NCBI GenBank assembly: GCA_964537895.1
Contig: CAZIDK010000001.1
Span: forward strand, 51,229-115,228
Direction: 5' to 3'
Length of the DNA stretch: 64,000 bases
Source: an uncultured Gammaproteobacteria bacterium
Lineage (GTDB): Bacteria; Patescibacteriota; Microgenomatia; Levybacterales; UBA12049
Shown here: positions 1 through 64,000 of the stretch, one piece after another
Layout: every line of letters begins with the position of its first letter
How positions within the stretch are numbered: position 1 is the first letter of the stretch
Program-made: the position numbers and the translations under genes
The notes under the pieces: generated by a model
Told to the model about the DNA's origin: nothing
What the model saw: the letters and a program-made list of their open reading frames with translations, nothing else
Databases searched by the model: none

Positions 1-171
1 GATAAATGGGGATTTATTAACTGCATAAACAGTTCTTTTTGTAGGTAGCGGGATAGGACCAACAACCTTAGCTCCGGTTCTAATGGCCGTATCTAAAATT
101 TGCTGACACGTAGAGTCAATGACTCTTGCGTCGTAACTTTTTAAACGTACTCTTATTCTTCCTTTTGGCAT
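1..171 (-). CDS. rpsJ: 30S ribosomal protein S10, N-terminal part (3' end runs off the window)
   Basis: The reverse complement of 1-171 translates to MPKGRIRVRLKSYDARVIDSTCQQILDTAIRTGAKVVGPIPLPTKRTVYAVNKSPFI, the canonical S10 N-terminus. The ATG is at 169-171. Immediately downstream of tuf, as in the S10 operon. Absent from the ORF track because there is no stop inside the window. Confidence 0.8.
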   Translation of the reverse strand, partial: MPKGRIRVRLKSYDARVIDSTCQQILDTAIRTGAKVVGPIPLPTKRTVYAVNKSPFI

Positions 172-261
172 ATTTTAATGTCCTGCCCGTCTTAATGTGC
201 TCTTTAAAGCGTGAACGAATAGTTCTGAAAAGCTTTAAAGCAAGCCTTGGCGGGTCTATTA

Positions 262-285
262 TAAAAAAATGACCTCTCGGTCATT
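262..285 (-). terminator. Intrinsic terminator after tuf
   Basis: Minus-strand hairpin ATGACC-GAGA-GGTCAT followed by a run of 7 T (A-run on the plus strand at 263-269), directly downstream of the tuf stop. Confidence 0.6.
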
Positions 286-307
286 GATTTTAACACCTAT
301 TAAGGTT

Positions 308-1489
308 TTAAGCAATAATCTTTGAGATTACTCCGGCTCCAACCGTTTTTCCGCCTTCACGTACCGCGAATCTTACTCCTTCTTCCATGGCAACCGGTAC
401 AATAAGTTTAACTGTCATTTTGGTATTGTCTCCGGGCATAACCATTTCAACACCTGTAGGAAGCGCTACTTCCGCCGTTACGTCTGTTGTCCTAATAAAA
501 AATTGCGGTCTGTAGCCTGTAAAGAACGGCGTGTGCCGTCCTCCTTCTTCCTTGGCAAGAATATAAACTTCCGCTTCAAACTCTTTATGAGGCGTAATCG
601 AGCCGGGTTTGGCAATAACCTGTCCTCTTTCTACGTCTGCTTTTTCAACTCCGCGGAGTAAAAGTCCGACATTATCTCCTGCCTGACCGTCTTCAAGCTG
701 TTTTTTAAACATTTCGACGCCGGTTACAACGGATTGCTTTGTTGCCTTAATTCCGACTATTTCAACAGCATCGTTAATCTTAACCTTACCTCTTTCGATT
801 CTTCCTGTTACAACTGTTCCTCTTCCTTTAATTGAAAAAACATCTTCAACAGGCATTAAGAATGGTTTATCCAAATCTCTTACGGGTGTTGGAATAAAAG
901 TGTCAACCGCATCCATTAAGGCTAAGATTTGTTTTTCCGCTTCCGCGTCCCCTTCCAAAGCTTTGAGCGCTGAACCGCGAATAATTGGAACGTCTGCTCC
1001 GGGATATTGATATTTTGTTAATAATTCCCTTACTTCCATTTCAACCAAATCCAAAAGTTCTTCATCGGAAACCATATCGCATTTGTTAAGGAAAACAACA
1101 ATTGCGGGCACTCCGACTTGTCTGGCTAGTAAAATGTGTTCTCTTGTTTGTGGCATGGGGCCGTCGGGGGCTGAAACTACGAGGATTGCGCCGTCCATTT
1201 GAGCGGCTCCCGTAATCATGTTCTTAATATAATCTGCGTGACCCGGTGCGTCGATGTGTGCGTAGTGTCTCTTGTCTGTTTCGTATTCGATGTGGGAAAT
1301 GTTGATGGTGACTCCTCTTGCTTTTTCTTCCGGGGCGTTATCGATATCTTCGTACTTTTTGGCTGTTGCCTGTCCTTTTTTGGACAAAACAGTGGCAATA
1401 GCTGCTGTTAAGGTTGTCTTACCATGATCAACGTGACCAATGGTTCCAATATTTACATGTGGTTTTGTTCTTTTATATACGTCTGCCAT
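308..1489 (-). CDS. tuf: Elongation factor Tu
   Basis: [16 protein letters not shown] and NKCD GTPase motifs; full-length EF-Tu homology. Start moved to the ATG at 1489 ([20 protein letters not shown]...); the ORF-track N-terminal extension is not EF-Tu-like. Confidence 0.95.
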
Positions 1490-1574
1490 ATTATTACTTG
1501 TCCCGCTGGAATCAATCTTGAGGCGTGAACGAAAGTTTCGATAAAGCCGAAAGTTTGATTCCTTGTGGGAAATC

Positions 1575-1600
1575 AAAAAAATGACCCCCTTGGAAGGTCA
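1575..1600 (-). terminator. Intrinsic terminator upstream of tuf (minus-strand orientation)
   Basis: Minus-strand hairpin TGACC-ttccaaggg-GGTCA followed by TTTTTTT. Insulates tuf from upstream transcription. Confidence 0.5.
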
Positions 1601-1627
1601 AGTACAAATATACAGCATTTTCCCAAA

Positions 1628-1725
1628 TTCGTCAAGAGTCAAAATACCTTGACTCGAAGACCCGCCAAAATCGCTGCACGAAACGTATTCGAATCGAGTC
1701 TGACTCGACGAATAGAATTGACCTG
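1628..1725. repeat. REP/MITE-like palindromic intergenic repeat, copy A
   Basis: Shares modules (gtcaagagtca, gactcgaagac, cgtattcgaat...gaatagaattg) with copies at 10795-10905, 19262-19430, 22801-22895, 39151-39262 and 40836-41015. Internally palindromic (tcgaatcgagtctgactcgacga). Confidence 0.5.
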
Positions 1726-1796
1726 CCCGCAATGCTTCGCATAGCGAGGCGGGCGGGAAAGGCGAAAAGCAAATTATGTGGGGTCAATAGGGAAAA

Positions 1797-2432
1797 TTAG
1801 AGATTTTTTACTTCTTCACCGTTTACTTCTATCCCTTTTGTTTCTTTTACAAAAAAATCAATTCCGTCAGACTCCAGTTTTAAATATGCTAAATTAGAAA
1901 TCTCTATAAAATAAATGTCTCTATTTATTTTCCCAAGCCTGGTTAATAACACTCTCATTGGCCCTCCGTGTGTAACAACCAAAATATTTTTTCCAGGATT
2001 TGCGATGGCTAATTCTCTTAAGAATGTTATAAATCTACTCATTAGCTCTTTATCGCTTTCCATTGATGGGTGATGTTTATATGAAAATCTTGAACTTTCA
2101 TCAAGCTGTTTAAGTGTCGCTTCTATTTCTTTTAACGTTGTCCAGTGCCGGCCTTCAAATATCCCAAATTCCCGCTCTCTTAAGGCTTTTATAGTTTTAA
2201 CAACTAACTTATGCTCAAGGGCGATAATTTCGGCCGTTTGTTTTGCTCTTAAAAGATCCGAAGAAAATACTTTATCAAATTTTATGTGTTTTAATTCTTT
2301 TGCGAGCCCTAAAGCTTGAGCTTTACCTGTTGAATCAAGGATTCTATCTGTATGGCCCTGAATTTTACCTTTTTCATTCCAGTCTGTCCTCCCATGTCTA
2401 ACCAAATAAATCGTGCAGAAATTATTTTTCAT
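1797..2432 (-). CDS. Histidine phosphatase family protein (phosphoglycerate-mutase-like)
   Basis: N-terminal LVRHGRTDWN (RHG catalytic motif) and a later THGG motif typical of the histidine phosphatase superfamily. Confidence 0.7.
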   Translation of the reverse strand: MKNNFCTIYLVRHGRTDWNEKGKIQGHTDRILDSTGKAQALGLAKELKHIKFDKVFSSDLLRAKQTAEIIALEHKLVVKTIKALREREFGIFEGRHWTTLKEIEATLKQLDESSRFSYKHHPSMESDKELMSRFITFLRELAIANPGKNILVVTHGGPMRVLLTRLGKINRDIYFIEISNLAYLKLESDGIDFFVKETKGIEVNGEEVKNL

Positions 2433-2977
2433 TTTATATTTTTATACATTAATATTTCATCTTCAAAAGTATTGTTTCTAAATATTCCGTTTGGTAATTT
2501 GCCGTATTCTGTAAAACCAGATCTTTCATATATCCTTTTCGCAATTGAATTTTTCGAAAAAACTCCAAGTGTCACGATTTTTAAAGTTGACATTTCCTTT
2601 TCCGCCTCTTTTAAGGTCAATTCCATCAACAATTTTCCAATTCCTTCACCCCTATAATCTTTTAAAACAGAAATTGCCAATTTTCCAACATGTTTTTCTG
2701 TTTTATCCATCATATGGATATCCGAAGCTGCTATTAATTTATTGTCATAAAAAACAAGAAGATGTACTGCTTTTTTGTTTTTTATTGCTTCTAGTTTTGC
2801 ATTAAGATATTTTGTTTCGCTATCCAAAGTTTCCTGTTCACCTTGATATCTTATAAAAGTTTTCTCTTTAGATAATTCATTTATAAATTTTAACAATTCA
2901 ATTAAATCATTTTTCTGTGAATACCGAACGATAATTTCTTTTCCAGTTTTAGTTTTTCCTTGATAAACAATTTTCAT
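2429..2977 (-). CDS. GNAT family N-acetyltransferase
   Basis: Acetyl-CoA binding-like motif RGEGIGKLLM; length typical of GNAT; 4-nt overlap with the downstream gene. Confidence 0.65.
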   Translation of the reverse strand: MKIVYQGKTKTGKEIIVRYSQKNDLIELLKFINELSKEKTFIRYQGEQETLDSETKYLNAKLEAIKNKKAVHLLVFYDNKLIAASDIHMMDKTEKHVGKLAISVLKDYRGEGIGKLLMELTLKEAEKEMSTLKIVTLGVFSKNSIAKRIYERSGFTEYGKLPNGIFRNNTFEDEILMYKNIK

Positions 2978-3011
2978 GTTTTGATTATAGCACTTTTGAG
3001 GCTATAAACGA

Positions 3012-3365
3012 TTAAATCAATTTAATACCGATTGCATAAATTCCATTTTTCTTTATCGCTTCTTCGTATCCGGTAAAAGAATTATAGCTTTTTATTCCCG
3101 CCTCGATAGTCTTAGGTTCATTAGACAAAACGTTATCCACGCCTTCTGCTTCCAGCATCTCTTTAACATTAGAATAATGATGTAAAAAGTTTACCCGCAC
3201 TTTTAGTTCCTCTCCGAGTGAAGTAAAAAAGACTATGATATCGTCTTTTTGCAATTTATCCCATGGAACGTTTGCCCATTTTGTTAAAGCCCGTCCTTCA
3301 ACAGTTTTAATTCCCGCTTTAATTGCTGCAAATGGTCTATCGTTAAGATGAGCTTTATATAACAT
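3012..3365 (-). CDS. ASCH (PUA-like) domain protein
   Basis: About 117 aa with an N-terminal IKAGIKTVEGR pattern like the ASCH GxKTxExR motif. Confidence 0.45.
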   Translation of the reverse strand: MLYKAHLNDRPFAAIKAGIKTVEGRALTKWANVPWDKLQKDDIIVFFTSLGEELKVRVNFLHHYSNVKEMLEAEGVDNVLSNEPKTIEAGIKSYNSFTGYEEAIKKNGIYAIGIKLI

Positions 3366-3418
3366 GACTTGATTATATCAATTTTCTTATTTGAACTTAA
3401 TTTGCTAGAATATGATTT

Positions 3419-4066
3419 ATGAAGTCTCTAATGATTGCGCACCGCGGAGATACTGTAAATTTTCCGGAAAATACTATCGCAGCTTTTGAGTCTGCTTTTG
3501 AAAAAGGAGCCGACGGAATAGAATTGGATGTTCATTTAGACAAGAATGGAAATGTAATCGTTGTCCACGATTATTTATTTGACGAGAATAAAAAATATCC
3601 ATTTCTAGAAGACGTATTAAAACAATTCGGACAAAAAGGACGACTGGAAATAGAAATAAAATCTCTGGACCCAAAATGCGTTACCGAAGTTGGAAAGTTG
3701 ATTAAAAAATATAATCCAAAAGACTTTGAAATTACTTCCAGTGTTTTACCACTTTTCCACTACATTAAAAAAGAATTTCCAGATGAAAAAATAGGTTTGA
3801 TTTTTGATGAAAAACTTCTTTCCGAATGGATGACAAAAGAATTTATCGAAAAACTGTTTCTTTCCTATATGAAATTAACCGGCGCAAATGTTTTTCATAT
3901 TTCTTTGGATTATTGGTCAAAAAATCTTGTGAATCTTATGCACAAAAATGATTTTTTAACGCACGTTCATTTAAAAAATTGGGGAATTGATAAATATAGA
4001 GAAGCTGTAGATTTAGGAATTGATCAAATTACTACTGATGACATAAATCTAATTAAGAAAATTTGA
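3419..4066 (+). CDS. Glycerophosphodiester phosphodiesterase (GDPD family)
   Basis: IAHRGD...ENT...AF...GADGIELDVHLDKNGNVIVVHD matches the GDPD catalytic signature (HR(G)...E...D). Confidence 0.8.
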   Translation: MKSLMIAHRGDTVNFPENTIAAFESAFEKGADGIELDVHLDKNGNVIVVHDYLFDENKKYPFLEDVLKQFGQKGRLEIEIKSLDPKCVTEVGKLIKKYNPKDFEITSSVLPLFHYIKKEFPDEKIGLIFDEKLLSEWMTKEFIEKLFLSYMKLTGANVFHISLDYWSKNLVNLMHKNDFLTHVHLKNWGIDKYREAVDLGIDQITTDDINLIKKI

Positions 4067-4089
4067 CTTCTGAGTCTGTATCCTATAAT
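4063..4089 (+). promoter_or_regulatory. Sigma70-like promoter, TTGACT-N15-TATAAT, 10 nt upstream of the ATG at 4100
   Basis: TTGACT at 4063-4068 and TATAAT at 4084-4089. The predicted start site is within a few nt of the ATG, giving a leaderless or very short-leader mRNA. Confidence 0.5.
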
Positions 4090-4099
4090 ATACACTGCT

Positions 4100-4768
4100 A
4101 TGACAGAGGACGGCAGAAGATCATCATTTGATGAATTAAGAGCTATCGTTGGATCAAAGCCGGTACTAACCGGCGAATTTAGAGTAGCCCCTCGTATTAC
4201 AGACATTGAAGCCGTATTCCCTACTGCTAGAATGAATGAAGATACTGATGAAGCTTTGGCAGACCAAGCAAGAACAGCTTATGACGATCAACTTGAAAAA
4301 CACGTTAAGGAAAAAGGAAATACTGAACTTTTAGGAAAGCTTGCCAGGTTAAATTTTATAAGAGGATCTCTTGGGTATGGCGACCATAGACTAGCCAGAC
4401 ACCTAAGGATTACCACAACCGAGAAGGATCGGAAAGGCGACCATAGACTGGCTCAGTATCTAGGCATTACCACTAATCAAGTTCAAAGAGGCGACCTACG
4501 AGGACGCCGGAAAAAAGAGGTTGGTAGATTTGAAGAAAGGTTTAATGGTTTCTTTGCGCTTTCAAGTATCTTAGCGGAATCAGTAGAGGATGTTATAGAT
4601 AGACGAATCGCTCTTGAAACACCGAATGGTAAATTAAGTAGCGTAAGCGTTAGCGATGCTATAAAAGCAGGCTATATTAATATTGCAGTTGCCATTGCTC
4701 TTGAGGCGGTTAGACATAATGAGTCATCGGGGGATAATCAGCGAGTACCTGAACCACCTCTTGAATAA
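4100..4768 (+). CDS. Hypothetical protein with an internal imperfect direct repeat (GDHRLA-x-L-x-ITT twice)
   Basis: 669-nt ORF behind a near-consensus promoter. GC is visibly higher than in neighbouring genes. No recognisable domain. DNA repeat units at about 4379-4420 and 4436-4478. Confidence 0.45.
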   Translation: MTEDGRRSSFDELRAIVGSKPVLTGEFRVAPRITDIEAVFPTARMNEDTDEALADQARTAYDDQLEKHVKEKGNTELLGKLARLNFIRGSLGYGDHRLARHLRITTTEKDRKGDHRLAQYLGITTNQVQRGDLRGRRKKEVGRFEERFNGFFALSSILAESVEDVIDRRIALETPNGKLSSVSVSDAIKAGYINIAVAIALEAVRHNESSGDNQRVPEPPLE

Positions 4769-5151
4769 TTCTCTCCTGTATTCTTATTTCTACCAAGAAG
4801 ATAACCAAAGCCGATTGTAATAATTGGGTAAACTAAATATGCAATGCCGATTTCTTTTATGTACGAAGGAACGCTCATTTTAATCGGCCCCCAAATAAAC
4901 ATAAAATAATCAAAAGAAAGGCTAATTGCTAAAAAAAGAATGCCTAAAAAAATTCCTTCCTTAAGATTGCCTTCTGTTTTCTTAAAATAAAGAATGGAAA
5001 ATATTACAACAGTGGCAACGGAAATTACGGTCATTAAAGAGTCGAATAAAAAGGGTTCTGGTTTTTTAAACGGGAAAATAGCAATAGAAATAATAAAAGG
5101 AATAAGCCAAAGCAAAAACCCGTATATCAAAGCATTCTTTAAAGATTTCAT
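4738..5151 (-). CDS. Small integral membrane protein (about 4 TM helices)
   Basis: Hydrophobic segments throughout; AAGGAG Shine-Dalgarno upstream of the ATG at 5151; convergent 30-nt overlap with 4100-4768. Confidence 0.5.
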   Translation of the reverse strand: MKSLKNALIYGFLLWLIPFIISIAIFPFKKPEPFLFDSLMTVISVATVVIFSILYFKKTEGNLKEGIFLGILFLAISLSFDYFMFIWGPIKMSVPSYIKEIGIAYLVYPIITIGFGYLLGRNKNTGENYSRGGSGTR

Positions 5152-5355
5152 CTCCTTGTTCTACTCTGTGAGACTGGCTTTCCGTCTCTTGATAAAATTC
5201 TTAGAGCATCTCCCGATTCAAATCTCGTTTTTTCCGATGCGTATGGGCTACCAAGAATGGCCGTATGTCTTCTTATGGCTTCCTCTTTCTCCACTCTTCC
5301 CGATTCCATCTCGATCATAAACTTAATATAAATCTTGATAACAACAATGTCAAAC

Positions 5356-5387
5356 TACCCAACTCTTCCCGTGAATGTGGATTTGGA
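5356..5387 (-). repeat. 30-nt dispersed repeat, copy 1 (TCCAAATCCACATTCACGGGAAGAGTTGGGTA in minus sense)
   Basis: 32/32 identical to 7460-7491. Intergenic here, same orientation as the other two copies. Confidence 0.8.
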
Positions 5388-5412
5388 AAAATAATGATAC
5401 TATAATATCGCT

Positions 5413-6291
5413 ATGGAAGATCAGGAAAGATTAAAGCTTCCAAAAAAGGAAAAAACTATACCCTACGCCGTTCTTTTAGATGCTGACGGAGTAGTAACAA
5501 ACCCGTGGACAAGAGAGGTTAATCAAAAAGTAATAAATTCAGTGTTTTCTTTTCTGCAAAAAGAAATTCCTGTTTTCATAAATACGGGTAGGACTCTTGA
5601 ATGGTCAGAGCAAAATGTTCTCGTACCCTTAATGAATCTTGCTCAAAAAACAGGAACAAACAAATCAATATTTAAAAATTTTGTAATGATGGGAGAGATG
5701 GGAGTTTTCGCAGCAACTTTTGACGACCAAGGAAAAAGAACGGATTTACCTCAAGATACAAGCGTAACAGAAATACCGCCCGGTCTAAGAAAGAAAGTTT
5801 ATGACATTGTAGAAAATGGATATTCGGATACTATGTTTGAAGGTGATATGTATAAAACTATTCTTGCTCCACAAATGCAATACAACATGTCGGATGAGCA
5901 AATTCAAAAATACAAAAAAGACCAGCAAAGGCTAAAAAATGAATTGGAACCGTTTATTCCGGATAATTTTGATCTAAAATTTTCAGCGATTGCAGTTGAA
6001 ATAAAAGACAAAAAGCATGGGAAAGGAATCGGAGGAAAACGTGCTATCCAAATTTTAAGAGAAAGAAAAATCACTCCAAATCAAGTAATAACGGTAGGAG
6101 ACAGCCCGGCCGATATTAAAATGGCGGAAAAAATAAACGAGGAAGGAATAAAAGTTGAATTCGTTTTTGTCGGAGATCCGGCGAAAAGAGAAGAATTTGA
6201 TAACTTCCCTTTCCCCGTTGTGTTTACACAAAATTCTTATGACAAAGGTACAGAGGAATTTTTTGACAAATTTGCCGCTAAACTCAATTAA
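5413..6291 (+). CDS. HAD superfamily hydrolase
   Basis: Motif I LLDADGVV (DxDG) and motif IV GDSPADIKMA. TATAAT lies 6 nt upstream of the ATG, suggesting a leaderless transcript. Confidence 0.65.
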   Translation: MEDQERLKLPKKEKTIPYAVLLDADGVVTNPWTREVNQKVINSVFSFLQKEIPVFINTGRTLEWSEQNVLVPLMNLAQKTGTNKSIFKNFVMMGEMGVFAATFDDQGKRTDLPQDTSVTEIPPGLRKKVYDIVENGYSDTMFEGDMYKTILAPQMQYNMSDEQIQKYKKDQQRLKNELEPFIPDNFDLKFSAIAVEIKDKKHGKGIGGKRAIQILRERKITPNQVITVGDSPADIKMAEKINEEGIKVEFVFVGDPAKREEFDNFPFPVVFTQNSYDKGTEEFFDKFAAKLN

Positions 6292-6744
6292 CTACTCAAC
6301 TCTTCCGGTGAATGTGGATTTTGCAATAAATTCATCTACCTTTTTCTTAATTTTCCTGTATGTTTCTTCAGATTCTTTTGTTTTTTCCTCTTCGGTTTTT
6401 TGATTTCCTTCTATATCATTAATATCCCAAACTTCAAAATTTTTATTATTAAAACCTAAATTATCAACGCAAAAATCGTAAATATCTTTTTTTATAAAAA
6501 TAGTAAAATCTCCCTGATTAAGTAAGTCTTTTGTGGTTTTTTGCCAGTTGGGTTTTTCAAAAGGAACCAGATGCTCTTTTTGGATAATTCTTTGAGCACG
6601 CCAAGTTATCGGACCTCTCATATTATGGTCTGCCTCGATTCCGCTTGAAATAGCTTTAATATTTTTCAGTTTTTTTGAATTTAAATACGCCTCTGCCAAA
6701 CGGCTTCTATAGGAGTTTCCTGTGCAGATAAAGTGAATAATCAT
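6292..6744 (-). CDS. Low-molecular-weight protein tyrosine phosphatase / arsenate-reductase-like
   Basis: CTGNSYRS P-loop (Cx5R(S)) right after the start. Start moved to the ATG at 6744 (MIIHFICTGNSYRS...). The C-terminus is made of the 30-nt repeat. Confidence 0.65.
   Translation of the reverse strand: MIIHFICTGNSYRSRLAEAYLNSKKLKNIKAISSGIEADHNMRGPITWRAQRIIQKEHLVPFEKPNWQKTTKDLLNQGDFTIFIKKDIYDFCVDNLGFNNKNFEVWDINDIEGNQKTEEEKTKESEETYRKIKKKVDEFIAKSTFTGRVE
6293..6323 (-). repeat. 30-nt dispersed repeat, copy 2 (3 mismatches); encodes the last 9 codons (KSTFTGRVE*) of the LMW-PTP gene
   Basis: ctactcaactcttccggtgaatgtggattttg compared with the copies at 5356 and 7460. Confidence 0.75.
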
Positions 6745-6886
6745 TTTTATGTAAAATCTTCTGCTTTCTCTTGCGGGTTCCATCCAAATGGATTCGACAC
6801 ATCGTGGATTCTTCTTTCGTTATCTGAAACTGCGTACATCAGTACGAAGTTATTTGGAATATCTTGCGCCCCAATTATTTTTTTTA

Positions 6887-7438
6887 TTAAAGAAACGCAG
6901 TCGTTATGGGAAAGCCAGGCTGCTCTTTCTTCGAAGGGATATTTTCTGTTGAAGGTGGAGCATTACCCGGATTCACTCCTCCAAAGCGGACTGCAACAAC
7001 CTCCAGTCCCTTTGAGGCAAAATATCTTCCGAGAGATTCGATAAAAACTTTATCCGCCCCATACGGGCTATCGAGAGTTGGGATGTGATTAACTGAAATA
7101 TATGGAGGGGTTTGCCAACCATAAAAAGTATCTGCATGAATAGAACTTGCCATAATAACTCTTGGAACCTTAGCTTCTCTTGCTGCTTTATATACGTTAA
7201 AAGCCATTAAGAAGTTATCTGGGTCTATATTTTCATTTCTGAAGTTTTCCGTCTTGGAATTCCAGGCTAAGTGGATTATTGCAGAGTGGCTTTGAACAGC
7301 TTTTAGAAGTTGACTATAATCTCTAACGTCAACTTCCTGAAAGTCGATTGGGGTTATTTCGAAGTCTTTTGACAATCCTTCCTTGAGTACAGTTCCGATT
7401 GTCCCATTGGAACCAGTTATAGCTATTCTTTCTTTCAT
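6887..7438 (-). CDS. NAD(P)-dependent epimerase/dehydratase (SDR) family protein, possibly C-terminally truncated
   Basis: Rossmann motif ITGSNGTIGT and a YGADK (YxxxK) catalytic dyad, but only 183 aa. An adjacent frame downstream continues protein-like for about 40 codons, so a frameshift is possible. Confidence 0.5.
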   Translation of the reverse strand: MKERIAITGSNGTIGTVLKEGLSKDFEITPIDFQEVDVRDYSQLLKAVQSHSAIIHLAWNSKTENFRNENIDPDNFLMAFNVYKAAREAKVPRVIMASSIHADTFYGWQTPPYISVNHIPTLDSPYGADKVFIESLGRYFASKGLEVVAVRFGGVNPGNAPPSTENIPSKKEQPGFPITTAFL

Positions 7439-7458
7439 TAAGAGGAATTATACTACTT

Positions 7459-15747: not shown

Positions 15748-18700
15748 TGACTACCTCTTTTTGCGCTTCTTCTTCGCCTGTCTGACCAACGCTTATTTCC
15801 TGCGCTTTTTCAATGACTTCCCCTCCGCCCAACTCTTTTTGAAGTTCTTTAGCCTGCTTTTCTACTTTTTCCTCTGCCTTTTCTTCGGCCGCTGTCTCAA
15901 TTAAAGGCAGGTCTATAGGCTTATCCGAAATTGTTGCACCCATTGGAATAACGTTAAGTCCCAAGGCTTGTAATTCTTTAATTAAAACTTTGAAAGATTC
16001 TGGAACTTTGGGGGTTGGAATATCTGTTCCTTTAACAATTGCCTCAAATGCTTTGGCCCTGCCCACCACATCGTCCGATTTAATTGTTAGCATTTCCTGC
16101 AAAGTATATCTTGCTCTATGTGCTTCAAGTGCCCAAACTTCCATTTCTCCCAAGCGCTGTCCCCCCATTTGTGCTTTTCCGCCCAAGGGCTGCTGCGTAA
16201 CCAAAGAATAAGGCCCTGTTGAACGCGCATGTGTTTTATCTTCAACCATGTGGATTAACTTCATTACATACTCAACTCCGACAACTGCCGGATTATCATA
16301 AGCATCTCCTGTTCTTCCGTCGTAAAGAGTCGCTTTACCGTTTGCGGGAAGTCCGGCTTTTTTAAGTTCGTCGACGATTCTTTGTTCTTGTACTTCTTCA
16401 AAAACCGGAATTCCGACTTTTTTATTCAGCGTTAACTCCGCCCAACCTAAATGAGCTTCTAAAAGCTGACCCAAATTCATACGCGCCAGAACCGAAATTG
16501 GGGAAATAATAATATCAACCGCTGTTCCGTTGGCCAAATGCGGCATATCGACTTCCGGCAAAATTCTTGAAATAACACCTTTGTTTCCGTGTCTTCCTGC
16601 AAGCTTGTCTCCGATTACAACGTGCCTAAATTGAGCAACTTCAACAATAATCTTTCTTAAAGTCCCCGGCTCCAATTCATCGCCTTTTTTCCTGTCAAGA
16701 ATATGAACACTGATGACCGTTCCTCTTTCTCCATGAGGCATTCGAAGCGACGTGTCTCTTACTTCTCTTGCTTGTTCTCCGAATATTGCCCTCAAGAGTC
16801 TTTCCTCCGCAGTTAATTCCGTTTCTCCTTTTGGAGCGATTTTACCCACAATTATATCTCCTGGGCCGACTCCGCTTCCGACAACTACGATTCCGTCTTC
16901 GTCAAGGTTAGCCAAATCCTCTTCGGAAACATTCGGAATATCCCTGGTTGTCTCCTCCGGTCCTAATTTTGTTTCAACCACCGCCGCCTCATATTTTTCA
17001 ATATGAATTGACGACAAAACATCTTCTTTAACTAACCTGTCGGAAATAACAATTCCGTCTTCATATCCAAGGCCGTCTAAAGACGTATAAGCAATTAAAA
17101 GATTTTGTCCGAGAGCCAATTCTCCGTTATCCGAAGCAGGTCCATCAACGAGTAAATCGCCTTTCTTAACTTTTTGGAGCGTAACAACCATTGTTTTTTG
17201 GGTATAAGCGGTTGCCTGAGAAGTTCTTTTGAATGAATCGATATTATAACTTAATTCTTCTTTTTGGCCTTTGCCTTTTATTGTAACTTTGGAAGCGTCC
17301 GCATAGGTAATTTCTCCATCATACGGAGCAAGGATTACTCTTTCCATAACCGAGGATATGGATTTTTCCATACCCGTTCCGACAATTGGACTTTTTGGTA
17401 TTACTAAAGGAACCGCCTGACACTGCATATGGGTTCCCATTAAGGCTCTATTTGCTTCGTCATGGCTTACAAAAGGAATAAGGGACGCCGCGCTTCCGAC
17501 AACCTGTCTTGGAACAACGTCAACAAATTCAACATTTTCCCTTTCGGTTTCAATAAATTCTCCTTGGTATCTTGCCGGCACTCGGTCTTCCTCAATAATA
17601 TCTTTATCGGACAACACTTCCGCGTGGGTAATGTAATGCTCTCTTTCGTCGTCTGCTGTCATGTAAACTAACTCCTTTGTTGCTTTTGAAACAACATTTT
17701 TACCCCTGTTTTCATGAACAACTTTTCTGTAAGGAGATTCTAAAAATCCGTATTCGTTAATTCTTGTATATAAAGCCAAATAGGTTACCAAACCGATATT
17801 CGGACCCTCGGGGCTTCTGATAGGACAGACTCTTGAATACTGCGAGCTGTTTATATCGCGGATAGAAAAAGCCGCTCTTTCCCTGGAAATTCCGCCGGTT
17901 CCCATAACCGTTAAGCGGTTTAGGTTGTCTATTTCGGAAAGCGGGTTTGTTTGGTCTAGGATGGTGGAAAGCTGTGAGGTTCTAAAAAATTCATTGATTG
18001 AGGCCATAATTGGTCTTGCATTAATAAGTCCTGCAATGGAAACAGGAATGTCGGGCTGAATAAGGGTCATTCTTTCTTTTATGCTTCTTTCAAGCCTTAA
18101 AACACCAATTCTAAAAGCAGTGGTCGCAACCAGCTCGCCAACGCATCTAACGCGTCTGTTTGCCAAAGAGTCAATATCGTCAACTCCATTTTCTCCTTTA
18201 GCAAGACTAATAAGAAAACTGATTGCGCCGATAATATCATCTACGGTTAAAATGCGGACATCTTCGTTAGCAGGATTAAAACCTGTTGTTTCCTGTAATT
18301 TTTTATTTATTTTGTATCTTCCGACACCCCCAAGATCATATCTTCTGTTGTTAAAAAACATGCCGTTAAAATTTTCTCTTACTTTGTCTAAAACCACGGG
18401 CTCGCCCGGATGCATTTTTCTGAAAATTTCAATTAGAGCACCTGTTGCGTCTCCCGTTTCGTCTTTTTGCAATGTATTTTGGATGAATGAGGTTTTCCCG
18501 TCTGCCTCCAAGTTTTTGAATTTTTCTCTTATATCGTCATTTGAGGAGATTCCGAGGGCGCGAAGGAAAGTTGAAGCTAAAAACTTTCTTCTTCTGTCAA
18601 TCTTAACCATGATAGTTTCGTGTCTTGTGGTTGTAAATTCAAGCCAAGACCCGTGAACAGGTCTAATTTCCGCTGTGTATAAATTTTTTCCCGTAACATT

Positions 18701-19162
18701 ATCCTGTATAGCTGTAAAGAAAACACCGGGACTTCTAACCAGCTGGCTTACAACCGCTCTTTCTATTCCGTTAACGATAAACGTAGCCCTGTCTGTCATC
18801 TGGGGTATATCTCCTAAGAATACTTCCTGGTCGATTGTTGAGTTGGTTTTTTTATTAATGAGGGTTGCGTTAACATAAAGAGGAGCATCGTAGGTTAATC
18901 CTTTGCTTAAACAGACTGTCGGATCACTGCTGATTTTTCCAAGTCTATAATCTTTCAAAACCAGGTTCCAGTTTTTTTCCGTAAAATCGTCTATTGGGGA
19001 TATTTCCTGAAGAATCTGGGCAATTCCTTTTTCCAAAAACCATTGATAGGATTCTTTTTGAATTTTGAGTAAATCTAAATTAGGTAATAAGGAATGTTGT
19101 TTTCCCCAATTAGTTCTTATAATATGATCCTTGTTGTCTGTCTTATCGGATTTTTTTGCCAT
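15740..19162 (-). CDS. rpoB: DNA-directed RNA polymerase beta subunit
   Basis: Full-length beta homology (1140 aa), conserved regions throughout. Confidence 0.95.
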   Translation of the reverse strand: MAKKSDKTDNKDHIIRTNWGKQHSLLPNLDLLKIQKESYQWFLEKGIAQILQEISPIDDFTEKNWNLVLKDYRLGKISSDPTVCLSKGLTYDAPLYVNATLINKKTNSTIDQEVFLGDIPQMTDRATFIVNGIERAVVSQLVRSPGVFFTAIQDNVTGKNLYTAEIRPVHGSWLEFTTTRHETIMVKIDRRRKFLASTFLRALGISSNDDIREKFKNLEADGKTSFIQNTLQKDETGDATGALIEIFRKMHPGEPVVLDKVRENFNGMFFNNRRYDLGGVGRYKINKKLQETTGFNPANEDVRILTVDDIIGAISFLISLAKGENGVDDIDSLANRRVRCVGELVATTAFRIGVLRLERSIKERMTLIQPDIPVSIAGLINARPIMASINEFFRTSQLSTILDQTNPLSEIDNLNRLTVMGTGGISRERAAFSIRDINSSQYSRVCPIRSPEGPNIGLVTYLALYTRINEYGFLESPYRKVVHENRGKNVVSKATKELVYMTADDEREHYITHAEVLSDKDIIEEDRVPARYQGEFIETERENVEFVDVVPRQVVGSAASLIPFVSHDEANRALMGTHMQCQAVPLVIPKSPIVGTGMEKSISSVMERVILAPYDGEITYADASKVTIKGKGQKEELSYNIDSFKRTSQATAYTQKTMVVTLQKVKKGDLLVDGPASDNGELALGQNLLIAYTSLDGLGYEDGIVISDRLVKEDVLSSIHIEKYEAAVVETKLGPEETTRDIPNVSEEDLANLDEDGIVVVGSGVGPGDIIVGKIAPKGETELTAEERLLRAIFGEQAREVRDTSLRMPHGERGTVISVHILDRKKGDELEPGTLRKIIVEVAQFRHVVIGDKLAGRHGNKGVISRILPEVDMPHLANGTAVDIIISPISVLARMNLGQLLEAHLGWAELTLNKKVGIPVFEEVQEQRIVDELKKAGLPANGKATLYDGRTGDAYDNPAVVGVEYVMKLIHMVEDKTHARSTGPYSLVTQQPLGGKAQMGGQRLGEMEVWALEAHRARYTLQEMLTIKSDDVVGRAKAFEAIVKGTDIPTPKVPESFKVLIKELQALGLNVIPMGATISDKPIDLPLIETAAEEKAEEKVEKQAKELQKELGGGEVIEKAQEISVGQTGEEEAQKEVVNE

Positions 19163-19261
19163 CTGATAAATTAATCTTATTTATCTTATAGGATGGCTGG
19201 ATAATGCCAAAAAAATGGCAAAGGTATTTCACCCTTTCCATTTGCTTCCTATAGAGTGCTA

Positions 19262-19430
19262 AGTTTATACCATAGAAATTAAGCCTGTGTCAAGGAGTAA
19301 AATTTACTCCGAAGACCCTGAGTTAAATCGAACGGGTCAAGCCCCAAATTACAAGAGCGCTGACCCTGAGCGTTACAATCCTGAGCGTAGTCGAAGGAAC
19401 GTCGAAGAGGCAAGGAGTAAAATTTATATC
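19262..19430. repeat. REP/MITE-like repeat, copy C, flanked by a 16-bp direct repeat
   Basis: The 16-mer caaggagtaaaattta occurs at 19291-19306 and 19411-19426. The core shares tcgaacgggtcaag, gaccctgagcgttacaatc and gtcgaaggaa modules with copy F. Confidence 0.55.
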
Positions 19431-19843
19431 AACTTTTCGTAAATTACAAAATCAACGTGGCGGTAATGGTTTTTTAAGTCTCCGGTTTTTACAAAGCCCA
19501 AGGATTCGTAAAATTTTCCCACCTCCCAAGTTTTTCCGGTTATAAGATAGGCTTTATGCCCGCCTTTTTCTTTTGCAAATTCCTCTGCCTTTTTAACCAA
19601 CGCTTTACCGACTCCCGAATGTCTTTTACCTTTTGCAACAATCAAATCATCTATATACAAAACGCCCTCTTGATATTTGCCCGCGATTATTCCCACTGTC
19701 TTACCGTCTTCTCCTGCTTTAAAAACATAATCTTCGTCAATCCACCCCGCTGACTTGCCGTAATATTTAATATCCGCATCAACCCATTCCTTGTCTCTAA
19801 ATTCTTTAATTTCTTCATTGGTAGATTTACTAATCGTAATCAT
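19424..19843 (-). CDS. GNAT family N-acetyltransferase
   Basis: KRHSGVGKALVKKAEEF acetyl-CoA-binding-like motif; 139 aa. Confidence 0.65.
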   Translation of the reverse strand: MITISKSTNEEIKEFRDKEWVDADIKYYGKSAGWIDEDYVFKAGEDGKTVGIIAGKYQEGVLYIDDLIVAKGKRHSGVGKALVKKAEEFAKEKGGHKAYLITGKTWEVGKFYESLGFVKTGDLKNHYRHVDFVIYEKLI

Positions 19844-19849
19844 ACAAAA

Positions 19850-19864
19850 ATTATACCACGCGGG
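19850..19864 (-). promoter_or_regulatory. Conserved promoter module CCCGCG-TGGTATAAT, 7 nt upstream of the ATG (leaderless)
   Basis: Minus sense: taatttCCCGCGTGGTATAATttttgtATG. The same module precedes the genes at 20733, 21859 and 22769. Confidence 0.55.
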
Positions 19865-20037
19865 AAATTAAATCATACTTACGCAAACCTTGCAATCCAA
19901 CAAAGAACGTTAAGGTTTTGTGACTGAGTGCGTCAGGGGAATTCCTCAGCTTACTGAAAGTGAGATTGAGGAAGGGGTGAAATTACCCGACAAACGAAGG
20001 AACAAAAATAGTTCGGCTTGGCTTGCAAAAAGTTTTG

Positions 20038-20058
20038 CGCTACTTTCCAAAAAGTAGC
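20038..20058 (-). terminator. Candidate hairpin terminator downstream of the 20102-20407 gene
   Basis: GCTACTTT-ccaa-AAAGTAGC 8-bp stem, then a ttttt-containing tail in minus sense. Confidence 0.35.
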
Positions 20059-20101
20059 AGAGAAAATTAAATCAAATAAAACCAGCTGCTAAGAAATCAA
20101 A

Positions 20102-20407
20102 CTAAATAATTTTTACTCTGTGAGTAAGAATATTTCCCCACGTCATCATTTGCTCGGCCCACTCAATTTTTTCCTGTTGGGTTTTTATGTTTTTTTTTTC
20201 AAGCAATAAGTATTCTTCCAAGAATTTATCAAAGGTTTTTTGAAAAGGCTTGGAAAGAGAGGATTTATCAATGGAATCTATATACTCTTTTGTTTCTTCC
20301 AAAAAAATATCTATTCTTTTTTTCTTTTTTTCGTAATCATCAGCCGCCAGATTTCCTATTCTATTTAGGTTCATGGCAATATCTAATATTTTTGCTTTAT
20401 TACTCAT
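20102..20407 (-). CDS. Hypothetical small protein (101 aa)
   Basis: ORF only; 4-nt overlap with the upstream gene. Confidence 0.4.
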   Translation of the reverse strand: MSNKAKILDIAMNLNRIGNLAADDYEKKKKRIDIFLEETKEYIDSIDKSSLSKPFQKTFDKFLEEYLLLEKKNIKTQQEKIEWAEQMMTWGNILTHRVKII

Positions 20408-20733
20408 AAAATTAAACTTTTAACTATTCTGTCAAATTCTTTTCTTATTTCGGAAGACATTATATCTCTTGACGGATTGTCCTCACTTGGACGAAGATTT
20501 ATTATTGAATTGTAATCTATTTCTTTTGTTTCTAAATCTACTCCTCCGCCCCAAAGATTTTGCTGTTTTGAGCCCTCACCCAAAAGTTTCTGTTCTCCTT
20601 CAAAATGTCTTTTTCCTCCCCCTGCTAAAATCTCCTGGTCAATATCAACAACTACTTTTATATAACCGTCGAAATCCTCTGCCATTTTTTTTATTTCTTC
20701 TTTAGTTGCTTTTTTATTTATAGTAAGAAGCAT
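20404..20733 (-). CDS. Hypothetical small protein (110 aa); possibly DUF5674-like, a weak recollection
   Basis: Start moved to the ATG at 20733 (MLLTINKK...), which is 9 nt downstream of a conserved CCCCGCGTGGTATAAT module (20743-20758). The ORF-track extension to 20874 would overlap the nuclease gene. Confidence 0.5.
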   Translation of the reverse strand: MLLTINKKATKEEIKKMAEDFDGYIKVVVDIDQEILAGGGKRHFEGEQKLLGEGSKQQNLWGGGVDLETKEIDYNSIINLRPSEDNPSRDIMSSEIRKEFDRIVKSLIL

Positions 20734-20742
20734 CGTTTTTTG

Positions 20743-20758
20743 ATTATACCACGCGGGG
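20743..20758 (-). promoter_or_regulatory. Conserved promoter module CCCCGCG-TGGTATAAT (leaderless), copy 2
   Basis: Minus sense: ccccgcgTGGTATAATcaaaaaacgATG. Confidence 0.55.
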
Positions 20759-20761
20759 AAA

Positions 20762-21469
20762 TTAAGGAAGTGATTCGCAGGCAAGTCCGTCGCCATCGGA
20801 GTCAAGTCTATGCGGATCGCTACTAGGCCCGCCTTGAGATATAAAAAAAGCTTGAGCTTGCGTATGAGTTGCAAAATCAGAGCAATCTTTATCTTCTGCT
20901 ATATTTTGAACAGGAACGCTTTTTGTTGTTGTTGGTTTTACAGTAGTTGGATTATTTACAGGACACGTCCCCCACAAACCCAGATTATTTTCTCTTGCAT
21001 ATCTTTCAAAACTATTAAACTTCTCAAGCATTTTTGTCGGATATTGTTTATAAGAAAAAGCATATCCTTGCTTTATCATTTCTCCATTAATAAAAGTCGC
21101 CTTGCTATCGGGTAAATATACATATCTAAGCAGTCTCTTGTATTTATCTCTGTTTCCCTGCGTTGAATCATCAACCAGTTTTACATATTTTCCTAAGACA
21201 AAAGATTTCATTTTGTCCGACGCGGCCTTACCAAAACACTGAACAGGTTTTCTCGGGTCAACGGTTTCCGGTGTATCTATTCCCAAAAGCCTTACGCTCT
21301 CGTTTTTTCCTCGAATACTAACAGTTATGGTATCTCCGTCGACAACCTTAACAACTTTAAATAATTTTTTCTTATCCATTTCTGAATCCTTATAAGAAAA
21401 GACGGGGTTAGTGTTAAAAACAGAAAGAAGTAAAAAAAACAAGAAGGCAAAAACAAACATTCTCTTCAT
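20762..21469 (-). CDS. Secreted thermonuclease (SNase-like) with a C-terminal Excalibur calcium-binding domain
   Basis: N-terminal signal peptide. A central region resembles the staphylococcal nuclease fold. C-terminal DSDGDGLACE matches the Excalibur DxDxDGxxCE motif. Confidence 0.6.
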   Translation of the reverse strand: MKRMFVFAFLFFLLLSVFNTNPVFSYKDSEMDKKKLFKVVKVVDGDTITVSIRGKNESVRLLGIDTPETVDPRKPVQCFGKAASDKMKSFVLGKYVKLVDDSTQGNRDKYKRLLRYVYLPDSKATFINGEMIKQGYAFSYKQYPTKMLEKFNSFERYARENNLGLWGTCPVNNPTTVKPTTTKSVPVQNIAEDKDCSDFATHTQAQAFFISQGGPSSDPHRLDSDGDGLACESLP

Positions 21470-21476
21470 ACCGGCA

Positions 21477-21485
21477 TTATATCAC
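21477..21485 (-). promoter_or_regulatory. Extended -10 (TGATATAAT) 6 nt upstream of the nuclease ATG
   Basis: Minus sense: ttaggTGATATAATgccggtATG. Confidence 0.45.
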
Positions 21486-21508
21486 CTAAAGTCAGCCGAG
21501 AAAATGAG

Positions 21509-21859
21509 TCATTTCAACTGGCTGTCTGAAAGACCAAAATGATGACCAATTTCGTGGATTACGGTTTGTCTAACTTGAGCTCTTACTTGTTCTTCCGTCT
21601 GCGCCACTTTTTCTATTGCGTTTTTAAAAATTGTGATCTTATCAGGAAGTGTGCTGTAGTAAATTCCTCTTTTCGTCTGCGGAACTCCTTCGTAAAGCCC
21701 CAGAAGTAAAACCCCGAACGGTAGCTTTGATTTTCTAAGTTGGTAAAATGTCGGAAAGTCATCAACAACTACCGAAACATTATTTAGTTTTTCCGCAAAT
21801 TCTTTTGGCATAGAATCCAAGGCTTCTGCAACCAATTCCCTAAATCTTTTTTCATCCAT
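21509..21859 (-). CDS. Small zincin-like metallopeptidase (HExxH)
   Basis: TVIHEIGHHFGLSD contains an HExxH zinc-binding motif; 116 aa. Confidence 0.5.
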   Translation of the reverse strand: MDEKRFRELVAEALDSMPKEFAEKLNNVSVVVDDFPTFYQLRKSKLPFGVLLLGLYEGVPQTKRGIYYSTLPDKITIFKNAIEKVAQTEEQVRAQVRQTVIHEIGHHFGLSDSQLK

Positions 21860-21869
21860 AAGTTAACAA

Positions 21870-21883
21870 ATTATACCACGGGG
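21870..21883 (-). promoter_or_regulatory. Conserved promoter module CCCCG-TGGTATAAT (leaderless), copy 3
   Basis: Minus sense: ccccgTGGTATAATttgttaacttATG. Confidence 0.55.
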
Positions 21884-21918
21884 AGATTTTGACTAGGAAG
21901 TCAAATTAAAATATGGAA

Positions 21919-21944
21919 GTTTAGTTTCTATATCATATATTAAT
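21919..21944. promoter_or_regulatory. 26-bp perfect palindrome TATATCATATATTAATATATGATATA
   Basis: Self-complementary over all 26 nt. Lies between the promoter of 21509-21859 and the 3' end of 22041-22769, so it could be an operator or a cruciform. Confidence 0.5.
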
Positions 21945-22040
21945 ATATGATATAACGGACGCATTACCGGAGCTGGATACTAAGCTTAGTAAGCTTAAAA
22001 GTCAGCGGGAGAATTTAAATTGGGCTAAGAAGTCAAATTA

Positions 22041-22769
22041 TTATTTAAAATATTCTTTTAGTTTTGCAATTTCTTGTTTATAGACTTCTTGGACTAAATC
22101 ATATTCCCAAGGGCTATGATCTTGTCCTTTAAGAATCATAAAAGGCTGGCCTTTTTCTTTAACTATTTCGATAACTTTTTCTCTCAACGGTTTGCTAATA
22201 AATCTGTCTTTCTCTCCGAAAACAAGATGTATTCCCCCCATATAATCCTGCAAACATTTAAAGACATTCGCGTCGTGTGCTTCTTTCCAAAACCTCCCTT
22301 TATATTTTTGTCCCCCTTCTTCAAATACCTCATCATAACCTCCTTTAAAATCTCCGTCGTTTACGCCGGGAACCCAAAGAAAAATACAGGGAATTTTATT
22401 TTTTATTTCCGTTCTTGAAGTAGCAACCGTAATTGCGGCGGCGCCCATGCTTTGCCCCATTAAAGTAACTTTATATCCCAAATCTAAATATTTCTTAGTA
22501 AAATAAACAATTGTGTTAATCCATTCGTTATAAGAAACGTCCAAAAAATCTCCATCGGAATTGCCGTTATTTGGCAGGTCAAAACGCAAAACCGAAAAGC
22601 CTTCTTTATTTAAAAGTCTTTGAAAATCAACAAACTGTCTTGCAGGCCCTACCGAAGCTCCTCTAAATCCATGAACCATAATTACTATCTTTTTTTGAGA
22701 TGAGTCGGGTTCGGAGAAATAACAAAAGATTTTCTTTCCGCTAATTTCTTCAAAATATACTTTCTCCAT
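22041..22769 (-). CDS. Alpha/beta hydrolase
   Basis: GQSMGAA nucleophile elbow (GxSxG) and an HG oxyanion motif (MVHGFRG). Confidence 0.7.
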   Translation of the reverse strand: MEKVYFEEISGKKIFCYFSEPDSSQKKIVIMVHGFRGASVGPARQFVDFQRLLNKEGFSVLRFDLPNNGNSDGDFLDVSYNEWINTIVYFTKKYLDLGYKVTLMGQSMGAAAITVATSRTEIKNKIPCIFLWVPGVNDGDFKGGYDEVFEEGGQKYKGRFWKEAHDANVFKCLQDYMGGIHLVFGEKDRFISKPLREKVIEIVKEKGQPFMILKGQDHSPWEYDLVQEVYKQEIAKLKEYFK

Positions 22770-22775
22770 AATATG

Positions 22776-22790
22776 AGTATATCACGGGGG
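22776..22790 (-). promoter_or_regulatory. Conserved promoter module CCCCCG-TGATATACT (leaderless), copy 4
   Basis: Minus sense: cccccgTGATATACTcatattATG. Confidence 0.45.
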
Positions 22791-22800
22791 AAAATTCGTG

Positions 22801-22895
22801 GCTAATTATAATCTCTTCGAGCTCCTCGAGTCTGAGCCTCGGCGTCGAAGACCTGAGTCTCAGAGCCGAAGGCCTGAGTGAGTCGAAGGAGAAGT
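22801..22895. repeat. REP/MITE-like repeat, copy D (contains an exact 45-nt duplicate of 40884-40928)
   Basis: 22813-22857 (ctcttcgagctcctcgagtctgagcctcggcgtcgaagacctgag) equals 40884-40928. Followed by imperfect ~13-nt tandem units (ccgaaggcctgag-like). Confidence 0.7.
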
Positions 22896-22927
22896 CAAAT
22901 TAATTTTTCTTGCCTTATAATCAAATT

Positions 22928-23134
22928 CTATTTTGTATTTATTAAAAAATAGGGGAGGTTTTCCTGTGGAACTTTGAATAACGTGGGTTTTTTATATCCC
23001 TTTTGTAAAGCCTCTTTGTAGGCCTTTTCGGCGTTTTTATTTGAGCTAATAACTTTTTTTAGAGATTCATCTAGGGCTACCCACATTCCTTTATATTTAT
23101 TGAATATTTTAGTCAAATTTGTACTCATTTTCAT
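22928..23134 (-). CDS. Small antitoxin-like protein (DUF5678-like)
   Basis: 68 aa; the KGMWVAL...KKVISS...KPTLFKVP pattern recalls DUF5678. No partner toxin gene is adjacent. Confidence 0.4.
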   Translation of the reverse strand: MKMSTNLTKIFNKYKGMWVALDESLKKVISSNKNAEKAYKEALQKGYKKPTLFKVPQENLPYFLINTK

Positions 23135-23173
23135 GTTGTGTTAATTATAACATAATAATGGAAATTGAAAAAC

Positions 23174-23257
23174 CCGCGGGTTGAGCGGAGCGAAATACTC
23201 CTTACTATGAGTAGAGCGAAATGGTGAGTGCGATTGAACCACTAAGAAGTCAGATTA
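23174..23257. repeat. Direct repeat flanking the toxin-antitoxin cassette, copy 1
   Basis: cgggttgagcgRagcRaaat...ggtgagtg...gaaccactaagaagtcaRatta, shared with 24040-24099 in the same orientation. Confidence 0.7.
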
Positions 23258-23409
23258 TAGACTTTGCACGTTCTCTTCAATTTTTGTCAGACAAACTCTG
23301 GGACATTGACTTTTTGACCAAAAGTGAGTAAACTTCTACGAAGTAGATGTTTACTTCAATACAGGATTATTTAGCTTTGATATAAAAATATTATAAGATA
23401 TAATTTAAT

Positions 23410-23616
23410 ATGCCAGATATAATTGAAACAAAACCAAACATCCTAGGCGGAATGCCAGTTATAAAAGGAACTAGGATTCCTATCGCGCGTGTTGTGGCAT
23501 TATATGTTCAAGGCTATAAGATAAAAGATTTCAAGAGAGATTATCCTTATCTCACAATTACAAAAGAGGATATAGCAAACATATTCTCCCATTATTCTCA
23601 CCTTGCATCAAAATAA
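23410..23616 (+). CDS. DUF433 family antitoxin-like protein
   Basis: GGMPVIKGTRIPIARVV matches the DUF433 core. TATAAT is 5 nt upstream of the ATG. Confidence 0.6.
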   Translation: MPDIIETKPNILGGMPVIKGTRIPIARVVALYVQGYKIKDFKRDYPYLTITKEDIANIFSHYSHLASK

Positions 23617-23962
23617 GAATACAAACAAAAAGCGTAAGTTTAGATTATTATTAGATTCTGCATTTGCTAAACCTGATCAATTTCCCAAGCTAGCTAAAAA
23701 GGCAAAGTTATTACATGTAGTTCATGATTTGGGATTATCTAAACAGGCTGCGGATATAGATATCTACCAAAAGGCACTTGAAGAAAACTGCTTCGTATTA
23801 ACAATTAACTTTAGGCATTTTAGGAAGTTTGTTGTTAGTGGTAAACCGGGAGTAATTGGAATAGATTCGCAGCTGTCTAATGACGAAATTGACTCAATTG
23901 TTGTAAAGTTTATCTCTGGGAAAAATCCTGATGACTTTCTAGGAAAAGCTATTAAAATTTAA
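23603..23962 (+). CDS. DUF5615 (PIN-like / Mut7-C RNase-like) toxin-like protein
   Basis: LLLDSAF...VVHDLGL...ADIDIYQKALEENCFVLTINFRHF...GVIGI pattern of DUF5615. Overlaps the DUF433 gene by 14 nt, a typical toxin-antitoxin arrangement. Confidence 0.55.
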   Translation: MHQNKNTNKKRKFRLLLDSAFAKPDQFPKLAKKAKLLHVVHDLGLSKQAADIDIYQKALEENCFVLTINFRHFRKFVVSGKPGVIGIDSQLSNDEIDSIVVKFISGKNPDDFLGKAIKI

Positions 23963-24045
23963 CTGCTTTCTACAATTTTTATTTCTTCCGGAGTGAGGGC
24001 TGAAAGATTAGTCCAAAAAACCGCAGAGGCTAAGGTTTTCCCGCC
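23959..24045 (-). pseudogene. Remnant 3' end of a DNA methyltransferase-like gene (ends ...LSALTPEEIKIVESS*)
   Basis: The minus-strand frame encodes the TaqI_C-like C-terminal tail (LTxEEIxIVE) seen in N6-adenine methyltransferases / type IIG enzymes, but no long ORF precedes it. The 21-mer ttctacaatttttatttcttc recurs at 26050-26070. Confidence 0.4.
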
Positions 24046-24099
24046 GGGTTGAGCGAAGCAAAATGGTGAGTGAAATCGAACCACTAAGAAGTCAAATTA
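24040..24099. repeat. Direct repeat flanking the toxin-antitoxin cassette, copy 2
   Basis: Matches 23174-23257 and ends with the same gaaccactaagaagtcaaatta motif. Confidence 0.7.
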
Positions 24100-24118
24100 A
24101 TTTTTCGACTCTAAAGAT

Positions 24119-24781
24119 TTATAGTTGTTCCGTTAAGAATCTTTGCACTCCTTCAAGCATAGATTTGACATCCTCTGTCTTGTATTCACTAAATTTACCA
24201 TGGTCAGCACTGTCTCTTATTGCTTTCCAGGCTTGGATTTGTTTCTGAAGCAATCGATTGTAAATTTCTTTGTCTGCTAACTTTGCATTAAGCGATCCAA
24301 TATCATCGCCTGATTTGACATCTATTGTGTGTTTTTGTGCAATTTGTCTTAAACCGTTTTCTAAAACAGCACCTACAAGAGAAGCAGCGGAGTCTTTATA
24401 ATTATTGTCCAAAAGATGTTTGGCCATCTGGATAAAATCAGTAAAAATCTCTGCGCTTACTAAATCCCTAACTTTCGTTAAATATCCAAGTTCCAGATCT
24501 TCCTTCAGCGCTTTAAGAATGCCTACACCGTGATCAACATCTCCCGGGAAGGCTGACTTAACTTCCTCAACAAAATTTTTATAATAAGGGCTGTTTTCTC
24601 CGCAAACCAACAGGATGAAGTTTTGTGCATTATTTTTCCACTCGTGAAACGAAGCAGTATTAACTCTGTCAGGAGCCACAGCATAAGCCGAACTGTTGCT
24701 ATAACGCGTAGAAGCAACGCTTTGTGCTTTTGTCAGAAGCTGTGTAGCGCGTTCAATAAGTTTTTCTGTTGTTGAGTTCAT
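24119..24781 (-). CDS. HEPN-like protein (Rx4H motif near the C-terminus)
   Basis: All-helical 220-aa protein with AIRDSADHGKF (R-x4-H), the HEPN RNase signature. Sits 20 nt downstream of the DUF1508 gene and has its own GAGGA Shine-Dalgarno. Confidence 0.4.
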   Translation of the reverse strand: MNSTTEKLIERATQLLTKAQSVASTRYSNSSAYAVAPDRVNTASFHEWKNNAQNFILLVCGENSPYYKNFVEEVKSAFPGDVDHGVGILKALKEDLELGYLTKVRDLVSAEIFTDFIQMAKHLLDNNYKDSAASLVGAVLENGLRQIAQKHTIDVKSGDDIGSLNAKLADKEIYNRLLQKQIQAWKAIRDSADHGKFSEYKTEDVKSMLEGVQRFLTEQL

Positions 24782-24801
24782 ATTTTAATTTCCTCTAAAA
24801 A

Positions 24802-25005
24802 TTATGTTTCTACAGGATAAGTTCTGTAAATATTTGCAGCCGCTGCATTAGCTATGACTAGATTCGCTGCATGAACTGCATCAGCCTCGTTTTCATAGGA
24901 TTCACTCCAGCAGATATCGTTTCCATTGGATGAAACAAATACAAAATAAATTTGCCCATCCCTATTCTTTCTTAGTTCAAATTTAAATTCTCCCATTTTT
25001 ACCAC
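24802..25005 (-). CDS. DUF1508 (YegP-like) single-domain protein
   Basis: FELRKNRDGQIYFVFVSSNGNDICWSESYENEADAVHAANLV matches the YegP/UPF0339 repeat unit. Confidence 0.55.
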   Translation of the reverse strand: MVKMGEFKFELRKNRDGQIYFVFVSSNGNDICWSESYENEADAVHAANLVIANAAAANIYRTYPVET

Positions 25006-25020
25006 CTGCCTTTTTCCCTG

Positions 25021-25058
25021 TTGACAAATAAAATTTGTTGTAATATTATTACAACACT
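25021..25058 (+). promoter_or_regulatory. XRE gene promoter (TTGACA-N17-TATTAT) overlapped by a 10/11-bp inverted repeat operator
   Basis: TTGACA at 25021-25026 and TATTAT at 25044-25049, with the ATG 9 nt later. Inverted-repeat arms TTGTTGTAATA (25035-25045) and TATTACAACAC (25047-25057) span the -10 box, which suggests autoregulation. Confidence 0.5.
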
Positions 25059-25457
25059 ATGAATAAAAGTCAAGTACCATTTAATCAAACCTTCGGAGAA
25101 TTTTTCAGACAAAAAAGAATTTCCTTAGACTTTACATTAAGATCTTTTTGCGAAAGGTATAATTATGACCCTGGTAATATCAGTAGACTTGAAAGAGACA
25201 TTCTCTCCCCAAGTGTAGATCAGCAAAAACTTGAGGGATATGCTGCAGCTTTGAAAATACCACGTGATAGCGAGGAGTGGACAATGTTTTTTGATTTAGC
25301 TCATACTGCAAAAGGTAAAATTCCCGAAGATATTCTAAGTGACCCAAAAGTTCTTTCAATTCTACCAGCTTTCTATAGAACAGCTAGGGGAGAAAAATTG
25401 GATAAAAAGAAAATAGACCAGTTAATTAAACTTCTTAATGAGAATAATAAAAAATAA
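25059..25457 (+). CDS. XRE-family helix-turn-helix transcriptional regulator
   Basis: HTH region with LRSFCERYNYDPGNISRLERD; 132 aa; TAATG stop/start overlap with the next gene. Confidence 0.65.
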   Translation: MNKSQVPFNQTFGEFFRQKRISLDFTLRSFCERYNYDPGNISRLERDILSPSVDQQKLEGYAAALKIPRDSEEWTMFFDLAHTAKGKIPEDILSDPKVLSILPAFYRTARGEKLDKKKIDQLIKLLNENNKK

Positions 25458-26044
25458 TGAAAGAACCAAGCTTGACCTATCAAGACGTAGCTAATGCTGC
25501 AAATAACTTTTTAAAAACTTACCATTCTTCTCTTAAATTACCAATTCCCATAGAAGAAATAGTTGAGCTTAAAATGAATATTGCTATAGTTGCAGTACCG
25601 GGAATTAAGAAGCTCTTGGGGATAGATGCATTTATAAGTTCTGATTTTACTCAGATTACTGTGGATGAAAACTCCCTACTTAAATTTACTAAAAGAACTA
25701 GATTTTCCATAGCACATGAAATAGGTCATTTGATATTGCATAAAGATTGGTACGAGAAATATGGTCCTAAAGACTTTGAAGATTATTTGACGTTTTACGA
25801 TCGCATAGATAATAAAGTATATAAATATATGGAGATTCAAGCTCATACATTTGCTGGATTGGTTTTAGTTCCATCCAGTCTATTATTCAATGAGCTTAAA
25901 ATCAGAATTGGTAAAATCCCACATCTAGAAATACCTGAGATTCTTATTCCAGTAGCTCAGGATTTATTAGAGATATTTGAAGTATCAGGAGAAGTAATGT
26001 TTAGACGATTGCAAAAAGAAAAAATAATAAAATCCAATTCTTAA
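25457..26044 (+). CDS. ImmA/IrrE family metallo-endopeptidase (COG2856)
   Basis: Contains HEIGHLILH (HExxH). Translationally coupled to the XRE gene, the classic XRE-ImmA arrangement. Confidence 0.7.
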   Translation: MKEPSLTYQDVANAANNFLKTYHSSLKLPIPIEEIVELKMNIAIVAVPGIKKLLGIDAFISSDFTQITVDENSLLKFTKRTRFSIAHEIGHLILHKDWYEKYGPKDFEDYLTFYDRIDNKVYKYMEIQAHTFAGLVLVPSSLLFNELKIRIGKIPHLEIPEILIPVAQDLLEIFEVSGEVMFRRLQKEKIIKSNS

Positions 26045-26185
26045 GAATTTTCTACAATTTTTATTTCTTCGGGGGTTAGTCCGTAAAGTTTGTAAACTTC
26101 TTCATCGATTTTTTTATCTATCTTTTCAATTTCAGCTTTTATCGAATTCCATTGATTAGAATTTTCTGAAGTAGCCAATATTTTT
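26041..26185 (-). pseudogene. Remnant 3' end of a DNA methyltransferase-like gene (ends ...IDEEVYKLYGLTPEEIKIVENS*)
   Basis: The minus-strand frame reads SENSNQWNSIKAEIEKIDKKIDEEVYKLYGLTPEEIKIVENS*, a TaqI_C-like C-terminal tail. Only about 45 codons, preceded by a stop. Shares ttctacaatttttatttcttc with 23968-23988. Confidence 0.45.
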
Positions 26186-26220
26186 TTTATTTAAAATCAA
26201 AATTTGATTATTTAAATCCA

Positions 26221-26940
26221 TTAAATACTATTGCTGATAATACCACTTTCTTTAAAACTAAAATATTCATCTGAAGTAACTATCAGATGATCAATTATTG
26301 AAATACCTACTAATTTACCTGCTTCTACAAGTCTATTTGTTGTAGATATATCTTCCTCTGATGGTTTGGAATCTCCTGATGGATGATTGTGAGAAATAAT
26401 AATTTGTGCGATATTTTCTTTTATGGCCTTTTTAAAAACTTCTCTGGGATGCACTAAGCTTGCATTTAAGGTACCAATGCTAATTTCTTCGTTTATTAAT
26501 TTATTTCGTGTATCAAAATACAAAATTGTAAAATGTTCTTCTTTTTTACTTCCTATTTTTGTTTGAAGATAGTCAGCAACTAATTTAGAAGAATTTAATA
26601 AAATTTTAGATGATATTTTTTCTTTGGAATATCGCTCAGAAATCGCTTTAAATAAAATTAACCCCAAAGCATTTGAACGACCAATTCCCTTAATTGCAAT
26701 TAATTCTATTATATCTGCATCCAATACTCCTTTGAGATTTTTGAACTTTTTAATAGCCTCTTTGGCTATTTGTTTGCAATCTTTACGCGGAGTACCCAAT
26801 GTCAACAATAATTCAACTATCTCGTAATCCAAAAATCCATTTAAACCAGAATCAATAAATTTTTCTCGGAGTCTTTTTCTATGCCCTTCGGAGTGATTTA
26901 TTTTTTTAATATTTGAATCAGAAATGCTTTTATTTTTCAT
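26221..26940 (-). CDS. RadC-like JAB/JAMM domain protein
   Basis: C-terminal HNHPSGDSKPSEEDISTTNRL matches the RadC JAMM metal-binding motif (HxHP...SxxD). N-terminal RPRERL-like GHRKRLREKF. Start placed at the ATG at 26940, overlapping the upstream gene stop by about 11 nt. Confidence 0.75.
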   Translation of the reverse strand: MKNKSISDSNIKKINHSEGHRKRLREKFIDSGLNGFLDYEIVELLLTLGTPRKDCKQIAKEAIKKFKNLKGVLDADIIELIAIKGIGRSNALGLILFKAISERYSKEKISSKILLNSSKLVADYLQTKIGSKKEEHFTILYFDTRNKLINEEISIGTLNASLVHPREVFKKAIKENIAQIIISHNHPSGDSKPSEEDISTTNRLVEAGKLVGISIIDHLIVTSDEYFSFKESGIISNSI

Positions 26941-28855
26941 TAGTCTCTTTATCGATATTAAATGAAGCTCCATTGGAATCATTATCGTATAAAGTAGAAC
27001 TTATTCTTTGATTACTTAAATGTTTTTCAAAATAACCTTGAGTTTCTGGATCAACTGAGTAAATATAACAACCTTTCATTCCTCTAGTCATGAGTGTTCG
27101 ATATGTGTTTTTAATAATCATATCTGCCATTCTTTTTGACTCTTCTGGATTTTCTTTAAGCCTTTTCTTTATTCCCTTGAATGACTGATCAGAAGATGCT
27201 CGTTTTGTTGCATCAGTAATAATCTTGCCATTTCGAACAACCATATCTGGACCAATTATTACTCCTACATAGTCCAACTCCAGCCCTTGAGAAGTATGTA
27301 TGCAGCCCACCTCACTTACAGAATCAGGATGAATTAACCACGATTGACCATGTAAATATAAATTCCAAGTCGCCTTATAATCATCAATCACGATATCCTT
27401 TAATTTAGCATTTTTCTTGCTTATCCATTTCCAACAATAACCTGCTAACAATCTTGATTTATTATTTTCTTGATTTAGGTCAATTATTTTTTTATGAAGA
27501 ATCGAAGGATTATCCATAACTTTAAAATCATAATTAATATCTTCTAATGATTCATTTGCTGTTTCTCTTATCTGTAATAAATTATCAATCCAGGCTAAGT
27601 AACCATCTGATCCATTACATCTAAACTGCGAAGCTAACTCTAGAGATGTGACTTTTGCTCCCAAGCTTTCTGCCCATTTTATAATTTCTGACTTTTTACC
27701 TATATCTTTCAATGTAACTCTTTGGTTCTCATCGATAAAAAAAACACAAAGCTTGGACACATTTATTAACTCTTTTATTTGATTTTCTCCTAAATGACTA
27801 AACAGTCCTGACTTGGCATTAAGTCTATGCGCCTCATCAACAATAAGTGAATCAAAAGTATTAGCTTCAATATCATAAAATGAACCAGACGAGCTAAATA
27901 AATTTGAGATACGAGTTTTTGTAAATTTACCACTGAGTTTCACTTGGTATACTTCACGAGGTGCTGAATTTTTTGTGACGTATTGCGTAACATTCCCTCT
28001 TTTCGTAAGCTCTGTTAATAAGTTTATTGCAACAATTGATTTACCAGTACCAGGACCTCCTTCGACTATCAGCACATTTTTATTACGCTCAGATGATTCT
28101 TCTGCTAGTTTAAGCGCAGTTTCATATACGATTTTTTGATCATCGATTAGTATGAATTCCTTGTTACCCTCAAGCATTGAAGCAAGACTATCAACTAATG
28201 CCTTTGATGGCCTAATTTTTCCATTTTCAATACTATACAAGATATTTGTTTTATCACCATATTTTACAAATCTTTTTATAAATTCTTGTAATTTTAAGGC
28301 ATCGGTTTTTAGAAAAGCAGGGGCCTTGTCTGTGTATTCCTTATAAAAAACATTGGTAATAATATCGTCTGCCTCGTAATTATGAAGATATGCGCAGGGA
28401 ACTAGAGATATGTTATCTGTTTGAACAGCACTATTAAAATCTTCTAATAATGTTGCATACGACCAGACTTGATATGATGGGTGGGGAACTTCTCCATAAA
28501 AATTTGTATTAAGAACCCCATCTTTTTCAGTCAAACTAACACCTTCACTCCATTGTTTCAACTCGACAATTACGGCTACTTTTCTGTTCTCATTATTTGT
28601 ACCGGTAATTATAAAATCTATACGTTTAGACGTTTGAGGAATTTTATATTCAATTGCAATACCAGCATCATCAGGAATACTCGAATCGTTAATAACATTA
28701 CTCATATAAGGCATGGACTTACGCCATGAGTTAATCTCGCTTTTACCTGTGGCGTGTCCCATCTCGCGTACAAATGAAGTAAGAATTTGTTGTTCTACCT
28801 GTCCAGACAAAACATCACTTAAAAACCCCTTTTTATTAGATGAATAAACGATCAT
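26930..28855 (-). CDS. Fusion protein: N-terminal PD-(D/E)xK nuclease-like domain plus DUF2075-type SF1-helicase-like P-loop ATPase
   Basis: N-terminus RIDFIITG...VAVIVELKQW (D...ELK). Walker A VEGGPGTGKS and Walker B LIVDEAHRL. The C-terminal CIHTSQGLELDYVGVII resembles the helicase 2B motif. 641 aa. Confidence 0.65.
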   Translation of the reverse strand: MIVYSSNKKGFLSDVLSGQVEQQILTSFVREMGHATGKSEINSWRKSMPYMSNVINDSSIPDDAGIAIEYKIPQTSKRIDFIITGTNNENRKVAVIVELKQWSEGVSLTEKDGVLNTNFYGEVPHPSYQVWSYATLLEDFNSAVQTDNISLVPCAYLHNYEADDIITNVFYKEYTDKAPAFLKTDALKLQEFIKRFVKYGDKTNILYSIENGKIRPSKALVDSLASMLEGNKEFILIDDQKIVYETALKLAEESSERNKNVLIVEGGPGTGKSIVAINLLTELTKRGNVTQYVTKNSAPREVYQVKLSGKFTKTRISNLFSSSGSFYDIEANTFDSLIVDEAHRLNAKSGLFSHLGENQIKELINVSKLCVFFIDENQRVTLKDIGKKSEIIKWAESLGAKVTSLELASQFRCNGSDGYLAWIDNLLQIRETANESLEDINYDFKVMDNPSILHKKIIDLNQENNKSRLLAGYCWKWISKKNAKLKDIVIDDYKATWNLYLHGQSWLIHPDSVSEVGCIHTSQGLELDYVGVIIGPDMVVRNGKIITDATKRASSDQSFKGIKKRLKENPEESKRMADMIIKNTYRTLMTRGMKGCYIYSVDPETQGYFEKHLSNQRISSTLYDNDSNGASFNIDKETNEK

Positions 28856-28857
28856 AA

Positions 28858-29205
28858 TTATAATTTGTTATATTTAGTGTGCTTTCCTTTTGCTTTTTTA
28901 ACAGGGTATTTCTTCTTATTTTCCTTCATTTTTTTATCGAAAGCTTTTAGTAAGTCTATGTTTAAATCGTGGCTCATTAACAAAGTCCAATACAAGACAT
29001 CGGAAAGTTCATCAGCAATTTCATTCTTATGTTTTTTAACATATTCATCCATTTCTTCTTTACTTTGCCAAAGAAAATGCTGTAAAACTTCAGAAGCCTC
29101 TAGGGAAAGCGCAATAGAAGAATCTTTTGGATTATGAAACTGCTTCCAATCTCTTGCGTTGCGATATTTAATTATAATATCTATTAAATTTTTGATATCC
29201 GACAT
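28858..29205 (-). CDS. MazG-like all-alpha nucleotide pyrophosphohydrolase
   Basis: RNARDWKQFHNPKD...ALSLEASEVLQHF...EIADELSDVLYW matches the MazG/YpjD NTP-PPase helix pattern. 115 aa; 2-nt gap to the downstream gene. A TAAAAT -10 lies 6 nt upstream of the ATG. Confidence 0.6.
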   Translation of the reverse strand: MSDIKNLIDIIIKYRNARDWKQFHNPKDSSIALSLEASEVLQHFLWQSKEEMDEYVKKHKNEIADELSDVLYWTLLMSHDLNIDLLKAFDKKMKENKKKYPVKKAKGKHTKYNKL

Positions 29206-29366
29206 GCTTGGATTTTAACACTTTTGATAATTTTTAGAAAGGATGGGCAATTGGTCTCCATCTTTACTTCCAGATAGACGTTTTTGGAATACCCGTAAAC
29301 CCTAGAACATTTTTAGGAGAAACAAACTCGAATTAGACTCAGGAGATCTTGATCTTAAATTGAGAG

Positions 29367-30722
29367 CTAATCGTTTTCAGGAAGCATTATTGATCCCGCA
29401 TAAGTCAGCGATTTAATTTTCCCGCTTTTATCAAATATATAGCGAACTAATTCTCCTTCCGAATAAAATCCGTTTGTGGCACCTATTTTGAGAGTATTTC
29501 CATCAATGAATTTTAACTGCTCGATGCCTTCAAAGGGACTAAAGACATCCGGATACACGGAAACTAGATGATTTCCCATGGAAACCACATCCACTACGCC
29601 AAAAATATTCTTAAATAGCCCTCCAAACTTGTCTAAGTCTTCTTTGGAATCCAATGAATAATGTTTTTCAAAATAATCGAACACTGATAATATTCCTCTT
29701 GTAATGTATAAGGAATTACCGTCAATACAATTAGTCAGAACTGTAATAACCAGTTTGTTTTTAGGATCGCATATTGTAGTCGTGTTCTGCCCGGGAAAGC
29801 CGCCCGTGTGACCGAAAACTTCACGTTTACCCATGTTTGAGATTATAAATCCTAATCCGTATTTTTTCTCGATAGAGCCCTTTGGAATTTTTACAACACT
29901 TGATTGCATTATTTTTTTTGAATCATCAGTAAGGAGTTTTCCCGAACCTATTAGATGTGCTTCAAAATATTTGCATAAATCTTCCGAAGTTGAATAAAAA
30001 CCGGTTGCTGCGGACATTATTTTTGTGTCGATTTCTAAAGGAAAGGGCTTTCTTTTTTTACCGTCTTTTCTTGAGTATCCCGTTACGAGTTTTTCTTTTA
30101 CACCGGAAAAATATTCGGGCCCTGTATTTTGTAATCCCAGAGGTTTTATTATATTTTCAACAACATAATCATTGTAGGAACTCCCTGAAACTTTTTCTAT
30201 GATAAGCCCAAGCAAAGTAAATCCGAAATTTGAATATTTCATTTTTTTACCGCTTCTTAGAACCAGATCCGCTTTCAGAACTTCTTTTTTAAATTCATCA
30301 CTGTCGGGAAAGGATTTTGTAAGAAGCCAAAAATTTGAGTCAAGGCCGTCTCGGATTACCCCCGCGCTATGGGAAAGAAGTTGCTTTATTGTTATTTTTT
30401 GAATAAGTTTATCTTCGTGTTCCCTCAACCACGGCAAATACATAACAGCCGGATCGTCTAGCTTAATTTTCTTTTTCTCAACAAGCTGCATAATTGCAGT
30501 TGCGGTAAAGGTTTTTGAATGGGACGCAATGCGAAAAATATGGTTAGGCGTAAGCTTTTCTTTTTTTTCAATATTGGCATATCCGTATGATTTATTAAAC
30601 AGGATTTTGCCTTCATAAGAAACAGCTACGGTAAACCCCGACCAGTATTCGCTTACTCTATAACGGTAATCTAGCCAGGAACTGATAAATTTTATTGCTT
30701 TCAAAAGCTTTTTACTATTCAC
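29367..30722 (-). CDS. Beta-lactamase-family serine hydrolase (PBP/esterase-like) with a C-terminal extension
   Basis: FRIASHSKTFTATA contains the SxxK active-site motif. 451 aa. GTG start, preceded by TATAAT 7 nt upstream. Confidence 0.65.
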   Translation of the reverse strand: MNSKKLLKAIKFISSWLDYRYRVSEYWSGFTVAVSYEGKILFNKSYGYANIEKKEKLTPNHIFRIASHSKTFTATAIMQLVEKKKIKLDDPAVMYLPWLREHEDKLIQKITIKQLLSHSAGVIRDGLDSNFWLLTKSFPDSDEFKKEVLKADLVLRSGKKMKYSNFGFTLLGLIIEKVSGSSYNDYVVENIIKPLGLQNTGPEYFSGVKEKLVTGYSRKDGKKRKPFPLEIDTKIMSAATGFYSTSEDLCKYFEAHLIGSGKLLTDDSKKIMQSSVVKIPKGSIEKKYGLGFIISNMGKREVFGHTGGFPGQNTTTICDPKNKLVITVLTNCIDGNSLYITRGILSVFDYFEKHYSLDSKEDLDKFGGLFKNIFGVVDVVSMGNHLVSVYPDVFSPFEGIEQLKFIDGNTLKIGATNGFYSEGELVRYIFDKSGKIKSLTYAGSIMLPEND

Positions 30723-31002
30723 GAGATGGATTATAGCAGAATATAATTATTTAAAAAGTCTGTAGTAAAATTTAGCTTCCGCGTCGCAAATGATTTGATT
30801 TAGGACGTAAAATTGAGACTAACAGCATTACTCGAGATTATAAGATTAATTGAAATTTTATAAATATTTTTTGATGTTTTCAGGGAAAGGTCTGCAGGCA
30901 CAGTTTTTCGAATGCTCTTTATGCCACTTAACCCTATCAACAAGCTTAGGGTTCTTAATCATTCTGTTTTTCTTATGCCACCCTGCATTTATTTTCATAA
31001 TT

Positions 31003-32694
31003 TTACCAGCTTCCGCCGCCGCCTCCGCCTCCTCCACCGCCGGATGATCCTCCGCCACCTGCTCCGCTTGATGAAGATGGAGCTGCGGTTGTAAGGCTCC
31101 CACTGGTTGCCAAATAAAAAGCAGAATAACCTAAGTAAAAACTACCCCTATATCCAGAATACCAACTCGGATTATAATCCGGTTTTATAATTTTAAGCTG
31201 TTCCATAAATTTATCTATGTACCCTAATGCCATTGCATAAGGAATCATTTGTTCAACCGTATAGAATTTTTCCGCCTGCCATTTATAATTCCTGTCCATT
31301 GATTTTAAGAATAGTTTAAGCCCGTCTATTTTAAAATCCGCTTCATCCCCCAAAGCAGTCCTTCCATTAAGTTTTTTAGATAGGACAAACAAAACAATTG
31401 CTAAAATCATATTGCCTGTAAAAAAAGCGACAAATCCAAGAAAAATCAAACCTGCTTTTTGAGTTTTTGGATTTTTGGTGTAGTATTTTTTTTCTACCAA
31501 TATTCTAAAAACATCTTTTTCCATTTCGGAAAATGTTTTATAGAAATCTATTTTTAAATCCGATACATTTACGCTGTCGCCTGTTTCAAAAAGTCTGTCG
31601 TATAGTTCCTTTTCGTAAGAGTTTAAGTTTGCGTCTCCCGCCTGCAACGCTTGACGCGTAGCATCTGCGGGCAGGGCTTTTTTAAGCTTGATTATTGTTT
31701 GTGTTGTTGAATCGGGAAGAAGACTCTTTACAGTTTTAGTTTGTTCAAGTTTTATGTATTTTCTTATTGCCAAATCAAAAATAGTTGCCACAACGTCATC
31801 TTTTTCCAATTTTGCAGTATCTATTGTTCCCGCTAACGCCGGACGCAAAATATTGCCTTTCTCGTCTTTGGGAATATCAAAATTAACAGCCGGAGGACCA
31901 AACCTTTTTTTATTTTTATGTTTTTGGTACCAATAAATTAAATATCCTACCAAAACAAAATTCAAAAAAATAAAAATAAAATGATAATTATTAAAAATAG
32001 AGTCCATAAACGCTTGAGTAAAAGTTTGAGGAGGAGTTTTGGAAAGAAAACTTTTTGGAAAAGTATTTACCGGATAAACTGCAACTGCTGTTAATCCTTG
32101 ACCTACCTGTAAGTTATCTGCAGAAACGATATTTCCATTTATTTGACAATTTTTCTCTGTAGAGCCGAAACTTCCCGTAAAACAGATAAGATTATTTAAC
32201 TTTGCATTAAAATCGGTATCTATTTTAAAACTTACTTTTTCTATTGCTACCAACCAATCATTTCCCGTACCGTTCCAATAAATTTCATCATGATCTTGGT
32301 AATTACTTCCGATTCCGTTTCCAACCGTGTAATTTATTTTATAAATATGTGCTCCTGTTATTGTTTTATCCGCATTACCTATTTTTAAATAAACCTGCTC
32401 GTTATTCTTAGAAATTGTAAAATTTTCATTCAAGCCGTCTCTTTCTACTTTTATATCTTTAATGTTCAAGATGCGATATAAATCACCGACTTTTGAATAA
32501 ATAGGAATATATCTATAAATTCCGTGCTTTGCCAAATCTTCGAAATCATAATTAATTGTTTCCGTTACGTCCATTAATCCGCTTTTATGCGCGGTAATAT
32601 TTACGTCATATGAATGGATTACTTCCGCAAAAGAAATTTGAGGCTTAATAAGGAAAAATAAAAGAAAAAATAAAAAAATAAATAACTTCTTCAC
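31003..32694 (-). CDS. Membrane protein (DUF2207-like architecture) with a Gly-rich C-terminal tail
   Basis: Signal peptide, large N-terminal extracytoplasmic region, central TM helices, and a C-terminal ...SSSSGAGGGGSSGGGGGGGGGGSW encoded by a (GGN)n repeat at about 31020-31080. GTG start behind TATAAT. Confidence 0.5.
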   Translation of the reverse strand: MKKLFIFLFFLLFFLIKPQISFAEVIHSYDVNITAHKSGLMDVTETINYDFEDLAKHGIYRYIPIYSKVGDLYRILNIKDIKVERDGLNENFTISKNNEQVYLKIGNADKTITGAHIYKINYTVGNGIGSNYQDHDEIYWNGTGNDWLVAIEKVSFKIDTDFNAKLNNLICFTGSFGSTEKNCQINGNIVSADNLQVGQGLTAVAVYPVNTFPKSFLSKTPPQTFTQAFMDSIFNNYHFIFIFLNFVLVGYLIYWYQKHKNKKRFGPPAVNFDIPKDEKGNILRPALAGTIDTAKLEKDDVVATIFDLAIRKYIKLEQTKTVKSLLPDSTTQTIIKLKKALPADATRQALQAGDANLNSYEKELYDRLFETGDSVNVSDLKIDFYKTFSEMEKDVFRILVEKKYYTKNPKTQKAGLIFLGFVAFFTGNMILAIVLFVLSKKLNGRTALGDEADFKIDGLKLFLKSMDRNYKWQAEKFYTVEQMIPYAMALGYIDKFMEQLKIIKPDYNPSWYSGYRGSFYLGYSAFYLATSGSLTTAAPSSSSGAGGGGSSGGGGGGGGGGSW

Positions 32695-32787
32695 TTAGTC
32701 TAATTATACAGCTTTTCTGCTCCTCCTTCGCACCAGGCTTCAGCGGACAGGTATAATTTATGGTTTTAGCCTGCTATAATAAATATA

Positions 32788-34671
32788 ATGTTGACTGCTA
32801 AAGAAATTATTGACATCTACATTAGTTTTTTTGAAAAGCGGGGACATAAGAGGATTGCTAATTCCCCTCTTGTTCCGGAAAATGACCCAACAACTCTTTT
32901 TACTTCTAGTGGGATGCAGCCTTTAATCCAATATTTATTGGGAGAACAACATCCTCAAGGAACACGTCTTGTAAACGTCCAGAATAGCTTTAGAGCGCAG
33001 GATATAGAGGAAGTCGGAGATAACCGCCACACAACTTTTTTTCGGATGCTTGGCAACTGGAGTTTAGGCGATTACTTCAAGAGTGAGGAAATCCCCTGGC
33101 TTTGGGAATTTTTAACTGTTGAACTCGGACTGCCAAAAGAAAAATTATTTATTACGGTTTTCAAGGGAGACGGGAATGTGGGATTTGATAATGAAAGTGA
33201 AGAGATTTGGAAAGAAGTGTTACTAAAATCCTTCGGCGTTGCTCAGGATCATAGAATTTTTAAAGGAGACGTTTCTATGAATTGGTGGTCTAGAAGCGGA
33301 GTGCCGGATAATATGCCAGTTGGTGAACCCGGTGGGCCGGATAGCGAAGTATATTTTAGATTTGATGATGTAGAACACGCAAAAGAATGCAAAGATAATC
33401 CTGTTGAGTGTGAATGCGGAAAGTTTTTGGAAATTGCCAATGCCGTTTTTATGCAATACATAAAAACGGAAAAGGGATTTGAAGAGCTTCCAAAAAAAAA
33501 TGTAGATTTTGGCGGAGGTTTGGAAAGATTATTGGCCGCTGTTGAAAATAAAAGCGATATGTTCGAGACTTCCCTTTTTACGCCAATTATAAAAGCTATT
33601 GAGCAAGAGTCGGGCAAAAAATATCAAGAACATAAAAAAGAGATGCAAATTATAAGCGACCACTTTGCAGGAAGTTTATTTATTGCCGCAAATGGAATTA
33701 CTCCTTCAAAAACCGAACAGGGATATATTTTAAGAAGACTTTTAAGACGCGCCTTTGACAATTTTAAAAAGCTCGGAGGAACCCATTCGGCAGGCTCAGG
33801 GCAAGCAAACATAGAAAAAGTTTTAGAAAAAATAGTTGAGCAGTATTCTGTAACTGATGAAATTCTAAAAGACAAATATGAAGAAATAAAATTTGTAATT
33901 TTAGAAGAGAAACAAGGATACGAAAAAACAGTTACAAGAGCGATAAGAATTGTAGATGAAATTCATGTTTCCGAGGGTTCAAACGTAGGAATGGAAATAA
34001 AAAATATTTCGGCGGATGATGCTTTTAAAATGTATACAACTCACGGACTTTCCCCAACCCAAATAAAAAGTTTAGGATATAGTTTTGATGAGCAGGAATT
34101 TGCAAATAAAATGGAGGGACATCAAAAGCTATCAAGAGCAGGTGCTTCTCAGAAATTCAAAGGCGGATTGGCAGACACAAGTGAACAAACAATCATGGGG
34201 CATACCGCTACCCATTTACTGCACCAGGCACTAAGAGATGTTTTGGGAAATAAGCTTCACCAAACAGGCAGTAATATTACAACGCAGCGTGTAAGATTTG
34301 ATTTTAATTATGATAAGTCTTTGACCAAAGAGGAATTGAAAAAAGTCGAAGATATTGTTAATAAGAAGATTGAGGAGAATTTGTCTGTGCATTTTGAAAT
34401 AATGCCTTTGCAAAAAGCAAAAGACTTGGGTGCAGTCGGACTTTTTGATGAAAAGTATGCCAAAGATGTAAAAGTGTATTTTATAGGAAGCCCTTCGACG
34501 GGTGGTTCGATTGATCACTCACCACGCGTTCATATGCAAGCATATTCACGCGAATTCTGCGGGGGACCGCATGTTGATTTTACAGGTAAGCTTAAAAGGT
34601 TTAAAATAATAAAGCAGGACAATGTCGGACATGGACAAAGACGGATTTACGCCGTAGTTAATAATAAATAA
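32788..34671 (+). CDS. alaS: Alanine--tRNA ligase, short form lacking the C-terminal C-Ala domain
   Basis: N-terminal catalytic-domain homology (FFRMLGNWSLGDYFK). Editing-domain zinc motifs HTATHLLH and CGGPHV. 627 aa, against about 875 aa in typical bacteria. TATAAT is 6 nt upstream of the ATG. Confidence 0.9.
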   Translation: MLTAKEIIDIYISFFEKRGHKRIANSPLVPENDPTTLFTSSGMQPLIQYLLGEQHPQGTRLVNVQNSFRAQDIEEVGDNRHTTFFRMLGNWSLGDYFKSEEIPWLWEFLTVELGLPKEKLFITVFKGDGNVGFDNESEEIWKEVLLKSFGVAQDHRIFKGDVSMNWWSRSGVPDNMPVGEPGGPDSEVYFRFDDVEHAKECKDNPVECECGKFLEIANAVFMQYIKTEKGFEELPKKNVDFGGGLERLLAAVENKSDMFETSLFTPIIKAIEQESGKKYQEHKKEMQIISDHFAGSLFIAANGITPSKTEQGYILRRLLRRAFDNFKKLGGTHSAGSGQANIEKVLEKIVEQYSVTDEILKDKYEEIKFVILEEKQGYEKTVTRAIRIVDEIHVSEGSNVGMEIKNISADDAFKMYTTHGLSPTQIKSLGYSFDEQEFANKMEGHQKLSRAGASQKFKGGLADTSEQTIMGHTATHLLHQALRDVLGNKLHQTGSNITTQRVRFDFNYDKSLTKEELKKVEDIVNKKIEENLSVHFEIMPLQKAKDLGAVGLFDEKYAKDVKVYFIGSPSTGGSIDHSPRVHMQAYSREFCGGPHVDFTGKLKRFKIIKQDNVGHGQRRIYAVVNNK

Positions 34672-34672
34672 T

Positions 34673-37012
34673 ATGAATTTACCCACGCTGCCATTTTTAG
34701 AAAAAAAAGAAAAACCCGAATATTTTCTGGCACTAATCCTCCGAAACGAGAAAGCAAATGCCGTAATCCTTGAACAAATTGCCGGAAAACTGCGGATTGT
34801 CGCAAAACACGAAGAACTTTTTGAAGATTCGGTTGAAATGGCTACAACGGAGGACTTTTTAAACGTTTTGGATAAAGCAATTTCGGGGGTAGAAGAAGCT
34901 TTGCCTGCAAATGTTGAAACGGAGAAAACAATTTTCGGACTAAAAGAGGCCTGGATACAGGATAATAAAATAAAACAGCAGTATCTTGACAAACTTAAAC
35001 ACGCCTGCAAAGAATTAGCTCTTACTCCAATCGGATTTTTAGTTCTTAACGAGGCAATTATCAGCCTTATACAAAAAGACGAAGGCGCGCCTATTACCGC
35101 ACTTTTAGCCGAAATAGGAAAAAAGCACATTACGGTTTCTTTTGTTAAGGCCGGAAAGATTTTGGAAAGCAAAAGCTCGGAAATCCACCAATCGGCTTCT
35201 TACACCGTTGATACTCTTTTAAAACACTTTGAATCTCCGGAAATTTTACCATCCCGGCTTATCGTTTTTGACGCAGAAGATTCTCTTGTGCAGGAATTTA
35301 TAAGCCACCAATGGAGTAAAAGTCTGCCGTTTTTGCATTTACCCCAAATTGTCAGTCTTAATTTAAACTTTGATGCAAACGCCATGCTTTTTGGAGCCGC
35401 TTCGCAAATGGGACTTGGAGTTATTCAGGGATTTAGCAATAAAAAAACACTTGGAGAAGAGATTCCCGAATTTGGACCCAAAGAATTTTCTGCCGAAACA
35501 ATTGAGAAAGTAATACCGAAAGAAGATATAGTTACGGAACAAATAACCGAAGCGGCTCCTAAAACGGATAACGATATCGAACAATTGGATGACGCTGTTG
35601 CTTCGGAATTCTTTGGCTTTGTAACTAACGAAGACATTGCCAAAATACCTATTCCTCCAAAAGAAGAAATCAAAAAAGAAAGTATTGAGATTCCGGAAGT
35701 TGCAGAGGAAATTGAACAAATTCCGGAAAATATAATGCTTACGCAGGAAGAACAATTGGTTCCTGTAAAGACAATGATGGTTTGGCCGAAATTAAAATCC
35801 GTTTTGGAAAAAATTCTAAATATCGGAAAAAAGGGTCTCTTAAAAAAGACGCTTTCTTTACCCTTGATAAATGTTAGAGGGAAAAAGGCTATTTTTGTTC
35901 CGATTGCAATTGCTACATTACTCATTATCGGTTTTTTTCAGTTTTTCTTCGATTCCAGCGCAACCGTTACCCTGAATGTTAAGCCCGATATTTCGGAAAA
36001 AAACCAAAGCGTAACATTTTCTACATCTTCCCCAACCGACATTAAAAATAATGTTATTGCGGCTGAGTTTGTTACGGTTGACGAGGAGGGTACCAGCCAA
36101 ACAGCGGCAACGGGAGAAAAAGCAATTGGAGACAAAGCAAAAGGAACCGTGACAATATTTAGCCAGCTTTCCGATTCGCAAAATTTAGCCAAAGGAACTG
36201 TTATAAAATCCCCCAGCGGATTAAGTTTTACTCTTGATAGTACGGTTACGATAAATTCGGTCGGCTCGCGTTCCGCAGACCAACCGGTTACTCCAAGCAC
36301 CGTTAATGTAAACGTAACGGCTGCTGATATCGGGAAAGAATCCAATCTTCCTTCCGGAACAAAGTTTGGCATAGCAGGTTTTTCTACGGCTGACTTAGTA
36401 GCCAAAAACGACAATCCTTTTTCAGGAGGAACAAAAAAAGAAATAACCGTTGTTTCCGAAGATGATGTCGCCAAGCTTTTGGCCGATCTGCCTAAAAAAC
36501 TTGCAGACAAAGCCAAAGCCGATTTGACGGGAAAACTTTCACAAGATAAAGCTTTGCTTCCTAATTTTGTTTCCGAGAATGTTGATAAACAAGACTTTGA
36601 TAAAAACGTGGGAGACCAGGCAAGCAAAGTAACGCTAACCGGAACCGTTACTTATCAAGGTGTTTCTTACAATAAAAACGACATTGTCGACTTAGCTCTT
36701 AATCTTTTTAATTCGAAAGATATAACCATAAATAAAGACAATTTAAATGTAAACTTTAAAGACATTAAAGCAAAAGACAAAGAAGTTAATGCAAATCTTA
36801 ATATACAAGCGCTTCTTCTGCCAAAAGTCGATGACGGCACGCTGACCCGGCAAATCGCCGGACAATCTGTTGCCAAAGCGCAGAATGTCCTTTCGGACCT
36901 TTCTAATGTTTCCAGCGTTAACATCTCTATTTTTCCAAGCTTACCGCTTGTATCAAAAAATCTGCCTAAGAATTCAAAGAATATAAAAATCGTGATAAAA
37001 CTTAATGGGTAA
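34673..37012 (+). CDS. Large membrane protein; possible N-terminal FtsA/PilM-like actin fold
   Basis: 779 aa; starts 2 nt after alaS. A single TM segment around aa 410-430, then a Ser/Thr-rich extracytoplasmic region. The N-terminal resemblance to PilM/FtsA is weak and unverified. Confidence 0.45.
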   Translation: MNLPTLPFLEKKEKPEYFLALILRNEKANAVILEQIAGKLRIVAKHEELFEDSVEMATTEDFLNVLDKAISGVEEALPANVETEKTIFGLKEAWIQDNKIKQQYLDKLKHACKELALTPIGFLVLNEAIISLIQKDEGAPITALLAEIGKKHITVSFVKAGKILESKSSEIHQSASYTVDTLLKHFESPEILPSRLIVFDAEDSLVQEFISHQWSKSLPFLHLPQIVSLNLNFDANAMLFGAASQMGLGVIQGFSNKKTLGEEIPEFGPKEFSAETIEKVIPKEDIVTEQITEAAPKTDNDIEQLDDAVASEFFGFVTNEDIAKIPIPPKEEIKKESIEIPEVAEEIEQIPENIMLTQEEQLVPVKTMMVWPKLKSVLEKILNIGKKGLLKKTLSLPLINVRGKKAIFVPIAIATLLIIGFFQFFFDSSATVTLNVKPDISEKNQSVTFSTSSPTDIKNNVIAAEFVTVDEEGTSQTAATGEKAIGDKAKGTVTIFSQLSDSQNLAKGTVIKSPSGLSFTLDSTVTINSVGSRSADQPVTPSTVNVNVTAADIGKESNLPSGTKFGIAGFSTADLVAKNDNPFSGGTKKEITVVSEDDVAKLLADLPKKLADKAKADLTGKLSQDKALLPNFVSENVDKQDFDKNVGDQASKVTLTGTVTYQGVSYNKNDIVDLALNLFNSKDITINKDNLNVNFKDIKAKDKEVNANLNIQALLLPKVDDGTLTRQIAGQSVAKAQNVLSDLSNVSSVNISIFPSLPLVSKNLPKNSKNIKIVIKLNG

Positions 37013-37730
37013 ATATTACTACAAAAAGGCCGGGGGAAAAATTAAAAAAACTGCCCGCTTATTAAGCCTCCTAATAGTAATTTTAGGAATCAGTATCGGC
37101 GGGTATATTTTTTTTCCGCTTTTGTCCTGGCAAATTTATTTCGCTCCGGCTCTTGCATCGCAAGATATTGCGGTTCCAATCCCACAAACAAATCTTGTAA
37201 ATAGCGCTACCATAGGAAGTCTTATTTCGGAAGCCGGCAACAGCTTAACGGGTGTTGACTATACCAACGCAAACAATTGGTTTCCAAATTTTAAATTTCA
37301 AAAAGTAAAACCGAAAATAGATACTTACACGATGTCTATTCCAAAACTTAATATAAAAGATGCCGTAGTTTCGGCAACCAGTAATGATCTTGCTAAGCAC
37401 TTGGTTAATTTTGGCGGTACCGCACTGCCTCCGGACAAAGGCAATGCCGTAGTTTTCGGGCACTCTACCCTTCCGCAGCTGTTTGACCCAAAAAATTATA
37501 AAACTATATTTGCCACAGCTTACAGACTTAAAGTTGGAGACGAGTTATTTACTAATGTTTCCGGAGTAACTTACAAATACAGAATTTATAATATTACCGT
37601 CGTAAACCCTGATGATACATCTGTTTTAGAACAGGACTACTCCGACAGTTTCTTAACTCTTGTAACCTGCACTCCTCCGGGAACAACCTGGAAAAGACTG
37701 ATTATAAAATCAAGATTGGAAGCAATATAG
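37005..37730 (+). CDS. Sortase family transpeptidase
   Basis: N-terminal TM anchor; conserved LVTCTP (TLxTC catalytic cysteine motif) and a catalytic His context (VFGHST). 8-nt overlap with the upstream gene. Confidence 0.7.
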   Translation: MGKYYYKKAGGKIKKTARLLSLLIVILGISIGGYIFFPLLSWQIYFAPALASQDIAVPIPQTNLVNSATIGSLISEAGNSLTGVDYTNANNWFPNFKFQKVKPKIDTYTMSIPKLNIKDAVVSATSNDLAKHLVNFGGTALPPDKGNAVVFGHSTLPQLFDPKNYKTIFATAYRLKVGDELFTNVSGVTYKYRIYNITVVNPDDTSVLEQDYSDSFLTLVTCTPPGTTWKRLIIKSRLEAI

Positions 37731-37878
37731 CTTATGGAAAAAAACAGAGTTAAAATATTTCTTATTCAGATTTGGCCGGCTGTTTATAAAATTATAAATC
37801 GCATATTTTACTTTTTAATTACTTTAATAAAAAGCACCGTTTCTCTGGCAATTAAACAGATACGAGACCTCTAAAATT

Positions 37879-39150
37879 ATGGACGAAAAAAATCTTGCGG
37901 TAAACGCGATAAGGAAAAAATTAATTGGAAAAAGATTAAACTACAAAGAAATTTACGCAATAATGGATCAGATTTCCAAGGAGAAATTTGGAGACGTTTT
38001 AACCACCTATTTTGCCGCATCGGGTTATTCCAAAGGATTTACAAACGAAGAGCTTTTTTTCTTAACCCGCGCCATGGTAAAAACAGGTGAACAGCTTCAT
38101 TTTAAAGGAATTGTTGCGGATAAACATTCTATTGGCGGGGTCCCCGGCACTCGCACTACTCCGATTGTAGTTTCCATTGTTGCCGCCGCAGGATTTAAAA
38201 TTCCCAAAAGTTCATCTCGGGCGATAACAACCCCCGACGGTACGGCGGACGACATGGAAATTTTAGCACCCGTTGATTTAACCAAGGAACAAATTTATAA
38301 AGTCGTTGAGAAAACCAACGGATGTATTGTCTGGGGAGGAAGTTTTAATATCGCTCCGGCAGACGACATATTAATTCAAGTCGAAAGGCCATTGCTTTTT
38401 GAAAGCTACGATAAAATTTTGGTTTCGATTATGGCCAAAAAAGTGGCTTTCGGATCAAACCATGTAGTTATTGATTTACCATATGGTGCAATGGTAAAAG
38501 TACATAGTTTAAAAGACGCGGAAATTTTAAAAGATAAATTTATATTCCTGGCAAAAAAATTCAAAATGAAAATTAAAGTTTTGATACATAAAACCGACGA
38601 GCCTGCGGGAAGAGGAATCGGACCGGTTTTGGAAATGCGGGAATCGCTAAGGGTCCTCCAGCAAAAAAGCGACCGCCCTCTTGATCTTGAAGTAAGAAGT
38701 ATTAACTTGGCCGGAACTCTTTTGGATTTATGCATTAAAGATTCATCTGAAAAATTTAAAACAGACGTAAAGAAAAATTACGGGAACGCCTTTGGCTTTG
38801 CAACGGCACTTTTACAAAGCGGTCAGGCTTTTGAAAAATTTAAAGACATAGTAATAGCCCAAGGCGGAAACTCAAACATAGACAGTGAGAAGTTAAAAAC
38901 CGGTAAATATTCTTATGCTGTAAAAGCCGAAAAAAACGGAGAGATTAAAGGCCTTAACAGTAAAAATATTACTGCTATTGCAAGAATACTCGGAGCTCCA
39001 ATGCAAAAAGGCGCGGGAATATATTTAAATAAAAAACTTCATGATAAAACAAAGAAAAATGAGACTCTATGTACAATTTACAGCGAAAATGTGTATAATC
39101 TAAAGGAAGGTAGGGACTCCTTGGTAAACTTTCCTATCTTTAATTATTAG
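37879..39150 (+). CDS. Thymidine phosphorylase family protein (pyrimidine-nucleoside / AMP phosphorylase-like)
   Basis: DKHSIGGVPGTRTT matches the KHSTGGVGD phosphate-binding signature. 423 aa. Confidence 0.75.
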   Translation: MDEKNLAVNAIRKKLIGKRLNYKEIYAIMDQISKEKFGDVLTTYFAASGYSKGFTNEELFFLTRAMVKTGEQLHFKGIVADKHSIGGVPGTRTTPIVVSIVAAAGFKIPKSSSRAITTPDGTADDMEILAPVDLTKEQIYKVVEKTNGCIVWGGSFNIAPADDILIQVERPLLFESYDKILVSIMAKKVAFGSNHVVIDLPYGAMVKVHSLKDAEILKDKFIFLAKKFKMKIKVLIHKTDEPAGRGIGPVLEMRESLRVLQQKSDRPLDLEVRSINLAGTLLDLCIKDSSEKFKTDVKKNYGNAFGFATALLQSGQAFEKFKDIVIAQGGNSNIDSEKLKTGKYSYAVKAEKNGEIKGLNSKNITAIARILGAPMQKGAGIYLNKKLHDKTKKNETLCTIYSENVYNLKEGRDSLVNFPIFNY

Positions 39151-39262
39151 TATGACCCATTCGGGGCTTCGACTGAGCTCAGCCGAATGTCCAAACTCAG
39201 GCCTTCGGCTCTGAGGCTCAGGCTCGAAGAGATTCTGAGTAAATCGAAGAATGAGGAAATCG
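39151..39262. repeat. REP/MITE-like repeat, copy E (inverted orientation of the ccgaaggcctgag units)
   Basis: Contains ctcaggccttcggctctgag, the reverse complement of the unit in copies D and F, plus the local palindrome gactgagctcagcc. Confidence 0.55.
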
Positions 39263-39267
39263 AATCT

Positions 39268-40215
39268 ATGAGAAAATTAATTATTGTAGTTGGAATATTA
39301 CTGATTGGAGCCGCCGTAACGACGTTTTGGTGGAGAAACGGACTTTTGCCCGCAACTCCGGACAAAACCCCGACAATATTTGTAGTTAGACAAGGCGAAG
39401 GAGTAAGGGAAATTGCCAATCGTTTAAAATCGCAAGGCCTTATCCGCGACCAGATTGTGTTTTTTCTATTTACCAGATTTCAGGGCTTAGATAAGCAAAT
39501 TCAAGCCGGGGACTTCCGCATAAATCCGTCCATGACAACTCCGGAAATAGCCAATAATTTAACTCATGGAACTTTGGATATTTGGGTAACAATTCCCGAA
39601 GGACAAAGAGCCGAAGAAATTGCAGATACTCTGAAAGAAAAAATGCCCGGTTTCAAAGAATCTTGGAGACAGGCGCTGGTTGAAAATGAAGGCTATCTTT
39701 TTCCCGATACTTATCTTATTCCAAGAGATGCCGATATAAATTTTATAATCTCTCTTTTAAAAAATAACTTTACAAACAAATATTCAACGCTTGGCACTTC
39801 GCAAAACGGATTAACTCAAAATCAAGTTGTAATTGTCGCTTCGATGGTAGAAAGAGAAGCAAAAAATGAACAGGATAGACCGTTAGTTGCCGGTGTTATA
39901 TTAAATAGATTCGATATTGGCATGAAACTTGATATTGATGCAACCATCCAGTATGCAAAGGGGAAAACAGACGGTATATGGTGGTCGATTGTTACGCCTT
40001 CCGACATAAAAGAGATAGATTCTCCTTATAACACCTATAAAAACGCCGGTTTACCTCCAACTCCAATTTCCAATCCCGGATTGGCAAGTTTGAATGCTGT
40101 AATAAACCCCGCAAAAACCAACTATCTTTTCTATATAACCGATAGTAAGGGAATAAATCATTACGCGGAAACCATAGATCAGCACAACGAGAATATCAGA
40201 AAATTCGGATTATAA
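39268..40215 (+). CDS. mltG: Endolytic murein transglycosylase MltG (YceG-like)
   Basis: N-terminal TM helix; EGYLFPDTY, ASMVEREA and LPPTPISNPG motifs. Start moved to 39268, with GAGGA 9 nt upstream. The ORF-track extension covers repeat copy E. Confidence 0.8.
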   Translation: MRKLIIVVGILLIGAAVTTFWWRNGLLPATPDKTPTIFVVRQGEGVREIANRLKSQGLIRDQIVFFLFTRFQGLDKQIQAGDFRINPSMTTPEIANNLTHGTLDIWVTIPEGQRAEEIADTLKEKMPGFKESWRQALVENEGYLFPDTYLIPRDADINFIISLLKNNFTNKYSTLGTSQNGLTQNQVVIVASMVEREAKNEQDRPLVAGVILNRFDIGMKLDIDATIQYAKGKTDGIWWSIVTPSDIKEIDSPYNTYKNAGLPPTPISNPGLASLNAVINPAKTNYLFYITDSKGINHYAETIDQHNENIRKFGL

Positions 40216-40220
40216 ATTTC

Positions 40221-40526
40221 TTATCCTGAAGATTTTTTGAAAAATCTTTTTTTAGAGGCTACTTTTACTTCTTCAGGCACTTCTTCTTTTAACTCTCCAT
40301 TTGTCGGTTTGTGATTGGCAGAAGCTTCTTGTGCTTTTTCCAAAGGCTCATCTTCGTATTCACCTAAATCAACTTCTTCCAAAATTTCCGTTAACCCTTC
40401 CAAGCCTTGTTCGGAAAACTTTTTAAGAAGCGCTTTACCCGTTTTTGTTCCGAACAAAAAAACAGCACCTCCGCCTATTATTAAGCCTAAGATAAATCCG
40501 TTGGAAAATCTGCTGTTGTTATTCAT
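40221..40526 (-). CDS. YtxH-like small membrane protein
   Basis: N-terminal TM helix (GFILGLIIGGGAVFLF) followed by a charged helical region. Confidence 0.45.
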   Translation of the reverse strand: MNNNSRFSNGFILGLIIGGGAVFLFGTKTGKALLKKFSEQGLEGLTEILEEVDLGEYEDEPLEKAQEASANHKPTNGELKEEVPEEVKVASKKRFFKKSSG

Positions 40527-40534
40527 AATTTAAT

Positions 40535-40804
40535 TTATTGTTTTGAAGACTTTTTCTTTTTTAAATTTAAAATACCTGCCAGGGTTGCGCCGGTTTTTAA
40601 TCCCATTGCCAATGTTGATAAAGTTGCTATTGGCCCGGAAACACTTTCGGTTATGACTCCCGTATCGTCTAAAACTTTGTTTGCTTTTGCAACTGTTTGC
40701 CTTAACTCTCTGAGGATAAAAAATACCTGAATTCCAAGCACCAGAAGTAAAATAGTTAGAATTATAATTACCAAAAAAAGTACTGTTTGGGCAGGGTCTA
40801 TCAT
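40535..40804 (-). CDS. DUF948-like small membrane protein
   Basis: N-terminal TM helix then a helical region; a common partner of YtxH-like genes. Confidence 0.4.
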   Translation of the reverse strand: MIDPAQTVLFLVIIILTILLLVLGIQVFFILRELRQTVAKANKVLDDTGVITESVSGPIATLSTLAMGLKTGATLAGILNLKKKKSSKQ

Positions 40805-40835
40805 AGTATAGATACGTTAACTCAATTGTTAATTT

Positions 40836-41015
40836 ATGTCAAGCCCCGATTATAATCTGGGCGCAGACCCTGAGTGTTACAATCTCTTCGAGCTCCTCGA
40901 GTCTGAGCCTCGGCGTCGAAGACCTGAGCGGTTCGACTGAGCTCACCGTCGAAGTCCTCAGAGCCGATGGCCTGAGCGAAGTCGAAGGAAAATCGAACGG
41001 GTCAAGAGTCAGATT
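40836..41015. repeat. REP/MITE-like repeat, copy F (longest; bounded by gtcaag motifs)
   Basis: Contains all family modules, including the exact 45-nt match to copy D (40884-40928). Both ends share gggtcaag. Confidence 0.7.
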
Positions 41016-41643
41016 TAATTTCCAGGTTTCTTTTTAAGATTGTTTCCTTACCAAATCTATTTACTACTCTAATTATAATTGTTGTTTTCCCCGGAAAAAC
41101 ATTAATAACTTTTGTAAAAGCTCCGTTGCTATCTACGGAAACGGAAAATTTATCAACAAAAACGGTGGCGTTGGGGTCTGTTTTTCCAATAACGGTAACA
41201 GCATTTGAAGAAATAACTGCATTTTCTGCGGGGGCTGATATATAAACCGAGGGGTTAACTAAAGCTCCCCTATATTGAAACAAAATATACCCTATTAGAG
41301 TTAAGCAAACTAAAAAAACTAAAAATAAAGTTTGTTTTGACTTAAATCTTGATAACGAAAGGTCTTTTGTTTTGGTAAAACCAAGAGGTAAAACTTTTAT
41401 TGCTTTTTCTTGGTCAAATTCTCTTCTGAAAAGCGCCAGGGTTTCCTTCTCGGGCAGATTAAGAAATCTTGCGTAATTCCGAACAAACCCTTGGGCATAA
41501 GTTACAGACGGAAGTTTTTCGTATTCTCCTTTTTCTATTGCCTCAAGAAAAGTAACTTTTATTTTTGTACTTTGGGAAACATTTTCCAAGGTTAAATTTT
41601 TTTGCAAACGTGCTTCCTGAAATTTTTGTCCAACCTTTATCAT
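41002..41643 (-). CDS. RodZ-like cytoskeleton protein (HTH + TM + C-terminal domain)
   Basis: N-terminal XRE-type HTH (LTLENVSQSTKIKVTFLEAIEKGEY), a central TM helix and a C-terminal beta-rich domain. Confidence 0.55.
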   Translation of the reverse strand: MIKVGQKFQEARLQKNLTLENVSQSTKIKVTFLEAIEKGEYEKLPSVTYAQGFVRNYARFLNLPEKETLALFRREFDQEKAIKVLPLGFTKTKDLSLSRFKSKQTLFLVFLVCLTLIGYILFQYRGALVNPSVYISAPAENAVISSNAVTVIGKTDPNATVFVDKFSVSVDSNGAFTKVINVFPGKTTIIIRVVNRFGKETILKRNLEIKSDS

Positions 41644-41670
41644 AAATAAATGAGGCTTTTGGATAATTTA

Positions 41671-43812
41671 TTACGAGCTTTGATTTAAATTATTGATAAA
41701 TTCTTCCGGGTTTCTTACCAAAACATCTCTTGGCTTAGAACCTTCTGCGCGGCCGACAACTTGAGCCTCTTCAAGCTGATCTAAAACACGCGCCGCTCTT
41801 GAATAACCGATTGATAATCTTCTTTGTAAAAGCGATGCGGAAGCCCTATCGTACTGGCAGACTATTCTTATTGCCTCAAGAAATAAGGCATCTCTTCCAT
41901 CCGAACCAACATATGGAATATTGCCTTTTTTTAACACTAAAGGAACCGAGGTAACTTCATCCGTATATTGGATTTCCGGAACTTTAGACTTTAAATAATC
42001 AACAAGTTTTTTAACTTCCTTGTCCGATATATATGCTCCTTGAATACGGGTTGGCTTTGCCTGTTCGGGCGGAATATAAAGCATGTCTCCACGTCCTAAA
42101 AGCTTTTCTGCTCCGGGACTGTCTATAATTACACGGGAATCAATCATCGAGGAAACATTAAAGGCGATTCTGCAGGGGATATTCGCTTTAATAAGGCCTG
42201 TTATAACGTCAACCGAGGGCCTTTGGGTTGAAACAACAAGATGAATTCCGGTTGCTCTTGCCATCTGCGCCAAGCGGGCGATAGCATCTTCTACCTCAAC
42301 CGGAGCAAATGCCATTAAATCGGCAAGTTCATCAACAAATATAATTATATAAGGAAATGTCTGAAATCCGGCAAGTTCATTATAGGAATCGATATTTCTT
42401 ACTCCTCTTTCCGCAAAAGTTTTATACCTTCTGTCCATTTCATCCATCGCCCACTTTAAAGAAGCCAGAATTTTTTCTACTTCTACAATAACAGGAGTCA
42501 TCAAATGAGGTATCCCGTTATAGCCTGTTAATTCAACTCTCTTTGGATCAATTAAAATAAGCTTAACTTCATCCGGTGAAGCTCTGAAAAGGAGCGAGGA
42601 AATAAACGAATTTATAAGAACCGATTTTCCCGAACCGGTTGTTCCTGCAATTAAAACATGGGGCATTTTCCCGATATCGGCAACAACCGGATTGCCCGAA
42701 ACATCAAGACCCAATGAAACGGTAAGTCTTGATTTGCTTTTTCTCATTATATCCGAACTTAACATTGTTTTAAGAGTAACAACTTCCAGAGACCTATTTG
42801 GGATTTCTATTCCGACAAGGTTTCTGCCCGGAATCGGAGCTTCAATTCTAATTTGTCCGGTAGGAGCTTCTGTTGCCAAGGCAAGATCATTGGAAAGAGC
42901 TGTTATTTTGGAAATTTTTGTTCCCTGGGCAATTTCCAAAGCATACTGCGTAACTGCGGGGCCTAAATTTACTTCTACAACTTTTGCTCCTACTCCGAAA
43001 CTTTGCAAAGTTTTCTCAATCGTATTCGCTGTTTTCTTAATATCTCCTCTGTCTGCTTTTTGATTGGATGCATCCGAAAGAAGAGTAAGAGGAGGATTTT
43101 CCCAAATACCGCTACCGCCAACCGTATTCATAACCAGTTTATCGGCAATAAGAGGCTCTTTTTTAAGAGGGGGCGGGCTATTAATAGATATCTCTTTTGC
43201 GGAAATATTGCCGCGAAAATCCTTTTCCATTCCTTTTATTGTCATTTGTTTATTGCTAAAATCCGGAGATTTCTTGGTTTTGAAAAACGAAATAAGTTTA
43301 CGCGGCACAAATCTTCTTACGGTATCTCTTATTGCGCTTAACATTGCAAACATTTCATCAACGGAAGTATCAAAGAAAACGATAAGACCGATTAAAATTC
43401 CGGCCGCATAAACAAGGATTGCGCCGGTTCCGCTTAAAATATCCGCCAAAATTTGGTAGATATAGCTTCCAAAACTGCCGCCTTTAAAAAGACCGATTAT
43501 GCATACAAAGAAAAGCAAAAAGCCAACTGCGGCGTTTGGCCTGGAAAGAAACATCTTAAGTCTTAAGAAGAAAAATCCAAGTAAAATTAACGCAATAGGG
43601 AAAAGAATGGAAAACAAACCGAAATATTTGTTAAGTAAATCATTTACGGCAATAAAAGAGGCGCCGCTTTTTGTAAAAGAAAGAAGGAGCAAAAGACCCC
43701 CGAGAATAAGACCAAAAGCAAAAATAGAATAAACGGTATTTTTTTTAAGTTTCAGCTTAAATTTATGCTTTCTATAATGCTTTCTTCTAGCCATATTAAA
43801 TATTATAGCCAC
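41671..43812 (-). CDS. ftsK: DNA translocase FtsK/SpoIIIE
   Basis: N-terminal TM helices; motor-domain Walker A LIAGTTGSGKS and full FtsK alpha/beta homology; C-terminal gamma winged-helix. Confidence 0.9.
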   Translation of the reverse strand: MAIIFNMARRKHYRKHKFKLKLKKNTVYSIFAFGLILGGLLLLLSFTKSGASFIAVNDLLNKYFGLFSILFPIALILLGFFFLRLKMFLSRPNAAVGFLLFFVCIIGLFKGGSFGSYIYQILADILSGTGAILVYAAGILIGLIVFFDTSVDEMFAMLSAIRDTVRRFVPRKLISFFKTKKSPDFSNKQMTIKGMEKDFRGNISAKEISINSPPPLKKEPLIADKLVMNTVGGSGIWENPPLTLLSDASNQKADRGDIKKTANTIEKTLQSFGVGAKVVEVNLGPAVTQYALEIAQGTKISKITALSNDLALATEAPTGQIRIEAPIPGRNLVGIEIPNRSLEVVTLKTMLSSDIMRKSKSRLTVSLGLDVSGNPVVADIGKMPHVLIAGTTGSGKSVLINSFISSLLFRASPDEVKLILIDPKRVELTGYNGIPHLMTPVIVEVEKILASLKWAMDEMDRRYKTFAERGVRNIDSYNELAGFQTFPYIIIFVDELADLMAFAPVEVEDAIARLAQMARATGIHLVVSTQRPSVDVITGLIKANIPCRIAFNVSSMIDSRVIIDSPGAEKLLGRGDMLYIPPEQAKPTRIQGAYISDKEVKKLVDYLKSKVPEIQYTDEVTSVPLVLKKGNIPYVGSDGRDALFLEAIRIVCQYDRASASLLQRRLSIGYSRAARVLDQLEEAQVVGRAEGSKPRDVLVRNPEEFINNLNQSS

Positions 43813-43863
43813 TTTTCACAAGCTCCACAAGCTACCTATCCTAACATTACGCGGAAAAGGCCT

Positions 43864-44310
43864 CTAATCGCTGTCGGGAGAAAATTTAATAGCCAGAAGT
43901 CTTACAACTATCAGAGTTAAAATTATTATTGCCAAAGAAACCGCTCCCTGAAGCGTTACGCCTTTAAACCATAAAGAAATTACTTCGTTTAACATAACTA
44001 TTAAAACAGTGTCCACGATATATGTAACTCTTACCCGCCCGTCTGTTAAGTAACTTAGGGTTGTCTTGATTACTTCGACTACTGCCAAAAGAGTTATTAC
44101 GTTAAGAAGAAGCTGTCTTAAGGAAACTTCAACGCCTGTATAAAAAAGCAGTCTTAAATCATAAAGAGTCTTTATTATTCCTCCAAAAAATCCTAGCAGG
44201 ATAACAAAAATTAATAAGCGGAGAAGAATTGGAATACTTTTTGACAAAAAAGATTTGGACAAAGTAAATGAAGTTTTTGTTAATTTAGGAACCTTATGTC
44301 TTCTTGCCAT
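43864..44310 (-). CDS. Small membrane protein (PsiE-like?)
   Basis: 4 TM helices; about 148 aa. The PsiE resemblance is weak. Confidence 0.4.
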   Translation of the reverse strand: MARRHKVPKLTKTSFTLSKSFLSKSIPILLRLLIFVILLGFFGGIIKTLYDLRLLFYTGVEVSLRQLLLNVITLLAVVEVIKTTLSYLTDGRVRVTYIVDTVLIVMLNEVISLWFKGVTLQGAVSLAIIILTLIVVRLLAIKFSPDSD

Positions 44311-44460
44311 TATTATAGGCAGTTTGACCTAATATTACTATCTTAACTTCCCGAATGCAATAAAGCAAAATGGGCGGGGAATAGATAAAGCAAACGTGTG
44401 AAGCTACAACACCCGGAGGGTGTGAAACTATTGAAGTTGGATATTCTTGATATATTTGAT

Positions 44461-44520
44461 CTTGAATCTTTGAAATCTAGAATTCTTGAAATCTAGAATT
44501 CAAATTCAAGAAAATCTCAC
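44461..44520. repeat. AT-rich short tandem repeats (cttgaaatctagaatt twice, plus related units)
   Basis: ctttgaaatctagaatt at 44468-44484 and cttgaaatctagaatt at 44485-44500, with flanking cttgaatct / attcaaattcaag variants. Confidence 0.6.
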
Positions 44521-44675
44521 CTCTAACTTCAAAAGTTCTAATTTAGAATTTCAAGGTCCAACTTCTCCCGACGAATTTCATTCGTGCGGGTTCACCCTGA
44601 AACGGTTCACCGTGAACGGGATCCCGACTGAAAACTATCAGCGGGACAGTTTCTACCGTCCAGTATTCAATACTG

Positions 44676-46334
44676 CTATACCTCGATAACAACGGGTAAG
44701 ACGAGGGGGCGTTTGCGAAGGGCTTTAAAAATATTTTTCTCCGCAATTTCGGAAATTAATTTCCTAACATAAATCCAGTCATTCATTCTTTCGGGTTTGG
44801 CAAAAAATGTATTTTTAAGCTGGGCGCCTAAATTCTTAATTAATAAGGCACTTTCTTGGGACGATAGGCCGCGGGCAATAATTGAGGGCAAATCTACCAT
44901 TTTTCCCGTTCCCGAATCTACTTCCGCCATAACAATTACAATTCCGTCTTTAGCTATTTTTTGTCTGTCTATTAAAACAAAATGTTCTACTTCTTCTCCG
45001 GAAACTTGATCCAGATAAACATTTTTTAGCGGAACTTTTTTCCCATAAGAAGAACTGTCTTTTGTAAAAATAATTTCCTGTCCATCTTCTACTAAAAGAA
45101 TATCGCGGTCTTCAAAACCCTGTCTTTTGGCAAGTCCTTTGTAAGCCACCATTTGCCTATATGTTCCGCCAATAGGCAGCACTTTTTTGGGATTTACCAA
45201 AGACATCAATAGCATCAAGTCGTTTGACGCGGCGTGTCCGGACACATGAAAATCACTTGAAACTTCCGAATAGACAACTCTTGCGCCTTTTTTGGAAATT
45301 GAATCTATTACATTGTTGACTGATATTTCGTTGCCAGGTATCGGGTCCGAGGAAAAAATTATAACATCATTTGGATTTATTTTAATTTCTTTGTTGTCGC
45401 CGTTAGCAATTCTGGAAAGAGCGGAGTTTTCCTGTCCTTGGCTTCCTGCAACAATTAAAACGACTTGGCTGTCTTTATAATTCCCAAGCTGTTCTATGGA
45501 AATTTCCGAACCTTTATCTATTTTCATATAACCTAAATCAATAGCTACGTCTCTTACTTTGTAAAAAGAACGGCCGACAAAACAAATTTTTCGGCCAAAC
45601 TTTTCTGCGGCTTTTATAGCCTGATTAAGCCGGGAAATATTTGAAGAATAAGTGGTAATGATAACTTTACCTTGAGCTTTGGCAATTTCTCTTTCAAAAT
45701 TTTCCCCTAAGGTCAATTCTGACGGCGTATAACCTTCTTTTTCCGAACGAAGACAGTCTGACATTAAAGATAAGACTCCTTCTTTTCCAACCGCTATTAT
45801 TTTGTCGAATTCATTCTTCTTATTATCCGCAGGAGTTAAATCAAATTTAAAATCACTGCCGTGATAAAAATTTCCAACCGGAGTTCTAATAAAAATATGA
45901 GATGTGTCGGGAACCGAATGTGTAACCCTTATAAAAGATAAAGAAAAACTGCCTAAGGTTAACGGTCCCCCGCCAAACTCAACCGGTTTTACTCTGCTAC
46001 CAACTTCTAATTCTTTTAATTTTTCATTGGCCAGTGCCGCCGTTAAAGGAGTCCCGAAAACCGGAAATTGGGGGAGCTGCGGCAGTACAAAAGGCAAAGC
46101 GCCGATATGGTCTTCGTGTCCGTGAGTTAAAACTAAACCGACAATTTTCTTTTTATTTTGCAAAAGATATGTTATGTCAGGAAGCAAAAGATCAACGCCT
46201 AACATTGTTTCGTCGGCAAAACCAATTCCGCAATCGACAATTAAAACCTCATCTTTATACTCGTAAAGATACATATTTTTGGTGACGTTTGAAACGCCGC
46301 CTAAGGGAATAAAAGAAAGTTGATCGTTATTCAT
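44676..46334 (-). CDS. rnj: Ribonuclease J
   Basis: Metallo-beta-lactamase motif LTHGHEDHIG, beta-CASP, and a C-terminal domain. 552 aa. Confidence 0.9.
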   Translation of the reverse strand: MNNDQLSFIPLGGVSNVTKNMYLYEYKDEVLIVDCGIGFADETMLGVDLLLPDITYLLQNKKKIVGLVLTHGHEDHIGALPFVLPQLPQFPVFGTPLTAALANEKLKELEVGSRVKPVEFGGGPLTLGSFSLSFIRVTHSVPDTSHIFIRTPVGNFYHGSDFKFDLTPADNKKNEFDKIIAVGKEGVLSLMSDCLRSEKEGYTPSELTLGENFEREIAKAQGKVIITTYSSNISRLNQAIKAAEKFGRKICFVGRSFYKVRDVAIDLGYMKIDKGSEISIEQLGNYKDSQVVLIVAGSQGQENSALSRIANGDNKEIKINPNDVIIFSSDPIPGNEISVNNVIDSISKKGARVVYSEVSSDFHVSGHAASNDLMLLMSLVNPKKVLPIGGTYRQMVAYKGLAKRQGFEDRDILLVEDGQEIIFTKDSSSYGKKVPLKNVYLDQVSGEEVEHFVLIDRQKIAKDGIVIVMAEVDSGTGKMVDLPSIIARGLSSQESALLIKNLGAQLKNTFFAKPERMNDWIYVRKLISEIAEKNIFKALRKRPLVLPVVIEV

Positions 46335-46337
46335 AAT

Positions 46338-47402
46338 TTATAAAGGCAAGAACTGTTTTATATTTTCTACTGTTATATGCATACTGCCGTTTTGAGCCAG
46401 TTTTCCTTCCACAATAAGTCTGGCAACTCTCCTACACATTGTTTCAATTGTTCTCTCAAGACTTCTAATCCCCGAATCAAATCCTAAAGGCCTGATAATA
46501 TTGGGCCATAAGCTATCATCTATTATCAACTGCCCGTCTGTTAACCCCGATGCTTTTCTTATTTTTGGGAATAAATATTCTTTTGCTATAATCTTTTTTT
46601 CTTCATCGGTATACGAAGGCATTTGAATAATCTCCAGTCTATCTAAAACAGATGTTGAAATATTGGTTGTATTGTTTGCGGTTGCTATAAAAAGAACGTG
46701 GGATAAGTTAAACGGATAATCGATGTAATGATCCGTGAAGGCCATATTTTGTTCCGGATCCAAAAGCTCCACCAAAACGCCCATAATATCCGCTCTTGCC
46801 TGCTCACTAACTCTATCCAGCTCATCCAAAAGTATTACGCAATTCCTGCTCTGCGCGTGAGCCAATTTTTTTATTACGAGGCCAGGCTCGGCGTCGGAAA
46901 ATGCTCTCGATTGCCCTCTTAAAGCAAGAGAATCGCCCATTCCGCCAAAAGGAATTCTTTCGAATTTTCTCCCCATTGCCTCTGCAATTGAATAAGCAAA
47001 AGTAGTTTTTCCCGTTCCCACTAAACCAACCAGGCAAAGTATAGGGGCCCTTACAGCATCCTGTGAATTATTCTGAAAATTTAAAATTAACGAAGAAAGG
47101 TATTCCAAAACGTCGTTTTTTACATTTTCCAAACCGTAATGATTTTTGTCTAAAGCCTTTTTTACCGTGTTTAAATCTAAAATATCTGTTGTTTCTCTAT
47201 TAAAAGGCAGGGACGAAACCCAATTTATGTAATTTGATATGTTCCCATAGTTAATAAAAGTACCCGTACCTGTTTTTAAACTTACACTTAAAATAGTAAG
47301 CATCGAATTGATTTTCTCCATTAAATCGGCAGGAAGTCCGGAGGAATTAATTTTTTCTTCTAATTTTTGTATTTGTGCCTCCAATGAAACAGTGGAATCC
47401 AT
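46338..47402 (-). CDS. Lon-like AAA+ ATPase lacking the Lon N-terminal substrate domain and the protease domain
   Basis: Strong similarity to the Lon AAA+ module (ILCLVGLVGTGKTT..., ILLDELDR, LLDPEQN, DYPFNLS, sensor-2 region), but it ends after the AAA+ alpha-helical subdomain. 354 aa. Confidence 0.7.
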   Translation of the reverse strand: MDSTVSLEAQIQKLEEKINSSGLPADLMEKINSMLTILSVSLKTGTGTFINYGNISNYINWVSSLPFNRETTDILDLNTVKKALDKNHYGLENVKNDVLEYLSSLILNFQNNSQDAVRAPILCLVGLVGTGKTTFAYSIAEAMGRKFERIPFGGMGDSLALRGQSRAFSDAEPGLVIKKLAHAQSRNCVILLDELDRVSEQARADIMGVLVELLDPEQNMAFTDHYIDYPFNLSHVLFIATANNTTNISTSVLDRLEIIQMPSYTDEEKKIIAKEYLFPKIRKASGLTDGQLIIDDSLWPNIIRPLGFDSGIRSLERTIETMCRRVARLIVEGKLAQNGSMHITVENIKQFLPL

Positions 47403-47419
47403 ACTTTTATAATAGCAGT

Positions 47420-47475
47420 TATTAGATACTAGTTACTAGTAACTGATTAACTAATTTTACTAGTTACTAGTTTAG
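47420..47475. promoter_or_regulatory. Palindromic ACTAGTTACTAGT elements between pnp and the Lon-like gene
   Basis: AGTTACTAGTAACT is a 14-bp perfect palindrome (47431-47444). A second ACTAGTTACTAGT lies at 47459-47471, abutting the pnp stop. Confidence 0.45.
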
Positions 47476-49739
47476 TAGCGTGGTTTTCTGTCTCTATTGA
47501 ATGCCGGTCTTTGACCAGGTCTTTTTGATCTCCAGTCCGAACTGCCTCTTTCTCTTCTTAGCTGCATTGATAATGGATGCTCTGACGGAACCTGTTCATG
47601 AACAGTTTTTTCATTTCCAGGTTCCGGTTTTTGGGCAACTTCGCCAAAGAGCATCGATAAGTTTGTTCTGCCTTGATCATCTATTTCAGCCACTCTTACC
47701 TTTACTTTTTGTCCAATTGCCACCACATCGCTTGGATTTTTTACAAATTCCGTAGACATTTTTGAAACGTGTACCATTCCCTCTTTACCGGGCAAAAATT
47801 CTACAAATGCTCCGAATGGAAGAATCCTTTTTACTTCCGCTTCTTCAAAAACTTCTCCGACCGTTACTTCTCTTACGAGTCCCTTAATCCAATCAACCGC
47901 TTTTTGCACAGACTCTTCGGAAACGCCTGATATAGCAACAGAACCGTCATCTTCAACTTCAACCGAGGCTCCTGTTGTAGCAATAATATTTTTAATTACT
48001 TTTCCTCCCGGACCTATTAATTCACCAATTCTATCCACCGGAATTTTAATTACTTCAATTTTCGGAGCATATTGGGATAAAGCTTCTCTAGGCTTAGGCA
48101 AAATTTTAAGCATAGTTTCTAAAATTTGAAGTCGGGCTGTCTTTGCTCTTTCTAAAATAACTTTTATTTGCTCAACAGTAAGCCCTGGAATTTTAACATC
48201 TAACTGAATTGCAGTAATTCCTGCATCTGTCCCTGCAACTTTAAAATCCATATCTCCTGAAAAATCTTCCAGACCGATAATATCTGTTAAAAGTTCATAA
48301 TTATCTCCATCGGACATCATTCCAATTGAAATACCGGCAACAGGTTTGCTAATTGGAACTCCGGCATCCATAAGAGCTAGCGTTGAACCGCAAGTTGATG
48401 CCATTGAACTTGAGCCATTTTGCGACAGAACTTCCGAAACCACCCTAATTGTATATGGGAATTCATCTTGTTTTGGTATTACCGCAAGAAGAGCTCTTTC
48501 AGCTAAGGCTCCGTGTCCTTTTTCACGCCTGGAAGGACTGCCAACGCGTCCTGTTTGACCAAAAGAATATGGAAGTCCTGAATAATGATGAATATATCTT
48601 TTTGTTTCTTCACCCTCCGCTGATTCAATTAACTGTTCCATACGAGGTGATCCAAGTGTAACAACCGATAGGGCTTGTGTAATTCCTCGCTGAAATAGAG
48701 CGCTGCCATGAGTTCTTGGAAGAAGTCCAACTTCTGTAACTATTTCTCTGATTTCATCCATTTTCCTTCCATCAACTCTTTTTTTCTTTCCAATTACATC
48801 TGCTTTTATCATTTTAAACATAACGTATTCAACTGCTTTTGCAATTATTTTTTTATCAAGCTGCGTATCGGGATTTGCCATTTTTGCATCTTCGTAAATT
48901 TTTGAAATCAAATCTTCTGTTTCTGCGCCGCTTCCTTCTTTATTTACGCGGGATTCAATAAGCGCGCCGACTTCGGCTTTATAGGATTTTTCAATAAGAC
49001 TTATTGCTTCATTAAGAGAATTTTCTACAGGAACTTCTAATTTTTTAACTCCAACTTTTTTAACCAAATCTTCAATTAAATCTATAATTTTGCTTGTTTC
49101 TTTGTGTGCTAATTCAACTGCTTCAACTAAAATATCTTCTGAAACTTGAAAAGCTCCAGCTTCAATCATATTTGTTTTATCTTTTGATTGAGAAACAACT
49201 AAATCAAGCTCTGAATATTGCTGTTCTGATCCTGGGTTAATTATACAGGCTGACCCTCCGTTACCTGATTCTTTAACACAGCCAACCCTTACCGCTCCTA
49301 TTGGTCCGTTCCATGGAATTCTTGATATTGCTAAAGCTGCTGAAACAGCATTCAAAGCAAGAACGTCTGCTTCATTTTCACCATCAACTGACAAAACAGT
49401 TACAATAACTTGAACATCATTTTTAAAGCTTTTTGGAAAAAGAGGGCGGATTGATCTATCTATTAAACGTCCTGCAAGAACTGCTTCGTCAGATGGCTGA
49501 CCTTCACGCTTTACCCAGCGGCTTCCTTTAATTTTTCCGCCTGCGTAAAGTCTTTCTCCGTATTCAACTGATAATGGAAAATAATCTAAATCTGATTTTC
49601 CCCCTTCGACAACGGTAACCAAAACTACCGTGTCTCCAAGACGGCCTAAAACAGAAGCTGTTGCTTGAATCGCTAACTCGCCTGTTTCCAATATTAGCTT
49701 TTTACCTGCTAATTCTAAAGTAACTGAGGTTTTTTTCAT
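47472..49739 (-). CDS. pnp: Polyribonucleotide nucleotidyltransferase (PNPase)
   Basis: Two RNase PH domains, KH and S1 domains, and an Arg-rich C-terminal tail. 755 aa. Confidence 0.95.
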   Translation of the reverse strand: MKKTSVTLELAGKKLILETGELAIQATASVLGRLGDTVVLVTVVEGGKSDLDYFPLSVEYGERLYAGGKIKGSRWVKREGQPSDEAVLAGRLIDRSIRPLFPKSFKNDVQVIVTVLSVDGENEADVLALNAVSAALAISRIPWNGPIGAVRVGCVKESGNGGSACIINPGSEQQYSELDLVVSQSKDKTNMIEAGAFQVSEDILVEAVELAHKETSKIIDLIEDLVKKVGVKKLEVPVENSLNEAISLIEKSYKAEVGALIESRVNKEGSGAETEDLISKIYEDAKMANPDTQLDKKIIAKAVEYVMFKMIKADVIGKKKRVDGRKMDEIREIVTEVGLLPRTHGSALFQRGITQALSVVTLGSPRMEQLIESAEGEETKRYIHHYSGLPYSFGQTGRVGSPSRREKGHGALAERALLAVIPKQDEFPYTIRVVSEVLSQNGSSSMASTCGSTLALMDAGVPISKPVAGISIGMMSDGDNYELLTDIIGLEDFSGDMDFKVAGTDAGITAIQLDVKIPGLTVEQIKVILERAKTARLQILETMLKILPKPREALSQYAPKIEVIKIPVDRIGELIGPGGKVIKNIIATTGASVEVEDDGSVAISGVSEESVQKAVDWIKGLVREVTVGEVFEEAEVKRILPFGAFVEFLPGKEGMVHVSKMSTEFVKNPSDVVAIGQKVKVRVAEIDDQGRTNLSMLFGEVAQKPEPGNEKTVHEQVPSEHPLSMQLRRERGSSDWRSKRPGQRPAFNRDRKPRY

Positions 49740-49751
49740 AATATCTAACTT

Positions 49752-49800
49752 GCCCGCCGACTAAGCGCTCCCCGATTCAATCGGGGTAAGCTTTGGCGGG
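49752..49800 (-). promoter_or_regulatory. Structured hairpin between rpsO and pnp (pnp leader / rpsO 3' stem-loop)
   Basis: Nested stems: inner CCCCGAT-tca-ATCGGGG (49770-49786) and outer CCCGCC...GGCGGG. Same position as the RNase III-processed pnp leader hairpin known from E. coli. Confidence 0.5.
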
Positions 49801-50070
49801 TTAGTCTTTAAGTCCAACTTTTTTCGCAATTACGGAGGAACGTGCCTTATCCACTTTTGCCAAAAAATTCATCAGTCTTCTTCTTTTTGCAATCATGGAT
49901 AAAAGTCCGCGGCGGCTATGTGTGTCATGAGCATGCAGTTTAAGATGCTCTGTTAAACGGGTAATTCTGGTAGTTAAAAGCGCAATTTGCACCTCGGGAC
50001 TACCGGTATCACCTTTAACAGTTTGAAATTCTTTTATAATGTCTTGTTTCTGCGAAGTACTAAGCGGCAT
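49801..50070 (-). CDS. rpsO: 30S ribosomal protein S15
   Basis: 89 aa; GDTGSPEVQIALLT...HDTHSRRGLL...RRRL matches S15. Confidence 0.95.
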   Translation of the reverse strand: MPLSTSQKQDIIKEFQTVKGDTGSPEVQIALLTTRITRLTEHLKLHAHDTHSRRGLLSMIAKRRRLMNFLAKVDKARSSVIAKKVGLKD

Positions 50071-50158
50071 ATCTAATTAATTTATAATTTAAAATTCAAA
50101 ATTTATAATTTACTTTGAGTATTATATCAACTATCTTTATGTTTATCAATGCTCTGAT

Positions 50159-51097
50159 TTAGAAGTTTGTGGAACCTTTGTAGATTTTCGGGGCAAGCCA
50201 ATCTTCGGGCGGGTTCTCGTTTGTGATTTCTTTTTCCGGTTCCTGTTGCTTAGCTGCTGGTTTTGAAGCAAATTGATTTACCGGTGAGTCTTGATTCCTG
50301 CTTACAGGTTTTGGGAAAAATTGTTCCGTGTTTACCGGCTCTGACTGTTTTATATTATTACTAATTCTTATTGCTCCGTTTTTCATAAGAAGCGCGGCCA
50401 TTTCAAATGCTAAAGCGCTTGTTTTTACGTCTTGAAAATTATTTGTTGCATCAGCTATCCCATACATTAAGTTTTGCGCAGTATCAATGTCTATTTTTAA
50501 ATTAAGCGATAAAATTAGATTTGCAACCTGTTCGGAAACTGAAGACAGCATAGGATAAACCATAATTATATCTCCAAAACCCTGATTTTCGGCTTTATTA
50601 TCAATATTAATAATCATTGTGTCTTTTAAACCGGCGATATCAAAAAGCTTCCCTAAATCCGAGAGTCTTGGAACACCAATTGTAAAAAGAAGATTTGGCA
50701 TACCTTGGCTTCTTGCAAACGATACTTCTTTTTCCTCAAAAGAAAGACCTTTTTCTCCGGCTTTTACAACAATATTTAATAATCCGTTTTCAAGAGTATA
50801 GGAAACTTTTTCTATTTCTCCCTCTTGATACGGAAAAGAAACCGTTAGGTCTCCTGATTCACCGCTAAGAGCAGTTCTAACTTTGTCTATACCGACTAAG
50901 GAAGAAACTTCAACCAGAGGATTTTCCGGAGTTGCAATCGTCACTGATTTTCCAACCAGGGTTAACGATAAATAAAGCGCTAAAGCGGCCCCCATCTCAT
51001 CGAGTGACGGATTTTTGGCCGTAACTATTCCGATAGTTTTATTCTTTTGAATGGCTTCAGTAATTTGCTTAAAGGTTTGGCTGTCCATAACTTCCAA
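50159..51097 (-). CDS. NrnA/DHH-family homolog with substituted catalytic motifs (likely inactive)
   Basis: Clear collinear similarity to NrnA, but DHH is replaced by DNK (IINIDNK), motif I DxD by LDE, and GDTGRF by ADATNNF. C-terminal low-complexity tail. Confidence 0.5.
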   Translation of the reverse strand: MEVMDSQTFKQITEAIQKNKTIGIVTAKNPSLDEMGAALALYLSLTLVGKSVTIATPENPLVEVSSLVGIDKVRTALSGESGDLTVSFPYQEGEIEKVSYTLENGLLNIVVKAGEKGLSFEEKEVSFARSQGMPNLLFTIGVPRLSDLGKLFDIAGLKDTMIINIDNKAENQGFGDIIMVYPMLSSVSEQVANLILSLNLKIDIDTAQNLMYGIADATNNFQDVKTSALAFEMAALLMKNGAIRISNNIKQSEPVNTEQFFPKPVSRNQDSPVNQFASKPAAKQQEPEKEITNENPPEDWLAPKIYKGSTNF

Positions 51098-52606
51098 TTA
51101 TCGATGGGATATTAACACATCTCCTATAGTAAAGTCAAGAAAAGGAGATAGTATTATTCCCGCTTCCTGACCTTTTTCTACTTTGGAGACCGTTTCCTTA
51201 CCTTGCCTTACGGAAGAAATATTAGCTTCACCAATTGCCTCATCTTTTCGCATAACCCTTACTTTGTCGCCCCTGGCGATTCTTCCGTCTAAAACCGTAA
51301 TGCCCAAAACTTCTGTTTTTTCAAAAGGAAAACGCGCCAAAACTTTTGCCGTACCAAAAACTTCTTCCTGTAAAGATAAAATTTTCCCATCCAAAAGATC
51401 TTGTATTTCATCCATCATTTCGTAGATAAGCAAGTAATTTTTTAAAAGAACTTTTTCCGTTGCGGCCAGTTTAACAACCTCGGGTTTAATTTTTATGTTA
51501 AAACCTAAAATAATTGCCCCGACGGATTTTGCAAATAAGACGTCGGACGTCTCTATGTCTCCTGTTTTTGTCATTGCAACCTTTATTCTTTCGGGAATTT
51601 TATTAACTATTGCCTCTAAAGATCCTTGGGAATCCGCACAAATAATAACCGACAAGACGTTTAGATCTACGTCTATATTTGGACCCAATTCCTTTATTTC
51701 CTCTATCTCTGTTTCTATTCCTTGCCCTTCCGTAGCTTTAGCGGAGGAGGGTTCGACAACTTTTTCGCTCTTTTTAAAAACGACCTCTCCAACTTTTGGA
51801 ACTTCTTCAAATCCTAAAATTTCAACCGCGTCGCCAACGGTTGCTTTTTCCAGCCTTTCCCCTAAATCGTTTATTATTGTTCTAACACGGCCGGAAACAC
51901 TGTCGCAGACTATTTCATCACGTAATAAAATAGTTCCATTTTTAACAATAACTGTTGCTCTGGGGCCGGATTTTTGATCAAGTTTTGATTCAATAACTAC
52001 TGCCGAAAAAGGATTATCTTTTGAAAACTTATAAAATCCCGAGTGTTTTTTCATATCAAAAACAAGCAGGATAAGTTCTAAGAGTTCTTTTATATTTATA
52101 TTTGTTTTCGCGGAAACTTCAATTACGGGAATATCTCCGCCGTAATTTTCCAAAAGAACTTCTTCTTTTAAAAGCTGCTGTTTTGCTTTTTCCGGATTTT
52201 TATTTGGATCGTCCGATTTTGATAAAACTACAATAAAGGGAATTTTTGAATCTTGCAAAAGCTTTATACTTTCTTTAGTTTGCGGCTTGACTCCGTCGGC
52301 GGATGAAACAACCAAGAGGCCAATATCCGCAGCCTGAACTCCCCTTCCGCGCATTAAAGAAAAAGCTTCGTGTCCGGGAGTATCGATAAAAGTTATATTT
52401 CTTTTCTTTCCTTCGTGAGTTATTTCTACGGTTGATGCTCCAATTTTTTGCGTTATTCCACCGTGTTCACGAAGGGCAATCGTTGTTTTTCTTATTGTGT
52501 CTAAAAGAGTGGTTTTCCCGTGATCAACGTGGCCTAAAACCGCCACAACAGGAGGATAATTTATCTCAGTTGAACTTTGAGCGTTATTTTGTTTATTTTT
52601 TGCCAT
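51098..52606 (-). CDS. infB: Translation initiation factor IF-2, short form (G domain onward)
   Basis: [22 protein letters not shown] and SKSD motifs, then domains II/C1/C2. Only 502 aa; N-terminal domains absent. Confidence 0.9.
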   Translation of the reverse strand: MAKNKQNNAQSSTEINYPPVVAVLGHVDHGKTTLLDTIRKTTIALREHGGITQKIGASTVEITHEGKKRNITFIDTPGHEAFSLMRGRGVQAADIGLLVVSSADGVKPQTKESIKLLQDSKIPFIVVLSKSDDPNKNPEKAKQQLLKEEVLLENYGGDIPVIEVSAKTNINIKELLELILLVFDMKKHSGFYKFSKDNPFSAVVIESKLDQKSGPRATVIVKNGTILLRDEIVCDSVSGRVRTIINDLGERLEKATVGDAVEILGFEEVPKVGEVVFKKSEKVVEPSSAKATEGQGIETEIEEIKELGPNIDVDLNVLSVIICADSQGSLEAIVNKIPERIKVAMTKTGDIETSDVLFAKSVGAIILGFNIKIKPEVVKLAATEKVLLKNYLLIYEMMDEIQDLLDGKILSLQEEVFGTAKVLARFPFEKTEVLGITVLDGRIARGDKVRVMRKDEAIGEANISSVRQGKETVSKVEKGQEAGIILSPFLDFTIGDVLISHR

Positions 52607-52662
52607 AAATTTAATAAATTATGCGACAAGTATAAATTTTTTGAAAAAATATTATTCATATT

Positions 52663-53907
52663 TTAGCCTGCTTCACTTGTCTTATCTTCTTTAGTTTCTT
52701 TTACTTCTTTTCCGCCAGAGGCGGATTTCGGCTTACCCGCGTTTGACGCGGCTACGCTCAACTTTGCGGCTTTTTTAGGCTTTGTTGGTTTTGTTGCGGC
52801 TTTTTTTATTTTTTTAGGTTTTTTGACTTCTTCAACCGCTTCCTTCACGCCAGAGGCGGATTTCACTTTCGCCGAGTCTGACTCGGCTTCGTTCAACTTT
52901 TTCTCTTGTTCTTCGAGAGCAGATTCTCCTTCTATTTCAATCCTGTAGCCTGTTAACTTCGAGGCTAAGCGCACATTTTGTCCGTCTTTTCCTATTGCCA
53001 AGGAAAGTTCATCCGAAGGAACCGTAACTCGGGCTACTTTTTCTTTTTCATCAACTTCCAATTTAATATTTTTTGCGGGAGAAAGAGCTTGAACGATATA
53101 ATTTTTAGAATTTTCCTGCCATTGGATAATATCGATTTTTTCTAAACCCCCAAATTCCTGAATTATCGCCTGGATTCTTACCCCCCTTTGTCCAACACAA
53201 CTGCCAACGGGGTCAATCCCTGATTGATTTGAATAAACCGCTACCTTACTTCTATTTCCCGGCTCTCTGACAATCTGCTTTATCTCAACTGCGCCTTGGG
53301 AAACTTCGGGAACTTCTCTTTTGAATAATCCTTCCAAAAGACCGCTATGCGCTCTTGAAACAATTACTTCTTCGCCTTTTAATCCTTCCTTAATCTCTGC
53401 TAAGTAAACAGCCAATCTCTGATTTAAATGGTATTTTTCGTTTGGAATTTGTTCACTTGAAGGCATTACCGCTTCTGCTTTGCCAATATCTACAATAATA
53501 TTTGGTCCTGCAAACCGCAAAACCATACCGTTTACAATAGTTCCAATTCTAAGCTTGTAATCTGAAATAATTGCTTCTTTTTCTTTTTCTCTTATTTTTT
53601 GCAAAATTACCTGTTTTGCAGTTTGAGCGGCGATTCTTCCAAATCCCGGAGGCGTAACGTCTTTATTTTTATTGAAAATTTTTGCCTCACCCGTATTTGC
53701 GTCTAAAGTGGCTGAATATTCTTCCAGCTCCATTCCCGGGTGATCTTTTCTGTAAGCTGCCAAAATGGCGTTTTTTACCGTATCTAAAACAATAGCGGGA
53801 TCAAGGCCTCTTTCGTTTGAGACCTGATTTAGCGCTAATGCGAATTCACTTCTTTGTATTGCCGGCATAAGTCTGCTAAGTATACCATTTTCGAGGCTTT
53901 GCTTCAA
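52663..53907 (-). CDS. nusA: Transcription termination/antitermination factor NusA
   Basis: N-terminal domain, S1 and two KH domains, plus a Lys-rich C-terminal tail. 414 aa. Confidence 0.9.
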   Translation of the reverse strand: MKQSLENGILSRLMPAIQRSEFALALNQVSNERGLDPAIVLDTVKNAILAAYRKDHPGMELEEYSATLDANTGEAKIFNKNKDVTPPGFGRIAAQTAKQVILQKIREKEKEAIISDYKLRIGTIVNGMVLRFAGPNIIVDIGKAEAVMPSSEQIPNEKYHLNQRLAVYLAEIKEGLKGEEVIVSRAHSGLLEGLFKREVPEVSQGAVEIKQIVREPGNRSKVAVYSNQSGIDPVGSCVGQRGVRIQAIIQEFGGLEKIDIIQWQENSKNYIVQALSPAKNIKLEVDEKEKVARVTVPSDELSLAIGKDGQNVRLASKLTGYRIEIEGESALEEQEKKLNEAESDSAKVKSASGVKEAVEEVKKPKKIKKAATKPTKPKKAAKLSVAASNAGKPKSASGGKEVKETKEDKTSEAG

Positions 53908-53925
53908 TAAGTTAACTGGAGGGTA

Positions 53926-54444
53926 TTATTGCGGTTCTTGAGTTTCAACAATTGGATTAGATAACATACTGTCAACTTCTATTTCTGCTAGCTTTACTGC
54001 TTCAAGACCAAATATCAATCTTGATGACGAACGCAAGCCTATTTTATCTCCAGACTCATGTGAGATAACCGATATAAAGGGACGTGGGCAATATATGTGT
54101 GCATCTTTTGGATCATGAATAATTATTCTATCTTCTTTTGTTGTTATTGCCAATAACCAAGCGCCGGGAGTATCTTCAGAATGGCTATATTCTAAATGAG
54201 ATCCGTTTGGAAGAATTGTATCTATTTCCTCCTGTATATTTATACCAAGTGCGTCCAAAACCTTTGCTTTAAGTCTGGTTAGTGCATCTTCTATTTGTTT
54301 TTTTTTAGACCAATATTCTTCTGTAGCATTAGAATGAAACTCTTCATAAAGCCTGTCATATGCTAACCTTGTTTCTTCCGATGAATTAGGTCTTTCTGCT
54401 TTTGGCATGATGGAGATTATATTATTAAAATATTGTCTTGTCAA
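53926..54444 (-). CDS. Hypothetical protein in the position usually held by rimP
   Basis: 172 aa, no RimP-like sequence features. Immediately upstream of nusA. Confidence 0.4.
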   Translation of the reverse strand: MTRQYFNNIISIMPKAERPNSSEETRLAYDRLYEEFHSNATEEYWSKKKQIEDALTRLKAKVLDALGINIQEEIDTILPNGSHLEYSHSEDTPGAWLLAITTKEDRIIIHDPKDAHIYCPRPFISVISHESGDKIGLRSSSRLIFGLEAVKLAEIEVDSMLSNPIVETQEPQ

Positions 54445-54461
54445 TAATATAGGACTATTGA

Positions 54462-56825
54462 CTACTTATTTACTATTATCGTTCCTGAAGCATTAACGGT
54501 TACGGAAAGGTTGTCGCCTCTTTTTATCTCGTCTTTGAGCATTTTTTGGGCTATTAAGTCCTCAATATTGTCTTGAATAAATCTTTTAAGAGGCCTTGCG
54601 CCGAATTCCTTATCAAATCCTTCTTTTGCAATTTTTGTAATTATATTATCGTCAAAAACTATTTCTATGTCTTTATCTTTCAAATTATTTTGAAATTGAA
54701 CAAGCATTAATTTTGTAATCGCCAGGACTTCTTTTTCTGCCAAAGGCTTAAAAGTGACAATTTCGTCAAACCTGTTTAGAAGTTCGGGTTTAAAAATTCC
54801 CTGCTTCTGAAGATAATCCAAGAGATTGGTTTTGAAACTTTTATCGATTATTGAACCTTTTTGAATTTCTTCCCTGATAAATTCACTGCCCGCGTTTGAA
54901 GTTGCGATGATAATTGCGTTGGCAAAAGAAATTGTTTTCCCTTTGTTATCCGTAAGCCTGCCGTCGTCTAAGACCTGCAGGAATAAATCTAAGATTTTAG
55001 GGTCGGCTTTTTCAAATTCGTCTAACAGAACCAAAGAAAACGGATTATCATAAACTTTTTCTATCTCTCCTTTTTCACTTCCTTCTCCGGGCGTAGCGCC
55101 TAATAATCGTTTTATTCCTTCTTCTCCCTTGTATTCACTCATATCAAACCTTAACATTGCGTCTTCGGATTTAAAATATATTGCCGAGAGGGCTTTTGCG
55201 GTTTCTGTTTTTCCAACTCCGGTTGGCCCTAGAAAAAGAAATGAAATTGGTTTTTTCGATGTGTTTAGTCCCGTTCTTACTCTTCTTAACGCCTCCGAAA
55301 CCGCGGAAACCGCCTCTTCCTGATCAACAATTCTTTTATGAATTTCACTTTCTAAATTAAGCAACAATTCTTTTTCTGCCGCTTTCGGCTGACCAACGGG
55401 GATATTGGTTTTTCTTTCAACTTGAGTTAAAATATCCTGCTCTTTTACAATTTTTTTGCCAGAAAGTTTAACGTTATTGGCGGTATCTGTTAAAAGATCA
55501 ACGGCAGAACCCGGCAAAACTTTTTCCTTGCTATATTTTGATGAAAATTCAAAAGCCGCAACAATTGCCCTGTAAGTTAAAGACACATTAAATTCTTTTT
55601 CCAGCCAAAAAGCTTTTTTAAAAAGCATAAGTAGACTTGTATCTTTATCCGGCTCGTCAAATTTTACAATCTCAAAAACATCTAAAAGTGTATTTCTCGG
55701 TTCAACAAATTTTTTATAAACTTCGGGCGTTACCGTTCCGACAACCCTTAATACTCCTTTTTCAAGATATGGAATAAGAGCGCCGGAAAGGTCTATTGCA
55801 AAAGTAGAACCGCCTAAAATAGCTTCAAAATTGGGGATATGAATTATCACATTACCGGCATGGGAAATTTCCGCAATTAGTAAGTCCAAACGCTCTTGTA
55901 AGTCTCCCTGATTGGTTGTTCCGGCCAAAAACGCGTCGACCATAAGCTGAAAAAATTTCTGGTGATAAAGATTTCCCTTTAAATTTCCGGCAAAACTTTC
56001 ATAAGCTAAATCTTCAATAACGGATTCTTTACCGCTTCCGGTCTCTCCTACCAAAATAATGCTCGTTCCTTTATATAACGCTTCTACTGTTTGGTTATAT
56101 TCGTCTTCTCTTCCTAAAGACATCGGTTTACGGCTTAAAACTGCGGGGGTTAAGTCAATCATGTATTTTTTTGTTTCTATGGTCCACCCAAACACCCATT
56201 CTTCGGCAAGTCCTTCTCCTGCAAAATTTACGCTTAAAGATTTTGGATTTTCTTCCGTCTCAAATCCTGTTCTTGTCCAATATAAAATATGTATCATTTC
56301 TTCTTTTTTAAGTTTTTTATTAAATAAAAGCTTTGTTTTATCCTCCGTTAAAAGAAGATAAGCCGCAAAAATATCCATTGTTGTAACATATTTTCCCTTT
56401 AAGGTTTTTGAGAGCTCAAGAGCATAATTTGCCAAATCCTGTTTTTCAATCTCAATAAATTGAATTTCTTTTATCAAAACGTCTGCTTTTTCCAGCATAA
56501 AAGCAACGGACGGCTTATGCATAAGGCTTTTTATAACATCAGCTGTCTTATCTTTACTGCCAAAAATACTTAAAGCTTCCAAGGTAAATGCGTCTAATGC
56601 GACTTTTGTTTCTAAAACTATGGATCTTGGACTTTGTTTTGAGATTTTAAATTTGAAAAAAACTTCAAACATTAAAAACACGGAGAAAGCGAAAACAAAT
56701 AGCTTTAAATTAATCCCGTTTTGATATGAAAACAAAATAAGTAAAGTTAAGACCAAAAATATGCCCAGTCTTAAAATTTTTATTAAAAACATGTTGTAAA
56801 AATAATAAAGTTTAGCGTTTGTCAT
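54462..56825 (-). CDS. Membrane-anchored Clp/Hsp100-family ATPase with a degenerate first nucleotide-binding domain
   Basis: Two N-terminal TM helices. The D1 Walker A is GETGSGKES (Ser/Thr replaced by Glu) and the Walker B region is IIHIPNFE (DE lost). D2 is canonical ([19 protein letters not shown], sensor and arginine-finger motifs). Confidence 0.7.
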   Translation of the reverse strand: MTNAKLYYFYNMFLIKILRLGIFLVLTLLILFSYQNGINLKLFVFAFSVFLMFEVFFKFKISKQSPRSIVLETKVALDAFTLEALSIFGSKDKTADVIKSLMHKPSVAFMLEKADVLIKEIQFIEIEKQDLANYALELSKTLKGKYVTTMDIFAAYLLLTEDKTKLLFNKKLKKEEMIHILYWTRTGFETEENPKSLSVNFAGEGLAEEWVFGWTIETKKYMIDLTPAVLSRKPMSLGREDEYNQTVEALYKGTSIILVGETGSGKESVIEDLAYESFAGNLKGNLYHQKFFQLMVDAFLAGTTNQGDLQERLDLLIAEISHAGNVIIHIPNFEAILGGSTFAIDLSGALIPYLEKGVLRVVGTVTPEVYKKFVEPRNTLLDVFEIVKFDEPDKDTSLLMLFKKAFWLEKEFNVSLTYRAIVAAFEFSSKYSKEKVLPGSAVDLLTDTANNVKLSGKKIVKEQDILTQVERKTNIPVGQPKAAEKELLLNLESEIHKRIVDQEEAVSAVSEALRRVRTGLNTSKKPISFLFLGPTGVGKTETAKALSAIYFKSEDAMLRFDMSEYKGEEGIKRLLGATPGEGSEKGEIEKVYDNPFSLVLLDEFEKADPKILDLFLQVLDDGRLTDNKGKTISFANAIIIATSNAGSEFIREEIQKGSIIDKSFKTNLLDYLQKQGIFKPELLNRFDEIVTFKPLAEKEVLAITKLMLVQFQNNLKDKDIEIVFDDNIITKIAKEGFDKEFGARPLKRFIQDNIEDLIAQKMLKDEIKRGDNLSVTVNASGTIIVNK

Positions 56826-57155
56826 TTAAATAAATAGCAAATAAATTGTGGCAAAAGGCCAAAAAATAAACATAAGAAAAAAAGCCAATTCGATAATTAA
56901 AAGACATAAAAACAAAAGTAGATCGGCAAGAATTACAAAAGTTTTAATAAATATTCCCATCGCAATAGAAAAACCAACCAAACCTTGCCTATATTCATTT
57001 TTCCAAGGTTTAAAGTATGTTTTTACAAGAAGAGGGAGAGAAAAAAGCTGAAGAAATGCCTTATTTAAAGAAAGAGAAAAAGAGAGTATTGAAACCGGAG
57101 CTTCAAAAAACCAAAATCTTAAAAAAATAACGGGCAGTAAAAATAAACCGGTCAT
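56826..57155 (-). CDS. Small membrane protein
   Basis: Highly hydrophobic 109-aa ORF directly upstream of, and abutting, the Clp-like gene. Confidence 0.35.
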   Translation of the reverse strand: MTGLFLLPVIFLRFWFFEAPVSILSFSLSLNKAFLQLFSLPLLVKTYFKPWKNEYRQGLVGFSIAMGIFIKTFVILADLLLFLCLLIIELAFFLMFIFWPFATIYLLFI

Positions 57156-57307
57156 AAGGTTTACCCTTCCGAAGCTTTCTTGTCCTTCGAAGTTTTAACG
57201 AAGGAGGAATGCGTAGGAGGGCAGTTTACCCTGTACCCAAAGTGGTTCAGGGTTAATTTAAGTTTAAGTAATTAAAGACGAAATTGCAAAGATTAGATTT
57301 GGCGGGA

Positions 57308-57380
57308 TTTACCCCGTCAAATAATTTTAAATTACTATTTAAAATTAAGATTTGTTCAAATCTTATTTGACGGGGTAAAT
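57308..57380. repeat. Long inverted repeat: 17-bp perfect arms TTTACCCCGTCAAATAA / TTATTTGACGGGGTAAA with a structured loop
   Basis: Arms at 57308-57324 and 57364-57380. The loop holds a second inverted repeat, AAGATTTG-ttc-AAATCTT. Located just downstream of the 57381-59168 gene. Confidence 0.6.
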
Positions 57381-59168
57381 TTAATTGGGGGTACATTTAA
57401 GAACGCACATTTGAATTGAGTTTTTTCCAGAGTTACAGCTGGCTGGATCAAAAACGCAGTTATAGGTTGGCGCAGAGCTTGGGGTTGGGGATGGCGACGC
57501 GGCAGGCGTTGGAGTTGCCGACGCGCTTGGGATAGGCGTTGGCGTTGAGGAAGGGTTTGTGCCTGTTATAGTAATTATGGCCGGGTTAGCAGAAGACAAA
57601 ACATTTTGATTAAAATAATCTGTCGAGGCTGTAGAAAGAGCTTGAGATTGTTGGAGATTTACGCTAACCTGTGTTGTTCCGGGATTGGTTGGGGCGATTG
57701 CCTGAAAGGTTACTGTTGCTATCTTTGCCGAAGTCCGAATTACACTTTGCAGACTTCCCCCGACAGAAAGAGTAACCGAAATTGTTCCGGAACTATAAAT
57801 CGGCCCTTGTAAAACAAGCGGAAAAGCAAGTACGTTTGGACAAAACGCATCTGTAGGTTTTGCAGGGCAAATTGCCGGGCCGGCGGGCAATACCGAAAGC
57901 TTAGTCGGATCATAATTTATGACTAATTTTGTAAAAGAAACCTCATTTGTTCCCGGATTAAGCATGATATCTAAATTTACAGTGTCATTAACAATAACCG
58001 TTTGAGGAGTAGGGTTAAAGTTAATGCTCGTGGATGGGCTAACGTTAACAGCAGCTCCTATTGGACAGGGTTTATAATTAGGCAGAATGTTGTTTGTTAT
58101 CCAAGCCTGTTCAGTCTGATCAAATTGATTGGGAGCGCAACCGATAGCGCTCATTATCGTGTCTGAAGTCCCGCCGCTTATAATATTCTTATTATTTACT
58201 GCCTGGCAAGTAAGCGGAAAGGGTGCATATTGTCCCTGATTTGAACATCCTTGGAAAACACCGGCTGAACCTGCACCGGTCCAAAAAGGTTCTCCTTCCG
58301 GATTTGTCGAACAGTTACTCAACGGCTCTCCCGGCGCTATCAGCGCATAGTTTGGGTCGCTGCTCACATACCTATCCCAAAGATAGCCTACCGCATGTCC
58401 CCCCAGCTCATGAGACGCTGCAGCAAAGGGTTTTCCGCTGGTTGGTCCTGGACCGGAATAAACATAATTTGTGTAAATTATTACGTCTCCGCCAATACCG
58501 TTCACAAGCCCGGCAACTCCTCCATCTACAGTTAAGGCATTAGGATTATCAACCAAGACAATAAATTTTTGCGCATTGGGGAAATATCTTAAACCCGCAT
58601 TTTTAATGATTCCTGACAAATTGTTTATACACGAAGCAATACCCGAGCTGGCGCAGCCAAAATCTTGCCGAGTGTCAACTTCCTTAAAATCAAAAATACT
58701 GGGGTTTGTATTATAAGGAGGTGTTGTATTGTATAGATTCTTAAGATATGACACATCATTCTTGAACTGATATGTGTTTGCATAATTATCATTTATAAAA
58801 ACCGTGGTAATGGGTCCGCAGGAAACACTTTGCCCTTGCGCCTGCGCACTTTCGATAAAACCCACAGCAGCAGATTTTGGAAGATTTAGCTGTAAAACAG
58901 CATTATTGTTTTTTAATATGGTCATTTTCGATGCGTCTTTTTGATAGGGAACAAAAATAACGCTTTTAATATCGGTTGGCAGAAACAAGGGACTGTCCGG
59001 AGCGCTCAGAAAAAGAGAATACAGTATTTTCTCGGTAATATGTACTTTTTCCGCAAAAATAACATTTCCATTTTTACCCAAAACCTCTAACTTATAAGGC
59101 GAGTACAAAGCGTTTCTTTTATCGGGAACGGTTTTCCTGTTTATAACCGTTAATTTTTCAAGAGACAA
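57381..59168 (-). CDS. Secreted protein with an HExxH metalloprotease-like motif and a Pro/Thr/Ser-rich C-terminal linker
   Basis: HELGGHAVGY (HExxH); C-terminal TPTPIPSASATPTPAASPSPTPSSAP followed by a Cys-containing tail. 595 aa. Confidence 0.5.
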   Translation of the reverse strand: MSLEKLTVINRKTVPDKRNALYSPYKLEVLGKNGNVIFAEKVHITEKILYSLFLSAPDSPLFLPTDIKSVIFVPYQKDASKMTILKNNNAVLQLNLPKSAAVGFIESAQAQGQSVSCGPITTVFINDNYANTYQFKNDVSYLKNLYNTTPPYNTNPSIFDFKEVDTRQDFGCASSGIASCINNLSGIIKNAGLRYFPNAQKFIVLVDNPNALTVDGGVAGLVNGIGGDVIIYTNYVYSGPGPTSGKPFAAASHELGGHAVGYLWDRYVSSDPNYALIAPGEPLSNCSTNPEGEPFWTGAGSAGVFQGCSNQGQYAPFPLTCQAVNNKNIISGGTSDTIMSAIGCAPNQFDQTEQAWITNNILPNYKPCPIGAAVNVSPSTSINFNPTPQTVIVNDTVNLDIMLNPGTNEVSFTKLVINYDPTKLSVLPAGPAICPAKPTDAFCPNVLAFPLVLQGPIYSSGTISVTLSVGGSLQSVIRTSAKIATVTFQAIAPTNPGTTQVSVNLQQSQALSTASTDYFNQNVLSSANPAIITITGTNPSSTPTPIPSASATPTPAASPSPTPSSAPTYNCVFDPASCNSGKNSIQMCVLKCTPN

Positions 59169-59352
59169 TTTCTTTGCATCGTTATTGTAAATTAATTCTA
59201 TCTGCCAAGTTTTATCAAGCTCCTGCGGGACTTTACTGCTTTTAATTATAAAAAAAATGCTGATGAAAAAAGAGCAATAATTAATAACCCTGCTAAGAGA
59301 AAAGTCTTTTTTCTGAAAAGATTTGCAAGTTTTAATTTTATCCCCCGAAGGT

Positions 59353-61959
59353 TCATATCAACGTGCCGGAACCCGATGCATTAGGCTGCATTTGCGTTGC
59401 TTGTCCGCCGTCCGTAGCTTGGCCAATATCTTGATTTTGAGTAGGATTTTGTCCTATTACAGGATTTATTCCGTTTAAAGAATTATCTAAGTTTTGGCCG
59501 TTGGAAACATTATTTTGAGAATTTTGCGCCGCTTGGCTAAGCGGAGCTTTTGCAAAAGTAAATTCGTCTTTTTTCGTATCGTAGCCAACGATAATTTTAT
59601 CTCCTTTTACAAAGGTTTTATTGATGATTAAAACGGCAATTGGATTTTCAATTCCGGTTTGAATAAGTCTTCGTAAAGGCCTTGCTCCGTACTGGGGATC
59701 GTAGCCTTCTTTTGCAAGCTCGGCTAAACCTTCCTCTGTAATCTCCAAACCAATTTCCTGAGCAAGGAGTAACTTTTTGGTTGCCCCGATTCCCAATTTT
59801 GCAACCGCCATCATATCTTTTTGCGCAAGAGGTTCAAAAATTATAACTCCGTCAAAGCGGTTTAAAAGTTCCGGCTTAAAGAACCTTCTTAACTCGCCGA
59901 CGAGAATTTTTGAAAGTTCGTCAAATTTTTTCTTTTCCAACTCTTCGTTTTGTGTGCCTGTTTTCTGTTCATCAGCCAGGTTTTGGGAAAGCTGTTGCTG
60001 GATTAATGTGCTTCCGATATTTGAAGTCGCTATTACAATAGTATTTTTAAACGAAATTGTATTTCCTTTGTTATCCGTAAGCCTTCCGTCTTCAAGAAGC
60101 TGAAGTAAAATATTAAAAACGTCAGGATGCGCTTTTTCTATCTCATCCAAAAGAACGATTGAGTATGGCTTTATTCTGACTGCCTCTGTTAACTGTCCGC
60201 CTTCTTCATATCCGACATAACCCGGAGGCGCCCCGATTAATTTTGCAACTTCATGTTTTTCCATATATTCACTCATATCGAGCCTGATCATTGCTTCTTC
60301 TTTACCAAAAAGTATAGAGGCGAGAGTTTTTGCAAGTTCGGTTTTTCCAACACCCGTAGGGCCTAAAAAAATAAACGAGGCAATGGGCCTGTTGGCATTA
60401 GACAAACCTATTCGTCCGCGTCTTACAGCTTGCGCAACGGTTGAAACCGCAGCTTCCTGACCAATAAGTCTTTTGTGAATAAAGTCTTCCAAATGTAAAA
60501 GTTTTTCGCTTTCGTTTTCGGTTAATTTGGTTATTGGAATTCCGGTCCAGCTTGAAACAATTTTTTGTATATCCTCTTCTTTTACAGAAGCTTCTTGTCT
60601 TTTACCCTCGTTTTGCTCCAAACGAACCTCTGCCCCGGCTTCATCTAATAAATCTACCGCTTTATCCGGCAAGTATCTTTCCCCAATATAGCGTTTAGAT
60701 AATTTTACCGCAGACTCGATAGCTTCGGGTGTTATAACTACTTTGTGGAAATTTTCATACCTTAGCTTAAGCACGTTAAGCATCCCTATTGCCGCCTCTT
60801 CACTAGGCTCTTCAACAATAACAGGCTGGAATCTTCTTTCAAAAGCTTTATCTTTTTCAAAATGCTTTCTATATTCCATTGTGGTTGTTGTACCTATTAG
60901 CTGAAGCTTTCCCCTTGCCAAAAACGGTTTAATAATATTTGATGCGTCCAGCGCCCCTTGGGTGTCTCCTGCTCCTATTAATGTGTGAATCTCATCGATA
61001 AAAAGTATTATGTTGCCGGCAACCTGGGTTTCCTTGATTACGCTTCTTAATCTTTCTTCAAATTCACCTCTGTGCGAAGCTCCCGCAACCATAGAAGATA
61101 AATCAAGCTGAATAATTTTCTTACTTTGCAAATCCTTAGGCGCTTTCCCCAAAGCTATAGCTTGCGCCAAGCCTTCTACAATCGCAGTCTTGCCAACTCC
61201 TGCTTCGCCGATTATAACCGGGTTGTTTTTTGTTCTTCGCAAAAGGATGTGAACTACCCTTTCAACCTCTCTATCTCGTCCAAAAATAGGATCAAGCTCA
61301 CCTTTTTTTGCTTGTTCCGTTAAATCAATTCCATACTCTTCGAGCGCTGATTTTTTACCGTATGTAAAACTTGAAGATTTGGAAAGCTCCGCCTCAATTT
61401 TTTCTTTTTCCAAACCTTGAGATTTTAAAAGAGCAGAAACCGCAACATTTTGTTCAAAAATAGCAATCAGTAGGTCTTCCGGGCTTATAAACTCAACGCC
61501 CCTTTCTTTAACCATTGAATATGCTTTTTCAAGAATATGTTTTGACGAATCGCTTAAAGCGGGATTTCCCTCAAATGTACCCATTGTTTCTTTTGCCGTA
61601 AGCTCGCGTGATAAACCGGCAACGTCAACCGAAAACTTTGACAAGAGCGCAAAAATATCTCCGTCAAAAGTAAGACCGATAAGAAGCTGTTCCGGTTCTA
61701 TTAATTCTTGTTTTATTCTTTTTGTTTCTTTTTCCGCTTGGCTAACTACCTGTACGGCTCTTGTGTCAAGATGCGACAGGATAGATAAATCCTGCCTAAC
61801 AACAGGCTTCATGGAAGAACCAATAATTTCGTCCGTAGCCTGCGGCTGAAAAACATTTTGATCGGGAGAAGGAAAAACCACAGGAGTTTGATTGGCAGCC
61901 GGTGCCTGGTTATTTGAATTTTCGGAGTATTTTTTTGATGTAAATAAATTTCCTAACAT
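59353..61959 (-). CDS. clpC: ATP-dependent Clp protease ATP-binding subunit (ClpC/ClpB family)
   Basis: Two canonical AAA+ modules (GEAGVGKTA / FIDEIH; [10 protein letters not shown] / LLDEIEKAH) and N-terminal Clp repeats. An N-terminal and a Q/N-rich C-terminal low-complexity extension. 868 aa. Confidence 0.85.
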
Positions 61960-61960
61960 A

Positions 61961-64000: not shown

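What the first reader, a model, noticed from the sequence alone, without database searches (positions are those of the whole stretch)
23959..26185. Two decayed methyltransferase 3' ends (LTPEEIKIVE tails) sharing a 21-nt identical core, both abutting plus-strand cassette genes
Minus-strand frames at 23959-24045 and 26041-26185 encode TaqI_C-like C-terminal tails (...YKLYGLTPEEIKIVENS*) with no upstream catalytic ORF. The shared 21-mer ttctacaatttttatttcttc (23968-23988 and 26050-26070) brackets the DUF1508/HEPN/XRE/ImmA block in direct orientation. This suggests cassette exchange at the 3' end of an ancestral methyltransferase gene, or duplication of that end by integration, and it points to a former restriction-modification locus.
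Basis: partly seen in the sequence, partly recalled or inferred. Interest (0 to 1): 0.5.

Follow-up and report, generated by a model that had tools for sequence, protein, structure and literature searches.

The report
Orphan restriction-enzyme gene tails bracketing defence cassettes
Two short leftovers of the 3' end of a type IIG restriction-modification gene bracket small defence and toxin-antitoxin gene cassettes, and the same repeated-tail layout sits downstream of intact genes of this kind in many other phyla, so the tail looks like a reusable recombination point for swapping defence genes.

Summary
Minus-strand frames at 23959-24042 (tail1) and 26041-26187 (tail2) match the last ~55 residues of type IIG restriction-modification enzymes (HSDR_N + Eco57I/N6_Mtase + TaqI_C). 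The window has no other methyltransferase homology. The shared block is 22 nt, unique in the window, and brackets HEPN/DUF1508/XRE/ImmA in direct orientation. Each tail's stop codon overlaps the stop of a convergent plus-strand cassette.

The tails are dead remnants, not a small-protein family. A Levybacteria relative (L031) has an intact 908-aa type IIG gene whose last 116 nt are 85% identical to tail2.

Among 80 species genomes with this tail, 12 have a full-length gene followed by 1-3 extra tail copies. All 18 extra copies lie downstream on the same strand, as 56-182-nt repeats. HEPN, Fic, HicB, YafQ, Bro-N, DUF3800 or IS200-like cassettes lie between them. Two related genomes carry different cassettes between the same two tails. 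Three relatives (L105, L107-L111, L112) also keep an orphan tail downstream of RadC, each followed by a different gene.

Best reading: a cassette array delimited by tails that has lost its enzyme gene, with tails serving as portable homology for gain, loss and exchange. The recombination mechanism is inferred. A site-specific route is not excluded.

The parts
26041..26187 (-). tail2: remnant of the last ~48 codons plus stop of a type IIG R-M gene. It is an orphan. The annotated 45-aa ORF starts at a TTG with no obvious ribosome-binding site.
   Evidence: The tail HMM scores it at 93 bits. Thirty-seven full-length type IIG proteins match it with their last 35-45 residues at 55-85% identity. Over 26050-26165 it is 85% identical in DNA to the 3' end of the intact L031 gene.
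23959..24042 (-). tail1: a more decayed remnant of about 27 codons. The 3' part (LTPEEIKIVE) is intact and the 5' part is degraded.
   Evidence: The tail HMM scores it at 34 bits over profile positions 32-56. tblastn matches only 13-15 residues. It carries the 22-nt identical block, and similarity to tail2 upstream of that block falls to 55-59%.
26049..26070 (.). 22-nt identical core, copy in tail2. It encodes (P)EEIKIVE on the minus strand.
   Evidence: Homology of L015 to the window ends at 26071, and homology of L031 ends at 26050.
23967..23988 (.). 22-nt identical core, copy in tail1, in direct orientation 2,082 bp from the other copy.
25021..26044 (+). XRE (25059-25457) and ImmA/M78 peptidase (25457-26044) with their own promoter-like site (25021-25049). 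This is a discrete mobile two-gene module that converges on tail2.
   Evidence: Pfam gives HTH_3 and Peptidase_M78. PADLOC gives capP and RmrA. The promoter-like site matches 11 of 12 consensus positions. Homology to L016-L019 starts at 25018-25036 and ends at or near the ImmA stop.
24119..25005 (-). DUF1508 (24802-25005) and a HEPN protein (24119-24781), transcribed divergently from XRE/ImmA. This is the likely effector part of the bracketed cassette.
   Evidence: Pfam hits. Relatives that carry XRE/ImmA have other genes in this position.
23410..23962 (+). DUF433 and DUF5615 two-gene (toxin-antitoxin-like) cassette that converges on tail1.
   Evidence: Pfam hits, a promoter-like site at 23377-23404, and a 4-nt stop/stop overlap with tail1.
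24050..24099 (-). REP-like 50-nt element, upstream copy. Together with 23208-23257 it flanks the tail1 + DUF5615/DUF433 unit.
   Evidence: family D1 (84% identity).
23208..23257 (-). REP-like 50-nt element, downstream copy.
   Evidence: family D1.
26221..29205 (-). Conserved MazG-like / SLFN-type helicase / RadC block. The tail-delimited variable region begins at its 3' end.
   Evidence: Pfam hits. The block is 72-87% identical in DNA in L105, L106, L107 and L112, and homology stops at the end of RadC.

Best explanation
Both features are non-coding leftovers of the extreme 3' end of a type IIG (Eco57I-like) restriction-modification gene: the ~55-codon tail after the TaqI_C specificity domain. 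They are the repeat units of a tail-delimited cassette array in a hypervariable spot between RadC and rpoB. Reading the minus strand, the order is RadC, tail2, [ImmA-XRE and DUF1508-HEPN], REP-like element, tail1, [DUF5615-DUF433], REP-like element, DUF5678, and so on.

In genomes that keep the enzyme gene, small defence or toxin-antitoxin cassettes sit immediately 3' of it. Each is followed by another copy of the tail. The tail is strongly conserved as protein, so it gives a short shared stretch of DNA between otherwise unrelated loci.

Inferred mechanism: homologous or microhomology recombination within the tails inserts, excises or swaps [cassette + tail] units. The crossover falls near the last conserved codons (...EEIKIVE). 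This refreshes the 3' part of a tail while its 5' part decays. In this lineage the enzyme gene body has been lost and the array remains.

Shown: the homology, the array architecture, the cassette polymorphism and the break in divergence at the core. Inferred: that recombination depends on homology, and the order of events in this window.
For: The tail is the C-terminus of type IIG enzymes (and for L031).

L031 (Levybacteria) has an intact 908-aa type IIG gene whose last 116 nt are 85% identical to tail2. Orthologues of the window's SNase gene and of the 19890-20071 segment lie within 5 kb.

Among 80 species genomes, 54 have a full-length gene only, 12 have a full-length gene plus orphan tails, and 14 have orphans only. 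All 18 extra tails lie downstream of the gene (0 in 154 kb searched upstream against 18 in 298 kb downstream), and none is on the opposite strand.

The repeats are 56-182 nt long and 80-97% identical within a locus, but differ at synonymous sites between loci. Their 3' ends cluster near the stop codon and their 5' ends vary.

The cassettes between tails are HEPN_AbiU2, ApeA, Bro-N, HTH, DUF3800, DUF4926, YafQ, Fic, HicB and IS200-like.

L067 and L095 have flanks 85-96% identical and the same two tails, but different cassettes and a different specificity domain. L083 and L092 show the same pattern.

In relatives, what follows the RadC-side tail differs: ImmA/XRE in L107, DUF5678 and then rpoB in L112, Bro-N in L105.

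The same XRE/ImmA cassette (92% nt) in L015 carries the tail core to the 3' end of a Type_ISP_C gene.

Identity between tail1 and tail2 breaks sharply at the core. Codon changes between tail2 and the L107 tail are 9 synonymous to 2 non-synonymous (my count on the sequences), so the divergence arose in functional genes.
Against: No empty-site and filled-site pair was found for this window; same-strain contigs L013 and L014 show the identical layout.

The identical block is only 22 nt, which is short for RecA-type recombination.

Three breakpoints coincide at the 5' edge of the core: the tail1/tail2 break, the L015 junction and the L105 insertion. This could point to a site-specific process.

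How the first tail duplication arises is not explained.

The 80 loci are the best tblastn matches to tail2, not a random sample.

L031 is only partly syntenic and lacks RadC beside its gene. Three relatives with the MazG-SLFN-RadC block carry an orphan tail and no methyltransferase, and L106 has neither. The enzyme gene may therefore never have sat exactly here.
Confidence: 0.6

Rival explanations
1. Site-specific integration. The tail, and in this lineage the 22-nt core, is an attachment site for cassettes mobilised in trans by an unidentified recombinase. This would resemble SCC elements at the 3' end of rlmH or integron cassettes at attI/attC, with each integration producing direct repeats.
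For: All tail copies are in direct orientation and downstream of the gene. The 3' boundaries of the repeats lie near the stop codon. Three independent breakpoints fall at the 5' edge of GAAGAAAT.... The cassettes lack mobility genes of their own.
Against: No integrase or recombinase was found among the ORFs of window 7.4-39 kb that I scanned, nor among the array cassettes, apart from IS200-like Y1 transposases in two arrays. No DNA site is conserved across taxa, because tails differ freely at synonymous positions. Repeat length varies from 56 to 182 nt with variable 5' ends.
Confidence: 0.15
2. Plain pseudogene debris. Two separate type IIG genes, or one that was duplicated, were deleted and left 3' stubs by chance. 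On this view the tails play no part in cassette turnover, and the shared 22-mer reflects common ancestry plus AT-rich codon bias.
For: R-M genes turn over rapidly. tail1 is heavily decayed. Orphan tails in other genomes carry frameshifts, stops and insertions.
Against: The orphan tails always keep the extreme 3' end and are always followed by a variable cassette. The arrays are strictly polar. Cassettes differ between conserved tails in sister genomes. Chance identity of the core has P about 0.015, and divergence breaks sharply at its edge. The tail persists downstream of RadC across lineages whose flanking block is only 72-87% identical.
Confidence: 0.17
3. The 45-aa ORF (tail2) and its relatives are a functional stand-alone small protein, for example a mimic of the enzyme's C-terminal helix that modulates type IIG enzymes.
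For: The first search found 31 small ORFs at 51-96% identity. Changes between tail2 and the L107 tail are mostly synonymous.
Against: Many copies lack a start codon or carry a frameshift, an in-frame stop or an insertion. tail2 starts at a TTG with no obvious ribosome-binding site. The N-terminal extents are unrelated between copies. Within arrays the copies are DNA-level duplicates of the resident gene's end, extending past the stop codon.
Confidence: 0.05

Closest known systems
Insertion with long target duplication at R-M loci (Nobusato et al. 2000, as cited within PMC2853133; Furuta, Abe and Kobayashi 2010, PMC2853133)
   Same: Inserts with no mobility genes are flanked by long direct repeats of variable length (above 30 bp, up to about 400 bp) derived from the target. 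The phenomenon is tied to restriction-modification genes and was found by genome comparison.
   Different: In those cases the R-M system is the insert and the targets are arbitrary. Here the target is always the 3' tail of a type IIG gene, the inserts are small defence or toxin-antitoxin cassettes, and insertions stack into polar arrays.
Abortive-infection, HEPN and toxin genes embedded in R-M operons (Anantharaman et al. 2013, PMC3710099; PrrC in EcoPrrI)
   Same: The same cargo classes (AbiU2, ApeA, HEPN-T, Fic/DOC, RhuM) are reported as linked to R-M operons.
   Different: That work describes gene-neighbourhood association. It does not describe duplicated gene tails as cassette boundaries or orphan tails left after the R-M gene is lost.
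SCC elements at the 3' end of rlmH (orfX) in staphylococci, and genomic islands in tRNA 3' ends (from my own knowledge)
   Same: Integration occurs at the 3' end of a conserved gene. Direct repeats flank each element, tandem arrays form, and the gene end is restored.
   Different: Those systems use dedicated serine or tyrosine recombinases and a fixed short site. No recombinase and no fixed DNA site was found here.
Sedentary chromosomal integron cassette arrays (from my own knowledge)
   Same: Polar arrays of small, mostly promoterless or self-contained cassettes rich in toxin-antitoxin genes. The repeats are homogeneous within an array and differ between species.
   Different: There is no IntI, no attI and no attC-type imperfect hairpin. 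The repeat here is a piece of coding sequence.
Specificity-domain (TRD) exchange in type IIG and type I S genes by recombination in conserved flanks (PMC2853133, PMC3077401; pneumococcal tvr excision-reintegration, PMC6265443)
   Same: Conserved coding segments next to the specificity domain act as recombination arms. L067/L095 and L083/L092 also differ in their specificity domains.
   Different: Here the exchanged units lie outside the gene and are unrelated defence genes. There are no inverted copies and no locus recombinase.

Membership tests
Type IIG R-M enzyme (Eco57I-like: HSDR_N + N6_Mtase/Eco57I + TaqI_C + C-terminal tail) | N6-adenine methyltransferase catalytic domain | tested here: not met
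   Neither tail gives a Pfam hit. tblastn with 37 full-length enzymes finds no catalytic-domain homology anywhere in the window.
Type IIG R-M enzyme (Eco57I-like: HSDR_N + N6_Mtase/Eco57I + TaqI_C + C-terminal tail) | TaqI_C specificity domain (PF12950) | tested here: not met
   No TaqI_C hit at E <= 1. In intact enzymes the tail lies after this domain; in L031, TaqI_C covers residues 717-838 of 908.
Type IIG R-M enzyme (Eco57I-like: HSDR_N + N6_Mtase/Eco57I + TaqI_C + C-terminal tail) | C-terminal ~55-aa tail ending ...VYKLYGLTxEEIKIVE | tested here: met
   tail2 scores 93 bits and is up to 85% identical to the ends of full-length enzymes. tail1 is partial, at 34 bits over profile positions 32-56.
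Type IIG R-M enzyme (Eco57I-like: HSDR_N + N6_Mtase/Eco57I + TaqI_C + C-terminal tail) | Intact full-length ORF | tested here: not met
   Four stop codons lie between RadC and tail2. tail1 is preceded by a REP-like element. Both are therefore remnants, not members.
Insertion with long target duplication | Direct repeats longer than 30 bp flanking an insert that has no mobility genes | tested here: inconclusive
   In the window only 22 nt are identical, with 43 nt at 81%. The arrays in 12 other genomes meet the criterion, with repeats of 56-182 nt. The inserts lack integrases.
Insertion with long target duplication | A related genome with a single, unduplicated target at the same place | tested here: inconclusive
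   L112 has RadC, a single tail, DUF5678 and rpoB in the same chromosomal context. It is too diverged (about 80% nt) to serve as a strict empty site. Same-strain contigs show no variant.
Integron | IntI integrase next to the array | tested here: not met
   No integrase among the ORFs scanned between window positions 7.4 and 39 kb.
Integron | attC-type imperfect hairpin sites | tested here: not met
   The junction regions fold no better than shuffled sequence (z from -0.7 to +0.9). Rfam finds nothing there. No dedicated attC model was available.
Phase-variable R-M shufflon | Inverted copies of gene segments plus a locus recombinase | tested here: not met
   None of the tail copies in the 80 loci is on the opposite strand. 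Both copies in the window are direct.
Stand-alone small-protein family | A conserved intact ORF with a start codon across members | tested here: not met
   L012 has a frameshift, L002 a stop, L112 and L018 have no start, and L105 has an insertion.

The most novel reading that the evidence does not exclude
Type IIG R-M genes may anchor a previously unrecognised cassette-capture platform that is widespread across phyla. The repeated gene tail would play the role of an attC/attI-like site, used either by an unidentified trans-acting recombinase or by a process that depends on the R-M enzyme itself. Orphan tails would be kept as landing pads that go on recruiting defence cassettes after the enzyme gene is gone.
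Probability: 0.15. Interest if true: 0.8.

Novelty: new variant of a known kind. Interest (0 to 1): 0.55.

Why it matters
Defence genes cluster in islands, but how small cassettes without any mobility gene get there is mostly unknown. If the conserved 3' tail of type IIG enzymes is a general recombination handle, it gives three things:
- a concrete, testable route for assembling and shuffling defence islands;
- a simple sequence marker (extra tails) for finding unannotated defence cassettes, including in Patescibacteria;
- an explanation for the many short ORFs annotated as 'restriction endonuclease' in metagenomes.

For this window alone, it explains two odd micro-ORFs as scars of that process.

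Tried and rejected
1. tRNA-derived attachment site. The REP-like element beside tail1 resembles a tRNA 3' end, but ARAGORN finds no tRNA in the window, and the only Rfam hit is a tRNA at 9806-9907.

2. Bidirectional terminator formed by the core and the end of ImmA or DUF5615. The folds are no better than shuffled sequence (z from -0.7 to +0.9), and the terminator scan finds nothing at either junction.

3. Pfam assignment of the tails themselves. There was no hit even at E <= 1.

4. Solved structures containing the tail. There were no significant hits, so its structural role in the enzyme stays unknown.

5. Strain variants lacking the 2,082-bp block. Contigs encoding identical RadC and DUF5615 proteins show the same layout as the window.

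6. An intact methyltransferase next to RadC in relatives. L105, L106, L107-L111 and L112 all lack one. Only L031, which has a different upstream context, keeps it.

7. Phage carriage of [tail + cassette] units. The viral scan gave only four loci. Three (L101-L103) were confirmed as type IIG genes by tblastn, and L104 carries the tail at the end of a long ORF.

8. Simple circle-integration history for the window (a circle carrying ImmA...HEPN...tail1 5' part entering a RadC-tail-DUF5615 site). This is weakened because the RadC-tail-ImmA/XRE adjacency is shared with L107 and is therefore probably older.

9. Literature searches found no description of tail-repeat arrays. The search was limited and does not prove absence.
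Full report
THE OBSERVATION

The window is a Patescibacteria (Microgenomates-like) chromosome. It carries the rpoB-rpoC-rpsL-rpsG-fusA operon on the minus strand (7459-19162) and families typical of this group, DUF5674 and DUF5678. RadC homologues place it near Levybacteria and Daviesbacteria.

Both minus-strand frames named in the finding exist. ORF 26041..26178 encodes MATSENSNQWNSIKAEIEKIDKKIDEEVYKLYGLTPEEIKIVENS*. ORF 23959..24084 ends ...AVFWTNLSALTPEEIKIVESS*.

The 21-mer occurs exactly twice in 64 kb, and no further copy appears with up to three mismatches. The chance expectation is 0.04, and no shuffle out of 100 gave two matches. The identical block is 22 nt (23967-23988 and 26049-26070), in direct orientation, 2,082 bp apart.

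Each tail's stop codon overlaps by 4 nt the stop of a convergent plus-strand gene: ImmA for tail2 and DUF5615 for tail1.

WHAT THE TAILS ARE

Pfam gives no hit on either tail. The word-indexed protein search returned 31 hits, all ORFs of 30-70 aa.

The exhaustive profile search settled the point. It found 16,515 proteins at E <= 1e-3. Among them are many proteins of ~800-960 aa (and shorter ones of 460-720 aa) that carry the motif at their exact C-terminus. These have HSDR_N, Eco57I/N6_Mtase and TaqI_C domains, which makes them type IIG restriction-modification enzymes. The tail is the ~55 residues that follow the TaqI_C domain, not the domain itself.

I ran tblastn with 37 full-length enzymes against the window. 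Each matches 26038-26178 with its last 35-45 residues (E down to 3e-16, up to 85% identity). They match tail1 with only 13-15 residues. Nothing else in the window scores better than E about 0.09, so no catalytic remnant is present. A tail HMM scores tail2 at 93 bits and tail1 at 34 bits.

The small ORFs found elsewhere are decaying copies:
- L012 has a frameshift.
- L002 has an in-frame stop.
- L112 and L018 have no start codon.
- L105 has a 30-nt insertion.

THE NEIGHBOURHOOD

Reading the minus strand, the order is as follows:
- MazG-like, SLFN-type helicase and RadC (29205-26221);
- tail2;
- convergent ImmA and XRE (26044-25059);
- DUF1508 and HEPN (25005-24119);
- a REP-like element;
- tail1;
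- convergent DUF5615 and DUF433 (23962-23410);
- a second REP-like element;
- DUF5678, an alpha/beta hydrolase, Zincin_1, SNase, DUF5674, a 101-aa ORF, GNAT, and then rpoB.

ImmA matches the PADLOC models capP and RmrA. XRE/ImmA have their own promoter-like site at 25021-25049. They are transcribed divergently from DUF1508-HEPN. The bracketed block therefore reads as one regulated defence unit. That reading is an inference.

RELATIVES OF THIS LOCUS

The MazG-SLFN-RadC block is 72-87% identical in DNA in L105, L106, L107-L111 and L112. In every case homology stops at the end of RadC.

- L112 (Daviesbacteria) has the same chromosomal context as the window, from alaS to rpoB. Only RadC, a 27-codon dead tail, DUF5678 and an aspartyl protease precede rpoB.
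- L107-L111 have RadC, a 38-aa tail and a convergent ImmA/XRE pair homologous to the window's. Other genes follow, including Bro-N.
- L105 (Levybacteria) has RadC, a RhuM-family pseudogene, a tail carrying a 30-nt insertion exactly between the LTP and EEI codons, and then Bro-N.
- L106 has no tail.

None of these has a methyltransferase.

A different Levybacteria genome, L031, does have an intact 908-aa type IIG gene. Its last 116 nt are 85% identical to 26050-26165, and homology ends exactly where the core ends. Orthologues of the window's SNase gene and of the 19890-20071 segment lie 4-5 kb downstream of it. A type IIG gene of this lineage is therefore the source of tail2. Whether that gene ever sat directly after RadC is not shown.

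THE GENERAL PATTERN

A scan of one genome per species returned 80 loci carrying the tail. I classified them with the tail HMM on stop-to-stop frames:
- 54 loci have a full-length gene only.
- 12 have a full-length gene plus one to three further tails.
- 14 have orphan tails only.

All 18 extra tails lie downstream of the gene, with none in 154 kb searched upstream against 18 in 298 kb downstream. None is on the opposite strand.

Within a locus the copies are DNA repeats of 56-182 nt at 80-97% identity. Their 3' ends cluster within about 15 nt of the stop codon and their 5' ends vary. Between loci the same peptide is encoded with free synonymous variation.

The genes between the copies are HEPN_AbiU2, ApeA, Bro-N, HTH, DUF3800, DUF4926, a YafQ pair, Fic/DOC, a HicB pair and IS200-like Y1 transposases. 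These are cargo classes already known to associate with R-M operons (PMC3710099).

L067 and L095 are related genomes whose flanks are 85-96% identical. They share the gene, both tails and the downstream genes. They carry different cassettes between the tails and a different specificity domain. L083 and L092 behave the same way.

The window's XRE/ImmA module is itself mobile. L016-L019 share it from 25018-25036 to the ImmA stop. In L015, which is 92% identical in DNA, homology runs to 26071, the end of the core. Beyond that point a Type_ISP_C gene end reads into the core in another frame.

HOW IT MOST LIKELY WORKS

What is shown:
- The tails are gene-end remnants.
- Tails form polar direct-repeat arrays 3' of type IIG genes.
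- The cassettes between tails differ between related genomes.
- The variable DNA starts immediately after the last conserved codons.
- In the window, identity between the two tails is 22/22 in the core and 13/22 in the next 22 nt (P = 7e-4). Chance identity from codon usage has P about 0.015.
- Codon changes between tail2 and the L107 tail are 9 synonymous to 2 non-synonymous (my count on the sequences). That divergence therefore arose in functional genes, not in orthologous dead remnants.

What is inferred: the conserved tail works as a portable homology arm. Recombination within tails integrates, excises and swaps [cassette + tail] units. Crossovers near the 3' end keep that part fresh while the 5' part decays. 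This would explain why every orphan keeps the extreme 3' end. The array can outlive the enzyme gene, as it has here.

The closest described process is 'insertion with long target duplication' at R-M loci (PMC2853133). In that process the R-M system is the insert and the target is arbitrary.

RIVALS

A site-specific route is not excluded. Three breakpoints coincide at the 5' edge of the core, and orientation is strictly polar. Against it, I found no recombinase, no DNA site conserved across taxa, and repeat lengths that vary.

Plain debris with no role does not explain the polarity, the cassette polymorphism between conserved tails, or the break in divergence at the core.

A functional micro-protein is contradicted by the many broken copies.

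A terminator role for the core is not supported.

NOVELTY AND LIMITS

My literature searches found the association between R-M operons and abortive-infection or HEPN genes, specificity-domain exchange, and long target duplication. They found no description of tail-repeat cassette arrays or of orphan tails as their remains. The search was limited, so absence is not proven.

The 80 loci are the best matches to tail2, not a random sample. No empty-site and filled-site pair exists for this window. The order of events here cannot be reconstructed. The dependence on homologous recombination is untested.

VERDICT

The window shows a degenerate, enzyme-less example of a wider architecture that seems not to have been described as such.

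Noticed in passing
window 24084-24099, 23242-23257, 22887-22902, 22025-22040, 21893-21908, 20089-20104; L031 6445-6460: A 16-nt motif, TAATTTGACTTCTTAG when read on the minus strand, sits 0-25 nt after the stop codons of most of the successive minus-strand cassette genes (the 23242 copy has no minus-strand gene upstream of it). All copies have one orientation and cluster in 20.0-24.1 kb. An exact copy follows the 102-aa gene just 3' of the intact type IIG gene in L031. It may be a second kind of cassette boundary.
   Followed up: partly
window 24050-24099 and 23208-23257: Direct repeats of 50 nt (84% identical), REP-like and somewhat resembling a tRNA 3' end, flank the tail1 + DUF5615/DUF433 unit (family D1). 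No tRNA was detected there.
   Followed up: partly
window 19290-19420 and 22810-22890: GC-rich imperfect repeats of the GAGCGAAGC / GTCGAAGGA type lie in intergenic DNA of an otherwise AT-rich region. A similar 30-nt GC-rich insertion sits inside the L105 tail.
   Followed up: no
window 9806-9907 (-): Rfam calls a tRNA of 102 nt here (51 bits). ARAGORN finds no tRNA in the window. This may reflect an intron or a long insertion.
   Followed up: no
window 19850-19870, 20750-20770, 21868-21885, 22775-22795: Minus-strand cassette genes are each preceded by a near-identical extended -10 element of the CCCGCGTGGTATAAT type, read on the minus strand.
   Followed up: no
L015 770-1121: The same XRE/ImmA cassette (92% nt identity) abuts the 3' end of a Type_ISP_C gene. 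That ORF runs into the tail core in another frame, with a 1-nt deletion, and ends ...KKIDEEIEL*.
   Followed up: yes
L054 25-189 and 343-2250: Two tail copies 318 nt apart are 100% identical over the 57-96 nt compared. The second is fused to the N-terminus of a 636-aa ORF.
   Followed up: no
L031 6476-7760: A reverse transcriptase (RVT_1, with a weak SMODS hit) and an HTH gene lie just downstream of the intact type IIG gene. A RhuM/Fic gene and a DUF3800 gene lie upstream. Together they form a compact defence island in a Levybacteria genome.
   Followed up: no
window 26930-26982: The SLFN-type helicase ORF (26930-28855) and the RadC ORF (26221-26982) overlap by 53 nt as listed, and similar overlaps appear in several relatives (L013, L106, L107-L111). 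The RadC start may be miscalled.
   Followed up: no

What the first reader, a model, noticed from the sequence alone, without database searches (positions are those of the whole stretch)
24119..26044. Divergent module: DUF1508 (YegP-like) + HEPN-like (Rx4H) operon facing an XRE-ImmA pair with a palindromic operator
The DUF1508 and HEPN-like genes are minus-strand, 20 nt apart, and the second has its own GAGGA Shine-Dalgarno. They are transcribed divergently from a translationally coupled XRE repressor and ImmA/IrrE metalloprotease pair. The XRE promoter (TTGACA-N17-TATTAT) is spanned by a 10/11-bp inverted repeat centred on the -10 box. XRE/ImmA pairs are stress-cleavable switches of mobile elements, and HEPN RNases are typical toxin or abortive-infection effectors. 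DUF1508 has no assigned function, so it may act as a sensor or antitoxin partner here.
Basis: partly seen in the sequence, partly recalled or inferred. Interest (0 to 1): 0.65.

Follow-up and report, generated by a model that had tools for sequence, protein, structure and literature searches.

The report
Repressor-protease switch beside a HEPN gene
A portable repressor-plus-protease switch, probably stress-triggered, sits back-to-back with a predicted RNA-cutting defence gene and a small gene of unknown function in a candidate-phylum bacterium; this is an ordinary, one-off mix of known defence-island parts rather than a new two-gene system.

Summary

In 103 other loci encoding this HEPN family, none has DUF1508, XRE or ImmA next to it. 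Forty lie directly beside restriction-modification genes and 16 between rluD and gltX. DNA homology to close relatives stops at the HEPN ORF edges.

The XRE-peptidase pair is a separate, conserved cassette in Patescibacteria (at least 421 protein clusters). Across 10 distinct sampled loci, the window included, its divergent cargo varies: HNH, HNH plus OLD nuclease, a restriction system, a Cas4-like gene, DUF1508. Every locus keeps the palindrome TGTTGTA-N7-TACAACA just upstream of the XRE start.

Most likely reading: a CapH/CapP- or ImmR/ImmA-type switch that induces DUF1508 and an RNase effector. Verdict: new member of a known kind, modest interest.

The parts
24119..24781 (-). 220-aa HEPN-domain protein. 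It has an N-terminal helical domain (about residues 1-105) and a C-terminal HEPN domain (about 115-217) with the motif R189-DSAD-H194. It is the predicted RNase effector.
24782..24801 (-). 20-nt spacer between DUF1508 and HEPN, with the Shine-Dalgarno sequence GAGGA at 24791-24795. No terminator is predicted, so the two genes are probably co-transcribed.
   Evidence: Sequence. No terminator-like site between the genes. The one promoter-like match here (24830-24801) would start transcription inside the Shine-Dalgarno sequence (my inference).
24802..24996 (-). 64-aa single-domain DUF1508 (YegP/UPF0339) protein, the first gene of the divergent cargo operon. AGGTGG lies 7 nt upstream of the ATG.
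   Evidence: Pfam PF07411, E=3.2e-10. Matches PDB 2k7i (Atu0232) at 1.1e-6 and YegP (2k8e) at 1.6e-3. The 64-aa gene call is in the public copy. Only four close homologues were found.
25036..25056 (.). Perfect 10-1-10 palindrome TGTTGTAATA-T-TATTACAACA, the predicted operator of the XRE repressor. It covers the -10 boxes of both divergent promoters.
   Evidence: The arms GTTGTA/TACAAC are conserved in all 10 distinct loci of the cassette clade and in the viral locus L229. A more distant homologue (L232) has a different palindrome.
25021..25049 (+). Promoter of the XRE-ImmA operon: TTGACA, 17 nt, TATTAT.
   Evidence: 11 of 12 consensus positions. An 11-of-12 match sits at the equivalent position in 9 of 9 loci tested.
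25045..25073 (-). Candidate promoter for the DUF1508-HEPN cargo: TTGACT, 17 nt, TG-AATAAT. Its -35 lies in XRE codons 4-5 and its -10 lies inside the palindrome.
   Evidence: 10 of 12 positions. An equivalent site is present in 8 of 9 homologous loci. Only 24 nt separate the cargo ATG from the -35 of the XRE promoter, so the cargo promoter must overlap the cassette (inference).
25059..25457 (+). 132-aa XRE-type helix-turn-helix protein with a conserved C-terminal region (LPAFYRTxRG). It is the predicted repressor and the substrate of the peptidase.
   Evidence: HTH_3 0.0096 and HTH_31 0.021. HTH_31 matches 10 of 10 and HTH_3 matches 9 of 10 family members, best E 6.8e-5. PADLOC capH 0.0029. 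Always found upstream of the peptidase. dN/dS 0.06-0.07.
25457..26044 (+). 195-aa M78 (ImmA/IrrE/CapP-type) zinc metallopeptidase. H87-E88-xx-H91 and E126 are invariant. It has no GAF domain and no cysteine.
26041..26178 (-). 45-codon remnant of the C-terminus of a type IIG/ISP DNA methyltransferase (...YGLTPEEIKIVENS*), convergent with ImmA. The rest of the gene has been lost.
   Evidence: tblastn matches the C-termini of the 904-aa and 1045-aa methyltransferases of L029 and L015. In L244 a full-length MmeI/ISP methyltransferase ends 16 nt after ImmA; L105 has a 96-aa ORF at that position. The shared DNA runs to about 26066.
23967..24009 (-). Second short methyltransferase C-terminal scar (...LTPEEIKIVESS*), 35 nt downstream of HEPN. 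Together with 26049-26091 it forms a 43-nt direct repeat (81% identical, first 22 nt identical) that brackets the four genes.
   Evidence: Direct repeat D1. ORF 23959-24084. Alignment with the end of the L029 methyltransferase.

Best explanation
The locus is a mosaic inside a small chromosomal defence island of a Patescibacteria (CPR) genome. It has two independent components.

1. A conserved, portable regulatory cassette. It consists of an XRE repressor (132 aa), a translationally coupled M78 zinc peptidase (195 aa), and a back-to-back promoter pair whose -10 boxes lie inside a 21-bp palindrome.
2. A divergent cargo operon, here DUF1508 followed by a HEPN RNase.

Proposed mechanism:
- An XRE dimer sits on the palindrome and represses both its own operon and the cargo. 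This is inferred from geometry and conservation.
- A stress or infection signal activates the peptidase, which cleaves XRE. This is inferred by homology with ImmR/ImmA, DdrO/IrrE and CapH/CapP.
- DUF1508 and HEPN are then made. HEPN dimers cleave RNA through the Rx4H site and arrest growth or abort infection. This is inferred from the fold, the motif and the family's defence context.

The HEPN gene belongs to a large family of stand-alone proteins of about 220 aa. Elsewhere the family lies beside type I, type III and type IIG restriction-modification genes, and beside BREX or CBASS genes. Here only the ORF has been transplanted, between methyltransferase scars.

DUF1508 is not its dedicated partner. 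It is most likely an independently acquired small stress or nucleic-acid-binding protein that happens to share the inducible promoter.
For: Anatomy and domain assignments.

The cassette is a conserved unit:
- At least 421 ImmA protein clusters, most of the 120 listed being 195 aa and 59-92% identical.
- XRE is always upstream, overlapping or within a few bases.
- dN/dS is 0.04-0.09 for both genes.

The cargo varies and is often defence-like. Across 10 distinct loci, the window included:
- HNH_3 (L105)
- HNH_3-like gene plus an OLD-family nuclease (L244)
- a restriction-modification pair with an HsdR-like helicase (L245)
- DUF1508 (L106 and the window)
- a 55-aa gene plus DUF6485 plus a Cas4-like gene (L108)
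- unknown genes (L110, L249)
- none (L246, and its relative L248)

Operator and promoters:
- The operator is conserved in all 10 of these loci and in the viral L229. It is replaced by a different palindrome in the 40%-identical L232.
- The plus-strand promoter is conserved in 9 of 9 loci and the minus-strand promoter in 8 of 9.
- The cargo ATG is only 24 nt from the XRE -35 box.

HEPN family context in 103 other loci:
- 40 directly beside restriction-modification genes (MerR/HTH_17, type III Mod/Res, HsdM/HsdS, type IIG)
- 16 between rluD and gltX
- 3 beside Cap15
- 0 beside DUF1508

DNA homology to relatives is confined to the HEPN ORF. Methyltransferase scars lie on both sides.

Literature:
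- CapH/CapP regulates diverse immune operons by cleaving the repressor (10.1101/2022.04.27.489752; 10.64898/2026.05.16.725639).
- HEPN genes embedded in restriction-modification operons act as a second line of defence (PMC3710099).
- The DUF4145-type HEPN protein RAZR is a single-protein abortive-infection RNase (PMC13017515).
Against: - No experiment supports any step. Binding, cleavage, RNase activity and toxicity are all inferred.
- The HTH assignment of the window's XRE is below the Pfam cut-off, and no solved structure matches it by sequence.
- The peptidase lacks the GAF domain and the cysteine switch that couple CapP to ssDNA, so the activating signal is unknown.
- The minus-strand promoter is only a consensus match. 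Its -35 lies in conserved coding sequence, so its conservation may have another cause.
- L246 and its relative L248 have the cassette without a divergent gene.
- The arrangement is known from a single genome and could be a neutral recombination product.
- The context sample for the cassette is small: 10 distinct loci.
Confidence: 0.6

Rival explanations
1. One reading: DUF1508 and HEPN form a dedicated two-gene toxin-antitoxin or sensor-effector system, with DUF1508 neutralising or activating the HEPN RNase. XRE/ImmA would be that system's own switch.
For: - The two genes are 20 nt apart on the same strand with no terminator between them.
- In the closest HEPN relatives, the slot just upstream is also filled by a small gene, a 60-63-aa MerR/HTH_17 protein, overlapping or within 2 nt. 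A small upstream partner is therefore typical.
- DUF1508 has been proposed to bind single-stranded nucleic acid as a sensor domain in Menshen NsnA proteins (PMC12065111).
Against: - None of 103 other HEPN-family loci has DUF1508 adjacent.
- The family is often solo, for example on Acinetobacter and Serratia plasmids and in L003 and L012.
- The closest DUF1508 homologue whose context could be read (72% identical) follows a SMODS/AGS_C gene and precedes an unrelated gene.
- DNA homology ends exactly at the HEPN ORF, so the two genes do not travel together.
Confidence: 0.1
2. The adjacency has no functional meaning. The XRE-M78 pair is a self-contained selfish or toxin-antitoxin-like module (the Xre-COG2856 type), or a relic of a prophage or ICE immunity region. 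It regulates only itself. DUF1508 and HEPN are expressed on their own and landed here through recombination at methyltransferase 3' ends.
For: - Xre-COG2856 pairs have been treated as type II toxin-antitoxin candidates (e.g. PMC6929052, PMC10538038).
- The locus is visibly mosaic, with methyltransferase scars on both sides.
- L246 and its relative L248 have the cassette with no divergent gene.
- Distant homologues of the pair occur on viral contigs.
Against: - In 8 of 10 distinct loci a divergent gene starts 60-205 bp from the XRE start.
- In the window the spacing leaves no room for a cargo promoter outside the cassette.
- No integrase, excisionase or phage gene lies in the island.
- The CapH/CapP precedent shows that such pairs do regulate the neighbouring immune operon (10.1101/2022.04.27.489752).
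Confidence: 0.2
3. The HEPN protein is not a toxin or defence effector. It would be a housekeeping or accessory RNA-processing or regulatory protein, whose link with restriction-modification genes reflects regulation rather than abortive infection.
For: - A clade about 45% identical sits in a conserved position between a RluD-like pseudouridine synthase and glutamyl-tRNA synthetase in 16 loci.
- The family often occurs with no visible antitoxin.
- Purifying selection is very strong.
Against: - The catalytic Rx4H motif is invariant.
- Defence contexts dominate: restriction-modification, BREX, CBASS Cap15, plasmid toxin-antitoxin clusters.
- The related DUF4145-type HEPN protein RAZR is a solo latent RNase activated by phage proteins (PMC13017515). 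Lack of an antitoxin therefore does not argue against an effector role.
Confidence: 0.1

Closest known systems
CapH/CapP regulators of CBASS and other immune operons (Lau et al. 2022, 10.1101/2022.04.27.489752; Calloji et al. 2026, 10.64898/2026.05.16.725639)
   Different: The peptidase is 195 aa with no C-terminal GAF domain and no cysteine. It therefore lacks both the ssDNA groove and the cysteine switch that define CapP activation. The capH match is weak (0.0029). The cargo is DUF1508 plus HEPN, not CBASS. The host is a CPR bacterium.
ImmR/ImmA of ICEBs1 and prophages, and DdrO/IrrE of Deinococcus
   Different: There is no mobile-element context: no integrase or phage gene in the island and no tRNA gene in the window. 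It does not control a DNA-repair regulon. Sequence similarity of XRE to ImmR is not significant (E 0.63).
HEPN nucleases embedded in restriction-modification operons (PrrC/RloC, and the DUF4145-like, AbiU2 and AbiJ families; Anantharaman et al. 2013, PMC3710099)
   Same: The family to which the window's HEPN belongs lies between hsdM and hsdS, in type III operons, and after type IIG methyltransferases. It has the Rx4H motif.
   Different: It has no ABC-ATPase domain, so it is not PrrC or RloC. In the window no restriction-modification system is left, only scars, and the gene sits behind an XRE/M78 switch instead.
RAZR (PD-T7-4), a single-protein abortive-infection RNase with a DUF4145-type HEPN domain (PMC13017515)
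   Same: A stand-alone two-domain protein of about 200 aa with a C-terminal HEPN RNase domain and no antitoxin. Distant members of the window's family match DUF4145, and some plasmid homologues are annotated DUF4145.
   Different: The N-terminal domain is an all-helical bundle, not a Cys4 zinc finger. The window's protein matches Pfam HEPN PF05168, not DUF4145. It has no PADLOC hit.
HepT/MntA (HEPN-MNT) toxin-antitoxin systems
   Different: No MNT nucleotidyltransferase gene is adjacent in the window or in any of the 103 related loci. The protein also has an extra N-terminal domain of about 100 aa.
YegP/UPF0339 (DUF1508) stress-induced proteins
   Same: A single DUF1508 domain with sequence matches to Atu0232 and YegP structures.
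   Different: 64 aa with a single domain, whereas YegP has two. Its place as the first gene behind an XRE/M78 operator is seen only here and, with a protein only 23% identical, in L106.

Membership tests
HEPN superfamily | All-alpha HEPN fold | tested here: met
HEPN superfamily | Rx4-6H catalytic motif | tested here: met
   R189-DSAD-H194. Both residues are invariant in 22 of 22 aligned members.
HEPN superfamily | Profile match above the curated cut-off | tested here: met
   PF05168, 25.1 bits against 22. 19 of 22 members match at E<=0.1.
HEPN superfamily | RNase activity | not testable with these tools
   Needs biochemistry.
HEPN-MNT (HepT/MntA) toxin-antitoxin | Adjacent minimal nucleotidyltransferase antitoxin | tested here: not met
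   No such gene was seen in the window or among the neighbours in 103 related loci.
PrrC/RloC anticodon nucleases | N-terminal ABC-ATPase fused to HEPN | tested here: not met
   The protein is 220 aa and has no P-loop domain hit.
RAZR / DUF4145-type HEPN | DUF4145 profile match and N-terminal zinc finger | tested here: not met
   No DUF4145 hit for the window's protein. Only distant members match; P0382 is above the cut-off. The N-terminus is helical with a single cysteine. There is no PADLOC hit.
DpnII/MboI-NTD + DUF4145-like HEPN architecture (PMC3710099, Table 2) | N-terminal domain of about 100 aa, mostly helical, with a beta strand after helix 1 | not tested
   The model's secondary structure fits that description: H3-23, short strand residues, then helices. 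No direct comparison with DpnII or MboI was made, so this is only a lead.
DUF1508 / UPF0339 (YegP) | Profile match above the cut-off and similarity to solved members | tested here: met
   PF07411, 40.2 bits against 22. 2k7i at 1.1e-6 and 2k8e at 1.6e-3.
CapP | M78 zinc metallopeptidase domain with HEXXH | tested here: met
CapP | C-terminal GAF domain forming the ssDNA groove | tested here: not met
   The protein is 195 aa. Only 146 of CapP's 278 residues align. The region after residue 150 is three helices. The PADLOC match covers profile positions 4-123 of 242.
CapP | Autoinhibitory cysteine-switch loop | tested here: not met
   The protein contains no cysteine (translation).
CapP | ssDNA-stimulated cleavage of the partner repressor | not testable with these tools
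   Needs biochemistry.
CapH / ImmR / DdrO-type repressor | N-terminal XRE helix-turn-helix | tested here: inconclusive
   For the window's protein, HTH_3 is 0.0096 and HTH_31 is 0.021, both below cut-off. In the family, HTH_31 matches 10 of 10 and HTH_3 matches 9 of 10, best E 6.8e-5. capH scores 0.0029. There is no significant PDB sequence match.
CapH / ImmR / DdrO-type repressor | Encoded next to the peptidase, with a palindromic site in its own promoter | tested here: met
   TAATG overlap with the peptidase gene. The palindrome over the -10 box is conserved in all 10 distinct loci. Actual binding was not tested.
ImmR/ImmA of ICEs and prophages | Located in a mobile element beside integration or excision genes | tested here: not met
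   No integrase, excisionase or phage gene lies between 19 and 31 kb. The window has no tRNA gene. The HEPN protein has no match in the phage collection, and the ImmA protein has no close relative on viral contigs.

The most novel reading that the evidence does not exclude
The 132-aa XRE plus the GAF-less, cysteine-less 195-aa M78 peptidase, together with their built-in bidirectional promoter and operator, could be a CPR-specific 'plug-in' inducible expression cassette. It would move between defence genes by recombination at the conserved 3' ends of methyltransferase genes. DUF1508, predicted elsewhere to bind single-stranded nucleic acid, would supply in trans the nucleic-acid sensing that CapP and IrrE perform with their GAF domain. 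That would explain why two very different DUF1508 genes (23% identical) sit directly behind this operator in two of the 10 distinct loci sampled.
Probability: 0.1. Interest if true: 0.6.

Novelty: new member of a known kind. Interest (0 to 1): 0.3.

Why it matters
If the model is right, this adds a minimal repressor-protease switch from candidate-phylum bacteria to the known CapH/CapP, ImmR/ImmA and DdrO/IrrE class. The switch has no GAF domain and no cysteine switch. Its operator, TGTTGTA-N7-TACAACA, is clearly defined and could be tested directly by EMSA and reporter assays.

The work also shows that a large family of stand-alone HEPN proteins has no curated family model of its own. The family comprises about 4,400 clusters at 50% identity. 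It is mainly an accessory of restriction-modification systems.

The practical lesson for annotation is that gene adjacency in defence islands can be a one-off. The DUF1508-HEPN pair should not be propagated as a 'system'.

Tried and rejected
- DUF1508 as the cognate partner of HEPN: rejected by the survey of 103 loci and by the context of the DUF1508 homologue P0246.
- Remnants of the usual partners (MerR/HTH_17, type III Mod/Res, HsdM/HsdS) around the window's HEPN: tblastn of all neighbour proteins against the window found only the two methyltransferase C-terminal scars.
- The four-gene block as a transposed unit with a target-site duplication: rejected. The 43-nt flanking repeat is only 81% identical. 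Each copy is the conserved coding end of a different methyltransferase gene.
- The cassette as phage-borne: a single-protein scan of viral contigs found nothing. The profile scan found only relatives at 36% identity or less. One viral contig carries the operator with a 46%-identical XRE. The operator pattern scan of viral contigs otherwise gave chance matches.
- Statistical significance of the palindrome on its own: not significant, with 0.85 expected per window.
- Independent HEPN promoter at 24830-24801: unlikely, because its transcript would start inside the Shine-Dalgarno sequence.
- RNA genes in 19-31 kb: none in Rfam. tRNA genes as integration sites: none in the window.
- A restriction-modification system elsewhere in the window that could partner HEPN in trans: none among the 30 ORFs scanned with Pfam, 28 of them of 100 aa or more.
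- PADLOC, NCBIfam and PHROGs gave no hit for HEPN, and only PHROGs families of unknown function for DUF1508.
- A profile search of PDB sequences with the XRE family gave nothing significant.
Full report
**1. Observation**

- The 220-aa ORF at 24119-24781 (-) matches Pfam HEPN above the gathering score (E 2.1e-5).
- The ORF at 24802-25005 (-) matches DUF1508 (E 3.2e-10). Its likely start is the ATG at 24996, which gives 64 aa. AGGTGG lies 7 nt upstream, and this is also the gene call in the public copy of the contig.
- The ORF at 25457-26044 (+) matches Peptidase_M78 (E 1e-7).
- The ORF at 25059-25457 (+) matches HTH_3 and HTH_31 only weakly (0.0096 and 0.021).

The remaining details were read directly from the sequence and the promoter scan:
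- the 20-nt gap between DUF1508 and HEPN;
- the GAGGA Shine-Dalgarno sequence;
- the TAATG overlap of XRE and the peptidase gene;
- the TTGACA-17-TATTAT promoter (11 of 12 positions).

The inverted repeat is a perfect 10-1-10 palindrome at 25036-25056. On its own it is not improbable. About 0.85 palindromes of this quality are expected in a sequence of this size and composition.

**2. The HEPN protein**

An alignment of 22 homologues (52-86% identical to the window's protein) shows R189 and H194 invariant, which is a canonical Rx4H motif.
- The AF2 model is confident (pLDDT 89.5).
- 19 of 22 members match PF05168.
- The N-terminal 100 residues or so form a separate helical domain with its own invariant residues (F45, E47, W48, Y66, F70).

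An exhaustive profile search found 4,434 clusters at 50% identity (2,648 at E<=1e-10). Nearly all are 215-230 aa, so this is a large family of stand-alone two-domain proteins. Distant members score weakly against DUF4145, HEPN_RiboL-PSP and HEPN, so no curated Pfam family captures the family. Homologues 30-36% identical on Acinetobacter and Serratia plasmids are annotated 'HEPN domain-containing' or 'DUF4145' and sit alone among toxin-antitoxin genes. The phage collection has no match. dN/dS against close relatives is 0.03-0.06, so the window's copy is under constraint.

**3. The DUF1508-HEPN pair is not conserved**

I fetched 21 loci from species-representative genomes and 80 from metagenomes, plus two from direct look-ups. 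I searched all their ORFs with the window's four proteins. Apart from the window's own copy (L001), no locus has XRE or ImmA. Only L029 has a DUF1508 gene, and it lies 1.8 kb downstream on the opposite strand.

I clustered the immediate neighbours, annotated representatives with Pfam and tallied the contexts:

| Context of the HEPN gene | Loci (of 103) | Distinct HEPN sequences |
|---|---|---|
| Directly beside a restriction-modification gene | 40 | 31 |
| Between a RluD-like pseudouridine synthase and GltX | 16 | 16 |
| After the CBASS effector Cap15 | 3 | 1 |
| Unclassified | 36 | 36 |
| No usable flank | 8 | 8 |

The restriction-modification neighbours are a MerR/HTH_17 protein of 60-63 aa, type III Mod or Res, HsdM/HsdS, type IIG methyltransferases and R.HinP1I. 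One further locus (L014) lies beside what appear, from my reading of their sequences, to be BREX genes.

In the closest relatives (77-87% identical), the usual order is HTH_17, HEPN, then either Mod and Res or Res and a DNA methylase. A DNA alignment of the window with five close relatives shows that homology begins about 10 nt before the ATG and ends 2 nt after the stop. The ORF alone has been transplanted.

The window's DUF1508 has only four close homologues (71-78% identical). The one with a long contig follows a SMODS/AGS_C gene and precedes an unrelated small gene, not a HEPN gene.

**4. XRE and the peptidase form a portable cassette**

The peptidase has at least 421 homologous clusters. 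Most of the 120 listed are 195 aa and 59-92% identical, and the named ones come from Patescibacteria.

In every locus examined, a 130-134-aa XRE gene lies just upstream. It overlaps the peptidase gene or ends within a few bases of it, except in L248, where a stretch of unresolved sequence separates the two.

The gene divergent from XRE differs from locus to locus:
- HNH_3 (L105);
- an HNH_3-like gene plus an OLD-family nuclease (L244);
- an HsdR-like helicase plus a methyltransferase (L245);
- DUF1508 (L106, only 23% identical to the window's);
- a 55-aa gene plus DUF6485 plus a Cas4-like nuclease (L108);
- genes of unknown function (L110, L249);
- none (L246, and its relative L248).

All 10 distinct loci, the window included, carry TGTTGTA-N7-TACAACA 2-6 nt upstream of the XRE start. 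The centre of the palindrome varies while the arms do not. None of the 103 other HEPN-family loci has this motif. A 46%-identical XRE on a viral contig (L229) keeps the motif. A 40%-identical one (L232) has a different palindrome, GTGGTAT-N5-ATACCAC. That pattern is what a repressor and its operator are expected to show.

The plus-strand promoter scores 11 of 12 in 9 of 9 loci. A minus-strand promoter-like site is present in 8 of 9, with its -35 (TTGACT) in XRE codons 3-5 and its -10 (AATAAT) inside the palindrome. In the window only 24 nt separate the cargo ATG from the XRE -35 box. Any cargo promoter must therefore overlap the cassette and its operator. This is an inference from geometry.

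**5. Which known regulator does it resemble?**

Only 146 of CapP's 278 residues align, and the protein ends after three more helices. It has no GAF domain and contains no cysteine. It therefore lacks the two elements that couple CapP to single-stranded DNA (10.64898/2026.05.16.725639). In size it is closer to ImmA.

It should be filed in the ImmA/IrrE/CapP (M78, COG2856) class, not as CapP in the strict sense. Its activating signal is unknown.

The XRE assignment rests on four points:
- weak but consistent HTH profile hits across the family (HTH_31 in 10 of 10 members, HTH_3 best E 6.8e-5);
- the capH hit (0.0029);
- the gene's position upstream of the peptidase gene;
- the conserved operator.

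PDB sequence searches with XRE gave nothing significant.

**6. Surroundings**

The window is chromosomal. It carries rpoB/rpoC, fusA, alaS, ftsK, and genes for RNase J and PNPase.

The stretch from about 19 to 31 kb is a small variable island. It contains:
- a GNAT acetyltransferase gene;
- DUF5674;
- SNase-Excalibur;
- a zincin-like peptidase gene;
- an alpha/beta hydrolase gene;
- DUF5678;
- a DUF433/DUF5615 pair;
- the four genes under study;
- a MazG-like, SLFN/DUF2075 helicase and RadC operon;
- a beta-lactamase-family gene.

GC content falls to 0.26-0.34 between 25.6 and 29 kb, against 0.37 for the whole window.

The four genes are bracketed by a 43-nt direct repeat (81% identical). Each copy is the last few codons (...LTPEEIKIVE.S*) of a methyltransferase gene.
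- The right-hand scar (26041-26178) matches the C-termini of the type IIG enzymes of L029 and L015. In L244 a full-length MmeI/ISP methyltransferase ends 16 nt after ImmA at the corresponding position.
- The left-hand scar resembles the end of the L029 methyltransferase.

The locus therefore looks like the product of deletion and recombination at conserved methyltransferase 3' ends. No restriction-modification system was found among the window ORFs that were scanned.

**7. Mechanism and confidence**

Best explanation (confidence 0.6): XRE represses both divergent promoters from the palindrome. The peptidase cleaves XRE on a stress or infection signal. DUF1508 and the HEPN RNase are then expressed, and the RNase arrests growth or aborts infection.

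Shown here: the domain identities, the catalytic motifs, the unity of the cassette and the conservation of its operator, the variability of the cargo, and the mosaic boundaries.

Inferred: DNA binding, cleavage, the nature of the signal, co-transcription, and RNase activity or toxicity.

Precedents:
- CapH/CapP, ImmR/ImmA and DdrO/IrrE (10.1101/2022.04.27.489752; 10.64898/2026.05.16.725639);
- HEPN genes embedded in restriction-modification operons as a second line of defence (PMC3710099);
- the solo DUF4145-type HEPN RNase RAZR (PMC13017515).

DUF1508 proteins are stress-induced and form dimers (10.1101/2024.11.21.623966). They have been predicted to bind single-stranded nucleic acids (PMC12065111). 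The role of DUF1508 here remains open.

**8. Verdict**

This is a new member of a known kind and of modest interest (0.3). The most useful products are the defined operator of a widespread CPR regulatory cassette and the recognition that this HEPN family is mainly an accessory of restriction-modification systems.

Noticed in passing
window 26221-29205 (-): An apparent three-gene operon: a MazG-like gene (28858-29205), a Schlafen-group-3/DUF2075 helicase gene (26930-28855; PADLOC PDC-S41 3.7e-22, with AbiO and Nhi weaker), and RadC (26221-26982, overlapping the helicase gene by 53 nt). It may be a separate defence system next to the studied module.
   Followed up: partly
window 23410-23962 (+): A DUF433 (68 aa) and DUF5615 (119 aa) gene pair overlapping by 14 nt. 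It looks like a toxin-antitoxin pair and lies directly downstream of the HEPN gene on the other strand.
   Followed up: no
window 23967-24009 and 26049-26091: A 43-nt direct repeat whose first 22 nt are identical. Both copies encode the conserved '...LTPEEIKIVE' end of DNA methyltransferases. This conserved gene end may act as a recombination hot spot for shuffling defence genes.
   Followed up: partly
window 21929-21954: A perfect 26-bp AT-rich palindrome, TATATCATATATTAATATATGATATA, in the intergenic region between the alpha/beta hydrolase and zincin-like genes. It is the longest perfect palindrome in the window.
   Followed up: no
L021, L069, L073, L082, L084, L085, L096-L098, L101-L104 and others: A clade of HEPN homologues (about 45% identical) holds a conserved position between a RluD-like pseudouridine synthase gene and the glutamyl-tRNA synthetase gene in 16 loci. 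A housekeeping, tRNA-related neighbourhood is unexpected for a defence-type RNase.
   Followed up: partly
L232 about 4540-4560; L229 10748-10766 and about 40 nt upstream of it: A 40%-identical XRE has a different palindrome (GTGGTAT-N5-ATACCAC) at the same place. The viral L229 has two copies of the TGTTGTA-type site. This looks like co-variation between repressor and operator.
   Followed up: partly
L106 2396-3300: About 900 bp with no convincing ORF lies between the DUF1508 gene behind the XRE-ImmA cassette and a gene for a 175-aa protein that I take, from memory, to resemble RhuM. It could be a decayed gene or an RNA gene.
   Followed up: no
L013, L047, L048 (about 4360-6311 in L048): The HEPN homologue follows a Cap15-type CBASS effector gene and overlaps it by 4 nt. 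It precedes a DUF5677-like gene. This suggests HEPN as an add-on to a CBASS operon.
   Followed up: no
window 25600-29000: GC content drops to 0.26-0.34, against 0.37 for the whole window. This fits recent horizontal acquisition of the ImmA to MazG segment.
   Followed up: no

What the first reader, a model, noticed from the sequence alone, without database searches (positions are those of the whole stretch)
26221..29205. Three-gene operon of MazG-like NTPase, PD-(D/E)xK nuclease fused to a DUF2075 helicase-like ATPase, and RadC/JAB: candidate undescribed defence module
The three minus-strand genes are packed at 2-nt and about -11-nt spacing behind a single promoter (TAAAAT 6 nt upstream of the first ATG).
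- First gene: a small all-alpha MazG-type nucleotide pyrophosphohydrolase.
- Second gene: a 641-aa protein with an N-terminal restriction-endonuclease-like D...ELK motif fused to a Walker A/B (GPGTGKS / DEAH) SF1-helicase-like DUF2075 core.
- Third gene: a RadC-type JAMM (HNHPSG...SxxD) protein.
The operon sits in an island of toxin-antitoxin genes, HEPN-like and XRE/ImmA regulators, and methyltransferase remnants, next to a decayed methyltransferase 3' end. MazG-type NTPases and DUF2075 ATPases each occur in defence islands, but I do not recognise this exact combination as a named system. A plausible mechanism couples sensing or translocation by the helicase-nuclease with nucleotide depletion, with JAB as a processing or regulatory partner.
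Basis: partly seen in the sequence, partly recalled or inferred. Interest (0 to 1): 0.8.

Follow-up and report, generated by a model that had tools for sequence, protein, structure and literature searches.

The report
MazG, nuclease-helicase, RadC gene module
Three tightly packed genes in a candidate-phyla-radiation bacterium encode a nucleotide-cleaning enzyme, a DNA-cutting helicase distantly related to known anti-phage proteins, and a RadC protein; the first two form a pair found across bacteria and archaea that was proposed as a phage-defence candidate in 2022 but has not been validated.

Summary
Three minus-strand genes (29205-26221) encode a MazG-like pyrophosphohydrolase, a 641-aa protein with an N-terminal E..D..ExK motif fused to a Schlafen-type (DUF2075) SF1B helicase, and a full-length RadC. 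Catalytic motifs are intact in all three.

- MazG + nuclease-DUF2075 is a conserved two-gene core. MazG is directly upstream in 88 of 114 loci, across many bacterial phyla, with relatives on archaeal plasmids.
- It is not wholly undescribed. Millman et al. 2022 tested this pair as candidate "Pyrophosphatase". SG192 (54%/41% identical to our proteins) showed no defence, and SG193 failed cloning.
- The helicase protein is a distant homologue (hhalign 96%) of the validated single-gene "Nhi-like" defence protein.
- RadC is specific to the Patescibacteria-type clade (17 of 19 assessable loci). There the gene order varies and the flanks differ, so the trio probably moves as a unit.
- In 44 of 108 homologues, all outside that clade, a LexA-like S24 peptidase is fused to the C-terminus. 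This never coincides with RadC.

Best reading: a mobile anti-phage/anti-MGE module. It is a new variant of a known kind, with no experimental proof of defence.

The parts
29212..29240 (-). Promoter-like element. TTTCTA (29240-29235), 17-nt spacer, TGnTAAAAT (-10 at 29217-29212), 6 nt before the ATG. This would give a leaderless or near-leaderless mRNA.
   Evidence: Read directly from the sequence. Not flagged by the consensus scan, so it is inferred only.
28858..29205 (-). MazG-like all-alpha NTP pyrophosphohydrolase (115 aa), of the DCTPP1/RS21-C6 type. Metal-binding residues E36xxE39 ... E66xxD69.
   Evidence: Pfam PF12643 E 5e-17. PHROG pyrophosphatase 5e-16. PDB 4QGP 1e-18 and DCTPP1 2e-14. 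E36, E39, E66 and D69 are conserved in at least 95% of 101 homologues.
28106..28855 (-). N-terminal domain (aa 1-250) of the 641-aa protein. Putative PD-(D/E)xK nuclease with E69, D80 and E98-x-K100.
   Evidence: Invariant motif. The AF2 model shows alpha-beta-beta-beta-alpha-beta order, with D80 at the start of beta2 and ExK at the end of beta3. hhalign aligns it with the nuclease motif of Nhi-like. No Pfam or PDB hit. The domain is always N-terminal in 1,944 cluster representatives.
27050..28081 (-). SF1B helicase core of Schlafen group 3 / DUF2075 type (aa 259-602). Walker A GPGTGKS, Walker B DEAH.
26930..28855 (-). Whole nuclease-helicase gene (641 aa).
   Evidence: ORF. More than 8,000 homologues. 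54% identical to the DUF2075 protein of Millman candidate SG192.
26221..26982 (-). Full-length RadC: HhH-type UPF0758_N domain plus JAB/JAMM domain. The likely start is at 26940, overlapping the upstream gene by 11 nt.
   Evidence: PF04002 1e-43 and PF20582 4.5e-10. NCBIfam equivalog 221 bits. PDB 2QLC 6e-30. E149, H198, H200, S208 and D211 are conserved. Adjacent in 17 of 19 assessable close-clade loci.

Best explanation
This is the Patescibacteria-specific three-gene form of a horizontally mobile two-gene module. The most likely function is defence against phages or other invading DNA.

**Inferred mechanism**
- **Effector.** The 641-aa protein is an ATP-driven SF1B (Schlafen/DUF2075-type) helicase with an N-terminal PD-(D/E)xK nuclease. 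Like Nhi and Nhi-like, it loads on foreign or replicating DNA and degrades it.
- **Nucleotide enzyme.** The co-translated MazG-like enzyme is closest to mammalian dCTP pyrophosphatase DCTPP1. It hydrolyses dNTPs, probably non-canonical or modified ones. This would either starve phage DNA synthesis or keep modified nucleotides out of host DNA.
- **Control element.** About 40% of homologues carry a LexA-like self-cleaving S24 peptidase domain at the C-terminus. This implies coupling to RecA/ssDNA (DNA-damage) sensing. In the Patescibacteria clade that domain is absent, and a RadC gene (DNA-binding HhH domain plus JAB metalloprotease fold) sits in its place. I infer that RadC plays an analogous regulatory or processing role.

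**Shown:** domains, motifs, conservation, gene linkage.
**Inferred:** all activities, the trigger and the defence phenotype.
For: - **Core linkage.** MazG-like is immediately upstream on the same strand in 88 of 114 loci, with a median gap of 9 nt. It is within about 1.3 kb in 99 of 114 loci. These span Patescibacteria, Proteobacteria, Bacteroidota, Desulfobacterota, Verrucomicrobiota and Clostridia, and relatives of the 641-aa protein also lie on archaeal plasmids. It also pairs with GIY-YIG-DUF2075 (L078) and with the divergent SG193.
- **Catalytic residues.** They are intact in all three proteins across homologues.
- **Homology to a validated defence protein.** hhalign against Nhi-like gives probability 96%, E 2.6e-9, including the nuclease motif. 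PADLOC gives PDC-S41 3.7e-22, AbiO 1.5e-16 and Nhi 2.4e-15. For Nhi, both nuclease and helicase are needed for immunity.
- **Structure.** The AF2 model has pLDDT 84. The nearest solved folds are SLFN11, RecD2, Dna2 and Dda.
- **MazG relatives.** The nearest solved relatives include DCTPP1/RS21-C6, E 2e-14.
- **Mobility and context.** The distribution is sporadic. Flanks differ between loci and GC is lower than the window. Frequent neighbours are Mrr, HNH, Fic, STAND NTPases, MADS and ZorD-like genes. The pair was picked as a defence candidate by Millman et al..
- **S24 fusion.** It is found in 44 of 108 homologues, with the A-G cleavage site, the Ser of GxSM and the Lys conserved. It is mutually exclusive with RadC adjacency: 0 of 44 against 17 of 63.
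- **RadC linkage.** RadC is adjacent in 17 of 19 close-clade loci. It lies between MazG and the helicase gene in L018 and L098. It overlaps gene 2 here.
Against: - The only experimental test of this pair showed no defence (SG192, Bacillus firmus LK28, construct of the SG series). A second construct could not be cloned.
- No MazG-domain defence gene had been validated as of the DefensePredictor paper.
- The nuclease fold is not independently confirmed. There is no Pfam or PDB sequence hit, and the fold searches are dominated by the helicase.
- Identity to Nhi-like is only about 23-25%.
- Cross-phylum conservation of 54-62% is unusually high for a defence gene.
- The biochemical role of RadC is unknown. 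It is missing from some Patescibacteria-type loci (L021, L032, L090, L099).
- The S24/RadC equivalence is positional. It comes from phylogenetically non-independent loci.
Confidence: 0.45

Rival explanations
1. RadC is not a functional component. The functional unit is only MazG + nuclease-helicase. RadC is a generally conserved gene that became syntenic with the pair in one lineage, either by chance or because it marks an insertion hot spot.
For: - RadC is absent next to the pair in 72 of 74 loci with <60% identity, and in several Patescibacteria-type loci (L021, L032, L090, L099).
- The protein matches the generic RadC equivalog full length.
- Adjacent RadCs vary from 36% to 82% identity while the helicase protein stays at 61-89%.
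Against: - Flanks on both sides of the trio differ between loci, while the trio itself persists (L127).
- Gene order is shuffled within the trio in L018 and L098.
- The coding regions overlap here.
- RadC adjacency is complementary to the S24 fusion.
Confidence: 0.25
2. The module is not immunity. It is an SOS-linked DNA-repair or nucleotide-pool sanitation function. The helicase-nuclease processes damaged or stalled forks, as SLFN11 and Dna2 act at stressed forks. MazG removes damaged dNTPs. S24 or RadC ties it to DNA damage.
For: - LexA-like S24 domains are present in 44 of 108 homologues.
- The MazG/DCTPP1 family is a house-cleaning family (established knowledge of DCTPP1).
- Sequence conservation is high.
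- The phage-defence test was negative.
- Fold neighbours are Dna2, RecD2 and SLFN11.
Against: - The distribution is sporadic and horizontally transferred, including plasmids.
- Loci sit in variable islands rich in restriction, toxin-antitoxin and STAND genes.
- The protein is homologous to Nhi-like, AbiO and PDC-S41.
Confidence: 0.2
3. The module serves the mobile element that carries it. Possible roles are inter-element competition, anti-defence, or plasmid/phage establishment. RadC-like and MazG genes are common cargo of plasmids and phages.
For: - Homologues lie on 39 plasmid records.
- One lies in a record named Microcystis phage Mwe-JY31, with a 110-aa gene upstream.
- Bro-N, KilA-N and RhuM genes are nearby.
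Against: - Only 6 distant relatives (28-34% identity) were found in 2.9 million viral contigs.
- Only 4 phage records match.
- Most loci are chromosomal.
Confidence: 0.1

Closest known systems
Candidate system 'Pyrophosphatase' (constructs SG192 Bacillus firmus LK28, SG193 B. thuringiensis Lr3/2) in Millman et al. 2022, Table S2 (bioRxiv 10.1101/2022.05.11.491447)
   Same: It is the same two-gene core, a small MazG-type pyrophosphatase followed by a roughly 640-aa DUF2075 protein. The SG192 proteins are 54% (E 4e-151, over the 399 aa available) and 41% identical to ours. The family profile matches SG193 at hhalign probability 99.7%.
   Different: It was never named or validated. SG192 is marked 'x' for observed defence and SG193 'Cloning failed'. 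It has no RadC. The window's version is the Patescibacteria three-gene form.
Nhi-like (SG141, Bacillus cereus FSL H8-0482; Millman et al. 2022), a validated single-gene anti-phage protein
   Same: The architecture is the same, an N-terminal nuclease plus DUF2075 helicase. Homology is detectable across the nuclease motif and helicase domain 1A (hhalign probability 96%, E 2.6e-9).
   Different: Identity is only about 23-25%. Nhi-like acts alone, with no MazG or RadC partner. Phages escape Nhi-like by losing a phage DNA methylase. Nothing comparable is known here.
Nhi (SERP2475, Staphylococcus epidermidis; Bari et al.) and AbiO
   Same: These are PD-(D/E)xK nuclease plus SF1B/DUF2075 helicase proteins. 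Both activities are required for immunity. PADLOC gives partial hits: Nhi 2.4e-15 and AbiO 1.5e-16.
   Different: The hits cover only aa 181-444, the helicase 1A region. Nhi has a different C-terminal domain, is a single-gene system, and has no MazG or RadC.
PADLOC candidate PDC-S41
   Same: It is the best PADLOC hit (3.7e-22). It covers the N-terminal domain, aa 19-293 against profile positions 16-271 of 657. The profile length is similar.
   Different: The match is partial. PDC-S41 is a single-gene, unvalidated candidate, and no paper in the held library mentions it.
Human SLFN11 / SLFN14 helicase domain and DCTPP1 (RS21-C6)
   Same: The helicase belongs to the same Pfam family as Schlafen group 3, and SLFN11 is the top Foldseek PDB hit. 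The MazG-like protein aligns nearly full length with DCTPP1, E 2e-14.
   Different: Schlafens carry an N-terminal tRNA-nuclease domain, not PD-(D/E)xK. SLFN11 and DCTPP1 are not known to act together. Identities are only 12-15% for the helicase.
RadC-like DinG (helicase with fused RadC-like domain)
   Same: It is another case of a RadC/JAB module physically linked to a DNA helicase. Its function is likewise unknown.
   Different: It is an SF2 DinG helicase and a fusion rather than a neighbouring gene. It has no MazG and no nuclease.

Membership tests
MazG-like family (Pfam PF12643; all-alpha NTP pyrophosphohydrolases) | HMM score above the curated cut-off | tested here: met
   62.3 bits against a cut-off of 27, covering the full profile 1-85.
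MazG-like family (Pfam PF12643; all-alpha NTP pyrophosphohydrolases) | ExxE ... ExxD metal-binding residues | tested here: met
   E36, E39, E66 and D69 are present and conserved in at least 95% of 101 homologues.
MazG-like family (Pfam PF12643; all-alpha NTP pyrophosphohydrolases) | (d)NTP pyrophosphohydrolase activity and substrate preference | not testable with these tools
   There is only homology to DCTPP1 and 4QGP.
Schlafen group 3 / DUF2075 helicase (PF09848), SF1B | HMM score above the cut-off over the full domain | tested here: met
   356 bits against a cut-off of 24, profile positions 1-354 of 354.
Schlafen group 3 / DUF2075 helicase (PF09848), SF1B | Walker A/B and SF1 motifs; RecA-like two-domain fold | tested here: met
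PD-(D/E)xK nuclease superfamily (N-terminal domain) | Catalytic (E)...D...ExK motif on the alpha-beta-beta-beta-alpha-beta core | tested here: met
   E69, D80, E98 and K100 are invariant. Predicted secondary-structure elements are H38-55, E65-69, E80-86, E92-100, H126-140 and E150-157, with D80 at the start of beta2 and ExK at the end of beta3.
PD-(D/E)xK nuclease superfamily (N-terminal domain) | Significant sequence or fold match to a known PD-(D/E)xK member | tested here: inconclusive
   - Pfam gives only DUF7149 at E 0.02.
- The PDB profile search finds nothing even at E 10.
- Whole-model fold searches list only helicases.
- hhalign does align the motif with that of Nhi-like.
Nhi / Nhi-like anti-phage nuclease-helicases | N-terminal nuclease + DUF2075 helicase in one polypeptide | tested here: met
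Nhi / Nhi-like anti-phage nuclease-helicases | Full-length match to the family's detection model | tested here: not met
   The PADLOC Nhi hit is 54 bits and covers aa 213-443 only, against profile positions 159-358 of 470. BLASTP against Nhi-like gives 25% identity over aa 124-344.
Nhi / Nhi-like anti-phage nuclease-helicases | Acts as a stand-alone single gene | tested here: not met
   It is linked to MazG-like in 99 of 114 loci.
Nhi / Nhi-like anti-phage nuclease-helicases | Confers phage resistance | not testable with these tools
   The nearest tested relative (SG192) showed none.
Millman 2022 candidate 'Pyrophosphatase' (MazG + DUF2075) | Adjacent pyrophosphatase and DUF2075 genes orthologous to SG192 | tested here: met
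   54% and 41% identity, with the same order and tight spacing.
RadC family (NCBIfam NF000642 / TIGR00608; Pfam PF04002 + PF20582) | Scores above the curated cut-offs; HhH N-domain + JAB domain | tested here: met
   221 bits against a cut-off of 180 and 202 bits against 134. PF04002 1e-43 and PF20582 4.5e-10.
RadC family (NCBIfam NF000642 / TIGR00608; Pfam PF04002 + PF20582) | JAMM motif E...HxH...S..D | tested here: met
   E149, H198, H200, S208 and D211 are conserved in 20 module-linked RadCs.
S24 (LexA-like)-fused form of the nuclease-helicase | C-terminal Peptidase_S24 domain | tested here: not met
   The window protein ends at aa 641 without it. The domain is present in 44 of 108 homologues, none of them from the close clade.

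The most novel reading that the evidence does not exclude
RadC, whose function has been unknown for decades, would here be the DNA-sensing control subunit of an ancient immune or genome-guardian module. That module is a Schlafen-type nuclease-helicase plus a DCTPP1-type dNTP pyrophosphatase. RadC would do the job that a RecA-responsive LexA-like S24 domain does in other lineages. The MazG partner would act on modified dNTPs (for example 5-methyl- or 5-hydroxymethyl-dCTP). That would either block modified-base phages or prevent self-targeting by a modification-sensitive nuclease.
Probability: 0.12. Interest if true: 0.8.

Novelty: new variant of a known kind. Interest (0 to 1): 0.55.

Why it matters
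- **Reach of the core pair.** It is one of the more widespread and best conserved nuclease-helicase modules. The N-terminal domain alone has 1,944 clusters at 50% identity. The pair occurs across many bacterial phyla, with relatives on archaeal plasmids. It still has no demonstrated function.
- **Human counterparts.** It joins prokaryotic relatives of two human genome-guardian proteins, the SLFN11-type helicase and DCTPP1.
- **A testable trigger.** The S24 fusions point to RecA/ssDNA as the trigger.
- **A context for RadC.** The Patescibacteria trio places RadC in a defined genetic setting, which could make its function testable.
- **Possible precedent.** If the module is defensive, it would be the first validated MazG-containing defence system.
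- **Candidate-phyla-radiation bacteria.** It would also be a defence module that is common in these organisms.

Tried and rejected
- **Shallow AF2 run.** The first run, with 22 close homologues, gave pLDDT 47 and was discarded. A 129-sequence alignment gave pLDDT 84.
- **Sequence searches with the N-terminal domain.** Lenient Pfam and PDB-profile searches found nothing useful.
- **Literature.** Searches for DUF2075+MazG, MazG+Schlafen+phage and PDC-S41 found no paper.
- **XRE/ImmA pair.** I considered it as part of the module. I rejected this because it recurs in only one other lineage (L093-95) and is convergent with the trio.
- **Phage origin.** I considered it, but only 6 distant hits appear in IMG/VR.
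- **Second copies and tRNA targets.** No second RadC, MazG or DUF2075 copy is in the window. No tRNA integration target is present.
- **Terminator.** The one terminator-like hairpin lies inside the RadC coding region, so I did not accept it.


Full report
**What is in the window.**
Three minus-strand ORFs occupy 29205-26221.
- Gene 1 (28858-29205, 115 aa) is separated from gene 2 (26930-28855, 641 aa) by 2 nt.
- Gene 3 overlaps gene 2. The overlap is 53 nt from the first ATG at 26982, or 11 nt from the ATG at 26940.
- A TGnTAAAAT extended -10 ends 6 nt before the first ATG. A simple consensus scan did not flag it, so the promoter is an inference.

- Gene 1: MazG-like PF12643, E 5e-17.
- Gene 2: SLFN-g3_helicase (the current name of DUF2075) PF09848, E 3e-106, over aa 259-602.
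- Gene 3: RadC PF04002, E 1e-43, plus the UPF0758_N HhH domain. It passes NCBI's RadC equivalog cut-off, 221 against 180 bits.

The first 250 aa of gene 2 have no Pfam family.

- a DUF433/PIN-like pair;
- DUF1508-HEPN;
- XRE + ImmA;
- two remnants of the C-terminus of a type IIG methyltransferase gene.

The trio is AT-richer than the window, 31.6% against 37.3% GC.

**Are the proteins likely active?**
I aligned homologues collected from 125 related loci. Conserved residues are:
- MazG: E36xxE39 and E66xxD69 in at least 95% of 101 sequences.
- Helicase protein: E69, D80 and E98-L-K100, Walker A/B and the later SF1 motifs in at least 90% of 108 sequences.
- RadC: the JAMM residues E149, H198, H200, S208 and D211 in all 20 module-linked copies.

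An AlphaFold model built on 129 homologues reached pLDDT 84 and pTM 0.84. A first attempt with 22 close homologues failed, at pLDDT 47.

The nearest solved structures to the model are all SF1B helicases.
- Foldseek: human SLFN11 first at 2e-11, then RecD2, SLFN14 and Dna2.

The N-terminal domain has the alpha-beta-beta-beta-alpha-beta order of PD-(D/E)xK nucleases. D80 lies at the start of beta2 and ExK at the end of beta3. I could not obtain an independent sequence or fold match for that domain alone. The nuclease assignment is therefore well motivated but not proven.

**What is conserved elsewhere.**
The 641-aa protein has more than 8,000 relatives.
- Identity is 68-92% within Patescibacteria.
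- Full-length homologues reach 53-62% identity in Proteobacteria, Bacteroidota, Desulfobacterota, Verrucomicrobiota, Clostridia and others.
- Homologues also lie on archaeal plasmids.
- The N-terminal domain alone defines 1,944 clusters at 50% identity. It is always at the N-terminus of proteins of about 620-650 or about 800 aa.

Linkage to MazG is strong. Of 114 loci with enough upstream sequence, 88 have a MazG-like gene immediately upstream on the same strand, with a median gap of 9 nt. In 99 of them it lies within about 1.3 kb. MazG also precedes a GIY-YIG-DUF2075 paralogue in Algoriphagus (L078). The conserved functional unit is therefore MazG + DUF2075 nuclease-helicase.

**RadC.**
RadC is adjacent in only 2 of 74 loci whose helicase protein is less than 60% identical to ours. 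It is adjacent in 17 of 19 assessable loci of the clade with at least 63% identity, the Patescibacteria-type clade. This includes a complete Woesebacteria genome (L127).

Within that clade, three observations argue for functional linkage:
- The flanking genes differ from locus to locus.
- The order is sometimes MazG-RadC-helicase (L018, L098).
- The genes overlap in this window.

Some related loci lack RadC (L021, L032, L090, L099). The adjacent RadCs range from 36% to 82% identity. RadC is therefore best seen as a lineage-specific accessory.

**An unexpected family feature.**
Forty-four of 108 homologues, all outside the RadC clade, carry a C-terminal extension of about 170 aa. It is a LexA-like Peptidase_S24 domain.
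- Pfam gives 1e-6 for L053, and PF00717 is precomputed for many hits.
- The A-G cleavage site, the GxSM serine and the lysine are conserved in 42-43 of 44.
- S24 fusion and RadC adjacency never coincide: 0 of 44 against 17 of 63. The nominal Fisher p is 6e-5, but the loci are not phylogenetically independent.

From established knowledge of LexA, UmuD and lambda CI, this points to RecA/ssDNA-stimulated self-cleavage as a control step. It makes RadC, a DNA-binding HhH domain plus a JAB fold, a candidate for an analogous role. This is inference.

**Comparison with what is known.**
PADLOC-DB v2 gives only partial hits. PDC-S41 scores 3.7e-22 on the N-terminal part. AbiO (1.5e-16) and Nhi (2.4e-15) hit helicase domain 1A. 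MazG has no hit.

The nuclease + DUF2075 architecture is that of Nhi and of the validated 'Nhi-like' protein. A profile of our family aligns with Nhi-like at 96% probability (E 2.6e-9), across the nuclease motif and the first helicase domain. Identity is only about 23%, and BLASTP gives 25%.

Table S2 of Millman et al. 2022 lists a candidate system called 'Pyrophosphatase'.
- SG192 (Bacillus firmus LK28: a 98-aa pyrophosphatase plus a 643-aa DUF2075 protein) has 'x' under 'observed defense'.
- SG193 (B. thuringiensis) is marked 'Cloning failed'.
- Our proteins are 54% (E 4e-151) and 41% identical to those of SG192.

So the pair has been noticed and tested once, with a negative result, and was never named. 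No paper in the held library links DUF2075 with MazG. The DefensePredictor paper states that MazG-type domains predicted in defence had not been validated. RadC's function remains unknown, and a RadC-DinG helicase fusion is a loose precedent.

**Mechanism.**
I favour a mobile anti-phage/anti-MGE module (confidence about 0.45).
- The nuclease-helicase degrades foreign or replicating DNA.
- MazG acts on dNTP pools. Its nearest characterised relatives are 4QGP and mammalian DCTPP1/RS21-C6.
- S24 or RadC acts as a control element.

Support comes from the homology to Nhi-like, AbiO and PDC-S41, and from the sporadic, horizontally transferred distribution. Frequent neighbours also fit: Mrr, HNH, Fic, STAND NTPases, MADS and ZorD-like genes.

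Several points count against this reading:
- the negative SG192 test;
- the unusually high cross-phylum conservation;
- the unproven nuclease fold;
- the unknown activities of MazG and RadC.

The rival readings are:
- RadC is a bystander (0.25).
- The module is an SOS-type repair or sanitation system (0.2).
- The module serves its mobile element (0.1). This last rival is weakened by only 6 distant hits in 2.9 million viral contigs.

**Verdict.**
The finding is a new, RadC-containing variant of a known kind, the Nhi-like nuclease-helicases. Its MazG-paired core was already proposed as a defence candidate but has not been validated. Interest is moderate (0.55). The value lies in four things:
- the breadth of the family;
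- the SLFN11 and DCTPP1 parallels;
- the S24 clue to a trigger;
- a defined genetic context for RadC.

Noticed in passing
window 24119-26044: A DUF1508 (24802-25005) + HEPN (24119-24781) operon is transcribed divergently, 54 nt apart, from an XRE HTH gene (25059-25457) and an ImmA/IrrE M78 peptidase gene (25457-26044). PADLOC scores the latter two as capH (2.9e-3) and capP (1.8e-14), which suggests a DNA-damage-responsive regulator pair controlling a HEPN effector. The same XRE/ImmA pair also follows RadC in L093-L095, where there is no HEPN.
   Followed up: partly
window 22890-23257, 23959-24106, 26041-26178: The last ~45 codons of a type IIG restriction-methyltransferase gene (...TPEEIKIVE[NS]S) occur twice as remnants. 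A ~50-nt element (GGTGAGTG..GAACCACTAAGAAGTCA.ATTA) recurs three times between small cassettes. This looks like serial insertions that each duplicated the target. There is no tRNA gene in the window.
   Followed up: partly
window 23410-23962: A DUF433 gene (68 aa) overlaps a 119-aa gene with no family hit; the pair looks like a toxin-antitoxin module. A DUF5678 gene lies at 22928-23134.
   Followed up: no
L053 5998-8391 and 43 other loci (e.g. L002, L004, L010, L017, L029, L033, L061): Homologues of the nuclease-helicase carry a C-terminal LexA-like S24 peptidase domain with an intact A-G cleavage site and Ser/Lys dyad. In the Halomonas group the MazG gene lies downstream instead of upstream.
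   Followed up: yes
L078 3668-7857: In Algoriphagus vanfongensis, an extended MazG (208 aa) is followed by a GIY-YIG-DUF2075 protein (568 aa) and then the PD-(D/E)xK-type DUF2075 protein (618 aa). These are two helicase paralogues with different nuclease heads in one operon.
   Followed up: partly
L130 (Methanosphaera plasmid pNP174), NC_014298.1 (Halalkalicoccus), L129 (record 'Microcystis phage Mwe-JY31'): Full-length homologues at 49-56% identity occur on archaeal plasmids and in a 22-kb record deposited as a cyanophage. In the cyanophage record a 110-aa gene sits where MazG would be.
   Followed up: partly
L127 (Woesebacteria CP065002.1, 1109249-1127171): The trio lies in another island with DUF3800, GIY-YIG, a Y1 transposase, PDDEXK_1 and two NUDIX genes. 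None of these is shared with the window.
   Followed up: no
window 26930-27020 (aa 612-641 of the helicase protein): The C-terminal 30 residues are predicted disordered (pLDDT about 30) and are poorly conserved outside the close clade. Their coding sequence overlaps the start of the RadC ORF.
   Followed up: no

What the first reader, a model, noticed from the sequence alone, without database searches (positions are those of the whole stretch)
50159..51097. NrnA/DHH homolog with every catalytic motif substituted, sitting where rbfA-truB normally lie between infB and rpsO
The sequence is collinear with the bifunctional oligoribonuclease NrnA, but DHH is replaced by DNK, DxD by LDE, and GDTGRF by ADATNNF. 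This suggests a catalytically dead pseudo-enzyme retained in the nusA-infB-...-rpsO-pnp cluster. rbfA and truB are absent from the cluster, and the rimP position holds an unrelated ORF.
Basis: partly seen in the sequence, partly recalled or inferred. Interest (0 to 1): 0.5.

Follow-up and report, generated by a model that had tools for sequence, protein, structure and literature searches.

The report
Dead, truncated NrnA-like protein after infB
A gene right after the translation factor gene infB encodes a well-conserved relative of the small-RNA-degrading enzyme NrnA that has lost its catalytic residues and its substrate-binding half and gained a flexible tail ending in an invariant peptide, so it most likely works as a non-enzymatic adaptor in one class of ultra-small (CPR) bacteria.

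The parts
50159..51088 (-). Gene for the DHH-like pseudoenzyme (309 aa plus TAA stop at 50159-50161). The listed ORF extends to the TTG at 51097, but homologues start at the ATG at 51088.
50357..51088 (-). Residues 1-244: DHH-fold domain. It is acidic (net charge -9 here; family median -8, pI ~5.1).
50999..51007 (-). Motif I remnant S28-L29-D30. The canonical motif is D-x-D. The first Asp is lost and D30 is invariant.
50687..50905 (-). Residues 62-134: region holding the family-specific beta insert (strands 81-84, 92-100, 103-110, 123-126). It is among the best-conserved parts (GDLxVSFPYxEGEIEKVSY..LNIVVK) and has no counterpart in solved NrnA structures.
   Evidence: the profile-to-PDB alignment skips profile positions 76-133
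50675..50677 (-). G138 at the motif II position. This is the catalytic Asp in TM1595 (D80) and Bacillus NrnA (D80).
   Evidence: PMC9757072
50594..50602 (-). D163-N164-K165 in place of the DHH motif III.
50435..50449 (-). A214-T-N-N-F in place of motif IV D-T-G-x-F. The catalytic Asp is D154 in TM1595 and D156 in Bacillus NrnA.
50219..50356 (-). Residues 245-290: variable Q/P/E-rich linker, predicted disordered. Its length is 22-169 aa across the family. It occupies the place of the DHHA1 domain.
50162..50218 (-). Residues 291-309: conserved C-terminal peptide NPPEDWLAPKIYKGSTNF. P294, W297, P300 and K301 are invariant in 114 sequences. dN/dS is 0-0.04.
51098..52606 (-). infB. It encodes a short IF2 (502 aa) with no N-terminal domains. 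Its stop codon lies 9 nt before the DHH-like start codon.
52663..53907 (-). nusA, the conserved first member of the nusA-infB-X unit.
50121..50149 (-). Promoter-like site TTGATA-17-TATAAT (11/12, with TG) between the DHH-like stop codon and rpsO. It suggests that rpsO-pnp form a separate transcription unit.
   Evidence: 58/85 relatives have a >=10/12 site within 120 nt upstream of rpsO, against 23/86 upstream of the DHH-like gene. Consensus matches only.
49801..50070 (-). rpsO (S15), the downstream neighbour. It is followed by pnp at 47472-49739.

Best explanation
The gene encodes a functional but non-catalytic descendant of the infB-linked nanoRNase NrnA'. Only the DHH half survives. Five of its seven active-site residues are replaced, so the two-metal centre cannot form. 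The substrate-binding DHHA1 half is gone. A conserved beta insert has been added to the DHH domain. A flexible Q/P/E-rich linker now ends in an invariant peptide (P-x-D-W-L/F-x-P-K-I/V-Y/F-K).

I propose that it works as an adaptor. The acidic folded domain, with its insert, is one binding surface. The C-terminal peptide is a docking motif that tethers the protein to a macromolecular partner. The protein is made together with NusA and IF2: its start lies a median 11 nt after the infB stop and nothing is ever inserted between them. My preferred partner is therefore the initiation/30S machinery (IF2 or the small subunit). Under that reading it may cover for functions lost with RbfA or with the missing IF2 N-terminal region. 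The PNPase/RNase J decay machinery encoded just downstream is the second candidate.

Shown here: the fold, the motif loss, the domain loss, the conservation of the tail, purifying selection and the synteny. Inferred: lack of enzyme activity, the adaptor role and the identity of the partner.
For: Fold and ancestry:
- Family profile against PDB: E=2e-19 and 7e-19 to TM1595 and Rv2837c, against 6e-10 to Bacillus NrnA.
- PMC4081065 defines the NrnA' clade by synteny with infB, rbfA and nusA.

Loss of catalysis:
- The signature is S-D-G-D-N-K-A against the canonical D-D-D-D-H-H-D.
- The G138 and A214 positions correspond to D80/D154 of TM1595 and D80/D156 of Bacillus NrnA. Their Asn mutants are inactive (PDB titles; PMC9757072).
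- There is no DHHA1 domain or GGGH motif.

A real, constrained gene:
- >1600 homologues, and 505 clusters at 50% identity with E<=1e-30.
- dN/dS is 0.11-0.13, equal to IF2 and PNPase. The tail is at 0-0.04.

Tether architecture:
- Linker length is 22-169 aa with low pLDDT.
- The tail lies 13-16 residues from the stop codon in all but one of the full-length loci.
- P294, W297, P300 and K301 are invariant in 114 sequences at 29% mean column identity.

Coupling to infB:
- infB stop to start: median 11 nt, maximum 148, n=86.
- 31/84 loci have 200-6240 nt inserted before rpsO.
- A promoter-like site lies before rpsO.

The synteny holds in Levy-, Woese- and Gottesmanbacteria-type members at 33-40% identity. 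Microgenomatia lack rbfA, era and der (PMC12641178). IF2 here has no N-terminal region.
Against: - No activity or binding was measured.
- D30 and D163 are retained. One subfamily keeps 4 of the 7 residues (T-D-D-D-R-H-A). A residual single-metal or ligand-binding site therefore cannot be excluded.
- The partner is not identified. AF2 on the monomer leaves the tail at pLDDT 50-60, and no complex modelling was possible.
- Adjacency to infB is inherited from the ancestral infB-rbfA-nrnA' operon, so it is weak evidence for a physical link to IF2.
- The motif was not found on any other protein in 1.3 Mb of related loci, so no shared-partner logic could be used.
- The tail has no match in PDB sequences.
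Confidence: 0.6

Rival explanations
1. It is a scaffold or regulator of RNA decay. The C-terminal peptide docks onto PNPase (or RNase J), which are encoded 1-3 genes downstream, in the way short peptides at the end of the disordered RNase E tail recruit PNPase. The dead nanoRNase domain would be a relic of an ancestral NrnA'-exonuclease partnership.
For: pnp follows two genes downstream in nearly all ~90 loci, and rnj, where the locus reaches that far, lies 1-2 genes beyond it. The architecture is folded domain, disordered linker and short aromatic/basic peptide. NrnA acts on the end products of exonucleases, and co-evolution of nanoRNases with the decay machinery has been suggested (PMC4081065). 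The PNPase-binding GWW motif of Caulobacter RNase E is cited from my own knowledge.
Against: The gene is much more tightly linked to infB than to rpsO-pnp. Insertions of up to 6.2 kb are tolerated before rpsO but none before the gene itself. A promoter-like site separates it from rpsO-pnp. No interaction test was possible.
Confidence: 0.18
2. It is a nucleotide sensor. The degenerate DHH pocket (D30, D163, E186, D202, N206, T215) still binds a phosphate-bearing ligand such as pAp, a dinucleotide, c-di-AMP or (p)ppGpp without cleaving it. Ligand binding would change what the tail or insert can bind.
For: Two former metal ligands and several pocket-lining positions remain invariant or nearly so across 114 diverse members. 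The Bacillus NrnA D80N D156N mutant still binds dinucleotides (PMC9757072).
Against: In NrnA-type enzymes, substrate recognition is attributed largely to the DHHA1 domain (GGGH and RxRxR motifs; PMC9757072), and that domain is absent here. Metal-dependent binding needs ligands that are missing.
Confidence: 0.12
3. It is still a hydrolase that uses a different residue set or a single metal ion. The insert would replace DHHA1 as the substrate-binding lid.
For: D30 and D163 are retained. N164 and N168 could ligate a metal. The strongly conserved insert could form a new lid. Sources annotate members as 'nanoRNase/pAp phosphatase' or 'DHH family phosphoesterase', but these are automatic names.
Against: Both aspartates whose Asn mutants are inactive in TM1595 and NrnA, and both histidines, are replaced by Gly, Ala, Asn and Lys. 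The replacements vary between subfamilies (N/T/R/K and N/K/H/S at the His positions), which is not what a new catalytic set would show.
Confidence: 0.08
4. It is a decaying pseudogene or a chance ORF.
For: Only the sub-threshold Pfam and NCBIfam scores.
Against: dN/dS is ~0.11, equal to essential neighbours. There are hundreds of clusters with an intact reading frame and an invariant tail. The AF2 model is confident (pLDDT 86).
Confidence: 0.01

Closest known systems
NrnA' nanoRNases encoded with infB-rbfA (M. tuberculosis Rv2837c/CnpB, M. smegmatis MSMEG_2630) and T. maritima TM1595
   Different: Those are DHH-DHHA1 two-metal phosphodiesterases with intact DxD/D/DHH/D motifs and GGGH. Here 5 of the 7 active-site residues are replaced and DHHA1 is absent. 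A ~50-residue beta insert, a disordered linker and a C-terminal peptide are added.
Bacillus subtilis NrnA (YtqI)
   Same: Same superfamily and domain fold.
   Different: It is more distant (profile E 6e-10), has a different gene neighbourhood (dnaE, accA, pfkA, pyk) and is fully active.
Cdc45 and archaeal RecJ-Cdc45/GAN-type proteins (DHH-family members used as non-catalytic or scaffold subunits of replicative helicases)
   Different: They belong to a different DHH subfamily (RecJ-like), retain a DHHA1-like domain, act in DNA replication and are archaeal or eukaryotic. There is no close evolutionary link to this family. That Cdc45 is non-catalytic is from my own knowledge.
Tethered docking peptides: RNase E C-terminal microdomains, the SSB C-terminal tail and archaeal/eukaryotic ribosomal stalk P1 tails that recruit aIF5B/IF2-type GTPases
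   Same: The architecture is the same: folded domain, variable disordered linker and a short invariant C-terminal peptide.
   Different: There is no sequence similarity to any of these motifs. The comparison rests on my own knowledge and is an analogy only.

Membership tests
DHH phosphoesterase superfamily (fold) | DHH-domain alpha/beta fold with a five-stranded parallel sheet | tested here: met
DHH phosphoesterase superfamily (Pfam PF01368) | Score at or above the Pfam gathering threshold (28.1 bits) | tested here: not met
   19.8 bits, E=1e-3. The Gottesmanbacteria-type subfamily does carry precomputed PF01368 hits.
NrnA / NrnA' bifunctional oligoribonuclease-pAp phosphatase | Motifs I-IV with four Asp and the His residues that hold two Mn2+/Mg2+ ions (Bacillus NrnA H20, D24, D26, D80, H103, H104, D156) | tested here: not met
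   S28, D30, G138, D163, N164, K165 and A214 occupy the seven DDDDHHD positions tallied here (H20 is outside that tally). Only 2 of those 7 are retained. No member among 140 representatives has more than 4 of 7 (PMC9757072).
NrnA / NrnA' bifunctional oligoribonuclease-pAp phosphatase | C-terminal DHHA1 domain with the GGGH-x-x-ASG motif | tested here: not met
   No DHHA1 hit in Pfam. All sequence and structure alignments to NrnA end near residue 245-254. Residues 245-309 are predicted disordered.
NrnA / NrnA' bifunctional oligoribonuclease-pAp phosphatase | NCBIfam NF053633 equivalog cut-off (350 bits) | tested here: not met
   19.8 bits over residues 185-242 only.
NrnA' clade (PMC4081065) | Gene neighbourhood with infB, rbfA and nusA | tested here: met
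   nusA-infB-X held in all ~90 loci. rbfA itself is absent.
NrnA / NrnA' bifunctional oligoribonuclease-pAp phosphatase | Hydrolysis of 2-5-nt RNA, pAp or linear dinucleotides | not testable with these tools
   This needs an enzyme assay.
RbfA / TruB / RimP (the genes expected in this operon) | Pfam domain of the respective family in the ORFs of the cluster | tested here: not met
   No such hit in the cluster ORFs or in 20 other 100-300 aa ORFs of the window. The ORF before nusA is an orphan.

The most novel reading that the evidence does not exclude
The dead NrnA' has been recruited as a Microgenomatia-specific initiation or 30S-maturation factor. It would be co-translated with the N-terminally truncated IF2 and dock through its invariant C-terminal peptide onto IF2 or the small subunit. 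In that role it would functionally replace the lost RbfA (and/or the missing IF2 N-terminal region). This would be a nuclease fold converted into a ribosome-associated adaptor in the smallest known bacterial translation systems.
Probability: 0.15. Interest if true: 0.75.

Novelty: new variant of a known kind. Interest (0 to 1): 0.45.

Why it matters
CPR/Patescibacteria have about half the usual ribosome-biogenesis factors. How they compensate is an open question (PMC12641178).

This protein is as constrained as IF2 and PNPase. It sits in the core nusA-infB unit in all ~90 Microgenomatia-type loci examined. Databases name it either 'hypothetical' or, wrongly, an active nanoRNase/pAp phosphatase.

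Recognising it as a pseudoenzyme with a tethered docking peptide does three things:
- It corrects the annotation and any metabolic inference that these organisms possess NrnA activity.
- It supplies a bacterial case of a DHH fold reused without catalysis; I found no published precedent for this family, though my literature searches were narrow.
- It gives a concrete, testable handle, an 11-residue invariant peptide, for finding a lineage-specific partner in translation or RNA decay.

Tried and rejected
- Shifted catalytic residues. Profile-to-PDB and structural comparisons place the substitutions exactly at the catalytic columns. No alternative Asp/His set is conserved.
- Split enzyme. I asked whether extra ORFs after the gene in some relatives (174 aa, 222 aa) encode the missing DHHA1. 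They have no Pfam hit, and the window has only 88 nt there.
- Second DHH protein in the window. An HMM of the family against all six-frame ORFs found none.
- Stop-codon read-through fusion with IF2. The two genes are in the same frame in the window. In-frame spacing occurs in 31/86 loci, which is the chance level.
- The same tail on other proteins. A regex over 1.32 Mb of six-frame translation matched only at the C-terminus of this gene.
- Tail against PDB sequences. Nothing significant.
- Cis docking of the tail. AF2 with 29 and then 114 sequences leaves the tail at pLDDT 33-37 and 50-60. This is inconclusive.
- ORF172 as a divergent RimP. It has no family hit, is absent from close relatives, and the gene before nusA is not conserved.
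- Rfam elements in 44000-57500. None found.
- Fused-chain AF2 of IF2 or PNPase with the protein. I prepared paired sequences from 80 genomes.
- Two tools failed. The afdb50 fold library was unavailable. Alignment A2 was too diverse for a locus search.
- Literature. Full-text searches found no paper on this family.

Full report
WHAT IS THERE. The window looks like a genome of the CPR class Microgenomatia. The closest records are Levybacteria MAGs. GC content is 35-40%. On the minus strand lie, in order:
- a ClpB-like AAA+ gene (54462-56825);
- an orphan ORF (53926-54444);
- nusA (52663-53907);
- a short infB (51098-52606, 502 aa, with the G domain starting at residue ~21);
- the gene in question (50159-51097 as listed);
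- rpsO (49801-50070) and pnp (47472-49739);
- a Lon-type AAA+ gene without a protease domain (46338-47402);
- RNase J (44676-46334) and ftsK.

All 29 aligned homologues begin MD/ME at the ATG at 51088, so the protein has 309 residues.

CHECK OF THE OBSERVATION. Single-sequence searches give weak but specific DHH/NrnA hits.
- Pfam DHH scores 19.8 bits, below the 28.1 cut-off.
- NCBIfam NrnA scores 19.8 bits against a cut-off of 350.
- phmmer gives E~1e-6 to MSMEG_2630 and Rv2837c.

The alignments place the following at the catalytic positions:
- S28-L29-D30 at the DxD motif;
- G138 at the motif II Asp;
- D163-N164-K165 at DHH;
- A214-T-N-N-F at D-T-G-x-F.

G138 and A214 are the positions of TM1595 D80/D154 and Bacillus NrnA D80/D156. 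Their Asn mutants are the standard inactive forms (PDB titles; PMC9757072).

There is no DHHA1 domain and no GGGH motif. Residues 245-309 are predicted disordered.

THE FAMILY. More than 1600 homologues were found with the word-indexed search. The exhaustive search found 505 clusters at 50% identity with E<=1e-30. Source names are Levybacteria, Woesebacteria, Gottesmanbacteria, Microgenomates and 'Patescibacteria group'.

Among 140 full-length representatives, none has the canonical D-D-D-D-H-H-D set. The commonest signature is S-D-G-D-N-K-A. The best preserved, in the Gottesmanbacteria-like subfamily, is T-D-D-D-R-H-A, which keeps 4 of 7. The residues that replace the two histidines vary between subfamilies. 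That pattern fits relaxed catalytic constraint, not a new active site.

Three features are instead strongly conserved.
(i) The two surviving acidic residues D30 and D163, together with E186, D202, N206 and T215.
(ii) A beta insert of about 50 residues (GDLxVSFPYxEGEIEKVSY...LNIVVK) within residues 62-134. It has no counterpart in solved NrnA structures, since the profile-to-PDB alignment skips profile positions 76-133.
(iii) The extreme C-terminus, P-x-D-W-[LF]-x-P-K-[IV]-[YF]-K. P294, W297, P300 and K301 are invariant in 114 sequences whose mean column identity is only 29%.

Between domain and tail lies a Q/P/E-rich linker of 22-169 residues. The folded domain is acidic in every member (median net charge -8, pI ~5.1).

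IS IT A LIVE GENE? Nei-Gojobori dN/dS against three relatives is 0.11-0.13. That matches infB (0.10-0.125) and pnp (0.10-0.14). The tail is at 0-0.04 and the linker is the least constrained part. A pseudogene or chance ORF is excluded.

CONTEXT. In 80 GTDB species-level loci and about 10 further contigs, the order nusA-infB-X-rpsO-pnp is invariant, usually followed by the Lon-type AAA+ gene, rnj and ftsK. These loci include members only 33-40% identical.
- X starts a median 11 nt (maximum 148 nt, n=86) after the infB stop.
- By contrast, 31 of 84 loci have 200-6240 nt, including IS and toxin-antitoxin genes, between X and rpsO.
- An 11/12 sigma-70-like site with an extended TG lies between X and rpsO in the window.
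- Sites matching at least 10/12 occur upstream of rpsO in 58/85 relatives, against 23/86 in the control stretch upstream of X.

These are consensus matches only. They suggest that X closes the nusA-infB unit and that rpsO-pnp are transcribed separately.

The gene before nusA is not conserved. It is often ClpB-like directly, and otherwise assorted small ORFs. ORF172 has no match even in genomes whose X is 94% and 83% identical.

No rbfA, truB or rimP domain occurs in the window ORFs that I scanned. No second DHH protein is present.

COMPARISON WITH WHAT IS KNOWN. PMC4081065 showed that nanoRNases fall into two clades. One of them, NrnA' (MSMEG_2630, Rv2837c), is defined by having infB, rbfA and nusA as neighbours and is co-transcribed with infB and rbfA. 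The window protein's best sequence and structure matches belong to that type. It is therefore most simply the positional descendant of NrnA', left next to infB after loss of rbfA. It is not a newcomer in an rbfA-truB slot.

PMC12641178 reports that Dojkabacteria, WWE3 and Microgenomatia lost rbfA, era and der, and that rimP is nearly absent from all CPR.

I found no paper describing this degenerate family. Public annotations are 'hypothetical protein', 'DHH family phosphoesterase', 'nanoRNase/pAp phosphatase' and in one case 'NrnA'. The enzyme names are very probably wrong.

HOW IT PROBABLY WORKS. With 5 of the 7 active-site residues gone and no DHHA1 domain, canonical two-metal phosphodiester hydrolysis and NrnA-type substrate binding are very unlikely (my estimate: 0.9 that it lacks such activity). 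The protein has three parts: an acidic folded domain with a conserved new surface, a linker of variable length, and a short invariant terminal peptide. This is the standard layout of a tethered docking motif.

I therefore propose a non-enzymatic adaptor (about 0.7). The partner is not established.
- I lean towards IF2 or the 30S subunit (about 0.3). The reasons are the near-obligatory translational coupling to infB, the absence of the IF2 N-terminal region, and the loss of RbfA in this class.
- PNPase or RNase J is next (about 0.2). RNase E-type scaffolds recruit PNPase through similar terminal peptides, and pnp and rnj are conserved neighbours.
- A ligand-sensor role of the degenerate pocket (about 0.12) and a residual unconventional hydrolase (about 0.08) remain possible.

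AF2 on the monomer does not dock the tail confidently, with pLDDT 33-37 using 29 sequences and 50-60 using 114. This neither supports nor excludes binding in cis.

VERDICT. It is incomplete on the domain loss, the tail and the native NrnA' synteny. It is a new variant of a known kind: a widespread, strongly constrained pseudo-nanoRNase of Microgenomatia. Interest is moderate (0.45). Pseudoenzymes are common and the missing rbfA and rimP are already known. What stands out is a protein as conserved as IF2, placed in the core transcription-translation operon, with an invariant docking peptide and no known function.

Noticed in passing
window 51098-52606 (-): IF2 is only 502 aa and its G domain starts at residue ~21. 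The N-terminal domains found in most bacterial IF2 proteins are missing. Relatives are 486-519 aa.
   Followed up: partly
window 46338-47402 (-): This is a 354-aa Lon-type AAA+ ATPase (AAA plus Lon lid) without any protease domain. It lies between pnp and rnj and keeps that place in most related loci, though not all.
   Followed up: partly
window 53926-54444 (-): ORF172 at the 'rimP position' is an orphan. It has no family hit and no tblastn match even in the closest relatives. A perfect 12/12 TTGACA-17-TATAAT site (54444-54416) overlaps its listed TTG start. The ORF may therefore be shorter (ATG at 54408) or not a gene, and the site may be the nusA-infB promoter.
   Followed up: partly
window 54462-56825 (-): This is a ClpB-like double-AAA+ protein (787 aa) with a strongly hydrophobic, probably membrane-spanning N-terminus. 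It is conserved just upstream of nusA in many Levybacteria.
   Followed up: no
window 9893-10771 (-): A 292-aa ORF with no Pfam hit is inserted between rpsG (10912-11427) and the 699-aa ORF at 7459-9558, which I take to be fusA from its size and position (it was not scanned). This is inside the otherwise canonical str operon.
   Followed up: no
window 47472-49739 (-) and 52663-53907 (-): PNPase carries a ~60-residue basic C-terminal extension. NusA lacks AR1/AR2 Pfam hits and ends in a K/A/E-rich tail. Both were read from the translations.
   Followed up: no
loci L008, L014-L016, L018, L036, L068 and others: Many GTDB/TPA records that carry this Levybacteria-type locus are titled 'uncultured Gammaproteobacteria', 'Woesearchaeota', 'Methylomirabilota' or 'Limnocylindrales'. 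These are apparent taxonomic mislabels.
   Followed up: no
L001 8948-9472; L004 9081-9749; L090 9006-10750: Some relatives have extra ORFs without Pfam hits (174, 222, 82 and 499 aa), or IS and toxin-antitoxin genes, between the DHH-like gene and rpsO. This junction is an insertion hotspot, whereas the infB junction is never interrupted.
   Followed up: partly
window 24119-26044 and 26221-26982: A HEPN-domain protein, an unannotated 132-aa ORF followed by an IrrE/M78 peptidase-like protein, and RadC lie here. This is a small cluster of defence or toxin-antitoxin-like genes.
   Followed up: no
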